This document shows, one piece after another, positions 1 through 24,000 of a stretch of DNA of 24,000 nucleotides. Under the pieces are notes generated by a model. It was given only the letters and a program-made list of their open reading frames with translations. It did no database searches and was not told the DNA's origin. The position numbers were made by a program, and so were the translations under genes. Every line of letters begins with the position of its first letter. Positions within the stretch are counted from its first letter, which is position 1. The stretch comes from Erysipelotrichaceae bacterium (GTDB taxonomy: Bacteria > Bacillota_I > Bacilli_A > Erysipelotrichales > Erysipelotrichaceae): contig JAVBWK010000021.1 of NCBI GenBank assembly GCA_036677505.1, positions 18,993 to 42,992 on the forward strand. Reading direction: 5' to 3'.

Positions 1-174
1 TGTTATAGCATAAAGCTCATCAAAACCAAGAAATAACTCCTGCCAATTTAGTGTCAAAGTTTCGATGAACTCAAATTTCACAACATCAATCTTCCCTTGT
101 TGGATACTCTTAGTTCCATAAGGAAATGATACGCTTTCATCGGCTAAATCAAACAAGGATAAATCGTCATTCAT
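1..174 (-). CDS. Hypothetical protein, N-terminal 58 codons only (gene continues past the left edge)
   Basis: ATG at 174..172 is preceded by AGGAG (reverse complement of 178..190). The frame stays open to position 1: MNDDLSLFDLADESVSFPYGTKSIQQGKIDVVKFEFIETLTLNWQELFLGFDELYAIT. It is AT-rich relative to the rest of the window. I recall the '...ELF.GFDEL.AIT' tail weakly from N-termini of PLD-type nuclease/helicase proteins, but this is not secure. Confidence 0.5.
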   Translation of the reverse strand, partial: MNDDLSLFDLADESVSFPYGTKSIQQGKIDVVKFEFIETLTLNWQELFLGFDELYAIT

Positions 175-430
175 GTGTTAGCTCCTAAATATCAATTATT
201 ATGAAAATGCATATCAAATATTCTATTCTTTTCCAACATTGTCTTTCTAAATATAACATTGAAGTATACTCTAGTCAAAATTATTATGGCCATAAAATGA
301 ATAGACATATGTAACCTATTTTTAGATTGTGGTATAGATTCATAAGATTAGTTGCATTATTAACATTGCTATAGTCTTACCAAATCAACACAAAATCAAG
401 TTTGAGAAATTGTTACATTCACTCAATATT

Positions 431-2014
431 TCAACCAAGCATATCTTCATTTATTACATCCCACCTGAACAGTTCCCCGCCATATGGAGTGATCAGATCA
501 ATGATCCTCTTAGTAGTCAGGGTCGCCATATTCACATTCGTAGGAATATCCCCAAGCAACACAAATCCGCCGTACTCATTGTCTCCATCCTCATGGATGA
601 CCGGCTCATGGCGCTCTGCAACCGTGAGATGTTCCTGCTCAAAGAGTGGTTGAACTTCATCCATCTGCTTAGCATCCTTAAATGCCATCCGAAACTCCAC
701 CTTCGCAGATCCATGGGGCTGTTGATACAGGTTGAAAAACACCAACGCCTGTGAATTATAGGTAGAGAAATACTCATCCAAGGTCGGCATCAGGTTTCTG
801 TACTGATCATAGCTGGGATCATCGAACGATTCGATGCTTGCGTATTGGATATCCCAATGCTTAAAGTATCGCTCAATACTCCGTAAGGCTAAGGGATGCG
901 CGTAAATCAGATAACTCGCCTCAAACGCATCTTCATCCAGTGTCACACCAGCCACAGCCCAACGGTTACTTCGATAAGCGAACATATCGGCCGGACGCAC
1001 CTGCATGATTTCATAAAACATATCTCTATCCGTTCTTAATTTCAGATTTACCGTAAATGCGGTATGACCGTAAGGCTTAACTTCCTGAATCTCTTTCGCA
1101 ACCGCGACGAACTTCGACTTTCTTTTAAAGATAATCATCTGATCGAAATTTTTCCGCCAGAAATATCTCAAGACCAAAAATATGGTCACTAAAAAAATGA
1201 CAAGCAATAGAAGCAGTGCGAGCCCCAGAGACGTCACTGACTCAGAGTATAGTTGTGAGAGCGGCGGATAGAGCCATAATGATACCGGAATCATGGCGGT
1301 TGAGGCCATGGTGAGAGGCAGTGCATACCTTAATCCGAGAATATAAAATGAGACCGCAAATATAAACAGAAAGCTCAAGGCGGCAATGATCATCAGGATC
1401 ATTGTGCCTGTAAGTCCCGGCATTGGGATTTCCAAGGCCAGAAATATCAGAAAGCCAAAATACAGCGCGGTCGATATGAGAAGAACGATTGCACGGACTT
1501 TATGTTTGTCAGGTTCGACATTCTTTATATGAGATGGCGGATATTTCATATGTCTGGACATTTGTTCGATGTACGAATGTACCAGAAAGCGCTGAGGAAA
1601 CGGAAAATCCTCAAAAGACACCTCATTATCTGATTCTGAGGGTTCGGCATAAACTCTCGCCTGAACTTTGATTTTGTTTGCCCAATTTCGGAAAACCCCC
1701 GTCGTCTGTAATATGACCAAAGGAATGATTACAAAATTCTGGGCTCCACTTAGGTTGGTGGTAATTGACAATGCCACACCGATACCGATGGCCGATATCA
1801 TCGCAAATCCCCACACCAAAAAATTTGCTGAACGCTCAAACCCCCATGTGAAATGAAGGGCTGAGAATATGATTATGTAAATGACTGCGACCCAACACGC
1901 AATATCTGCGATTGCGGGGAGGTCACCGGTAAGAGCAAATAACAACAGAGTTATCCCCAAAACCATACCTGCTGTTCCCAATATCTTATGACGGTCATTC
2001 ATCCAAATCAACAT
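431..2014 (-). CDS. Polytopic membrane protein (about 8 TM segments in two blocks) with a roughly 230-aa soluble C-terminal domain, possibly RraB/DUF695-like
   Basis: This is the 534-aa ORF. I prefer the internal start MLIWMNDRHK at 2014 because GAGGGTG lies 5 nt upstream. Hydrophobic stretches include ILGTAGMVLGITLLLFALTG, IACWVAVIYIIIFSAL, LVWGFAMISAIGIGVALSI and LGLALLLLLVIFLVTIFLVL. The C-terminal end ...RIIDLITPYGGELFRWDV resembles the ...EYDGW terminus of RraB-family domains, from memory. Confidence 0.75.
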   Translation of the reverse strand: MLIWMNDRHKILGTAGMVLGITLLLFALTGDLPAIADIACWVAVIYIIIFSALHFTWGFERSANFLVWGFAMISAIGIGVALSITTNLSGAQNFVIIPLVILQTTGVFRNWANKIKVQARVYAEPSESDNEVSFEDFPFPQRFLVHSYIEQMSRHMKYPPSHIKNVEPDKHKVRAIVLLISTALYFGFLIFLALEIPMPGLTGTMILMIIAALSFLFIFAVSFYILGLRYALPLTMASTAMIPVSLWLYPPLSQLYSESVTSLGLALLLLLVIFLVTIFLVLRYFWRKNFDQMIIFKRKSKFVAVAKEIQEVKPYGHTAFTVNLKLRTDRDMFYEIMQVRPADMFAYRSNRWAVAGVTLDEDAFEASYLIYAHPLALRSIERYFKHWDIQYASIESFDDPSYDQYRNLMPTLDEYFSTYNSQALVFFNLYQQPHGSAKVEFRMAFKDAKQMDEVQPLFEQEHLTVAERHEPVIHEDGDNEYGGFVLLGDIPTNVNMATLTTKRIIDLITPYGGELFRWDVINEDMLG

Positions 2015-2146
2015 AATTTCACCCTCACTACGCAACTTCTATTATACGAAAGTATCATCAATTCTGACAGAAGAAATTTGAACGTTCATGTCATATTTCT
2101 GCCATAATCCTTTGGGATAATAAAGATGCTTAAAGGAGGTGTGCAC

Positions 2147-2314
2147 ATGCCACTGCTATGGATCGCTGCCGGAGTGCTGATTTACTATCTGTTCTTCAAA
2201 GACACAAAAGGATCGTCACACTCAGCTGCTGAAGAGATGCTCAGACAACGCTACGTCAACGGCGAGATTGATGAAGCCCAATACAACCGAATGAAAGAAA
2301 CACTACGAAAATAG
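2147..2314 (+). CDS. Small single-pass membrane protein with a C-terminal SHOCT domain
   Basis: AAGGAGG at 2133..2139 sits 7 nt before ATG 2147; the ORF-track start at 2126 has no RBS. It has one TM segment (PLLWIAAGVLIYYLFF) followed by RQRYVNGEIDEAQYNRMKETL, the typical SHOCT signature. Confidence 0.75.
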   Translation: MPLLWIAAGVLIYYLFFKDTKGSSHSAAEEMLRQRYVNGEIDEAQYNRMKETLRK

Positions 2315-2332
2315 TGAAAAGGAGAGAAAAAT

Positions 2333-2596
2333 ATGATGTACTTTAATCAAGGATTTGACGGGTTCAGCCGTTGGGGCGGATGTTTCAACCGCGGCTACTT
2401 CGGCTATTTCGGACCGTGGACCATGATGATCGGATGGGGCATTGCGATATTGATCGTTGCACTGATTGTCTGGGCTGTGTTGAAAAAGAAAAGAGAAAAT
2501 GACCCCATTTTACTCAGCTTAAAAGAAAAATTCGTTCGCGGCGAAATCACGGAAGATGAATATCTGAGCAAAAAGAGAACGTTGAATCTGAAATAA
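2333..2596 (+). CDS. Small membrane protein with a Gly/aromatic-rich N-terminus and a C-terminal SHOCT domain
   Basis: GGAGAG lies upstream of ATG 2333. One TM segment (IGWGIAILIVALIVWAVL) is followed by LKEKFVRGEITEDEYLSKKRTL (SHOCT). Its stop overlaps the next start (TAATG at 2594..2598). Confidence 0.75.
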   Translation: MMYFNQGFDGFSRWGGCFNRGYFGYFGPWTMMIGWGIAILIVALIVWAVLKKKRENDPILLSLKEKFVRGEITEDEYLSKKRTLNLK

Positions 2597-3222
2597 TGAG
2601 AAAACTTCTTGTTGCTCTGATTGTGACCGGGGTCCTGCTTTTAGGAGCAGGACTGACCGGCCTCTTTTTAACTGATGATGACCGTGAAATCCGCGAAGAA
2701 GATAAATATACTTTGGAAGAACTGACCGAAAACGTTGAGACATTGTTAGAAAACTATAGTGAACCGCTTAAAATATCGATGATCTACGTGTTTGAGGATC
2801 GTGATCCTTATTTCCTGATTACCGAAGTCGATACCGGTCGCGGAGCCATGGAGCTGCGCGCCAGCATCCGGACCGGCCAAATCTACCCCGACCGCTCCAT
2901 CGCGAGCATGTGGAACGTAAAATACATGCAACGCATGAGGAATCGTCGTATAATGGGAGCAGGAATGATGGGCGGCTATACCCGATATTATGATTTCGAC
3001 AATGAGTACACTCATGAAGAAGCCGTCGAAATCGCACAGAACTACGTTACTCTCAAGATGGACGGATATATCCTTGACTCAAACCACCATACCTTCTACG
3101 GCTACTATGTCTTTCATCTGTTGAAAGACAGTGAAATCGTCGGTATCCTGCGCGTCAATGCATATTCCGGACAAGCAGTATTCAGCCGTTTTAGCGGAAC
3201 TCTTGTTGAAATCAATAAATAA
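2596..3222 (+). CDS. Membrane-anchored extracytoplasmic protein with PepSY-like repeat(s) and a Met/Gly-rich loop
   Basis: It has an N-terminal anchor (LLVALIVTGVLLLGAGLTGLFL). The C-terminal segment EEAVEIAQNYVTLKMDGYILDS...YYVFHLLKDSEIVGILRVNAYSGQAVF fits the PepSY pattern. A Met-rich stretch, SMWNVKYMQRMRNRRIMGAGMMGG, lies at 2908..2970. Confidence 0.65.
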   Translation: MRKLLVALIVTGVLLLGAGLTGLFLTDDDREIREEDKYTLEELTENVETLLENYSEPLKISMIYVFEDRDPYFLITEVDTGRGAMELRASIRTGQIYPDRSIASMWNVKYMQRMRNRRIMGAGMMGGYTRYYDFDNEYTHEEAVEIAQNYVTLKMDGYILDSNHHTFYGYYVFHLLKDSEIVGILRVNAYSGQAVFSRFSGTLVEINK

Positions 3223-3231
3223 GGAGAATTT

Positions 3232-3918
3232 GTGACACATCGCATCCTCATCGTTGAAGACCAACCTGAAATCAGTTCCATCGTGCTTCGCTACTTACAA
3301 AGCGAAAACTACTTGGCCGATGTGGCCCAAGACGGCTTTGATGCGCTCAAACGATTCAACCAACAAATCTACCATCTGGTCATCCTGGATGTCATGATGC
3401 CCGGCATCAACGGCTTTGAAGTGCTTAGAGACATCCGAAACATCTCTGAAGTTCCGGTCATCATGCTCACCGCAAAAAGTGCGGAGGACGATAAAATCAC
3501 TGGCTTCGACTTTGGGGCGGATGACTACATCGTCAAACCTTTCAGTCCCAAAGAACTGCTACGACGAGTGAAAGCGATATTAAGAAGAGTGTATGGGGAG
3601 AGTGATGAAATCATTCTGACCATCCCCCCGCTCAAACTCTACGAAACCCGGATGAAAGTGGAAAAAGACAATGTTGAAGTTGAGTTAACTGCCAGTGAAT
3701 TCAAACTTCTCTATGCCCTGATGAAACACAAAGGTCAGATACTGACCCGTGAACAGATTATCCGACAAGCCTTCAGTGATGATTACGAAGGCGTGGATCG
3801 TAACATCGACTCCCTCATCAAACGTCTTCGCCAGAAAATTGAAGACGACCCCAAAAATCCCACCCTCATCCTCACCAAATACGGTGCCGGATACATGTTT
3901 GGAGGTGAAACACCATGA
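3232..3918 (+). CDS. OmpR/PhoB-family response regulator
   Basis: GTG start at 3232 follows AAGGAG. The receiver domain carries the phospho-acceptor Asp in LVILDVMMPG (D53, 3388..3390). The winged-helix C-terminus reads LTASEFKLLYALMKH...VDRNIDSLIKRLRQKIE...ILTKYGAGYMF. Confidence 0.93.
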   Translation: MTHRILIVEDQPEISSIVLRYLQSENYLADVAQDGFDALKRFNQQIYHLVILDVMMPGINGFEVLRDIRNISEVPVIMLTAKSAEDDKITGFDFGADDYIVKPFSPKELLRRVKAILRRVYGESDEIILTIPPLKLYETRMKVEKDNVEVELTASEFKLLYALMKHKGQILTREQIIRQAFSDDYEGVDRNIDSLIKRLRQKIEDDPKNPTLILTKYGAGYMFGGETP

Positions 3919-5282
3919 GCATCCGAAAACTGTGGCTGATCGTGCTGACCTTGGTCGCCACCCTTTCCATTGCTATCAACGCCATAATCCTCACCTCCCT
4001 GACTGACCGCTACTTCAAAACGTATCTCAGTGAAACCTATGAAGAGCATATCGATCAGATGCTTACCTACATTGTAAGTTCATTGAAGCAGGAGAACATT
4101 TCTCTGCGCCAGATGGCCATCGAACTTGAAAGTCATCTGGATACTCCCATCGTCAGAATCAAGCTCTACGGTCCCAACGGACTGCTCTTGGTCGCGGTTG
4201 AGGATCGTGATTATGACCCGCGGGACATCGGACGCATGGGCATGATGGACTTCATGTTCCGCATCGGCGAAGAAGAAGTCGACACTTTCGATGTCATGGA
4301 CAACGGCGTTTTGCTGGGAAAACTCAACATCACCAAACAAAGTTCTGCCGAGAGCTCAGTGATTGCCATGATGTTTAAATCCCGACTGTTTGTCAACAGT
4401 CTGATCTCCACCGGAATCGCCCTTATCATCACCCTACTGGTCGGCGCATTCATTAGCAAGCGCATGAGCAAAGACCTCACCGACACCGCACAGCTAGCCT
4501 CAAACATCCAAATCGGCAATCCTCTGGAAAATAAATCCTCCTCCATTCAAGAGATCAGTCAGATTCAAAACAGTCTGCACGATCTCAACACCCGCCTGAA
4601 AATCAAGCAGAAAAGCCGTAAAACGATGGTCGACCAACTCGTCCACCAAACCAAAACACCGCTCACCATCCTGAAATCCCACGTCGAAGCCATGGAAGAT
4701 GGGGTCATCCAGATATCCAAAGAAGAACTGGCCATCTTCCAAGATCAGATCGACCATCTCAACAACATCCTCTCCAATATGAGCACCATGATCGATGCCG
4801 AAAAAGAAAGTGAAACACTCACCCTGGAAACCGTTGACATCCATCAGCTTCTCAACCAAATCATTCTTGGCATGCGCTCACAGTTCGACAAAAAAGGTCT
4901 TGAACTGAAACTCCTCTCAACGACCAAAGTTAAACTGTTGACTGACCCTTATAAACTCAGCCAAGTTCTATATAATCTGCTAACCAATGCATATAAATAC
5001 ACGGAAAAAGGAAGAGTTGAAATCAGTGTCAAAGAAAATCAAGACACCTTGTCTATCTCAATTTCCGATACCGGTATCGGCATCGAACCTACCGAAATCA
5101 ACAACATTTTCAATGCCTATGTTCGCGGCACCTCTGTAACAAAGATTCCGGGAGAAGGCATCGGATTGTATGTCGTTAAAGAGAATCTCACCCAACTGAG
5201 CGGATCGATCGACGTACAATCAACCCTTGGCAAAGGAAGTACATTCACCATAAAACTGCCAATTAGAGACACACAGGAATAA
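3915..5282 (+). CDS. Sensor histidine kinase with two TM segments, a roughly 130-aa extracytoplasmic loop, and HisKA plus HATPase_c domains
   Basis: The start overlaps the regulator's stop (ATGA, 3915..3918). The H-box is LVHQTKTPLT (His at 4644..4646), the N-box LYNLLTNAYKYT, G1 ISDTGIGI and G2 GEGIGL. TM segments lie at about residues 5-28 and 160-180. Confidence 0.93.
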   Translation: MSIRKLWLIVLTLVATLSIAINAIILTSLTDRYFKTYLSETYEEHIDQMLTYIVSSLKQENISLRQMAIELESHLDTPIVRIKLYGPNGLLLVAVEDRDYDPRDIGRMGMMDFMFRIGEEEVDTFDVMDNGVLLGKLNITKQSSAESSVIAMMFKSRLFVNSLISTGIALIITLLVGAFISKRMSKDLTDTAQLASNIQIGNPLENKSSSIQEISQIQNSLHDLNTRLKIKQKSRKTMVDQLVHQTKTPLTILKSHVEAMEDGVIQISKEELAIFQDQIDHLNNILSNMSTMIDAEKESETLTLETVDIHQLLNQIILGMRSQFDKKGLELKLLSTTKVKLLTDPYKLSQVLYNLLTNAYKYTEKGRVEISVKENQDTLSISISDTGIGIEPTEINNIFNAYVRGTSVTKIPGEGIGLYVVKENLTQLSGSIDVQSTLGKGSTFTIKLPIRDTQE

Positions 5283-5299
5283 AATCCTGTGTTTTTTTA
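5271..5299 (+). terminator. Rho-independent terminator of the two-component operon
   Basis: The stem ACACAGGA (5271..5278) pairs with TCCTGTGT (5285..5292) across a 6-nt loop, followed by T7 (5293..5299). It overlaps the kinase stop codon. Confidence 0.85.
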
Positions 5300-5380
5300 C
5301 TTTTTCTTAGGAACTTTATGATTGTTGACATATTAAGTAGTGAGCATCAATTATACAAAAATACCATCTCCATCCACCAA

Positions 5381-5401
5381 AAAAGGGCAATGCCCTTTTT
5401 A
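5381..5401. terminator. Short bidirectional hairpin terminator at the 3' end of the minus-strand operon
   Basis: AAAAAGGGCAATGCCCTTTTT has a GGGC/GCCC core flanked by A5 and T5, so it reads as hairpin plus U-run on either strand. It overlaps the amidohydrolase stop (5399..5401). Confidence 0.6.
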
Positions 5402-6658
5402 TACTCCATGAAATGCTTTATATTGCTCAACGGTCATCAGCGGTTTGAAATTGTCCTTGATGTTATTCAACACCTTGGGATCCGATAGCAGCTTTTCTAC
5501 TGCACCCAACGTGACCACCACCGGATATACTAACGCCTCCGTTGGATTGTCCATACAGAAATCCGCACCGTGCACCACGCCTTTACAACCAGAGAAACCA
5601 AACTGAACGGTCGGCACAAACAACGAGCAATCCCCAATGTCCCCCGCCGCAAACGATTTCTGATGGTTGACAATATTGTCTCCGACACATTCTGCCATCA
5701 GCGGACGCAAAACCTCACTCAACTCTTCGGACTGTTTGAGCGGGAAATATCCGGGTGTACTTTCAATTTCCACTTGCGCAAACAATGCTTTGGCACTGTG
5801 TGTGACCGTGTGATCGATCTTCTCACTGATCTGATTTAAGATATGGGTATCAATCGAACGGACATATCCCTCCAACACCGTCTTCGAAGGAACCGCATTG
5901 ACCGACTGACCGCCCAACGTACTCATCAGATGAACACGAATCAGATCCTCTTCCCTAAACGTTTCCCTCAACAATCCGATCGCAGTTTGAGCCAGAGCCA
6001 TCGCACTCAACGCATTGACTCCCAAATGAGGGGCCACTGCCGCATGCGAACTCTTACCGACAAACGTATACTTCTTATATACAAACCCGCTGAGCATCGA
6101 GTTGATCTCCATCTTCGGACGATCGGTCGCACCCATGGTATGACAGCTGATCAGCACATCGACATCACGGAATCGATCTTCAATGATCAGATTCTGCTTT
6201 CCGGAAAGTAATTTGATCTTGCCTTGATCGCGCAACTGCTTGCGTGCATCCAAATCCACAAATTCCTCCGCCGCAATGAAATAGCATGTAACCTTCCCTT
6301 GAGTGACGGTTTTTTTCGTAGCGAGGATTTTCATGACACCAGTCATGATCGCTGACTGTAAGTGATGACCGCACGCATGGGCTGCCCCATCTGACGCAGA
6401 TGCCATAAAGTGATGGGTCACGACCAGCGCATCCATCTCCGCAATCAGACCGATGTGCGGCTTTCCTTGTCCGATCGACACCGAAAAGCCGCTTAACCCA
6501 AAGTCCTCAATGTCAACATCTTCATTGTTAAAGAGATCGAGCAAATACGCTTTGGTCCGCTGCTCCTTAAACCCCAACTCCGGCATCGCAAACAAATCCT
6601 TCTCCCAAGCGATCAAATCAGACTGAAAGTCCGTAACGATCTTCATCCAATCCGACAT
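5399..6658 (-). CDS. M20-family metallo-amidohydrolase (AbgB/PM20D2-like subgroup)
   Basis: I chose the start at 6658 (MSDWMKIV...) because GGGAGGG lies upstream and it avoids a 120-nt overlap with the previous gene. Motifs are AAHACGHHLQSA (the HxCGH metal site of M20 amidohydrolases), IAAEE, and a dimerisation-domain-sized insert. Confidence 0.8.
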   Translation of the reverse strand: MSDWMKIVTDFQSDLIAWEKDLFAMPELGFKEQRTKAYLLDLFNNEDVDIEDFGLSGFSVSIGQGKPHIGLIAEMDALVVTHHFMASASDGAAHACGHHLQSAIMTGVMKILATKKTVTQGKVTCYFIAAEEFVDLDARKQLRDQGKIKLLSGKQNLIIEDRFRDVDVLISCHTMGATDRPKMEINSMLSGFVYKKYTFVGKSSHAAVAPHLGVNALSAMALAQTAIGLLRETFREEDLIRVHLMSTLGGQSVNAVPSKTVLEGYVRSIDTHILNQISEKIDHTVTHSAKALFAQVEIESTPGYFPLKQSEELSEVLRPLMAECVGDNIVNHQKSFAAGDIGDCSLFVPTVQFGFSGCKGVVHGADFCMDNPTEALVYPVVVTLGAVEKLLSDPKVLNNIKDNFKPLMTVEQYKAFHGV

Positions 6659-6659
6659 A

Positions 6660-7592
6660 TTATCCCTCCCTGTCCAGTATTCTCGCATTCTCAACGAACA
6701 CGTCGATAAACGCCTGCCGATCGACATCGACCAGCACTTTCGCATTGATTTTTCTTTTATCCGCCCAACTGCGCACATCGCCCACGGTTTTCCCGCGCGT
6801 CAGTTCCCCCTGCGTTTCCACATCTACAAACAATTCCACAGACGTGAAAAGATCAGGAGCCAACAGTTCTACGACCGGACACAAATCAAACAGCGGACTG
6901 CCCGGTTGTCCCAAATGTTTAGCATACTGCGAATAAAACTCCAACAGCTCATACGTCAGTCTGGACGCTTTGCCCTTGGTATTGAACCGATCGATCTCAG
7001 AGTGAAGAATCATCGCACGATGACACACTTCCAACCCACTCATCGTAATTTCTATACCTGAAGCAAACACGACCTTCGCCGCCTGCGGATCCACATAAAT
7101 ATTAAACTCTGCCTGCGAAGTGATATTCCCCGAATACAGCGAACCGCCCATCAGGGCAATTCGCTTTATTCTGTTTTTTATTGTTGGATACTTCATCAGA
7201 AGCATAGCCACATTGGTCAACGGACCGGTCGCAACGATCGTCACCTTATCTTGTTGAGCAGAGAGCGTCTGATACATCCACTCCACCGCATCCAACCCCG
7301 TCACCGAAAACTTCGATTCCGAAAGTATCGGACCGTCCATCCCGCTTTGCCCGTGAGCCACCGGCTGCACATATGTTTTGCCATCCAATGAACACGAAGC
7401 TCCGACGCTGACCTCAACTTTTCGATCAAGATACGAAAGAACCTTAAGCAGATTATCCGTCACTTTCTGAACCGTCTGATTTCCCGCCACCGTCGTACAT
7501 CCCAGCAGTTCAAACTGCTGCGGATGTGCTAACAGTGCACACAACGCAAAAATATCATCGTGCCCCGGATCACAGTCAAAAATGATTTTCAT
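6660..7592 (-). CDS. Inosine/uridine-preferring (IUNH-family) nucleoside hydrolase
   Basis: The start MKIIFDCDPGHDDIFAL contains the DxDxxxDD Ca2+/ribose-binding fingerprint (7554..7577), with AAAGGGGAG upstream. Length is about 310 aa. The TGPLTNVA motif is present. Confidence 0.88.
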   Translation of the reverse strand: MKIIFDCDPGHDDIFALCALLAHPQQFELLGCTTVAGNQTVQKVTDNLLKVLSYLDRKVEVSVGASCSLDGKTYVQPVAHGQSGMDGPILSESKFSVTGLDAVEWMYQTLSAQQDKVTIVATGPLTNVAMLLMKYPTIKNRIKRIALMGGSLYSGNITSQAEFNIYVDPQAAKVVFASGIEITMSGLEVCHRAMILHSEIDRFNTKGKASRLTYELLEFYSQYAKHLGQPGSPLFDLCPVVELLAPDLFTSVELFVDVETQGELTRGKTVGDVRSWADKRKINAKVLVDVDRQAFIDVFVENARILDREG

Positions 7593-7593
7593 C

Positions 7594-8517
7594 TTACTCC
7601 CCTTTGATCTTAGCGCGGCGATACTCAATGATCGAGTACGCTACGATACCGACAAACACCGCCACATACGGAATGGTCTGAATGATTTCGGATGGCAAAG
7701 CGAACAATTGCAAGGCATTGGAAAGTGCATCAAACATCCCAAACAGAAACGCCGTCATCGTCACCAGCCACACATTGCCCATACCCATCGCCTCCGCCGC
7801 CAAACCGATAAACCCGCGACCGGCCGTCATATTTTGGGTAAAGAACGAAAGATATCCCATCGACATATAGGCACCGCCCAACGCCGCCAGCAAACCGCTC
7901 AGCAACAACGCAATCGTCTTGATCTGCCTGACATTCACCCCAACGGACTCCGCCGCATGCGGATCTTTACCGACCGCCTTCATACGCAAGCCCAACGGCG
8001 TCTGATACATCAGCAGATACACCAAAATGACCGCCGCAAACATAATATACGCCAACACATTGTGACCCGAAAATATTCTTCCTAAAATCGGGATATTCTC
8101 CAATATCGGAATGTTGATTTTCGGAAGCGACCGCGCACTTAACGTTGCACTGGTCCCTTTGGAACCGGTGATGATAAACAACAGGAAAACCGTAAATGAA
8201 CTTGAAAATAAGTTGAGAGCAATCCCTCCCAAAATATTGTTCGTCTTCAATATCAACGTAAAATACGAAAGAATCGAAGCCATGATCATCCCTGCCAGAC
8301 ATGCTGCCAGCAAGCCGATCCACGCATTCTGCGTAAACGCACTGGTTACCGTACCGATAAACGCCGCCATCAGCATCATACCTTCAATCGCAATATTCGC
8401 AATGCCTGCACTATTGGCAATATACGCCGCCAACGCCGCAAACAATATCGGAACAACGACCCGGATGACCGTAAAGCCAAACTCCGGCGTCAGCATAATG
8501 TTCAATACATCAAGCAT
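7594..8517 (-). CDS. ABC transporter permease (BMP/CUT2 nucleoside-type importer, second permease)
   Basis: A 307-aa, highly hydrophobic polytopic protein. Its start overlaps the previous stop by 8 nt, with GGGAGG upstream. Its position and composition match NupQ/RbsC-like permeases. Confidence 0.85.
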   Translation of the reverse strand: MLDVLNIMLTPEFGFTVIRVVVPILFAALAAYIANSAGIANIAIEGMMLMAAFIGTVTSAFTQNAWIGLLAACLAGMIMASILSYFTLILKTNNILGGIALNLFSSSFTVFLLFIITGSKGTSATLSARSLPKINIPILENIPILGRIFSGHNVLAYIMFAAVILVYLLMYQTPLGLRMKAVGKDPHAAESVGVNVRQIKTIALLLSGLLAALGGAYMSMGYLSFFTQNMTAGRGFIGLAAEAMGMGNVWLVTMTAFLFGMFDALSNALQLFALPSEIIQTIPYVAVFVGIVAYSIIEYRRAKIKGE

Positions 8518-9565
8518 GTTGATCGCCTCCCTTCTTAATCAATGCACGTTCGTGATATTTTCTTAAGAAATACTGAGACGAAACAAACAGTACGACCACC
8601 GCTTCAACCACCGCCACGATTTCAACCGGAACATCGGTCGTACGCGCCATGATATCCGCTCCGGTACGCAAATAACTGATCGCAAAGGCCGCCGCAACGA
8701 CACCGACCGGATGATTACGTCCCAACATCGCCATCAGCGCTCCCGTAAACCCAAGGCCCGGCAGTGCCGACCATTGGAAACGATTGTACATGCCCAACAG
8801 TTCCACCGAAGAACCGACGCCTCCGATAAACCCGGAAATAAAGTGAACAACCAGAAACAGCCAGAAAGCATTCATCCCCGAATACTTCGCAAAATTCTTA
8901 TTCAACCCCGTCATCCGGATCGTATAGCCCAATTTGGTATGAAACAGCATCAGCTGTAACAAAACGACCGTAACGATCAGAATAATGATACCAAAGTGAA
9001 TACGGGTCGAAGGAATGATAACCGGCAGTTTTGCCGTTGCCTGAAACAAATGAGAAGCAACACCCGGCACATCCAACGCCTGCATGAAATTTTTAATGAT
9101 AAACAAGCCCAAACCAAACAAAATCGAATTCATCATCAGCGAAGTTACCAACTCATTGGTATTGTACTTCGCCTTAAAGAACCCCGGAATCAACGCTATC
9201 AAACCGCCGACCAAACCGGAAACCAAAATGGTCACAAACGGATGAATCAGCGAACTGCTCATCGTCTGGGTGGCCACTGCCGCCGTCACGACTCCGCAGA
9301 AATAGAAAATCCCCTCGGTACCCAAATTGAACAATTTTGTTCGAAATAACAGCGCCGTCGCCAAACCGGCAAAAGAGAGCGGAATCATCGTTTCAATGAC
9401 ATTGCCCATATAACGCACTTTGGTCAGCGGAGCAAACAACATTTTCGAAAAAGATTCCAACGGCTGAGCGCTGAAAACCAACAGCAAAATAAAGGTAAGA
9501 ACCAAGGCCAGCAAAACGGCTGCCGCCATTTTTACGACTTCGAAGATCCGCTCATTCGCTAACAT
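8510..9565 (-). CDS. ABC transporter permease (BMP/CUT2 nucleoside-type importer, first permease)
   Basis: A 351-aa polytopic membrane protein. Its start overlaps the ATPase stop by 7 nt, with AAGAGGG upstream. Confidence 0.85.
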   Translation of the reverse strand: MLANERIFEVVKMAAAVLLALVLTFILLLVFSAQPLESFSKMLFAPLTKVRYMGNVIETMIPLSFAGLATALLFRTKLFNLGTEGIFYFCGVVTAAVATQTMSSSLIHPFVTILVSGLVGGLIALIPGFFKAKYNTNELVTSLMMNSILFGLGLFIIKNFMQALDVPGVASHLFQATAKLPVIIPSTRIHFGIIILIVTVVLLQLMLFHTKLGYTIRMTGLNKNFAKYSGMNAFWLFLVVHFISGFIGGVGSSVELLGMYNRFQWSALPGLGFTGALMAMLGRNHPVGVVAAAFAISYLRTGADIMARTTDVPVEIVAVVEAVVVLFVSSQYFLRKYHERALIKKGGDQHA

Positions 9566-11118
9566 AAACTGGCCCTCTTTAAACTTTCCTCATCCTGACG
9601 TTTGACGCCAAGCATGTATAACCCCAATTCCATCTCATCGACATCTTTGGTACGATCGAAATGCGCCACGATTTCACCTTCATACATGACGATCAGCCGA
9701 TCGCTGACCTCCATGACCTCATTCAAATCCGCACTAACCAGCAAGATGGCCACATTGCGATTGCGCATGTCAATGAGCTGCTTATGAATAAATTCGGCAC
9801 TGCCGATATCGATACCCCGCGTCGGCTGCTCGGCAATCATGACCTTGGGATCGGTATTGGTCTCACGGGCAACGACCACTTTCTGAATGTTGCCTCCGGA
9901 AAGACTCTCGATTTTTGACTTGTAATTCTTTGTGCGGACACTGAACATTGAGATAAGCTGTGAAGCTACTTTTCCGATAGCCTTATCATTCATAAAAATC
10001 GGACCATTGATTTCCTTACGCCGATAATAACTGGAAATCAGATTCTCCGCTACGGTCGCCCCCTGCGCCACACCTTCCTTCATGCGGTCCTCCGGAATAT
10101 AAGCCAATCCGGCAATGCGCTTCTGATCGACAGAAAGTGAAGTAATATCCTGATCAAGGATAGACCACTTCCCACTGTTGATACCGGACAAACCGACCAA
10201 TCCCTGAACCAGTTCTGACTGGCCATTGCCCTGAACCCCGGCTACACCCAGGATTTCACCCTCGCGAATCGCAAAACTGATATCTTTTAAAATCGGAATA
10301 CCCTTTTTCGTCAGATTCAAACCTTCCACTTTGAAAGCTACCTCGTCGCGATCCGATTCCACTTTAAAATCATCATACGACAGAGAAACTTTACGCCCGA
10401 CAATGAGTTCCGTCATTTGTTCGATCGTAATTTCTTCATTGTTAAATGTCCCGCGACTCTCCCCATTTTGCATGATCGTGATCCGGTCGCTGATCGCCTT
10501 GACCTCATTGAGCTTATGGGAGATGAAGAGAATCGTGTGTCCCATATTTTTAAAGTGTTTCAGATTTTCGAAAAGAGCCTCGGTTTCCTGAGGAGTCAAT
10601 ACAGCGGTCGGCTCATCGAGAATGATGACCTCCGCATCGCGATACAGCGTTTTCAGTATTTCGACCTTTTGCTTGGCACTGACCGTCAAACGCGAGACAC
10701 GCTGTGTCACATCCATATCAAAATTATATTTCTTAGCCAGATTTTTCGTGACGTTGACCGCTTCATTTTTATTAAGAAAGAAACGCTTCTGCCTGGGCTC
10801 CATACCTAAAACGATATTCTCTGCCACCGAAAAATCATCGATCAGCATAAAATGCTGATGAACCATTCCGACCCCATTCAAAATGGCCTCCATGGAATTA
10901 TGAAACTGTGTCGGCTTTCCCCGATAAGTAATCGTTCCCGAAGAAGCATGTTCAATGCCGAAAATGATCTTCATCAGCGTTGACTTCCCTGCGCCGTTTT
11001 CCCCGACAATGGAATGAATTTCGCCTTTACGGAAATCAACACTGACATTGCGATTTGCCACGACACCGTTGGAATAAATTTTTGTGATATCCTTTAAATC
11101 AAGTATGATCTCACTCAT
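9559..11118 (-). CDS. ABC transporter ATP-binding protein with duplicated ATPase domains (CUT2 family)
   Basis: I prefer the start MSEIILDLKDITKIY at 11118. The N-terminal half has Walker A GENGAGKST, signature LSVSAKQKVEI and Walker B VIILDEPT. The C-terminal half has the degenerate GVQGNGQSE, LSGGNIQKV and MIAEQPTRGID, typical of sugar/nucleoside CUT2 ATPases. Confidence 0.9.
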   Translation of the reverse strand: MSEIILDLKDITKIYSNGVVANRNVSVDFRKGEIHSIVGENGAGKSTLMKIIFGIEHASSGTITYRGKPTQFHNSMEAILNGVGMVHQHFMLIDDFSVAENIVLGMEPRQKRFFLNKNEAVNVTKNLAKKYNFDMDVTQRVSRLTVSAKQKVEILKTLYRDAEVIILDEPTAVLTPQETEALFENLKHFKNMGHTILFISHKLNEVKAISDRITIMQNGESRGTFNNEEITIEQMTELIVGRKVSLSYDDFKVESDRDEVAFKVEGLNLTKKGIPILKDISFAIREGEILGVAGVQGNGQSELVQGLVGLSGINSGKWSILDQDITSLSVDQKRIAGLAYIPEDRMKEGVAQGATVAENLISSYYRRKEINGPIFMNDKAIGKVASQLISMFSVRTKNYKSKIESLSGGNIQKVVVARETNTDPKVMIAEQPTRGIDIGSAEFIHKQLIDMRNRNVAILLVSADLNEVMEVSDRLIVMYEGEIVAHFDRTKDVDEMELGLYMLGVKRQDEESLKRASLC

Positions 11119-11135
11119 AAAAACCCTTTCTATAA

Positions 11136-11169
11136 ACGAATGCCCTACACGTCTGTGTAGAGCATTCGT
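11136..11169 (-). promoter_or_regulatory. Intercistronic stem-loop between the binding-protein and ATPase genes
   Basis: A 15-bp stem with one mismatch (11136..11150 pairs with 11155..11169) closes a 4-nt loop. No clear U-tract follows on the minus strand; TTTATAGAAAGGG leads straight into the ATPase RBS. Confidence 0.6.
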
Positions 11170-11189
11170 AAAATTCATGTGATTTCTTC

Positions 11190-12269
11190 TTACGGTTGAA
11201 CGGAAGCTTTAATGGCGTTCCACTCGTCCGCCGTCAGAGTCAATGCGCTCTTAACAACGATTTCGCCGCTGATAACTTTGGCTTCATAAGAAGCAACGAC
11301 ATCACGGATAGCTGCCGGCAATGCATTGTAAACATCGTTCTTCGCCAATCCGACACCGTTTTCCTTGATACCTAAGATTTCAAGTTGTCCATACGGAAGG
11401 GTTCCGGCCAAGTGACGTTGAACGGCTTGCAGAATTGCCAAGTCAACATTCTTTGTACCTGAAGTCAGAATCTTCTCATATTTTGCCTGATCGTTTTTAA
11501 ACAGCAACGCCTGGTCAGCATCAACGCCCAACGCATAACGGTTAGCTTCAACCGCTGCATCAAACAAACCATTGCCCGTACCGCCGGCTGCATGGAAGAT
11601 AATGTCTGCGCCACCGGCATATTGGTTCAACGCAATTTCTTTACCCTTTGCAGGATCGCCGAAGTTATTGGCATATGCGATGAAAATCTTAACATCCGGA
11701 TTGACAGCCTGTGCACCTTGGATATATCCATACAAGAAGTCATTGATACCGGCAAATTCCATACCGCCGATGGCACCGATGATGTTATTGGTCGGATCGG
11801 AATACGGAAGTTCAGTCTTTGTGACCAAACCGGCAACCAAACCGGTCAGATAGCCCAGTTCATTGGCTTTATAGAACATGCCATAGGTATTCGGGTTTGA
11901 CGGAGGTGTATCCCAGTCAAAGTTGATAAACTTTTTGTCCGGGAATTGAGCGATGACTTTTTCAAATGTCGGGGAAGCTTCCCAGTTACCGCCGATGATG
12001 ATGTCATAATCGCCTTCAGCTGCATCTAAATAATAGTTTTCCCACTTGGATTGGTCACGACCCATTTCGATAATGGTCGTTTCGGCATCTTCGATTTCAG
12101 CTTCAATCAAAGCCATGCCATTGGCAGTTACATCAAAGTAGGATTGGTCGCCACGGAAAGGCACCAACAACGCCACTTTTACGCCTTCTTTTTCTTCTTC
12201 AGGAGCGGCACAGCCGACAAACCCGAAAACGATGAACAAGGCCAATAAAACCTTCAATAAATTCTTCAT
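11190..12269 (-). CDS. BMP-family (PnrA/Med/TmpC-like) ABC substrate-binding lipoprotein
   Basis: The signal peptide has a lipobox, LFIVFGFVG-C (Cys20 at 12210..12212). The body (VALLVP..GDQSY.D, GGNWE, FHAAGGTGNG, ALGVDADQ) matches basic-membrane-protein nucleoside-binding proteins. The start overlaps the upstream stop (ATGA), with GAGGAGGAAA upstream. Confidence 0.88.
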   Translation of the reverse strand: MKNLLKVLLALFIVFGFVGCAAPEEEKEGVKVALLVPFRGDQSYFDVTANGMALIEAEIEDAETTIIEMGRDQSKWENYYLDAAEGDYDIIIGGNWEASPTFEKVIAQFPDKKFINFDWDTPPSNPNTYGMFYKANELGYLTGLVAGLVTKTELPYSDPTNNIIGAIGGMEFAGINDFLYGYIQGAQAVNPDVKIFIAYANNFGDPAKGKEIALNQYAGGADIIFHAAGGTGNGLFDAAVEANRYALGVDADQALLFKNDQAKYEKILTSGTKNVDLAILQAVQRHLAGTLPYGQLEILGIKENGVGLAKNDVYNALPAAIRDVVASYEAKVISGEIVVKSALTLTADEWNAIKASVQP

Positions 12270-14377
12270 GTTTCCTCCTCGTTTATATTAAAATCAGCTC
12301 TGCTGATTCTAATCCCGGTAACAGATATCCCATGCTTACTGCCACTGATAAACCCTAAACAACCACAAACCGATATATCCTCAATGAATATTTTACTCAC
12401 AGTTTCTCCACTAACTTTGAATATAATTATAGGGGATACACCAGTAATGTGCAATGAAATTTGAGATGATTTCACATGTGAAATTTGTACTTTTGCAAGA
12501 TTCTGGAATATTTTGTTGATTCTCTGATTTATATGAAATTCATCCTCATTTATACGAGCGATTTCCACATATTTTTGAGCTCCTTGAACACCAAAACAGA
12601 CGGAACTGCCCGGTTGCCACTGTTTCGTTTCAATCTCGGCATCGACACCTTTCCATCGGACATCCCCAAAAAGCAACATCGCATTCTCATCTGATACACA
12701 AGTAATTCCTCCATCAACAACCCAATCGCCATTGACATGCGTGCAGCCGGCAATCTCACGATGATGTCCCATCATAAAAGTCACTCCGAAATCTTCGATG
12801 GGCAGCTTTGTGACATCCCAACAGAAGTCTGCATTGCCCGAAATCAAAATCGAATCGATCCACACATGTGTCAGAAATGTCCGATGAAGACTGGTCAATT
12901 CAACGCCCACTTCGACAATCAGTGAAAAATCACTGGGAATTTTCAATTCAAAGCTCTCAAAATTCTGGGTCAGTATGAATGCTTGCGATCGCGCCGTTTT
13001 GCCATTGATATCACGGACCAACAGACATGCTTCAAACTGCTCCTCTGTTCCTGCTTTGAGTCGTGTCTGTATCGTCTGTCCCGGCCATACAACAGGTGCC
13101 AGCGACGGTTCATAACGTCCGTCATGCAGTTCACTCGCCCTGAAATAGGTTTTCTTAATGACTTCAACTTTAGAATTTGAATAAGCTCCGTGAACATTGA
13201 TCTGTAAAGCTCTCTGACTTAACGCATCTTCCATGACTGCATTAACTATGGTTCCATGGAAGTATGGATGCCATCGTCCATAAAATCCATGCGTTGAGTA
13301 TGGCAGGCTGAAACTGAAATCATTGGGATGATTTAACCGTTCGTCGGTGAGCAACGGGTTGATTTTATTGGTCAATCGACCGAAGTACAGGGTTTGTTGC
13401 GTGGCATCAAGCATATTGATGCTCCCGAACAATCCCGAAGATAAAACCACATCATTGATCTTATTCACCCAAGGGACATATAAGCCGTCAATCCCTACCA
13501 AAGCTCCCATGATCGAACCAACATTGCCGACATTGCAATCCGTATCATACCCTGCATTGACACAAATCAACAAGGTATCTCTGAAATTGCCCTTGCCATG
13601 AACCATGGCCATCACCATGACCGCCATATTCGGAATGATCGGACATATACCGCCATAACAGGCATACGGAAAACTGTCCTGAATAAAGCGCAATGTATCT
13701 TCCCAGTCGTTCGACTGAGATGCATATGCGATGACTTCGCGTGCCACACGGACATATTCACTGGCCGGATCACAATAAGTCAGCGCTTTTTCGAGTACCT
13801 CAGTTATATTTTTATGTGTAAACGCCAGACTGATCGCAGCACTGACAAATGCGGCTCCCTCAACGGCCTCACCATCATGCGAGACCGAAGCTGCTTTTCT
13901 GGCCAGATCGACTGCCAATGCCACATCTTCATACGCTACATACGCCCAACCGTCACTGAAAATCTGCCCGCCGATCTGCTCGGAAAGTTCTTTGCCGTTG
14001 GTATGGTGACTGCCGCTTTCCGGCGCAGTCATCCCCATCTTTAAGTTATGATACATCGTATGTTCAGTCGAAACACCGACTCCGCCCCACCAGAAAAAAC
14101 CGTGCTCCTGCGCAATCACATTGAGCATGGTATCGGCCATGTCCTGAGCCGTAACTTCGCTTGCTTGTTTATCCAATAAAACCCGCGTAAAGTATAGCGG
14201 ACCGTTGGTATCATCATCGGCCCCAAACACCGAATAATCCACCACAAAATCCTCGATTTTACCGAAGGATTCCTTGATGTTCTGTGATGACCAGTTTTCA
14301 ACCGGAGCTCCCAATCGTACACCGATCACCTTTCCAAGCCAAGCGGCACGGATATCTTCCAACCAATTCGACATCAA
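12266..14377 (-). CDS. ADP-ribosylglycohydrolase-family domain (residues ~1-335) fused to a ~350-aa beta-rich C-terminal region (LamG/DUF1080-like jelly-roll suspected)
   Basis: ARH hallmarks are GKVIGVRLGAPVENW, the metal ligands GADDDTNGP (D54-T57), and NAGYDTDCNVGNVGSIMGALVG (D278/D280). The C-terminal half has alternating beta-strand patterns and a HVNGDWVVDGGITC...LLFGD..WKGVDAEIE signature. The start overlaps the esterase stop (ATGA). Confidence 0.8.
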   Translation of the reverse strand: MMSNWLEDIRAAWLGKVIGVRLGAPVENWSSQNIKESFGKIEDFVVDYSVFGADDDTNGPLYFTRVLLDKQASEVTAQDMADTMLNVIAQEHGFFWWGGVGVSTEHTMYHNLKMGMTAPESGSHHTNGKELSEQIGGQIFSDGWAYVAYEDVALAVDLARKAASVSHDGEAVEGAAFVSAAISLAFTHKNITEVLEKALTYCDPASEYVRVAREVIAYASQSNDWEDTLRFIQDSFPYACYGGICPIIPNMAVMVMAMVHGKGNFRDTLLICVNAGYDTDCNVGNVGSIMGALVGIDGLYVPWVNKINDVVLSSGLFGSINMLDATQQTLYFGRLTNKINPLLTDERLNHPNDFSFSLPYSTHGFYGRWHPYFHGTIVNAVMEDALSQRALQINVHGAYSNSKVEVIKKTYFRASELHDGRYEPSLAPVVWPGQTIQTRLKAGTEEQFEACLLVRDINGKTARSQAFILTQNFESFELKIPSDFSLIVEVGVELTSLHRTFLTHVWIDSILISGNADFCWDVTKLPIEDFGVTFMMGHHREIAGCTHVNGDWVVDGGITCVSDENAMLLFGDVRWKGVDAEIETKQWQPGSSVCFGVQGAQKYVEIARINEDEFHINQRINKIFQNLAKVQISHVKSSQISLHITGVSPIIIFKVSGETVSKIFIEDISVCGCLGFISGSKHGISVTGIRISRADFNINEEET

Positions 14378-15258
14378 CGGACTCCAAACACGAAATCAGC
14401 AATATCCTTGGTTCGCTCATCATCGAAAAACACCATTTCCGCATGATTGGCATCATCAATATAACCCAGATCCACAACACATCCGGCATCCGTCAATGCT
14501 TTCGCAAAATCCCGCGTCTGATGCCACGGAACCATGGAGTCTGACTTTCCATGTCTGAGGAAAAACGGAAACTCCGTTTTCTTGATATGATTTTGCGGAG
14601 AAAGCAACTTCGCTTTGTCGATGTTATCTTTAAAAGGTCCCCCGATCAGCCAACTGGCCAGCGAATCATCCTCCGTCATCGGCCAGAAATTATCATACCC
14701 CAACTGTTCCGTCTGATCATCCATCGTCAGAAAGTCGTACACGCCATAATAACCGATGACCCCTGCCAGAGATACTTTCGCAGATCCATATCCCAGTGAT
14801 TTATCCTCAAACTCACCGCTTTGCATAGTCAATGCGGTTAGAGCGACCAAATGGGCACCCGCAGACTCACCCCACAGAAATATTTTTTTTGTATCGATCG
14901 GAAAATGCTCGGGATTGACACTCAAATAGCGGATCGCCGTCTTGATATCAAATAACTGCTGAGGAAACGGTTTCTCTAACGCCAAGGTGTAACTGACACA
15001 TGCAACCGCGATGCCGTGACTGATCGGATGAGTCATCCACTCAACAAACTTCGAACGGTGATGACCGCTGATCCACCCGCCGCCATGCACGGCAATGATC
15101 AGCGGAAAAGGACCTTCGCCTTCAGGTAAATACAAATCCAGTGTCTTGGTCCCCTTTTCCATATAACATACATCTAAATGTTTGCGCTCGAATGCATCCA
15201 AATGGATTTCTCCTAAGTCAAACGTCAGAAAATCTTTCACTTTTTGCGTAATTTCCAT
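14374..15258 (-). CDS. Alpha/beta-hydrolase esterase (hormone-sensitive-lipase/Aes-like family)
   Basis: The oxyanion motif is AVHGGGW and the nucleophile elbow is GESAGAH (Ser132 at 14863..14865). The distal acid and His lie in GKSDSMVP...DDANHAE. AAGGAG sits 6 nt before the ATG, and only 12 nt separate it from the activase stop. Confidence 0.85.
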   Translation of the reverse strand: MEITQKVKDFLTFDLGEIHLDAFERKHLDVCYMEKGTKTLDLYLPEGEGPFPLIIAVHGGGWISGHHRSKFVEWMTHPISHGIAVACVSYTLALEKPFPQQLFDIKTAIRYLSVNPEHFPIDTKKIFLWGESAGAHLVALTALTMQSGEFEDKSLGYGSAKVSLAGVIGYYGVYDFLTMDDQTEQLGYDNFWPMTEDDSLASWLIGGPFKDNIDKAKLLSPQNHIKKTEFPFFLRHGKSDSMVPWHQTRDFAKALTDAGCVVDLGYIDDANHAEMVFFDDERTKDIADFVFGVR

Positions 15259-15270
15259 ACGAATCTCCTT

Positions 15271-16110
15271 TTATACGCTGACGACTTCGCCAGCCCCCAA
15301 ACTCAAAGCATAGCGCTTATATTCCTCAAAGGTATCGATATCCAACGAAGCACTTCCCAAAATATCCAGTCCCTCTTGCCTTACACCGTACGGACGGTAA
15401 CGGATCAGCTTGATCCGCGCCCGATCTTTAACGATGTTGACAACATCCGCAATCGTTTTGCGGTTTTGTTCATCAAACCGCGGCAGACAGACGATCCGCA
15501 CTTCCGTCAGTTTTCCGATAGAAAGTAAATATGCCAGATTGTCGAGAACCGCCTCATACTCATGGCCGGTAAGTTCTTTATGAAATCTTGGATCGGTCGC
15601 TTTGACATCCAACATGACCCCATCACATACGCTCATCAGCTCAGGGTATTGAACAAACCGTGCAAACCCGTTGGAATCAATCAGCGTCGACATTCCCATC
15701 GCTTTCACCTTCTCAAACAACTCTCTGAGAAACTCCGGGTGCATCATGCATTCACCGCCGCTGACCGTAATCCCTCGCACAAAAGCCGATACTTCTTTCA
15801 GTTTCTCGATGACATCATCACTCGACATCGTATTGATTTTCGGACTGGCCAGATGCGGACACACCTTGATACACGTATCGCACTGCTCGCAAACCGTTTC
15901 ATCCCAAACCACTTTTCCGTCTTTCAACGACAATGCTTTTGACGGACAGGTAGGCACGCAGATACCGCAATGGATACACATATTAATCGTCTCCGGATTA
16001 TGGCAATACCAGCATCGGAAAGGACAGGACTGCAAAAAGATGGCCATCCGGTTTCCGGGGCCATCTACGTTAGAGAAAGGAATGATTCTGTTGACCGGAG
16101 CAAACAGCAT
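15271..16110 (-). CDS. yjjW: Glycyl-radical enzyme activating enzyme (radical SAM, YjjW-type)
   Basis: It carries DGPGNR (the activase motif) and CPFRCWYC, a CX3CX2C motif at 16003..16026. Two ferredoxin-like motifs, CIHCGICVPTCP and CEQCDTCIKVCP, lie at 15856..15978, and SGGEC is a SAM-binding motif. The start codon shares one base with the upstream stop (TAATG at 16108..16112). Confidence 0.88.
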   Translation of the reverse strand: MLFAPVNRIIPFSNVDGPGNRMAIFLQSCPFRCWYCHNPETINMCIHCGICVPTCPSKALSLKDGKVVWDETVCEQCDTCIKVCPHLASPKINTMSSDDVIEKLKEVSAFVRGITVSGGECMMHPEFLRELFEKVKAMGMSTLIDSNGFARFVQYPELMSVCDGVMLDVKATDPRFHKELTGHEYEAVLDNLAYLLSIGKLTEVRIVCLPRFDEQNRKTIADVVNIVKDRARIKLIRYRPYGVRQEGLDILGSASLDIDTFEEYKRYALSLGAGEVVSV

Positions 16111-17606
16111 TATTGGGTGACCTTGCGATCGAGGGCTTTCGCCAAATCACGCGATCCCTGACCCAATACGGTCGCACCGTTTAAGACGGCTTCTTTGCGA
16201 TCCAGTTTTTCCAGTTCACTGCGCTTGACCAGATAACCGGTGACGCGCACGACATCATTGTTTTCACAGTAAGCCGAGAAATAGCGCATACCGGCATTCA
16301 TTGCTCCCTTGATGATATCCAACAGCGATTCCGGTGTATTCTTCCACGTTTCTTCAAACCGGAAAATATCACCGATGCCTGTGGGGAAATATTTGTGGAA
16401 GCGGCCGGAATGAGCGATCTGCTTATGGATTTCCGGTTCACTGCCGATCGGAATACGGGCTCCCGGCGATGAATCCAAACCATCTCTTTCAATGCCGACC
16501 TGGGCATGCAGCCAGTAACGGTCACTGCTGTTTTCACTGTATGGCGCTTTATGTAAAGATACCAAATGATCCAGATGAGCAATGATCTCTTCGCCCAAAT
16601 CATCGGCAGATGTATTGTTTCCATATCCTTTTTTCTTATCTTCGATGCCTAACAGCGTATTGACACACTCGGCCAAACCAACCAGGCCAAACATACCGAC
16701 AAAGTTCTCCTGTTTGATAAATCCTTCTTTGACTAAGAAATTACTCTTAAAGAATGCGGCATCTTCAACCATAAAACGGATGCGCAAATCCATAAACTCG
16801 GTCATCAGATCGACATACTTCGGTAACAGTACATTTTTGAAATGTTCAATCGATTGAGCTTCTTTGGCGATGTTTGCCAAGCGCAGACGCGGCAGGGTAT
16901 ATCCGCCTCCGGCAATGCGCAAACCGTTATAGCAGCTGGCCAATCCGTAATTCTTTTCGCCAAACTCAGCCGAGAACATTTTATGATTGGCAAAGCTTGG
17001 TTTCGCCGTAGAAAGCATAACCTGGGCACATAGAGTAGCGAACTCATCGCCGGTCAGTTGGGGATCATAGCGGACGGTCATGTTGGGAACTGCGGTTTGT
17101 AAACGGAGGGTTTCTTTTAAGATGATCCGACCGGCCTTCGTATCTTTCGGACCGATGTCCGCATGGACAAAGGAATCGCACAAAACACGATCGATATGCA
17201 ACAAGAATAAGCCGATCGCCTTAGTGGCTTCCTTTTCATCGACGATAAAAGGTTCAAGCAGTTCGTCCAGATTTCCTAAAAATACCGGAAAGGACGATAC
17301 GGAGGGAACGTGGCGATACATGATCATCAAAGCGTTGGTCGCTTCCCATATATCCGTCGGCGGGTCCAACTGTAAAAATTTACTGCCGTTTTTCATCAAG
17401 ACGGAATAATCTGGTAGGATATACCTAGGACGGAAAGGCAGTGCGCCTTCAAACAAATCACAAATCATTCCGGCTTCTTTAGCCTTGATAAACTCCGGAT
17501 TATACGGCAGAGTCGTATCGGTATTTTCGCCCAGTTTAGCCAGATTGATAAATTGCTGATGAAATGACAGAGTTGTATCGGTTACGATTTCATACGCTGT
17601 AGACAT
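16110..17606 (-). CDS. yjjI: YjjI-family (DUF3029) glycyl-radical enzyme, function unknown
   Basis: A 498-aa soluble protein translationally coupled to the activase. It has a C-terminal glycyl-radical fingerprint, VVRVTGYLV (R454-Y458 at 16233..16247), about 40 residues from the end. Its size matches the ~500-aa YjjI family rather than ~800-aa PFL-type GREs. GGAGGG lies upstream of the ATG. Confidence 0.75.
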   Translation of the reverse strand: MSTAYEIVTDTTLSFHQQFINLAKLGENTDTTLPYNPEFIKAKEAGMICDLFEGALPFRPRYILPDYSVLMKNGSKFLQLDPPTDIWEATNALMIMYRHVPSVSSFPVFLGNLDELLEPFIVDEKEATKAIGLFLLHIDRVLCDSFVHADIGPKDTKAGRIILKETLRLQTAVPNMTVRYDPQLTGDEFATLCAQVMLSTAKPSFANHKMFSAEFGEKNYGLASCYNGLRIAGGGYTLPRLRLANIAKEAQSIEHFKNVLLPKYVDLMTEFMDLRIRFMVEDAAFFKSNFLVKEGFIKQENFVGMFGLVGLAECVNTLLGIEDKKKGYGNNTSADDLGEEIIAHLDHLVSLHKAPYSENSSDRYWLHAQVGIERDGLDSSPGARIPIGSEPEIHKQIAHSGRFHKYFPTGIGDIFRFEETWKNTPESLLDIIKGAMNAGMRYFSAYCENNDVVRVTGYLVKRSELEKLDRKEAVLNGATVLGQGSRDLAKALDRKVTQ

Positions 17607-17715
17607 AATAGTAAACCCTCCTAATTTATATCATTATATAACAAAATCTTTCAAAATGCACAAACTTTCCGTTGTTTTTCCGCTATAATAAAAGTATCAG
17701 CCCAGGAGGTTTATC
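17607..17715. promoter_or_regulatory. 109-bp divergent control region between the GRE operon and the sulfatase gene
   Basis: Minus-strand candidate: TTGAAA (17654..17649), 18-nt spacer, TATAAA (17630..17625). Plus-strand candidate: TATAAT (17684..17689) with a poor -35. The RBSs are GGAGGG (17621..17616, minus) and AGGAGG (17704..17709, plus). Confidence 0.4.
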
Positions 17716-19329
17716 ATGGAACAAAAACCCAATATTTTAATCATAACGACCGATCAGCAGCGCTTTGATGCCATCGGTGCCGTCGATCCGTTGATATTTT
17801 CTCCGAATCTTGACCAACTGGCTAAAGAAGGTGCGCTTTACCGACATACGTACACCCCCAATCCGGTGTGTGTGCCGGCCAGGCAGAACATTCTGACCGG
17901 ACTGACCGCACGTCATCACGGATTTGATGACAACGACTTTGCCCGACACCGTTATTCCCCTTATTATTTACCGAAACTGCCTCAGATTCTTTCGGATGCC
18001 GGATATGATACAATTGCCATCGGAAAACTTCATTTTGAGCCAAATCGCAGACACGACGGATTCCATCGCTACTTTATGATCGATGAGGTTCCGCGTCACC
18101 GCGAAGAAGATGATTATGCCTTATATTTGAAAGACAACGGCTATGAGCACATTTCTGCGCTACACGGTGTCCGCGATCCGCTGTATATGATGCCTCAGCG
18201 ATCGGTGGTGGATAAGAAACATCACTGTTCGACCTGGGTGGCAGATCTGACGATCGAACAGCTGAAAATCAACCGCGGGAAACGACCGTTTTTCTTCTGG
18301 GCCGGATTTGTTCACCCGCATCCGCCGATGGATGTCAGTGAAGAGTTTGCGGATATATATAAGGATAAGCAGCTTCCCGAGCCGGTCAAATCAAAGACTT
18401 CGGTCAGTTGGCTTGCACAGGAAAACCGGAATATCGTCGATTATCCCAATGAGGATGTGTTCCGCAGGTTCAGGGAACTGTATTTTGCTTCGATCGCGCA
18501 GGTAGATGAGCAAATCGGACGGATCATCGGTACTCTGAAGGAATTGAATCTCTACGATCAGACCTGTATCATTTTCTGCTCGGATCACGGAGAAATGCTT
18601 GGTGATATGGATACATTCCAAAAATTCTTACCTTATGACGGTTCTTCCCGAGTGCCCTTTATCATCCGCTATCCCGAGAAAATCAAACCCGGCACGACGG
18701 TGGATGCATTGATTAATCTCAATGACATCATGCCGACTTTACTTGATCTTGCAAGTGTTGAGTACCCGGCACCTTTTGAGTTGGCCGGTAAATCCGTTTT
18801 TGATTTGAATGAGCGAGAAGAAACCTTTATTGAACACGGCCGTTATGCACGGCGCTGGATAAGCATAGTCACTCAGACACATAAATATGCTTATTACTAT
18901 GGCGGCGGTCGCGAAGAACTGTTTGATTTGATCCGTGATCCCAAAGAACAGGTCAATCTGATTGAAGCGAATGCTTCCCGTGTTGAACATATTAGGACGT
19001 TATTACGTATAAAGTGCATCGATTGGGAATGCCGCTTCGGATTGGAAGATCATATTGAAAATCATGAGTTCAAACGGTTTGAGATTCCTGAGCTTCGTCC
19101 CTTTGGCGGTACCGGTGAACTGATATTCCCAAAACGGATCATGGACCCCATCGAGAAAAGCAAGATTCAGCCTCTAAGAGAGCAAATCGTCAATGTCGTA
19201 AAGGATGAGCCGGTAATACGTTTGAAAGATATCGATTTCTCCTACATGCTAAAGACACATCAGCTTACCGAAGAAGATGTCGCATGGATCATAGAACAAG
19301 ATAATCTGAACAAAGAAAGGATCGGATAA
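17716..19329 (+). CDS. Cys-type sulfatase (formylglycine-dependent), no signal peptide
   Basis: N-terminal NILIITTDQQRFD, and the formylglycine (FGly) motif C-V-P-A-R followed by QNILTG (17869..17883). GKLHF and CSDHGEMLGD are sulfatase metal and active-site motifs. The N-terminus MEQKPNILII is not a signal sequence. Confidence 0.88.
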   Translation: MEQKPNILIITTDQQRFDAIGAVDPLIFSPNLDQLAKEGALYRHTYTPNPVCVPARQNILTGLTARHHGFDDNDFARHRYSPYYLPKLPQILSDAGYDTIAIGKLHFEPNRRHDGFHRYFMIDEVPRHREEDDYALYLKDNGYEHISALHGVRDPLYMMPQRSVVDKKHHCSTWVADLTIEQLKINRGKRPFFFWAGFVHPHPPMDVSEEFADIYKDKQLPEPVKSKTSVSWLAQENRNIVDYPNEDVFRRFRELYFASIAQVDEQIGRIIGTLKELNLYDQTCIIFCSDHGEMLGDMDTFQKFLPYDGSSRVPFIIRYPEKIKPGTTVDALINLNDIMPTLLDLASVEYPAPFELAGKSVFDLNEREETFIEHGRYARRWISIVTQTHKYAYYYGGGREELFDLIRDPKEQVNLIEANASRVEHIRTLLRIKCIDWECRFGLEDHIENHEFKRFEIPELRPFGGTGELIFPKRIMDPIEKSKIQPLREQIVNVVKDEPVIRLKDIDFSYMLKTHQLTEEDVAWIIEQDNLNKERIG

Positions 19330-19330
19330 T

Positions 19331-19780
19331 ATGCTAGAACAAATCGAACGCTTGGAAAGCCAATATGTATTTGACAAGTTTGACCGGGTGACCGCCTATG
19401 ACATCGGCACACGAATCGCAAACAAAGCGATTGCACAACAGCTGCCCATCACCATTGAAATTTATCTCAATGATATGACCGTCTATCGGTACAGCCATAC
19501 CGGCTCCAACCCCATCAATATGAATTGGTCCATACGCAAGCGCAATTCTGTTTTGATGTTTGGTCACAGTACGATGTGGCTCAATGAGAAGCTCAAAGGT
19601 GAATATCCATTGCTTGAAGCGCGCTACGGGCTTAGCAGTGAAGACTATACCCTGTTGGAAGGTTCATTTCCGATTCTGACGCACAGCGGCGTGATCGGTG
19701 CCATCAGTGTCAGCGGCTTGAAGCCTCAGGAAGACCATCAGATCATCATCGATACATTAACTGAATATCTGGCAAAGTAA
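19331..19780 (+). CDS. UPF0303 / DUF336 (GlcG/HbpS-like, 'heme-degrading domain') protein
   Basis: A 149-aa protein starting 1 nt after the sulfatase stop. ...ITIEIYLNDMTVYRYSHTGSNPINMNWSIRKRNSV..GAISVSGLKPQEDHQ matches my memory of the UPF0303 family. Confidence 0.65.
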   Translation: MLEQIERLESQYVFDKFDRVTAYDIGTRIANKAIAQQLPITIEIYLNDMTVYRYSHTGSNPINMNWSIRKRNSVLMFGHSTMWLNEKLKGEYPLLEARYGLSSEDYTLLEGSFPILTHSGVIGAISVSGLKPQEDHQIIIDTLTEYLAK

Positions 19781-19802
19781 AGGCATCTCGCGATGCCTTT
19801 TT
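19780..19802. terminator. Bidirectional Rho-independent terminator between convergent genes
   Basis: AAGGCATC (19780..19787) pairs with GATGCCTT (19792..19799) across a TCGC loop. It is followed by T-rich sequence on the plus strand and TTTACTTT on the minus strand. Confidence 0.8.
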
Positions 19803-19810
19803 GAATGCTT

Positions 19811-20740
19811 TTACTTCTTTTTGATCGGTGTCAGTAAGTCGAGCTGTTTTGTCTCAAAGGGGATCGAAGGATCATTGAAACTGATGATATCGATACACTC
19901 CTCAAGGCAGATGCGATGTTTTGATGGAGTCCAATCCACCTCATAGGATTCACTGTTTAATGTCCACTGCCATAATTTCTGCCAGCGCTCGCCGATCACA
20001 TCCATGGTCGTAACCAGACCCGCATACAGTCCGCCTTCAAAATCAATTTTCCACAGCGGGGCTTCGACCTCAAGATTCTTATCGATGGCTACCCACATCT
20101 GATATCCGTACACTTCTTTGCCCGGTTGAGGATCGGGATCATTGAATCCGAAATGACGGAATCCCGGCTGATGGATCAAATCGTGTTTACTTATAAATTT
20201 ATTCATGATTTCCCAACAATCATCTTCCGGCGTTTTGCTTTCAGCCCTGGCACACGCAAACGTCATCTTGGGCAGGCGGATCAACCGCACTTCACTAAAA
20301 TCCTGATTTTCTTTCATCGTTATTTTCTCCTTTTCCGATAAGGAAACTGACAGAGACTGATCATCGGATATCGACTCAAAATCAATGAGAAACTGATCCA
20401 CGGATATCGCCTGATCTCCCTGATCGATCAGCTGACTGATGATGGTTTTAAGTTTTGACAATTGCTCCATTTGATCATCGATCTTATCCAGCTGAGCCGA
20501 TAAAACCTCGATCAGAACGGCCAGACGCTGACTTTTGATAACTCGTTTGATATCTGCGATCGGCAAGTCCAGCTTTCTTAAAAAACTGATCTGTGCGATC
20601 CGCATTCTATTTCCCGGGTCATAATAGCGATAGCCATTGTCCATCCGAACGCTCTTGAGAATTCCGGATTCTTCCCAGAAGCGTAAGGTACGATGGGACA
20701 ATCCGGTCTGATGCGCGACATCTCCGATTTTTACTAACAT
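19811..20740 (-). CDS. MerR-family transcriptional regulator with a C-terminal GyrI-like/effector-binding domain
   Basis: The N-terminal HTH is MLVKIGDVAHQTGLSHRTLRFWEESGIL...NGYRYY. A coiled-coil linker follows. The C-terminal ~160 aa (VRLIRLPKMTFACARA...YGYQMWVAI...GGLYAGLVT) fits the GyrI-like ligand-binding fold. Confidence 0.88.
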   Translation of the reverse strand: MLVKIGDVAHQTGLSHRTLRFWEESGILKSVRMDNGYRYYDPGNRMRIAQISFLRKLDLPIADIKRVIKSQRLAVLIEVLSAQLDKIDDQMEQLSKLKTIISQLIDQGDQAISVDQFLIDFESISDDQSLSVSLSEKEKITMKENQDFSEVRLIRLPKMTFACARAESKTPEDDCWEIMNKFISKHDLIHQPGFRHFGFNDPDPQPGKEVYGYQMWVAIDKNLEVEAPLWKIDFEGGLYAGLVTTMDVIGERWQKLWQWTLNSESYEVDWTPSKHRICLEECIDIISFNDPSIPFETKQLDLLTPIKKK

Positions 20741-20761
20741 ACTCCTGTCCTCCTTGATATG

Positions 20762-20792
20762 ATCATAAATGCTTACGTAACGGAAGAGTCAA
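20762..20792 (-). promoter_or_regulatory. Candidate MerR-type promoter/operator with a 19-bp spacer and central palindrome
   Basis: On the minus strand: TTGACT (20792..20787), a 19-nt spacer, then TATGAT (20767..20762). The spacer contains the perfect palindrome TTACGTAA (20773..20780). A-tracts lie upstream (GCAAAAAAGCAAAAAAG). Confidence 0.45.
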
Positions 20793-20835
20793 ATACTTTT
20801 TTGCTTTTTTGCATTTATATTATATCGCAAACAAA

Positions 20836-20863
20836 AAGGAAATCTGATACAATCAGATTCCTT
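20836..20863 (-). terminator. Rho-independent terminator downstream of the GH5 gene
   Basis: The minus-strand RNA AAGGAATCTGA-TTGTA-TCAGATTTCCTT (one bulged base) is followed by TTTTGTTTG. Confidence 0.75.
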
Positions 20864-20882
20864 TGATACAACATGATTTTAA

Positions 20883-22508
20883 TCAGAGCGTATTTCTTCG
20901 AGAATGATGCTGATGATTGAAATCATCGGACACCTTTTTGATCTTGATCGAAATCCATTGAACGTCACCTTCAAGTACATGGATTAAAATCGATGATTTC
21001 CCATCAGGAACTTCGATCACCGCACCATCGGCACACTGCCGTCCTAACTGATTCAACTTCATTTCTGAGGTCTTATCATTGACTGTTAAGTTCACTTTCG
21101 ATACCGTGTTGACGATCACATCGACACAAAGAGCGACACGCATCGCTTTGCGGCAAGTAAACCAATAGTTCAATGACTCATTGCTTTGCAATCTGACACA
21201 CAGCCACTCATCCTCATTCCAAGATGCCCCACCGCCATGCGCAAAATTCGGTTTGTCCCGATCTCCTTGCACAAAGATAATATCTCTGCCATCATCAACT
21301 CTGAAACCGACATTGAGATTCCTTGAATTTTGTATTCTGGCCTCTTGATCCCAAGAGTAGAAAATGGCCGGAATTTTAATGTCCGGACGACGAAACAGAG
21401 AATTCACGACTTCATCAACCAGCACACAGTTTTCCAGTTTCAGATTTTCCAGATATTCACCAAGAATGCCCTGAGCATCCTTTTTACTTAGTTCTGTACC
21501 TTTTTCCATATATTCGGTCAAACGGTGCCATTCTTTGGGACGTCTTACCGAAACCATCGAGTTGGTCGTATCCATTTTCTTGTATGTCCAGAAATTCCAC
21601 GAAATATCCAAATCCTCATACATCGCAAAGGCACCGCAGTACCACTCTTTATTGTTCTCCCCGCCCTCACCCATAAAAATCGGCACATCCCACTTTTCAC
21701 GAAGATCAAGATACTTCTTTAAGCTCTCTGCATCCGGACGATTCCAATACTTATGAAACTGATACAACACATTATCATCGAGCTTATGCGTAAATATCGA
21801 CCAGTCCGTTGACCAATGAATCCCTTCCAAAGAAATCATGTGATACGGATCGACCGCTCGGATCTCCTTTATCAGCCGGTCGTAAAACGGATACACCTGA
21901 TCATTGACTTGCCCATGAAACTCCGGGACAGGTTCGTTCAATAAGTCATAACAGGCGATGATCTGAGAGTTTCTGTATCTTGTGGCAATCTCTTTCCAAA
22001 GAAAAACGGTCAAATCCTGATAGGCTCTACTCGTAAACAGTTCAGGGAAATCATTCTCACAATCATCGATATTGGCCCCCGTCTGTCCGCCCGGAGCCCC
22101 ATGCAAATCAAGGATCACATAGACATCCCTTCGATCGCAATGATTTATGATGTCATCCAGGATTTTCCAGTGATCCTCATTGATGTTCTGGTTTTCATCC
22201 ATCAGAAACCGCCATAGCAACGGAATCCGCACGGAGTTAAATCCGTCATTCGCAATTTTATCTATGTCCGACTTTGCGATGTAGTTGCGATAGTACTTCT
22301 GCCAGAAGATATGGGCATCTTCATCACCAATCAGTGAGGTGATGACTTTCTCAATCTTTCTTGGGCGATCCCCCTGATTGGGAAAACGCCACATATACCC
22401 TTCCGGAAGCATCCAGCTTCCCAGTCCGACACCGCGTAGCATCAGTTTCTTCCCTTGGGGATCAATAATGTCCTTCCCCTGGGTATGTACAAAATCTTTT
22501 TGAATCAT
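20883..22508 (-). CDS. Glycoside hydrolase family 5 protein (exo-beta-glucanase/beta-glucosidase-like) with a C-terminal beta-rich domain, no signal peptide
   Basis: GH5 landmarks are VRIPL, VILDLHGAPGGQTG, the acid/base LLNEP (E192), HKYW, and the nucleophile FMGEGGE (E281). About 170 extra C-terminal residues follow. The N-terminus MIQKDFVHTQGKD is not a signal peptide. Confidence 0.82.
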   Translation of the reverse strand: MIQKDFVHTQGKDIIDPQGKKLMLRGVGLGSWMLPEGYMWRFPNQGDRPRKIEKVITSLIGDEDAHIFWQKYYRNYIAKSDIDKIANDGFNSVRIPLLWRFLMDENQNINEDHWKILDDIINHCDRRDVYVILDLHGAPGGQTGANIDDCENDFPELFTSRAYQDLTVFLWKEIATRYRNSQIIACYDLLNEPVPEFHGQVNDQVYPFYDRLIKEIRAVDPYHMISLEGIHWSTDWSIFTHKLDDNVLYQFHKYWNRPDAESLKKYLDLREKWDVPIFMGEGGENNKEWYCGAFAMYEDLDISWNFWTYKKMDTTNSMVSVRRPKEWHRLTEYMEKGTELSKKDAQGILGEYLENLKLENCVLVDEVVNSLFRRPDIKIPAIFYSWDQEARIQNSRNLNVGFRVDDGRDIIFVQGDRDKPNFAHGGGASWNEDEWLCVRLQSNESLNYWFTCRKAMRVALCVDVIVNTVSKVNLTVNDKTSEMKLNQLGRQCADGAVIEVPDGKSSILIHVLEGDVQWISIKIKKVSDDFNHQHHSRRNTL

Positions 22509-22583
22509 TGTTTTAACGCTCCTTCTGAAATACTTTTAAGAGTTGAGTTTTATAAAATCACTTAATATACATTCATTAACGTG

Positions 22584-22611
22584 ATTATATCATGTATGCT
22601 TTTCATATCAA
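22584..22611 (-). promoter_or_regulatory. Candidate sigma-A promoter for the GH5 gene (extended -10)
   Basis: On the minus strand: TTGATA (22611..22606), a 16-nt spacer, then TGaTATAAT (-10 at 22589..22584). It sits about 75 nt upstream of the ATG. Confidence 0.5.
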
Positions 22612-22668
22612 CCCGTTGCTTTGAATCCCAATATAAAAACGATTATCCCTTGAAAGATCTTGACCTTA

Positions 22669-22697
22669 TTGACATCCCCCACCCAATGGAATACGAT
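22669..22697 (+). promoter_or_regulatory. Candidate sigma-A promoter for the ABC exporter gene
   Basis: TTGACA (22669..22674), a 17-nt spacer, then TACGAT (22692..22697), about 30 nt upstream of the start codon. Confidence 0.55.
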
Positions 22698-22730
22698 AAA
22701 TGTGCTTAAAATGTAGAAAGGAACATGATC

Positions 22731-24000
22731 ATGACCTTAACTCAGCTGTTACAGAAGAATAAGAAGCAGCTTACCTTTTATCTGATCGGTGCATTTATGA
22801 CCACGATCAACGGTCTGTTTTTTACCTTTGCGCTTTCCAACGCCTTTGGAATCATCGAAGAACCGGATGCAAACGGGATTATCCGACGGATCATATTTGT
22901 CCTGCTTTTTGCTTTTACACCGATATTCAGTCAGATGCTCTCACGTTTTTTACGCATCGGCTTTATGCGCGACATCCTCATTCAGGTACGTACACTGGCA
23001 TACGAGAAAATCATGAGCCACACCTATGAAAGCTATAAGAAAAACCCCAAAGAACATTACATGTCCATGTTGGTTTCGGATATCAATTTGTTTGAGAAAG
23101 ATTTCTTCCTCTCACTGCTCAACATCATCTACAGCTTCGGCAGTTTTACGTTAGGTGTCATTATCCTGACATTTATCTCCCCGATCATCGCCATAGCGAC
23201 ACTGATCGTATCCGCCCTGCTTTTTACCGTAACCAAACTGTTTGAACCCATTGCCCGAAAAACCAAAAAGCTGACCCAAGAGGCCAATGCGGATTACAAC
23301 ATCCAACTGACCAACATCCTCAACGGAATGGAAGTCATCAAGCTGTATCACGTCGAAGAAAATTTCAAGCGGCCGTTTGAAAGCATCGTCGTTGTTCTGG
23401 AAAACATTAAGAAGCGGGCTTTTCGGATCGATGAAATCCAATCCAATCTCAACCATTGGATTGCCGGAACTTTTCAGATGATCGTTTATATTTATGCGAC
23501 TTACTTATACATTCAGGATTCGGTTACCTTGACCTCTTTGATCTTGGTATTCAATCTGATCGGACAGCTGGTGTGGAGTATGATCAGCGGATTCAATTTC
23601 ATCAACCGATTCAAGACGTCCATTGATATTTTCAACCGCATCACACAGCAGCAGGTAAATCCGCAAGCCGTGCACCGGATGACGTTTAAAGAAGCACTTC
23701 GGGTATGCAATCTGTCATTTGCTTATGATACACATAAAATCATTGACAATCTTAGCTTTAATATCAAGCCAAAGGACAAAGTTCTGATCACAGGACCTTC
23801 CGGAGCCGGAAAGACGACATTGCTCAACTGTCTGGCACAAAACCTCTCATCCTATCAGGGAGAAATCGTCGTCGATGAGCACGAACTGCGCACGATCCAG
23901 CCGGACAGTTTTTTGAAATCTTGCGGGTACGTACGTCAGAATCACTTTTTATTTAATGATTCTATCGTGAACAATGTCATCCTGAACTCACCTTTAGACA
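22731..24000 (+). CDS. ABC exporter, fused transmembrane and ATPase domains (type I exporter, MsbA/LmrA-like); 3' end lies beyond the window
   Basis: This is my own translation; the ORF is missing from the track because it has no stop in the window. (MI)MTLTQLLQKNKKQLTFYLIGAF... shows a six-TM-type region, then LSFAYDTHKIIDNLSFNIKPKDKVLITGPSGAGKTTLLN (Walker A). GAAAGGA lies upstream; ATG 22731 has better spacing than ATG 22725. Confidence 0.85.
   Translation, partial: MTLTQLLQKNKKQLTFYLIGAFMTTINGLFFTFALSNAFGIIEEPDANGIIRRIIFVLLFAFTPIFSQMLSRFLRIGFMRDILIQVRTLAYEKIMSHTYESYKKNPKEHYMSMLVSDINLFEKDFFLSLLNIIYSFGSFTLGVIILTFISPIIAIATLIVSALLFTVTKLFEPIARKTKKLTQEANADYNIQLTNILNGMEVIKLYHVEENFKRPFESIVVVLENIKKRAFRIDEIQSNLNHWIAGTFQMIVYIYATYLYIQDSVTLTSLILVFNLIGQLVWSMISGFNFINRFKTSIDIFNRITQQQVNPQAVHRMTFKEALRVCNLSFAYDTHKIIDNLSFNIKPKDKVLITGPSGAGKTTLLNCLAQNLSSYQGEIVVDEHELRTIQPDSFLKSCGYVRQNHFLFNDSIVNNVILNSPLD

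Follow-up and report, generated by a model that had tools for sequence, protein, structure and literature searches.

A YjjI/YjjW glycyl radical pair heads an operon of nucleoside-type importer and ribosyl hydrolase genes in an Erysipelotrichaceae bacterium

Introduction

YjjI is a glycyl radical enzyme that is encoded beside its radical SAM activating enzyme, YjjW. Gly465 of YjjI is labelled by a radical probe in living Escherichia coli, demonstrating that the radical forms in vivo (bioRxiv 10.64898/2026.08.13.742689), and yjjI of Yersinia is induced anaerobically (PMC3792023). Our literature search found no paper that gives YjjI a function. Here we analyze a ten-gene operon headed by yjjI and yjjW, located in a 24,000-nucleotide stretch of an Erysipelotrichaceae contig (the window). 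Because YjjI keeps the company of nucleoside and ribose genes across distant bacteria, the breakdown of nucleosides or ribose is a testable function for this oxygen-sensitive radical enzyme.

Results and discussion

Architecture of the operon

Ten co-oriented genes are tightly packed on the minus strand from 17606 to 5399 (Table 1); the open reading frame (ORF) listing and a reading of every junction bear out the packing described in a first-pass annotation. The yjjI/yjjW junction is TAATG, in which the stop of yjjI and the start of yjjW overlap, and a 12-nt gap containing AAGGAG separates yjjW from the esterase gene. The ARH and BMP genes meet in ATGA, the ATPase gene overlaps that of permease 1 by 7 nt, the two permease genes overlap by 8 nt, and 1-nt gaps lie at 7593 and 6659. 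The esterase/ARH junction, previously given as ATGA, actually reads TTGATG, which allows either a TGA stop and an ATG start sharing 1 nt or a start at TTG that overlaps the esterase gene by 4 nt; the ATG option gives a 702-aa ARH protein, matching its relatives. The mechanical ORF list over-extends the ATPase, IUNH and M20 starts, and the shorter starts proposed in the first-pass annotation match the gene calls of a close relative (L002), including the ATPase start at 11118.

The ten genes are predicted to be transcribed together as a single unit. Within the operon, promoter-like and terminator-like matches do not exceed the number expected from shuffles, and none is convincing; an intrinsic terminator stands directly 3' of the M20 stop codon. 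Promoter candidates stand back to back in the control region upstream of yjjI, all with a perfect TATAAT, and the ribosome-binding site of yjjI in this region reads GGAGGG; no Rfam element was found there or in the rest of the window. The stem-loop noted earlier in the one real spacer of the operon is a hairpin that none of 200 shuffles equals in folding, with a core kept in L007 and L008 despite diverged flanks. It is probably an mRNA-stabilizing or attenuating element that lifts output of the binding protein over that of the membrane parts.

Table 1 Features of the operon and its surroundings, in window coordinates.
Feature	Position	Strand	Evidence
Intrinsic terminator	5379..5398	-	GGGC-ATT-GCCC stem with A/T-pair extension, then T-run; direct reading
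M20-family amidohydrolase, 419 aa	5399..6658	-	TIGR01891 170 bits (cutoff 153.75)
IUNH-family nucleoside N-ribohydrolase, 310 aa	6660..7592	-	PF01156 289 bits
ABC permease 2 (BPD_transp_2)	7594..8517	-	PF02653 106.7 bits
ABC permease 1 (BPD_transp_2)	8510..9565	-	PF02653 116 bits
ABC ATPase, two fused nucleotide-binding domains (sugar/nucleoside CUT2 type), 519 aa	9559..11118	-	PF00005 twice
Hairpin, BMP gene/ATPase gene spacer	11136..11169	-	-28 kcal/mol, z = -6.5
BMP/PnrA-type lipoprotein substrate-binding protein	11190..12269	-	PF02608 159 bits; lipobox FVGC
ARH3/MJ1187-like ribosyl hydrolase fusion	12266..14374	-	PF03747 169.5 bits
Alpha/beta-fold esterase (BD-FAE / hormone-sensitive-lipase type)	14374..15258	-	PF20434 173 bits; HGGG and GESAG motifs
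YjjW-family activating enzyme (radical SAM), 279 aa	15271..16110	-	TIGR04041 353.6 bits (cutoff 250.2)
YjjI-family glycyl radical enzyme, 498 aa	16110..17606	-	TIGR04040 670.8 bits (cutoff 498.3); PF11230 684.8 bits
Divergent control region between yjjI and sulfatase gene, 109 nt	17607..17715	.	direct reading
Cytoplasmic Cys-type sulfatase, divergent	17716..19329	+	PF00884 182.7 bits; PF16347
HbpS-like gene, 1 nt after sulfatase gene	19331..19780	+	PF03928 87.7 bits

Profile searches confirmed all ten family assignments of the first-pass annotation, above all that of the 498-aa product, a clear member of the YjjI family, and motif inspection found the catalytic motifs intact throughout. YjjI carries the glycyl radical motif RVTG457Y and, within ASCYNG, the thiyl-radical Cys225, which in an alignment falls on the pyruvate formate-lyase Cys loop; the motif residues are invariant from the window protein to E. 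coli YjjI. YjjW contains a CX3CX2C motif and two ferredoxin-like Cys clusters, and adjoins YjjI in 71 of 80 species loci.

Gene neighborhoods of YjjI and YjjW

YjjI neighborhoods are enriched for nucleoside and ribosyl genes, as the first-pass annotation had anticipated, and the enrichment is strong, specific and spread over about eleven different arrangements in two phyla. Partners in Bacillota are BMP-ABC importers, IUNH, ARH, a true ribokinase, pseudouridine-kinase-like kinases, an adenosine-deaminase-like gene, DeoD/DeoC and a nucleoside deoxyribosyltransferase-family gene; those in Enterobacterales are deoCABD and NupC transporters. BMP genes are present in 26 of the 80 species-level loci, with 24 of them on the same strand and 22 at most four genes downstream; the window-type tandem-domain ABC ATPase is found in 27 loci, ARH in eight, and IUNH and PfkB kinases in six each.

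The arrangements include ARH-BMP-ABC-IUNH-YjjI-YjjW-M28-?-adenosine-deaminase-like (L016/L027), IUNH-ARH divergent from YjjI-YjjW-BMP-ABC-phosphomutase (L062/L071/L115/L210), ARH-IUNH-esterase-BMP-ABC divergent from YjjI-YjjW (L121), and operons that begin ribokinase-YjjI-YjjW-ARH (L085/L006; TIGR02152 306.6 bits, over cutoff). Deep clades of 42-47% YjjI identity show (ARH or deaminase-like)-IUNH-BMP-ABC-YjjI-YjjW (L202/L166) and LacI-YjjI-IUNH-nucleoside deoxyribosyltransferase family (L148/L187). DeoD and DeoC adjoin YjjI-YjjW in L074, and in E. coli and Edwardsiella deoCABD lies divergent to yjjI-yjjW; the adjacency stated for E. coli in the first-pass annotation was correct. A NupC-family nucleoside transporter, non-homologous to the BMP-ABC system, adjoins yjjW in L091, L108 and L211, and in L092 lies directly upstream of yjjI, co-oriented and at a different genomic site.

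Such partners are present in 16 of the 33 loci with flanks of 5 kb or more on each side. Against the link, about half of the well-flanked loci have no nearby nucleoside gene, and none occurs in 22 loci, many of them short-flanked, of a whole clade whose YjjI shares 50-65% identity with that of E. coli. The Erysipelotrichaceae BMP signal comes partly from a single syntenic site, FtsK-[YjjI-YjjW-BMP-ABC]-M16, at which three species retain YjjI-YjjW without the transporter. No rival theme emerged: no Pfam family appears more than five times among the 132 neighbors of partnerless loci.

Two separable modules

Gene orders elsewhere show that the operon combines two modules that can occur apart. L084 has the window's order from the divergent sulfatase through esterase-ARH-BMP-ABC-IUNH-M20 without YjjI/YjjW; L086 (PfkB-M20-esterase-ARH-BMP-ABC-IUNH) also lacks the pair, and L088 has ARH-BMP-ABC-IUNH only, the minimal core of this set of genes. 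YjjI/YjjW, in turn, frequently stands alone. The pathway first proposed is not a single indivisible one: genes 3-10 are an autonomous module.

This separability, together with the many loci without partners, would fit a pair that is functionally unconnected to genes 3-10, having landed by chance between sulfatase and esterase or sharing anaerobic regulation only. We regard this as very improbable given the diversity of arrangements, which extend to clades of 42% YjjI identity and to both phyla, the involvement of two unrelated nucleoside-transporter families, a BMP gene that is mostly co-oriented and immediately downstream, and the lack of any other recurring family. In the window itself the pair is coupled to gene 3 through the 12-nt gap with its ribosome-binding site and no intervening terminator.

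The first-pass roster of ten genes stands as listed and left out the divergent sulfatase, which we assign to the hydrolase/importer module on the basis of conserved position: a sulfatase occupies the same divergent site in L084, where the radical pair is missing, and in L085, L006-L008 and L207. The protein has a C52-V-P-A-R motif, no signal peptide and an SGSH_C domain, and is arylsulfatase-like, scoring 335.6 bits against the arylsulfatase model, under the cutoff of 481. The connection of the adjacent HbpS-like gene to the system is uncertain because its conservation is limited to the window's own clade (L002-L004, L007, L087).

Nucleoside-type antibiotics bear decorations that would suit an amidase, an esterase and a sulfatase with the sulfamidase-type SGSH_C domain, and in Holdemania yjjW is followed by a gene of the aminoglycoside N-acetyltransferase family. 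A role of the module in detoxification of, or resistance to, such peptidyl-, acyl- or sulfamoyl-nucleosides rather than in nutrient scavenging nevertheless seems scarcely credible: a dedicated high-affinity importer with a binding protein predicted to be strongly expressed is the opposite of what resistance needs, the neighboring ribokinase, phosphomutase and deaminase-like genes point to use of the products, and the module is widespread in Bacillota of gut, rumen and groundwater.

Importer and hydrolases

The best PDB relatives of the binding protein are Lbp (7x0r, 106.5 bits), TmpC/PnrA (2fqw, 104.4 bits) and the lipoproteins 6y9u/6ya3, and its N-x-F-x-D, AGGTGNG and GVDxDQ blocks are conserved. 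The IUNH protein, with a DCDPGHDD calcium/ribose motif, is closest to E. coli RihA (3g5i, 259.6 bits), although it scores 311.7 bits against the RihA equivalog model, under the cutoff of 433. The ARH domain (about residues 1-340) retains the metal-ligand motifs DDDT and DTDC and is fused to about 360 residues of beta-sandwich/lectin-like domains. In Foldseek searches with the predicted structure (pLDDT 92), the N-terminal domain retrieved ARH3, MJ1187 and DraG and the C-terminal part galactocerebrosidase; at least 2,537 homologues share the length of about 700 residues. The closest solved relatives of the esterase are carbohydrate acetyl esterases (PDB 6nkf, 6mly, 6xyc). The M20 protein falls in the N-acyl-amino-acid/hippurate/IAA-amino-acid hydrolase group of TIGR01891, with YxeP, ILL2 and HmrA as distant PDB relatives.

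Several of these features would also suit a non-nucleoside cargo, either a vitamin (B6, riboflavin) or a furanoside or oligosaccharide, with ARH and IUNH acting as general furanosidases. All four transporter proteins find their best NCBIfam matches in 'putative B6 ABC' models, the BMP family includes the riboflavin binder TpN38(b) of Treponema pallidum (4iil, 70 bits), and a Caldanaerobius homologue of the ARH fusion lies among GH172, GH20 and ROK sugar genes; the lectin-like C-terminal domains and the likeness of the esterase to carbohydrate acetyl esterases point the same way. We nonetheless consider such a cargo quite unlikely. The B6 models score far under their cutoffs (59 versus 400, 394 versus 670, 152-161 versus 400-465), the binding protein scores higher against PnrA/TmpC-type lipoproteins (104-106 bits), a family that includes nucleoside binders and whose conserved blocks it retains, the full ribose-binding Asp cluster is present in the RihA-like IUNH, and ribokinase, adenosine-deaminase-like, DeoD/DeoC and NupC partners all indicate nucleosides.

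An esterase recurs beside YjjI/YjjW in three unrelated forms, among them the BD-FAE type of this operon and the patatin-like YjjU of E. coli, Edwardsiella and L024/L048, as does a metallopeptidase (M20 here, M28 in L016/L027), lending some support to the acylated ribosyl compound first suggested. We infer that the imported compound is nucleoside-like and decorated; we know of no compound that requires sulfatase, esterase, amidase, ARH and IUNH together.

Proposed function

Our favored reading, which we hold to be somewhat probable as a whole, is an operon in which one module imports and strips a nucleoside-like compound and the other performs a radical step on its ribosyl part. In module B (genes 3-10 and the divergent sulfatase), the BMP/PnrA-type lipoprotein and ABC transporter would bring in the compound, to be dismantled by cytoplasmic hydrolases: the acetyl-esterase-type enzyme, M20 amidohydrolase and Cys-type sulfatase would strip O-acyl, N-acyl and sulfate decorations, the ARH3-like enzyme would cut a ribosyl-X bond, and the RihA-like IUNH would cut the N-glycosidic bond to yield free ribose and aglycone. 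Module A, YjjI with its activase YjjW, translationally coupled at the operon head, may then carry out an anoxic radical step on the nucleoside, ribose or ribokinase-made ribose 5-phosphate. That YjjI acts on the ribosyl part is a serious possibility, if a little short of probable; a nucleoside substrate would be destroyed by the IUNH of the operon, which favors ribose or ribose phosphate. The absence of ribokinase noted earlier is true of the window and not of the sister operons L006 and L085, whose first gene encodes a true ribokinase, so that phosphorylation of the ribose by the usual route is probable.

The chemistry we would prefer, itself doubtful, is akin to the initial half of catalysis by ribonucleotide reductase, perhaps a 2'-deoxygenation. 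A hydrogen atom would be abstracted beside a ribose hydroxyl, the hydroxyl would be lost through dehydration or formate-dependent reduction, and the resulting deoxy-pentose would be cleavable by DeoC-type enzymes. Against such a product, no deoxy-pentose-handling enzyme is encoded within the window.

Comparison with known glycyl radical enzymes

A Foldseek search with the AlphaFold model of YjjI (pLDDT 87) placed class III ribonucleotide reductases at every rank from 1 to 31 (E about 1e-14, query TM-score up to 0.73). They lead PflD, YbiW and pyruvate formate-lyase by a modest margin (1e-14 versus 3e-12), for which similar size may be partly responsible. In sequence, YjjI is equidistant from the ribonucleotide reductase and PflD/YbiW/pyruvate formate-lyase groups; a YjjI-NrdD profile comparison gave 8% probability and no counterpart of NrdD Cys175. 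Beyond its own family, YjjW is closest to dehydratase-type activases and not to NrdG.

YjjI might instead act on the released aglycone, for example by radical decarboxylation or C-C/C-N cleavage of a hydrolase-resistant modified base, while ribose enters the ribokinase route. IUNH and ARH do release an aglycone, ribokinase in L006 and L085 provides a conventional route for ribose, and the presence of an esterase, an amidase and a sulfatase points to an unusual substrate that carries decorations. This alternative appears unlikely: YjjI/YjjW also accompanies plain nucleoside transporters without special hydrolases (NupC-yjjI-yjjW in L092 and many Erysipelotrichaceae YjjI-YjjW-BMP-ABC loci), and the deoCABD, DeoD/DeoC and deoxyribosyltransferase-family neighbors all handle the sugar part. 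The enzyme itself also speaks against it, and the arylacetate-type decarboxylation of a base, floated in the first-pass annotation, finds no support in its fold or active site. Dehydratase- and decarboxylase-type glycyl radical enzymes typically carry a Glu at the Cys+2 position. In contrast to these, YjjI has Asn227 at this position, and its modeled fold is most like that of the class III ribonucleotide reductases, yet YjjI falls outside that family.

Operon organization

Reading of the ORFs and of every junction bears out the ten co-oriented minus-strand genes that the first-pass annotation had described as one operon. The exception lies at the esterase/ARH junction, which had been read as ATGA and is in fact TTGATG; the ARH (ADP-ribosylglycohydrolase-family) protein is most likely 702 aa long from an ATG start, like its relatives. 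Promoter- and terminator-like matches within the operon are at or below the shuffle-expected number, and we therefore reject internal signals dividing it. A riboswitch or other known RNA element as operon control was likewise rejected, with no Rfam family at threshold anywhere in the window. The operon's only real spacer, between the BMP binding protein and ATPase genes, contains a hairpin of -28 kcal/mol (z = -6.5 against shuffles). Its core is kept in two related loci (L007 and L008) despite diverged flanks, and the hairpin may govern how much binding protein is made relative to the membrane components. Upstream of yjjI, a 109-nt region common to the divergent sulfatase gene carries a perfect TATAAT in both directions.

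The window DNA is approximately 80-82% identical to two loci of uncultured groundwater Bacillota (L003 and L004; HGW-Firmicutes-10 and -19 MAGs) and to a pair of metagenome contigs from JGI (L002 and L087). Pfam gives no match for three ORFs outside the operon (534, 208 and 101 aa). A response regulator/histidine kinase pair converges on the operon end and occupies the same place in L087. Only in the clade of the window itself is the sulfatase followed by a small HbpS-like gene.

Features of the window and of related loci
Feature	Position or sequence	Strand	Remarks
Ten-gene operon	17606..5399	-	ORF listing, junction reading
YjjI/YjjW junction	TAATG	-	yjjW start overlaps yjjI stop; direct reading
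YjjW/esterase junction	12-nt gap containing AAGGAG	-	direct reading
ARH/BMP junction	ATGA	-	direct reading
ATPase/permease 1 and permease 1/permease 2 junctions	7-nt and 8-nt overlaps	-	direct reading
Permease 2/IUNH and IUNH/M20 junctions	1-nt gaps at 7593 and 6659	-	direct reading
Hairpin	11136-11169	-	BMP/ATPase spacer
Terminator	5379-5398	-	after last gene (M20); direct reading
Sulfatase	17716-19329	+	divergent from yjjI
Sulfatase and HbpS-like gene	17716-19780	+
Response regulator/histidine kinase	3232-5282	+
ORF, 534 aa	431-2035	-
ORF, 208 aa	2596-3222	+
ORF, 101 aa	23151-23456	-
Patatin + DUF6363 protein	L024:13540-14406		related locus
Patatin + DUF6363 protein	L048:14034-14903		related locus
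Aminoglycoside 3-N-acetyltransferase family	L034:12479-13309		Holdemania
GH3 glycoside hydrolase	L202:10700-12973		co-oriented with yjjW
nrdA/nrdB-type genes	L086:3383-6952		divergent from module
ARH-lectin fusion	L083:10001-12139		Caldanaerobius polysaccharolyticus

The YjjI/YjjW radical pair

Profile searches agree with the first-pass family assignments of all ten genes, and the catalytic motifs of all operon enzymes are intact on inspection. YjjI scores 670.8 bits against TIGR04040 (cutoff 498.3) and matches PF11230 across profile positions 1-484 of 485 (684.8 bits), while its activase YjjW scores 353.6 bits against TIGR04041 (cutoff 250.2). The YjjI family is compact: in a set of 1.84 billion representative proteins, its full-length members form about 20 clusters at 50% identity. 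The glycyl radical motif RVxG[YF], present as RVTG457Y, and the SC225YN segment are invariant in 44 sequences, among them that of E. coli YjjI. In the pyruvate formate-lyase Cys-Cys pair, the second cysteine aligns with Cys225; the first is Ser224 in YjjI, which excludes pyruvate formate-lyase chemistry. A Glu two residues after the cysteine is typical of dehydratase- and decarboxylase-type glycyl radical enzymes, and this residue is Asn in YjjI.

In the AlphaFold model of YjjI (pLDDT 87, pTM 0.88), the predicted fold is an NrdD-like ten-stranded barrel with finger loop. Class III ribonucleotide reductases occupy Foldseek ranks 1-31 (E 8.5e-15 to 2.7e-12) with TM-scores on the query of 0.62-0.73, followed by PflD, YbiW, pyruvate formate-lyase and dehydratases at E 3e-12 or weaker. 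We retain class III reductases as the closest fold and reject membership of NrdD for YjjI on three grounds. The NRDD model PF13597 gives 22.1 bits against a cutoff of 26.2 and covers aa 243-350 only. The hhalign comparison, with an alignment probability of only 8%, finds no counterpart of Cys175 in beta-strand A of E. coli NrdD. Finally, aa 449-470 contain no Cys that could form a C-terminal Zn-Cys4 site, and the alignments contain no conserved Cys beyond C314.

YjjW resembles dehydratase-type activases (HypD activase, 164 bits; PFLE_PFLC, 152 bits), with NrdG far behind at 45-67 bits. The two halves of the radical system point to different relatives, the modelled fold of YjjI to NrdD and the profile scores of YjjW to dehydratase-type activases.

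Tandem YjjI-YjjW pairs, two in number, occur in one related locus (L098), where the YjjI proteins share 45% and 57% identity with that of the window, and YjjI is found at two separate loci (L022 and L082) of one Holdemania MAG. Such paralogues within single genomes suggest that the family has more than one substrate. In living E. coli cells, Gly465 of YjjI is labelled by a radical probe (bioRxiv 10.64898/2026.08.13.742689), and yjjI is induced anaerobically in Yersinia (PMC3792023).

Importer and hydrolases

The third gene encodes a BD-FAE/hormone-sensitive-lipase-type esterase whose closest solved structures are carbohydrate acetyl esterases. In the ARH protein, PF03747 matches aa 11-299 of ~702 with 169.5 bits (cutoff 26.2), and the metal-ligand Asp/Thr motifs are present as DDDT at 54 and DTDC at 278. 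The model (pLDDT 92) places its N-terminal half close to ARH3, MJ1187 and DraG (target-normalised TM-score 0.64-0.77). The C-terminal ~360 aa are predicted to form beta-sandwich/lectin-like domains resembling galactocerebrosidase; this region has no Pfam match even at E = 1, and fold comparison alone is informative here. The ~700-aa length is common to at least 2,537 homologues. Membership of DraG or Tri1, which are protein ADP-ribosyl-arginine hydrolases, was rejected, as both cutoffs are missed (29.1 against 337 and 21.9 against 490 bits).

The importer is complete within the operon, with a PF02608 lipoprotein bearing a lipobox, two BPD_transp_2 permeases and an ABC ATPase that contains two nucleotide-binding domains. 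In NCBIfam these proteins match putative vitamin B6 transporter models best (NF047927-NF047930), a membership that we reject with all four scores far below cutoff (59 against 400, 394 against 670, 152 against 400 and 161 against 465). The BMP protein is nearest to PnrA/TmpC-type lipoproteins (104-106 bits) with conserved binding-site blocks, and nucleoside binding is predicted. A non-nucleoside cargo is, in view of this likeness, improbable.

The nucleoside hydrolase (IUNH) matches PF01156 with 289 bits (cutoff 34.2) and carries the DxDxxxDD motif as DCDPGHDD at residue 6. Its closest solved relative is E. coli RihA, a pyrimidine-specific ribonucleoside hydrolase; the RihA equivalog is not reached (311.7 against 433 bits), and RihA-like specificity is not implied. 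The M20 amidohydrolase scores 170 bits against TIGR01891 (cutoff 153.75).

The divergent, cytoplasmic Cys-type sulfatase, left out by the first-pass annotation, is part of the hydrolase/importer module. It scores above cutoff against PF00884 (182.7 bits), carries the C/S-x-P-x-R motif as C52-V-P-A-R and lacks a signal peptide. This enzyme requires a formylglycine maturase. There is no anSME-like radical SAM gene within the 24-kb window; an anSME-like radical SAM/SPASM gene adjoins the sulfatase in two related loci (L084 and L085).

The ARH-lectin fusion also occurs in a sugar cluster of C. polysaccharolyticus (L083) without BMP or IUNH, together with GH172, GH20, a ROK kinase, a NagB-like protein and two GFO/IDH/MocA oxidoreductases. 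From this context, the fusion family may include non-nucleoside furanosidases.

A composite of two modules

Sampling contexts through the ARH fusion rather than through YjjI reveals the operon as a composite. In L084, a sulfatase and an anSME-like radical SAM gene diverge from esterase-ARH-BMP-ATPase-permease-permease-IUNH-M20, the gene order of window genes 3-10, with neither YjjI nor YjjW. L086 (PfkB-M20-esterase-ARH-BMP-ABC-IUNH) also lacks the radical pair, and L088 consists of ARH-BMP-ABC-IUNH alone. These contexts define a core of ARH, BMP-ABC importer and IUNH, on which the kinase, deacylases, sulfatase and YjjI/YjjW pair are optional extras. In a Dethiosulfatibacter MAG (L085) and similarly in L006, sulfatase-anSME-LacI is divergent from ribokinase-YjjI-YjjW-ARH-BMP-ABC-IUNH-M20-like, so that ribose has a conventional kinase in sister operons. 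We also observe class I ribonucleotide reductase genes of nrdA/nrdB type upstream of the L086 module, at the position held elsewhere by YjjI/YjjW or the sulfatase, which is probably coincidence.

Genomic company of YjjI and YjjW

Our main sample comprises 80 species-representative genomes with YjjI at 57-95% identity. YjjW adjoins YjjI in 71 of these. BMP is present in 26, on the same strand in 24 and no more than four genes downstream in 22; other partners are the tandem-domain ABC ATPase of the window's type (27), ARH (8), IUNH (6) and PfkB kinases (6). Many of these BMPs are only ~30% identical to the window's, so the association is not mere conservation of one locus. Where at least 5 kb is available on each side, nucleoside or ribose partners occur in 16 of 33 loci. 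E. coli YjjI as query returned Enterobacterales only, and diversity was gained from a degenerate-motif scan of metagenome contigs, unranked by similarity, which yielded 103 further YjjI loci including clades at 42-47% identity to the window's protein. We count approximately eleven arrangements with nucleoside or ribose genes.

Arrangements of YjjI/YjjW with nucleoside or ribose genes (<>, divergent; ABC, ATPase and permeases)
No.	Gene order	Loci or taxa
1	window type	window
2	ribokinase-YjjI-YjjW-ARH...	L085, L006
3	ARH-BMP-ABC-IUNH-YjjI-YjjW-M28-?-adenosine-deaminase-like	L016, L027
4	IUNH-ARH <> YjjI-YjjW-BMP-ABC-phosphomutase	L062, L071, L115, L210
5	ARH-IUNH-esterase-BMP-ABC <> YjjI-YjjW	L121
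6	(ARH or deaminase-like)-IUNH-BMP-ABC-YjjI-YjjW	deep clade: L202, L166, L105, L171
7	LacI-YjjI-IUNH-nucleoside 2-deoxyribosyltransferase family (PF05014, 92 bits)	L148:5010-9193, L187
8	YjjI-YjjW-BMP-(patatin)-ABC	FtsK/M16 site, Erysipelotrichaceae
9	ABC <> YjjI-YjjW	Oscillospiraceae; DeoD and DeoC once (L074)
10	pseudouridine-kinase-like PfkB adjoining pair	L034, L037, L192
11	deoCABD <> yjjI-yjjW	Enterobacterales (E. coli, Edwardsiella)

Arrangement 7 was observed in a single lineage and has no YjjW directly adjacent. Arrangement 8 is a single syntenic site, at which three species retain YjjI-YjjW without the transporter; FtsK, RNase J, MiaB, RNase Y, YmdB, SSB and M16 were rejected as functional partners because they recur only as housekeeping flanks of this one Erysipelotrichaceae site. 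In Enterobacterales, the NupC nucleoside transporter lies beside yjjW in three loci (L091, L108, L211), and in L092 it is directly upstream and co-oriented at an unrelated genomic site. NupC and BMP-ABC serve the same substrate class yet belong to unrelated transporter families, and synteny cannot account for this.

About half of the YjjI loci have no nucleoside or ribose partner, and none was found in 22 loci, many of them short-flanked, of a clade 50-65% identical to E. coli YjjI. An unbiased Pfam census of 132 neighbours from partnerless loci gave no family in more than five and no rival theme. Weighing the partnerless loci against the recurrent arrangements, we regard it as very improbable that YjjI/YjjW came to lie beside genes 3-10 by chance, and a functional tie of YjjI to nucleoside or ribose metabolism as highly probable.

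Several further neighbours were observed. In two YjjI-YjjW-BMP-ABC clusters (L024 and L048), a patatin + DUF6363 protein is encoded between the BMP and ATPase genes; it is homologous to E. coli YjjU (28-29% identity), paralleling yjjU near yjjW in E. coli and Edwardsiella. Two Holdemania species (L034 and L037) have an aminoglycoside 3-N-acetyltransferase-family gene directly 3' of yjjW, and in L202 a GH3 gene immediately 3' of yjjW ends the ARH-IUNH-BMP-ABC-YjjI-YjjW cluster. One 574-aa NCBI protein (P0244), encoded on a 2.9-kb contig, joins PF11230 to a DeoC domain (PF01791); its identity to E. coli YjjI is 100% across 91% of the query. This fusion is probably a gene-call or assembly artefact, since in E. 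coli yjjI is divergent from deoC.

Proposed pathway

The enzyme domains of genes 3-10 and the sulfatase are established by the profile matches, and their cargo would be a putative nucleoside-like compound carrying O-acyl, N-acyl and sulfate groups and two ribosyl-type bonds. Once imported, this compound would be stripped to ribose and aglycone. We know of no compound that would require all five hydrolases. Modified tRNA nucleosides account for only some of them, as do O-acetyl-ADP-ribose or ribosyl-adenosine from poly(ADP-ribose), and sulfamoyl or peptidyl nucleoside antibiotics. That the module serves detoxification of nucleoside-type antibiotics is most improbable.

YjjI/YjjW would then work on the ribosyl part, a step to which we give nearly even chances; action on the base or aglycone instead is quite unlikely. 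The YjjI reaction may resemble the first half of ribonucleotide reduction, with a ribose hydroxyl lost by dehydration or by formate-dependent reduction, giving a deoxy-pentose for cleavage of DeoC type. We favour deoxygenation because of the fold, the recurrent ribokinase, the deo genes and the deoxyribosyl-specific family adjoining YjjI, and hold it only tentatively, at odds well below even. In its full form, the proposal is that YjjI could be a minimal ribonucleotide-reductase-like enzyme, taking the 2'-hydroxyl off ribose outside the nucleotide pool by reduction or dehydration, on a nucleoside, free ribose or ribose 5-phosphate, and that the operon would link this route to the salvage of a nucleoside conjugate that is sulfated, acylated and doubly ribosylated. 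Taken as a whole, this proposal is rather unlikely.

YjjI was still termed an uncharacterised putative glycyl radical enzyme in a preprint of August 2026 (bioRxiv 10.64898/2026.08.13.742689). Our literature search found no paper assigning a function to YjjI or tying it to nucleoside metabolism, and none combining ARH, nucleoside hydrolase and ABC transporter. The component families are known already; the novelty lies in how they are combined, in the modular picture and in an association that spans phyla, and there is a real chance of new chemistry. The search for the YjjI substrate is narrowed to a purchasable shortlist of ribonucleosides, ribose and its phosphates, and the deoxy forms of these, in the presence or absence of formate, and E. 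coli, Edwardsiella and Holdemania are tractable hosts for genetics. If true, ribose deoxygenation would be a new reaction class for glycyl radical enzymes and would give bacteria of gut, rumen and groundwater a new anaerobic route for pentoses, leading from ribonucleosides to DeoC-type cleavage (glyceraldehyde 3-phosphate and acetaldehyde) and bypassing the pentose phosphate pathway. Independently of this, the ARH-BMP-ABC-IUNH core, with optional sulfatase, esterase and amidase, points to decorated ribosyl compounds of an unrecognised class, scavenged by many Bacillota.

Comparison with known systems

E. coli yjjI-yjjW (b4380-b4379) belongs to the same families as the window's pair (YjjI 40%, YjjW 39% identity), with identical glycyl motif and Cys loop. 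It likewise adjoins nucleoside and deoxyribose catabolism genes (deoCABD), and its neighbours include yjjU (patatin-like) and yjjV (TatD-like), so that an esterase gene lies near the pair in both organisms. However, the genes accompanying the pair in E. coli encode phosphorylases, a mutase and an aldolase (with NupC in relatives) and are arranged divergently or convergently rather than in one operon, and the locus has no ABC importer, ARH, IUNH, M20 or sulfatase.

Class III NrdD/NrdG, with a glycyl radical enzyme that acts on the ribose ring, provides the best structural match to the YjjI model. The thiyl Cys aligns, and an '...LPR' block follows the finger loop in both. In contrast to NrdD, YjjI is ~150-200 aa shorter and lacks the ATP-cone, the Zn-Cys4 site and a Cys at the Cys175 position, and YjjW carries two additional Fe-S clusters and is more like dehydratase-type activases than NrdG. 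The next-best structural matches, E. coli PflD and YbiW (8yjo, 8id7; released 2024, YbiW with 1,5-anhydroglucitol 6-phosphate bound), are glycyl radical enzymes for this sugar phosphate. They are PFL-like proteins (PF02901) of ~765-810 aa, whereas YjjI forms a separate compact family.

Queuosine salvage in anaerobes also pairs a nucleoside hydrolase with a radical enzyme for a modified nucleoside, in QueK (IUNH-family hydrolase) and QueL (radical SAM lyase). QueL is, however, a radical SAM rather than a glycyl radical enzyme, and the system uses another transporter and lacks ARH, esterase, amidase and sulfatase.

In E. coli yegT-yegU-yegV, a single operon encodes a transporter of the nucleoside:H+ symporter family (PF03825, 613 bits) together with a hydrolase of the ARH family and a PfkB kinase. 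Its logic of import, ribosyl-bond cleavage and phosphorylation parallels the ARH-BMP-ABC-IUNH(+PfkB) core. YegU shares just 20% identity with the ARH domain of the window (E 2e-6) and has no beta-sandwich extension; yegTUV differs further in its transporter family and has neither IUNH nor a radical enzyme, and is uncharacterised like the window's system.

The component set of the importer is the same as that of PnrA/TmpC-type systems (T. pallidum TmpC/PnrA, 2fqw; the lipoproteins 6y9u/6ya3; Borrelia BmpA/BmpD), although identity to this type is only ~30% and the specificity is predicted. The embedding of the importer among ARH, IUNH, esterase, amidase and sulfatase genes suggests that it takes up a decorated rather than a plain nucleoside.

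Follow-up and report, generated by a model that had tools for sequence, protein, structure and literature searches.

An ADP-ribosylglycohydrolase-fold domain fused to two β-sandwich modules in a transporter operon of an Erysipelotrichaceae bacterium: a predicted small-molecule ribosyl hydrolase

Organisation of the locus

The window analysed here is the whole stretch of 24,000 nucleotides (positions 18,993 to 42,992 of contig JAVBWK010000021.1) from an Erysipelotrichaceae bacterium. It contains an operon in which a gene encoding an ADP-ribosylglycohydrolase-fold (ARH) domain followed by two CBM-like modules (ARH-CBM) lies between an esterase gene and the genes of an ABC importer:

5399..6778, minus strand: M20 amidohydrolase, last gene of the operon
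6660..7628, minus strand: IU-type (RihA/RihC-like) ribonucleoside hydrolase (PF01156, E 5e-86)
7594..8517 and 8510..9565, minus strand: two ABC permeases
9559..11178, minus strand: ABC ATPase (the ABC genes span 7594..11178)
11190..12269, minus strand: Bmp/PnrA-type lipoprotein substrate-binding protein (PF02608)
12266..14377, minus strand: ARH-CBM fusion gene, an open and intact ORF of 703 aa from the TTG at 14377
14374..15258, minus strand: BD-FAE/HSL-type esterase, upstream and translationally coupled (PF20434, E 6e-51)
15271..16110, minus strand: YjjW activase, at the operon head with YjjI
16110..17606, minus strand: YjjI glycyl-radical enzyme, operon head
17716..19329, plus strand: divergent cytoplasmic sulfatase of the Cys type

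The ARH-CBM gene shows tight translational coupling to both the esterase gene and the Bmp gene, its stop codon overlapping the start of the latter as ATGA (12266..12269). At the other end, an ATG at 14374 overlaps the esterase stop as TGATG, and translation from this codon would give 702 aa, as in the eight closest homologues. For these two reasons the ATG at 14374 is probably the real start, so the length of 703 aa given in the first-pass annotation holds for the intact, open ORF but is probably one codon too long, and its residue numbers may therefore run one too high. The absence of a signal peptide, also stated there, agrees with the Kyte-Doolittle profile (11-residue window), in which no hydrophobic N-terminal segment was found (maximum only 1.15, versus 3.1 for the neighbouring Bmp lipoprotein), and the protein is predicted to be cytoplasmic. 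An AlphaFold2 model of the whole protein, run with an alignment of 53 sequences (pLDDT 92.8, pTM 0.94), is all-helical up to about residue 340 and all-β from 373 to 692, where it forms two sandwiches; together with the PF03747 match this confirms the proposed architecture of an ARH domain followed by two β-sandwich modules.

Among solved structures, the Bmp lipoprotein is closest to the nucleoside-binding proteins TmpC/PnrA and BmpD. The IU nucleoside hydrolase scores 312 bits against the NCBIfam RihA model, under its 433-bit cut-off. The operon has no ribokinase gene of its own; a ribokinase is encoded elsewhere in the genome, on contig C12 (C12:31283-32152, 338 bits). No Rfam family, riboswitch or other RNA, reached threshold anywhere in the window. 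No defence-system model of PADLOC was matched, and a role in anti-phage defence was rejected.

The ARH domain and its predicted metal site

The catalytic domain and the residues expected to form its active site are placed as follows:

13358..14377, minus strand: ARH catalytic domain, residues 1-340 (PF03747, Foldseek)
14297..14299, minus strand: Glu27 of the GAPVE motif, invariant and aligned to the Glu of GMPTE in MJ1187
14207..14218, minus strand: metal motif 1, D54-D55-D56-T57 (DDDT)
13535..13546, minus strand: metal motif 2, D278-T279-D280-C281, preceded by Y277

Residues 11-299 match PF03747 with 169.5 bits (cut-off 26.2; E 1.6e-49), covering model positions 1-284 of 287, and Foldseek aligns the domain with MJ1187, ARH3 and DraG at a probability of 1.00 (TM 0.7-0.79, normalised to target). 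Conservation is high: at 101 of the 340 positions it reaches 90% or more, across families within and outside Bacillota.

The two metal motifs reported earlier, DDDT at 54-57 and YDTDC at 277-281, were both verified by translation, and the ligands line up correctly when the protein is aligned to MJ1187 or to four paralogues encoded in this genome, which disposes of a misalignment. By this alignment, Glu27 would be the counterpart of the catalytic/metal-binding Glu of ARHs. The description of the metal ligands as intact stands for the acidic ones, since E27, D55, D56, D278 and D280 do not vary among 53 family sequences. It does not stand for the two hydroxyl ligands: canonical ARHs have T-D-D-T as motif 1 and D-x-D-S/T as motif 2, and in place of the Thr and the Ser/Thr this protein has Asp54 and Cys281, likewise invariant in the 53 members. 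Both residues could still bind metal, and the substitutions might mean that another metal is bound or another reaction catalysed. Moreover, the canonical GNGxxMR loop reads GGQIFSD.

The C-terminal modules

The remaining half of the protein was divided into two modules:

12818..13315, minus strand: middle β-sandwich, residues ~355-520, a galactose-binding-domain-like CBM (profile A2; PF21253 in homologues)
13079..13123, minus strand: D419-x-R421-Y422-x-P424...P428...P432-G433, in the middle module, the most conserved C-terminal segment
12293..12817, minus strand: last β-sandwich, residues ~521-695, a concanavalin-like jelly roll of the DUF1080/CBM66 type (profile A2, Foldseek)

With the family profile A2, the middle module matches the CBMs of 2c26 (E 2.6e-5) and 1wky (2.2e-4), and PF21253 is matched by 5 of 53 homologues (best 4.7e-5), the window sequence alone giving no match; the module thus appears to resemble galactose-binding-like CBMs. 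For the last module, the same profile finds CBM66 (4b1l, 4azz, 4b1m) at E 2.3e-7, and Foldseek superposes the model of the C-terminal part (pLDDT 92.9) on CBM66 with a TM of 0.71 and an rmsd of 4.2 Å over 157 columns. PF06439 is matched by 9 of 53 homologues (best 1.1e-5), the window protein itself giving nothing at E <= 0.1, and the family profile also matches proteins built of 11-13 PF06439 repeats. On profile and model, the last module probably belongs to the DUF1080/CBM66 superfamily, in line with the first-pass comparison to carbohydrate-binding LamG/DUF1080 jelly-rolls; the GDWVVDGG...FGD...WKG stretch on which attention had fallen lies in this module. The matches of the C-terminal region are jelly rolls of lectin or CBM kind (CBM66, DUF1080, galectins and galactose-binding-domain-like CBMs), and an unrelated enzyme domain is not among them.

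Conservation at the 90% level falls from 14 of 166 positions in the middle module to 5 of 175, mostly Gly, in the last, which is the least conserved part of the protein (median identity 16%) and retains just one such position in the window's clade. So few conserved positions argue, at the level of sequence, against a shared catalytic site of the 3-keto-glycoside hydrolase type. Since DUF1080 also includes a few hydrolases, a minor rival explanation is considered below.

Distribution of the family and its gene neighbourhoods

The architecture of ~700 aa is found in at least 596 species genomes and in 2537 database proteins, metagenomes add thousands of proteins of that length, and family lengths cluster at 650-740 aa; the possibility that the fusion is a frameshift artefact was rejected on this basis. 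No full-length homologue has been solved, PDB matches covering the ARH part only, and NCBIfam holds no curated family for the whole protein. Literature searches found no paper or enzyme assay for the family, nor any characterisation of the ARH-CBM fusion, of YjjI function, of a ribofuranosidase or of YegU. The family is very widespread in gut Firmicutes and unstudied.

Neighbourhoods within 7 kb were counted in 84 family loci. A CUT1 sugar ABC importer was found in 40 of these, a ribokinase in 30, an IU nucleoside hydrolase in 18 and a Bmp nucleoside-type ABC importer in 17; a sulfatase adjoins family members in 10, and 20 loci have none of the five tallied gene classes. The kinases match ribokinase at E <= 1e-60 in 28 of 34 cases, and 24 of the 34 match a second ribokinase model, NF008353, no other family reaching that level; a representative one reaches 362.6 bits, where the TIGR02152 cut-off is 299.65. 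On these scores, the recurrent neighbour is a genuine ribokinase. The typical operon order is RbsK-SBP-permease-permease-ARH-CBM-PfkB(-short ARH), and in a locus of clade A (L010) it is RbsK-M20-esterase-ARH-CBM-Bmp-ABC-IUNH. Compared with the PDB, the clade B binding protein is 'oligosaccharide-type' only, its relatives being chitin-oligosaccharide and xylo-oligosaccharide binders.

In the family tree, a Bmp/IUNH clade, which includes the window, is separated from a ribokinase/CUT1 clade with 99% support each, and the window protein itself is placed, with good support, in an Erysipelotrichaceae clade linked to Bmp and nucleoside hydrolase. Only four ARH-CBM positions (146, 258, 292 and 326) discriminate between the clades and none is a ligand, so clade-specific active-site differences were rejected as the cause of different substrates. 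Co-occurrence of the fusion with YjjI, proposed as a check, does extend with YjjW to a small sub-clade, but to only 4 of 88 loci.

Comparison with known systems

The best match to the catalytic domain in both sequence and fold is MJ1187 of Methanocaldococcus jannaschii (PDB 1T5J), an ARH-family protein with no assigned function (family-profile E 1e-11; Foldseek TM 0.77 on target). They have the Glu and the D-T-D motif in common, although MJ1187 is a single-domain protein of ~300 aa with Ser at the position of Cys281 and without lectin modules. ARH3 (ADPRS) and DraG have the same fold (TM 0.7-0.79) and the same binuclear set of acidic ligands, and all three presumably carry out the same chemistry at C1'' of ribose. 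However, ARH3 and DraG are single-domain enzymes, acting on ADP-ribosylated Ser, poly(ADP-ribose) and OAADPr or on Arg-ADP-ribosylated dinitrogenase reductase; the ARH-CBM protein is only 14-18% identical to them and differs in Asp54/Cys281, in the altered GNGxxMR loop and in its catabolic genomic context.

For the C-terminal half, the CBM66 of the Bacillus subtilis levanase SacC is extracellular, is carried by a GH32 enzyme and binds fructan ends, whereas the last module of the ARH-CBM protein is predicted to be cytoplasmic, is fused to an ARH domain and is very divergent. Galactocerebrosidase (GH59), which has the same succession of catalytic domain, β-sandwich and lectin domain, is the top Foldseek match of the C-terminal pair (E 4e-8), with a poor global superposition (rmsd 15 Å), and PF21708 (GALC lectin domain) matches together with DUF1080 repeats; yet its catalytic domain is an unrelated TIM barrel, and the two proteins are analogous in domain arrangement only.

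At the level of gene clusters, the ribose utilisation systems (rus) of Bacteroidetes list ADP-ribosylglycohydrolases among their enzymes (Glowacki et al., bioRxiv 10.1101/574913). Following the same logic, these loci encode one or more ribokinases and an importer beside a nucleoside hydrolase and a variable set of enzymes that liberate ribose; the window has an importer, the ARH-CBM gene and the IU nucleoside hydrolase, with no ribokinase gene in the operon. Nevertheless, rus are SusC/D-based and Gram-negative, and their ARH genes are neither characterised nor described as CBM fusions, whereas the ARH-CBM systems are ABC-importer operons of Bacillota. The yegTUV cluster of E. coli also combines an ARH-like protein (YegU) with a PfkB kinase (YegV) and a nucleoside-type transporter, and clade B operons have an extra short ARH and a second PfkB kinase resembling the YegU/YegV pair. 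YegU is single-domain, and its function is still unassigned (PMC10819704).

Proposed function and alternatives

It is proposed, with a probability of about 0.6, that the ARH-CBM protein is a metal-dependent hydrolase that frees ribose from an imported riboside and is not a protein de-ADP-ribosylase. This reading, close to the small-molecule ribosyl hydrolase predicted in the first-pass annotation, is strongly backed by the neighbourhoods across the family, with their ribokinases, their ABC importers for sugars or nucleosides and their nucleoside hydrolases of the IU type. Architecture, conservation, fold, breadth and neighbourhoods are observed; that the glycone is ribose, what the C-terminal modules do and in which order the steps follow are inferences. 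Thus, the co-transcribed Bmp-type ABC importer would bring in a small ribose-containing molecule, and the ARH domain would cleave a bond at C1 of its ribofuranosyl unit, using Glu27 and a putative binuclear metal site formed by D54/D55/D56 and D278/D280/C281. The two lectin-like sandwiches, as rigidly packed accessory modules, may lengthen the substrate pocket or form a lid over it, and recognise whatever the substrate carries besides ribose. The IU nucleoside hydrolase would take the base off the nucleoside moiety, decorations would be stripped by the esterase, the M20 amidohydrolase and the sulfatase, and the freed ribose would be phosphorylated by the ribokinase encoded on contig C12. A simple riboside leaves the esterase, the M20 enzyme, the sulfatase and YjjI unexplained. 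To our knowledge, all characterised ARHs act on ADP-ribose conjugates, and a plain riboside substrate would therefore be new chemistry for the fold.

The substrate could instead be a metabolite derived from ADP-ribose, its α-ribosyl bond being cleaved as by ARH3. O-acetyl-ADP-ribose, α-NAD, ADP-ribose-1''-phosphate or 2'-O-α-ribosyl-adenosine (the nucleoside core of poly(ADP-ribose)) would be candidates, the esterase removing the acetyl group and the nucleoside hydrolase finishing the adenosine. The ARH fold with its full set of acidic ligands, the place of ARH3 among the best structural matches, and the nucleoside-type binding protein, nucleoside hydrolase and esterase of the same operon are all consistent with this. 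However, the known substrates of Bmp/PnrA transporters are nucleosides and not nucleotides, most family members adjoin oligosaccharide-type CUT1 importers, the GNGxxMR loop is changed, and such substrates are rare as nutrients, which leaves this explanation unlikely. It is quite improbable that the DUF1080-type module is a second or the real catalytic domain, of the 3-keto-glycoside hydrolase type like BT2157, or that another furanoside (a fructo- or arabinofuranoside) is the substrate, the ARH domain binding or processing a different part of it. CBM66 binds fructofuranose termini, and a Caldanaerobius homologue lies amid GFO/IDH/MocA oxidoreductases, an AP_endonuc_2 protein, GH172 and GH20; PF06439 includes characterised hydrolases (PMC9007349). 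Against this, the last module has the poor conservation described above, the window sequence falls below PF06439 with a non-catalytic CBM66 as its best solved match, and the recurrent neighbour is a ribokinase and no other sugar kinase.

A macromolecular de-ADP-ribosylase like DraG, ARH1/3 or Tri1, acting on protein or nucleic acid, for example in regulating the operon enzymes or in immunity to an ADP-ribosylating toxin, would fit membership of the ARH superfamily and the weak DraG and Tri1 matches. These matches, however, cover only ~55 residues around metal motif 2, with 29.1 bits against a cut-off of 337 for the DraG equivalog (TIGR02662) and 21.9 against 490 for that of Tri1 (NF041672). 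No ADP-ribosyltransferase partner was found among the Pfam assignments of the 19 ORFs scanned in the window, the gene sits in a translationally coupled transporter operon, the neighbourhood is catabolic family-wide, and no defence-system model is matched; such a role is very improbable. Finally, the replacement of two canonical hydroxyl ligands might point to a catalytically dead protein with a binding or structural role only, as in crystallin J1 and ARH2. This is hardly to be expected when the replacing Asp and Cys are invariant and both potential metal ligands, and when the ARH domain is as conserved as described; true ligand loss looks like the degenerate ARH paralogue of the same genome on contig C12, with GGQNQV instead of GGDxDS/T.

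The riboside hydrolase reading can be carried further, although only tentatively and with the odds against the whole. The family would then be a new one, similar to glycoside hydrolases but with the ARH fold and a modified binuclear metal site containing Asp and Cys; it would free ribose from ordinary ribofuranosides and not from ADP-ribose, and would fill the place of a ribose-liberating enzyme that is missing in Gram-positive gut bacteria. The enzyme of the Erysipelotrichaceae clade would handle a decorated ribosyl-nucleoside, acylated and/or sulfated, and the orphan YjjI, a glycyl-radical enzyme resembling NrdD, would act on the ribosyl product or the aglycone and would take the place in the operon that ribokinase has in locus L010.

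Significance

ARH enzymes are usually viewed as erasers of ADP-ribosylation. Here the fold occurs in a family that numbers hundreds to thousands of proteins from Bacillota of gut and soil and is linked by gene neighbourhood to ribokinase and to importers of sugars or nucleosides. If the proposal is true, the ARH fold would be extended to nutrient scavenging, and the ARH-CBM protein is a concrete candidate for the harvest of ribose by Firmicutes from RNA-derived or glycosidic sources. In the window's clade, where it shares an operon with the orphan glycyl-radical enzyme YjjI, knowing its substrate would also narrow the search for the reaction of YjjI.

The gene and its operon

The open reading frame at 12266..14377 (-) encodes ARH-CBM, a protein with an ARH domain followed by two C-terminal beta-sandwich modules, the name being used here also for its family. 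It comprises 703 aa when counted from a TTG codon, as is done in the residue numbers below. An ATG follows directly at 14374, sharing TGATG with the stop of the esterase gene, and taking into account that all eight closest homologues among the candidates examined are 702 aa long, translation probably starts at this ATG and the true product would have 702 aa. At the other end, the ARH-CBM stop and the Bmp lipoprotein start codon overlap as ATGA, and the last codons of ARH-CBM contain a GAGGAGG ribosome-binding site. The gene belongs to a ten-gene operon on the minus strand (5399..17606), with a sulfatase gene beside it:

Gene 1 (-): YjjI glycyl-radical enzyme
Gene 2 (-): YjjW activase
Gene 3 (-): BD-FAE esterase
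Gene 4, 12266..14377 (-): ARH-CBM
Gene 5 (-): Bmp binding protein, a PnrA-type lipoprotein
Gene 6 (-): ABC ATPase
Genes 7 and 8 (-): two permeases
Gene 9 (-): IU nucleoside hydrolase (IUNH)
Gene 10 (-): M20 amidohydrolase
17716..19329, divergent from the operon: cytoplasmic Cys-type sulfatase

The nearest relatives of the Bmp binding protein are the nucleoside binders TmpC/PnrA and BmpD. No N-terminal hydrophobic segment is present in ARH-CBM, in agreement with the absence of a signal peptide claimed in the first-pass annotation, and the enzyme is thus cytoplasmic. The window contains no Rfam element, and Pfam gave no match at E <= 0.001 for two of its reading frames, 431..2035 (-) of 534 aa and 2596..3222 (+) of 208 aa.

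Domain architecture

The Pfam ADP-ribosylglycohydrolase domain covers residues 11-299 (E 1.6e-49), and a Pfam scan of residues 350-703 of the window protein gave no match. An AlphaFold2 model built with 53 homologues (pLDDT 92.8, pTM 0.94) is helical up to about residue 340 and then forms two beta-sandwiches, the high pTM suggesting that the three parts are held in a fixed arrangement. In Foldseek searches the N-terminal domain matches MJ1187, ARH3 and DraG (TM 0.7-0.79 on the target, 14-18% identity); none of the solved structures matches the chain over its full length.

The C-terminal half was characterised with A2, a profile made from the C-terminal halves of 78 family members, the last 145 positions of which match the CBM66 module of Bacillus subtilis levanase (E 2.3e-7), while positions 92-181 match the carbohydrate-binding modules (CBMs) of 2c26 (E 2.6e-5) and 1wky (E 2.2e-4). 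When residues 344-703 were modelled on their own (pLDDT 92.9), Foldseek retrieved CBM66 (TM 0.71), galectins, a tandem of CBM22 modules and, from galactocerebrosidase, its sandwich-plus-lectin pair. Of the 53 aligned homologues, 9 reach PF06439 (DUF1080) and 5 reach PF21253. The middle module (residues ~355-520) thus resembles galactose-binding-like CBMs, and for the last one (residues ~521-695) the earlier LamG/DUF1080 guess was right at the superfamily level. Searched against 1.84 billion representative proteins, A2 retrieved ARH fusions of ~700 aa, many fragments and giant proteins. Two of these giants were scanned with Pfam, P0121 (3465 aa) and P0127 (3027 aa), which carry 13 and 11 tandem PF06439 domains, respectively; the C-terminal end of P0127 is a DUF1302 domain.

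Median identity to the window protein falls from 46% in the ARH domain (residues 1-340) to 25% in the middle module and 16% in the last one, and positions conserved at 90% or more number 101/340, 14/166 and 5/175, respectively. Judging from this conservation, the catalytic part is almost certainly the ARH domain, and the C-terminal modules, with so few conserved positions, look like recognition or scaffolding parts. Their sole strongly conserved segment, D419-x-R-Y-x-P...P...P-G433, may be where these modules meet the active site.

The metal site

Motifs were mapped by alignment with MJ1187 and four ARH paralogues of the window's genome. The canonical GxPxE corresponds to G23-A-P-V-E27, T-D-D-T to D54-D55-D56-T57, and D-x-D-S/T to D278-T279-D280-C281, and the GNGxxMR loop reads GGQIFSD. 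The metal ligands, which had been described as intact, are so at E27, D55, D56, D278 and D280; the two hydroxyl ligands have been replaced, one by a carboxylate (D54) and the other by a thiol (C281). Since all seven residues are invariant in 53 sequences of 32-93% identity, the site looks functional, although not canonical, and we infer that, compared with ARH3 and DraG, it has another metal preference or other substrate contacts.

An ARH paralogue on another contig of the genome, C12, has lost the ligands altogether, with GGQNQV in place of GGDxDS/T, and shows what appears to be a dead ARH site in the same organism. It is found less than 10 kb from a PfkB kinase and the bona fide ribokinase of the genome (C12:21644-22615, 24531-25367, 31283-32152).

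Distribution and gene neighbourhoods

Among the candidates examined, 2537 proteins of similar length were found at E <= 0.001. The fusion is therefore not an artefact, the same architecture occurring in at least 596 species-representative genomes, mostly of Lachnospiraceae, Oscillospiraceae, Erysipelotrichaceae and Paenibacillaceae, with a few carriers in Spirochaetota, Thermotogota and Chloroflexota among the matches listed.

Open reading frames were called in 87 fetched loci and the window and then clustered, recurrent neighbours being named with Pfam and NCBIfam. In 84 loci, counted up to 7 kb from the fusion gene, these are a CUT1 sugar ABC importer (40), ribokinase, LacI-ribokinase fusions included (30), IUNH (18), a Bmp-type ABC importer (17) and sulfatase (10). 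The kinase representative scores 362.6 bits against the ribokinase equivalog cut-off of 299.65; 28 of 34 neighbouring kinases match this equivalog at E <= 1e-60, and the only other family reached at that threshold is a second ribokinase model, NF008353 (24/34). The typical operon order is RbsK (ribokinase)-SBP-permease-permease-ARH-CBM-PfkB-(short ARH).

A maximum-likelihood tree separates two groups with 99% support each. Clade A (15 sequences, nearly all from Erysipelotrichaceae) contains the window protein, and a Bmp importer adjoins 14 of the 15, mostly with a nucleoside hydrolase. Clade B (65 sequences) is associated with ribokinase and CUT1 importers, whose binding proteins are of the oligosaccharide type. 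The catalytic domain differs little between the two, with only four discriminating positions, none of them a ligand.

The whole window operon, including YjjI/YjjW and the sulfatase, is kept in homologues of 72% and 49% identity. At 35% identity the locus holds sulfatase, an anSME-like radical SAM enzyme, esterase, ARH-CBM, Bmp ABC, IUNH and M20, with no YjjI. By tblastn and clustering, YjjI/YjjW occur in 4 of 88 loci (window, L001, L002, L044), so that, among these loci, the co-occurrence with YjjI raised earlier holds only in a small sub-clade.

In many clade B operons the fusion adjoins two further genes, one for another, divergent kinase of the PfkB type and one for a canonical ARH consisting of a single domain (~335-385 aa) (L027:12233-14174, L086:8805-9962, L083:8829-9983, L029:94-1089). 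This pair resembles E. coli YegV/YegU, and it may be that the riboside is phosphorylated there before it is hydrolysed. Cytoplasmic-type sulfatases lie beside members of both clades (L056:12153-15245, L061, L070, L071, L080, L081, L038 and the window), and in Paenibacillus violae two sulfatase genes are directly downstream; their recurrence suggests that some substrates are sulfated. No ribose-containing sulfated nutrient is obvious to us. In L054, from a Eubacteriales MAG, two tandem copies (~9990-12040 and ~12100-14222) are highly divergent and sit on long branches. In Caldanaerobius polysaccharolyticus (L005:5835-13826) the family member is flanked by GH172 and GH20 genes, near two GFO/IDH/MocA oxidoreductases, an AP_endonuc_2 protein, ROK kinases and NagA/NagB-like genes, a setting of amino-sugar or oxidative glycoside cleavage unlike that of the ribokinase loci.

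Proposed function

Taking into account that the enzyme is cytoplasmic, is co-translated with a nucleoside-type importer, and has ribokinase, importers and ribonucleoside hydrolase as companions across the family, we propose, with a probability of about 0.6, that ARH-CBM is a catabolic enzyme: a ribose-containing compound would be imported and its ribose freed in the cytoplasm. For clade A, the presence of the esterase, M20 amidohydrolase and sulfatase suggests that the substrate is a ribosyl-nucleoside carrying decorations, and for clade B the oligosaccharide-type binding proteins suggest ribosyl-glycosides. In the clade A locus L010 (7022-17684) the order is RbsK-M20-esterase-ARH-CBM-Bmp-ABC-permeases-IUNH; as YjjI-YjjW heads the window operon where L010 has ribokinase, it may be speculated that the NrdD-like YjjI acts on a ribose-derived product.

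A small substrate derived from ADP-ribose (O-acetyl-ADP-ribose, for instance, or the 2'-O-ribosyl-adenosine of poly(ADP-ribose)) would agree with the known alpha-ribosyl chemistry of the ARH fold and with the nucleoside gene context; however, the sugar importers of most family members make it an unlikely choice. It is also improbable that the protein is a regulator or immunity factor removing ADP-ribose from macromolecules, since the family context does not resemble that of a macromolecular de-ADP-ribosylase, DraG and Tri1 equivalog scores lie far under their cut-offs, defence-system models gave no match, and the Pfam assignments of the reading frames scanned in the window include no ADP-ribosyltransferase partner. 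A catalytic role of the DUF1080 module is conceivable, as the PF06439/DUF1080 family contains the 3-ketotrehalose hydrolase BT2157 (PMC9007349) and the Caldanaerobius homologue has GFO/IDH/MocA oxidoreductases and a GH172 gene around it, but no part of the protein is less conserved than this module.

Relation to known systems

The catalytic domain is a divergent PF03747 member, closest to the uncharacterised MJ1187, and falls outside the DraG and Tri1 equivalogs. The logic of its loci resembles that of the uncharacterised E. coli yegTUV operon and of Bacteroidetes ribose-utilisation systems, in which ADP-ribosylglycohydrolase genes have been listed among the variable enzymes without being studied (10.1101/574913). 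The fold is known and the chemistry probably related. Since we found no paper describing or assaying the fusion, the architecture, the modified metal site and the proposed physiological role are considered new. To this family the window contributes a distinct clade in Erysipelotrichaceae that is associated with a nucleoside-type importer and a nucleoside hydrolase, a sub-clade of which additionally links ARH-CBM to the orphan glycyl-radical enzyme YjjI.

Follow-up and report, generated by a model that had tools for sequence, protein, structure and literature searches.

A gene in the window (the whole stretch of DNA analysed, 24,000 nucleotides) encodes what is almost certainly a glycyl radical enzyme (GRE), with Gly457 as its radical site and Cys225 as its thiyl cysteine. 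Its sequence clearly marks it as an orthologue of E. coli yjjI and an ordinary member of the YjjI family, to which it adds nothing new structurally. The DNA around it does provide a lead on function. Comparison of about 160 related loci shows yjjI and the gene of its activase, yjjW, to be repeatedly embedded in operons for nucleoside import and breakdown, and this conserved placement is a new and testable clue to what YjjI does.

The yjjI-yjjW pair and its operon

Two profile matches place the protein in its family, both of them far beyond chance. TIGR04040 scores 670.8 bits (cutoff 498.3; E 1e-201) in a search with family HMMs, residues 4-496 of the protein aligning with positions 3-496 of the 497-position profile; PF11230, formerly DUF3029, covers the full length at 684.8 bits (cutoff 23; E 6e-206) in a Pfam search. 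E. coli YjjI (b4380; its YjjW is b4379), which the first-pass annotation had merely named as a comparator, turned out to be the orthologue, with 41% identity over 495 amino acids and the SCYN and RVTGY motifs in register. That annotation's description of the scaffold as rare must accordingly be given up, a plain YjjI orthologue belonging to a family of thousands (clustering at 90% identity gives more than 3,000 groups). Its other epithet, unknown chemistry, holds for the literature that could be searched: no functional study of any YjjI-family member was found there, and a 2026 review of the GRE superfamily does not mention YjjI, which in E. coli K-12 is among the few GREs without an assigned reaction. 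The E. coli gene is listed as directly activated by FNR under anaerobiosis (PMC3688515), and a co-expression study grouped it with nitrate/nitrogen (nar) genes (PMC3228777). The role in nitrogen assimilation proposed in the latter work, which rests on a co-expression bicluster, is not adopted here.

Features of the yjjI locus and its operon (window positions)
Feature	Position	Strand	Details
Shine-Dalgarno AGGAGG	17617..17622	-	10 nt 5' of the yjjI ATG, read directly from the sequence
yjjI, YjjI-family glycyl radical enzyme	16110..17606	-	498 aa; ATG start; TIGR04040 and PF11230 full-length
Cys loop S224-C225-Y226-N227	16926..16937	-	candidate thiyl site; Cys225 codon TGC at 16932..16934
Glycyl-radical loop R454-V-T-G457-Y458	16233..16247	-	Gly457 codon GGT at 16236..16238
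TAATG	16108..16112		yjjI TAA stop and yjjW ATG
yjjW, radical-SAM activase	15271..16110	-	279 aa; TIGR04041 353.6 bits (cutoff 250.2)
BD-FAE/alpha-beta hydrolase esterase	14374..15258	-	same operon; PF20434 173 bits
ADP-ribosylglycohydrolase-family (ARH) protein	12266..14377	-	703 aa; PF03747 169.5 bits
Bmp/PnrA-family ABC substrate-binding lipoprotein (SBP)	11190..12269	-	PF02608 159 bits
Tandem-domain ABC ATPase, Bmp-type importer	9559..11178	-	two ABC_tran stretches
BPD_transp_2 permeases (two)	8510..9565 and 7594..8517	-	PF02653 116 and 107 bits
RihA/RihC-like nucleoside hydrolase	6660..7628 (as listed)	-	PF01156 289 bits
M20-family amidohydrolase	5399..6778 (as listed)	-	last of the same-strand block; TIGR01891 169.7 bits (cutoff 153.75)
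G+C-rich hairpin with T-tract	5271..5292		the only one at the end of the same-strand block

The stop codon of yjjI and the start codon of yjjW have one base in common, as had been noted before, and the ORF that follows is indeed a radical-SAM activase. Both Radical_SAM and Fer4 models of Pfam match it. Its motifs are a C29x3C33x2C36 cluster-binding triad, two ferredoxin-like four-cysteine motifs at residues 45-55 and 74-84, DGPGNR at 16-21 and GGE at 118. Outside its own family, the best matches of YjjW are to models of eliminase-type activases (T4HPD activase, 164 bits; PFLE_PFLC, 152 bits); the NrdG models score 44.5-67.3 bits, below their cutoffs of 126-131. The two genes adjoin each other in 71 of 79 related loci. 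The window yjjI, which encodes a minimal GRE, is probably functional and translated together with its dedicated activase.

They belong to a set of ten tightly packed genes on the same strand, in the order yjjI, yjjW, esterase, ARH, Bmp SBP, ATPase, two permeases, Rih and M20. The BD-FAE esterase is kept downstream of yjjW at six other loci (L001, L002, L003, L009, L091 and L092), and members of the ARH family lie beside yjjIW in eight genome and five metagenome loci and also at L087; in the window ARH protein the PF03747 match is limited to residues 11-299, leaving the C-terminal ~400 amino acids unassigned. The closest solved relatives of the SBP are 7x0r ('Lbp'), TmpC/PnrA (2fqw), Streptococcus pneumoniae lipoproteins (6y9u) and BmpD (6shu). 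The importer ATPase matches those of vitamin B6, arabinose, xylose and ribose importers, in every case below cutoff, and the nucleoside hydrolase scores 312 bits with the RihA model, whose cutoff is 433. The Rih-like protein probably starts a few codons downstream of its listed start. The M20 amidohydrolase, too, probably starts downstream of its listed ATG, since the family match begins at residue 55. Searched with Rfam, the window shows neither a riboswitch nor any other RNA, and scans for promoter-like sites (15, with 21.4 expected from shuffles) and terminator-like sites (17, with 12.4 expected) did no better than chance.

Radical residues and predicted fold

The RVTGY fingerprint had been placed about 40 residues from the C-terminus in the first-pass annotation; by direct reading, Gly457 is 41 residues from it. 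Conservation was followed in two alignments, A1 with 55 close homologues and A3 with 27 distant ones, down to 35% identity. R454 and G457 are invariant in both, the variants of the loop seen in the family being R[VI][TS]G[YF], and the motif aligns with RVSGY of pyruvate formate-lyase (PFL) and with RITGYLV of the Prevotella copri NrdD. The conservation of Gly457 on which the GRE assignment depended is thus borne out. Of the six cysteines in the window protein, Cys225, in the context GLASCYNGLRIAGGG (ASCYN), is the only invariant one, and its neighbours S224 and N227 are likewise invariant among YjjI homologues. In a profile alignment, 'aSCYN' of YjjI falls on 'ACCVS' of PFL, with C225 opposite C419. 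Ten other residues of the window protein (E53, R61, Y62, H148, R240, E294, H367, Q369, D375 and R384) are invariant in A3, and N175 too is counted among the invariant positions.

No solved relative came up when the PDB was searched with the single sequence. The fold was examined in an AlphaFold (AF2) model, which is confident (pLDDT 91.4, pTM 0.90). The strands in it run in an order consistent with two half-barrels of five strands apiece, with a hairpin after each (residues 221-229 and 452-461), and the model has the ten-stranded alpha/beta barrel of the GRE superfamily. The Cys loop is set between predicted strands 221-223 and 227-229 and the Gly loop between 452-455 and 458-461, which puts Cys225 and Gly457 each at the tip of a predicted beta-hairpin. 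(In solved GREs, the Cys finger loop comes to within ~4-5 Å of the Gly loop.) The top 50 Foldseek matches in the PDB consist entirely of GREs and NrdD; each has probability 1.00, and TMq ranges from 0.60 to 0.75. The best is a class III ribonucleotide reductase, NrdD 8p2s_B (E 2.7e-16, TMq 0.75); the T4 NrdD, 1h78, matches with TMq 0.71 and TMt 0.67; PflD, YbiW, PFL and GDH rank after NrdD. The barrel that was proposed as the check on GRE membership is accordingly what the model predicts. The choice of Cys225 as the candidate thiyl site, also put forward beforehand, is strengthened because the residue is invariant, aligned with PFL Cys419 and predicted to be at a hairpin tip.

As its family membership suggests, the [4Fe-4S] cluster held by CX3CX2C of YjjW would, with SAM, abstract the alpha-hydrogen of Gly457. 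The glycyl radical would then generate a thiyl radical on Cys225, on what would be the facing finger loop, and the resulting thiyl radical would take a hydrogen atom from the substrate.

Gene neighbourhoods and the putative substrate

What that substrate may be is suggested by the company that yjjIW keeps. Related loci with adequate flanks, 69 from genomes and 49 from metagenomes, were scored with a limit of 10 kb: a Bmp-type ABC importer or an enzyme of nucleoside or ribose metabolism lies within that distance in 73 of the 118. The association is weaker in the metagenome sample (21/49, 43%) than in the genome sample (52/69, 75%). Both samples consist mostly of Bacillota with at least 49% identity to the window protein, which limits the independence of the loci. 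In 24 of 79 loci the order is SBP-yjjI-yjjW-ATPase, with yjjIW inserted inside the Bmp importer, and cdd, deoC, add, deoB and PNP genes come next. Elsewhere the arrangement differs: the E. coli pair adjoins deoCABD in divergent orientation, the Edwardsiella pair lies between deoCABD and nupC, and the locus of a 43%-identical homologue reads Rih-ARH-PfkB-PNP-sulfatase-yjjI-yjjW-MFS-Bmp.

The sulfatase at L087 is just 29% identical to that of the window, and a specific functional link between sulfatase and YjjI is for that reason not adopted.

From this conserved gene neighbourhood it appears rather probable that YjjI acts on a ribosyl or nucleoside-linked substrate: a nucleoside brought in by the Bmp/PnrA-type ABC importer, or a (deoxy)ribose phosphate released from one. 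It counts against nucleoside import that Bmp-family binding proteins include riboflavin binders, one of which, 4iil, is among the structural relatives of the binding protein. The nucleoside context might also be coincidental or confined to certain lineages, YjjI being a true GRE for some unrelated substrate such as an anaerobic metabolite linked to nitrogen or nitrate. Such a coincidence would explain why 45 of the 118 loci (38%) are without a nucleoside or ribose gene inside the 10-kb limit and why the Proteus, high-GC and archaeal yjjI loci lack such genes and have unrelated neighbours; the co-clustering of the E. coli gene with nar genes (PMC3228777) and the phylogenetic clustering of the sampled loci are also on its side. 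We nevertheless consider it the less likely account, since the association recurs although the order of the genes varies and the transporters are not homologous: Bacillota have a Bmp ABC importer, Enterobacterales NupC along with deoCABD. It recurs, moreover, whether the route is hydrolytic (Rih, ARH, ribokinase) or phosphorolytic (Udp, PNP, DeoB), and the placement of yjjIW between SBP and ATPase genes in two dozen loci is hard to credit to chance. If the link of YjjI to nucleosides is real, the candidates for its substrate narrow to nucleosides, ribose and the phosphates of ribose and deoxyribose, all of which can be purchased; YjjI would then carry out a new radical reaction in the metabolism of nucleosides by gut and subsurface bacteria under anaerobic conditions, and it would define the smallest working GRE scaffold.

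Substrate and reaction type are both arrived at through guilt by association, and the second is the more tentative. The reaction might be a redox-neutral radical elimination, of the dehydration or lyase type, resembling the first half-reaction of ribonucleotide reductase (RNR) or the reactions of the GRE 1,2-eliminases. Elimination is weakly favoured over reduction of the NrdD type because YjjI lacks the further cysteine that NrdD uses for reduction and because YjjW is an eliminase-type activase, and as a positive claim about YjjI it remains doubtful. A more specific version, speculative enough that we think it unlikely to be right in full, makes YjjI the radical enzyme of an unrecognised branch of anaerobic nucleoside or pentose catabolism, for example a dehydratase or lyase performing half of the RNR reaction. 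Such an enzyme could convert a ribonucleoside or ribose-5-phosphate to a 2-deoxy-3-keto pentose derivative; ribose-5-phosphate would be the intermediate common to hydrolase-plus-ribokinase and phosphorylase-plus-phosphopentomutase contexts. Were that so, YjjI would also stand, as an evolutionary intermediate, between class III RNR and enzymes of the PFL type.

Comparison with known radical enzymes

YjjI resembles NrdD in its best structural match, its C-terminal R[VI]TGY Gly loop and its nucleoside-related biology. Aligned with E. coli NrdD by hhalign, it gives Prob 94.9% and E 4.6e-8, which confirms homology. The alignment is unreliable around the Cys loop, which it misplaces owing to some 10 additional residues in the loop of NrdD, and C225 was for that reason not mapped onto NrdD C384. 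The first-pass annotation had likened the spacing between cysteine and glycine to that of NrdD; the resemblance is a loose one, 232 residues in the window YjjI against ~290-297 in NrdD (C384 to G681 in E. coli; C290 to G580 in T4).

These likenesses, together with a sub-threshold Pfam NRDD match and a context of nucleoside uptake and catabolism that includes deoC, are what would be expected if YjjI were a divergent class III ribonucleotide or ribonucleoside reductase making deoxyribosyl products from imported ribonucleosides by NrdD-type chemistry. That identity is improbable on several counts. The NRDD (PF13597) match, at 22.1 bits, is below the gathering score of 26.2 and partial (residues 243-350). 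NrdD C175 (C79 in T4) has no equivalent, falling in the hhalign alignment in a two-residue insertion that is missing from YjjI between Y62 and I63, and neither A1 nor A3 contains a second invariant cysteine. No four-cysteine Zn site precedes the Gly loop, the 40 residues before it holding just C447, which is non-conserved, and Pfam finds no ATP cone in the window YjjI. The protein is 150-250 amino acids shorter than NrdD, and YjjW, with its two ferredoxin-like motifs, is unlike NrdD's activase in not being NrdG-like.

With PFL the likeness is local and close: the Cys-loop segment (PNLT...YAIA[S/C]C), the only significant local similarity to solved proteins (E ~1e-3), can be matched position by position, which places C225 on C419, RVTGY falls on RVSGY, and the barrel fold is the same. 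These features, a PFL-like Pfam match below threshold and an older annotation that calls the Haemophilus orthologue a 'pflB homologue' (cited in PMC3228777) might suggest a C-C lyase whose substrate is a 2-keto acid or a small molecule like it. We regard a lyase of that kind as very improbable. YjjI has Ser224-Cys225 where PFL has its Cys418-Cys419 pair; PF02901 scores 20.9 bits, below its cutoff of 24.3; the Gly_radical domain (PF01228) has no Pfam match in the window YjjI; and genes that handle acetyl-CoA or formate do not recur in yjjI neighbourhoods. Size also separates the two. At 498 amino acids, the window protein is ~260 shorter than PFL (759) and the other GRE chains in the Foldseek list have 764-810, so that the earlier figure of about 300 residues was roughly right.

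The GRE 1,2-eliminases (glycerol and propanediol dehydratases, CutC, HypD and the sugar-phosphate dehydratases PflD/YbiW were compared) share with YjjI a single catalytic cysteine and an activase with an N-terminal ferredoxin-like insert, and 8id0, 8yjo, 8id7 and 1r8w are among its structural matches. Nothing significant in sequence similarity to them was found outside the strand of the Cys loop. They are ~300 amino acids longer than YjjI, and their Cys loop carries C-x-E, whereas that of YjjI is an invariant C-Y-N.

The E. coli YjjI/YjjW system is like the window pair in its order, yjjI and then yjjW with overlapping ends, and in having nucleoside genes nearby. The two differ in setting: the E. 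coli pair stands alone, divergent from deoCABD, and the window pair heads a ten-gene operon.

Family identity of YjjI and its activase

Profile searches place the window's YjjI in a known family. It matches the NCBIfam model TIGR04040 ("YjjI family glycine radical enzyme") over its full length at 670.8 bits (cutoff 498.3) and Pfam PF11230 ("YjjI-like") at 684.8 bits, and it shares 41% identity over 495 residues (E 4e-124) with E. coli K-12 YjjI, whose SCYN and RVTGY both align with it. One base is shared (TAATG) between the TAA that ends yjjI and the start ATG of the ORF after it, which encodes the putative activase YjjW; YjjW carries C29x3C33x2C36, DGPGNR and GGE motifs and two ferredoxin-like four-cysteine motifs. 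One search at E <= 1e-5 returned 3,234 clusters at 90% identity, the E. coli query 2,237 at E <= 1e-20, and the family has 454 representatives at 50% identity. The closest genomes (94-95% identity) are the groundwater MAGs "Firmicutes bacterium HGW-Firmicutes-19/-10" and one Erysipelotrichaceae MAG. With thousands of clusters and an E. coli orthologue, the window gene is therefore, by sequence, an ordinary orthologue and not the rare minimal scaffold that the first-pass annotation took it for. It adds a member to a known family that is functionally orphan, and the interest lies in the family-level question and a nucleoside-operon lead rather than in the gene itself.

Literature searches on YjjI/YjjW (DUF3029, PF11230), and on any glycyl radical enzyme (GRE) in connection with nucleosides, brought up no functional characterisation, and YjjI goes unmentioned in a 2026 review of the GRE superfamily. 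A list of operons under direct, anaerobic activation by FNR includes the E. coli gene (PMC3688515). From its co-expression with nar genes, a biclustering study suggested that it takes part in nitrogen assimilation, and noted a predicted NrdD-like domain (PMC3228777).

Features of the yjjI region and of other genes in the window
Feature	Position	Strand	Remarks
yjjI	16110..17606	-	498 codons, ATG start, AGGAGG upstream
RVTGY glycine motif	16233..16247	-	residues 454-458; Gly457 lies 41 residues before the C-terminus
Cys225 codon	16932..16934	-	within GLASCYNGLRIAGGG
yjjW	15271..16110	-	279 aa; TIGR04041 "YjjW family glycine radical enzyme activase", 353.6 bits (cutoff 250.2)
BD-FAE esterase			third gene of block
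ADP-ribosylglycohydrolase-family protein	12266..14377	-	fourth gene; 703 aa
Bmp/PnrA-family substrate-binding lipoprotein			fifth gene
Tandem ABC ATPase, two permeases			next in block
RihA/RihC-like nucleoside hydrolase, M20 amidohydrolase			last in block
Cys-type sulfatase, then HbpS/GlcG-like protein (149 aa)	17716..19780	+	sulfatase divergent from yjjI; CVPAR at residue 52
ORF, 534 aa	431..2035	-	no Pfam/NCBIfam match at E <= 1e-3
ORF, 208 aa	2596..3222	+	no Pfam/NCBIfam match at E <= 1e-3
OmpR-type response regulator	3232..3918		directly downstream of 208-aa ORF
Histidine kinase	3915..5282
MerR-family regulator	19811..20740	-	Cass2 effector-binding domain
GH5 "cellulase"-family protein	20883..22508	-	541 aa; adjoins MerR gene

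Predicted fold and invariant residues

A confident AlphaFold2 model of YjjI (input alignment of 55 sequences; mean pLDDT 91.4, pTM 0.90) has strands at residues 62-64, 109-112, 148-151, 175-180 and 204-207 followed by a hairpin (221-223/227-229), and then at 240-242, 302-309, 364-368, 413-417 and 442-447 followed by a second hairpin (452-455/458-461). This predicted order agrees with the GRE architecture, in which two half-barrels of five strands are each followed by a finger loop, and Cys225 and Gly457 lie at the tips of the two hairpins. In a Foldseek comparison of the model with the PDB, the top 50 hits were GREs only, headed by class III ribonucleotide reductases (NrdD): Prevotella copri NrdD (8p2s_B) at E 2.7e-16 and TMq 0.75, and T4 NrdD (1h78) at TMq 0.71 and TMt 0.67. 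PflD, YbiW, pyruvate formate-lyase (PFL) and the glycerol and propanediol dehydratases come next.

Gly457, Arg454 and Cys225 are invariant in two samples of homologues, 55 at no less than 58% identity and 27 reaching down to 35%. The only variation seen in the glycine motif is R[VI][TS]G[YF], and Cys225 is the sole invariant one of the six cysteines among the homologues examined. The GRE barrel and the conserved glycine anticipated by the first-pass annotation hold up, the former in a predicted structure, as does its core reading of a compact GRE with Gly457, Cys225 and an adjacent activase, which HMMs, fold and conservation all support; its coordinates for the ORF, RVTGY, Cys225 and the stop/start overlap proved correct on re-reading the window.

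In a profile search of PDB sequences, YaiaSCYNgL aligned on PFL YAIACCVSPM (E 0.0014-0.012), so that Cys225 falls on PFL Cys419, the cysteine facing Gly734; the glycine motif aligned with PFL RVSGY and P. copri NrdD RITGYLV. As family membership indicates, YjjW with SAM would very probably generate the radical on Gly457, which would pass to Cys225 for removal of a hydrogen atom from the substrate. Further invariant polar residues are E53, R61, Y62, D114, D139, H148, N175, S224, N227, R240, E294, H367, Q369, D375, R384 and R494, many of them within predicted barrel strands or at strand ends; they would fit a substrate that is polar, polyhydroxylated and probably anionic.

Nucleoside genes around yjjI

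The block headed by yjjI comprises ten minus-strand genes, tightly spaced or overlapping, from 17606 down to 5399. The nearest solved relatives of its binding protein are 7x0r ("Lbp"), TmpC/PnrA (2fqw), pneumococcal lipoproteins (6y9u) and BmpD (6shu). An Rfam scan of the window found no element, and promoter and terminator scans were uninformative.

For comparison, 80 genome and 80 metagenome loci encoding YjjI relatives (both samples mostly Bacillota) were collected, their ORFs clustered, and the loci scored by HMMs made from the clusters. A Pfam check of representative neighbour clusters gave PNP/UDP phosphorylases, cytidine and adenosine deaminases, a phosphopentomutase-type metalloenzyme, uridine kinase and DeoC aldolase. 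Of the loci with sufficient flanking sequence, 52 of 69 from genomes and 21 of 49 from metagenomes (73/118 combined) have a nucleoside/ribose enzyme or a Bmp-type ABC importer encoded within 10 kb; chance would give about one locus in 10, a rough estimate with no computed control that assumes nucleoside genes at ~0.5% of the genome and ~18 genes per 20-kb window. In 24/79 loci the order is SBP (substrate-binding protein)-yjjI-yjjW-ATPase-permease-permease, the GRE pair thus lying inside the importer operon, often with a Udp-like phosphorylase before it and cdd, deoC, add, deoB and PNP genes after. A ribokinase-like gene occurs in eight metagenome loci, often directly upstream of yjjI.

The same theme is present around distant members: yjjIW is divergent from deoCABD in E. 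coli, in Edwardsiella it has deoCABD on one side and a NupC-family transporter gene on the other, and the locus of a 43%-identical homologue (L087) reads Rih-ARH-PfkB-PNP-sulfatase-yjjI-yjjW-MFS-Bmp. The association is not universal. Proteus, one 71%-GC contig and one archaeal contig have unrelated neighbours, as would suit an enzyme acting on some unrelated substrate; the recurrence of nucleoside genes in close and distant relatives points instead to a ribosyl compound. That may be the imported nucleoside, or ribose/deoxyribose phosphate, the sole intermediate common to hydrolase-plus-kinase and phosphorylase-plus-mutase contexts.

Several features of these loci deserve separate record. In the 703-aa protein the Pfam domain spans residues 11-299 only, the C-terminal ~400 residues match no Pfam or NCBIfam model, and the two weak PDB sequence relatives, MJ1187 and DraG, are both to the N-terminal domain. 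The window sulfatase has no obvious signal peptide, and no anaerobic sulfatase-maturing enzyme is visible within the window; a sulfatase is likewise the gene next to yjjI in L018 (53% identity), in L087 (29%, same strand) and in the close relatives L001, L002, L091 and L092. The MerR-family regulator and GH5 protein appear unrelated to the yjjI operon. Two yjjI-yjjW pairs occupy one metagenome contig (L101, JAEEGL015297968.1), and each of two MAGs, one of Holdemania (L018, L025) and Erysipelotrichaceae RUG14081 (L015, L023), has two separate yjjI loci; the family therefore has within-genome paralogues, possibly with different substrates. No yjjW was called beside yjjI in L062, L072, L074, L023, L027 and L132; in the first three a GH13-like gene and a gene for a small Cys-rich protein (clusters c28, c29) precede yjjI. 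In L090 (GCA_024449855.1, 30% GC) a Bmp-type permease gene directly precedes that of the YjjI homologue P0136, and the DNA under table 11 does not give the recorded protein; a difference in assembly or an alternative genetic code might explain this.

Comparison with NrdD and PFL

The structural matches would suit a less likely reading of YjjI as a divergent ribonucleotide reductase. The YjjI match to Pfam NRDD is below threshold (22.1 vs 26.2 bits), and in an hhalign alignment N-C175 of NrdD falls in a two-residue insertion absent from YjjI; the window protein has no Zn(Cys)4 site ahead of the Gly loop and no Pfam match to an ATP-cone. YjjW scores 164 and 152 bits on eliminase-type activase models and 44-67 bits on models of NrdG, the NrdD activase. 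Since the second cysteine is absent, the activase eliminase-type and the C-Y-N loop invariant, the reaction might tentatively be taken as a redox-neutral elimination and not as a reduction of the NrdD type. A PFL-like lyase would share the aligned Cys and Gly loops; Ser224-Cys225 stands in place of the PFL Cys-Cys pair, and the PF02901 match is sub-threshold. Judged from these comparisons, YjjI is GRE-like in its predicted working and lies outside both the characterised NrdD and PFL families.
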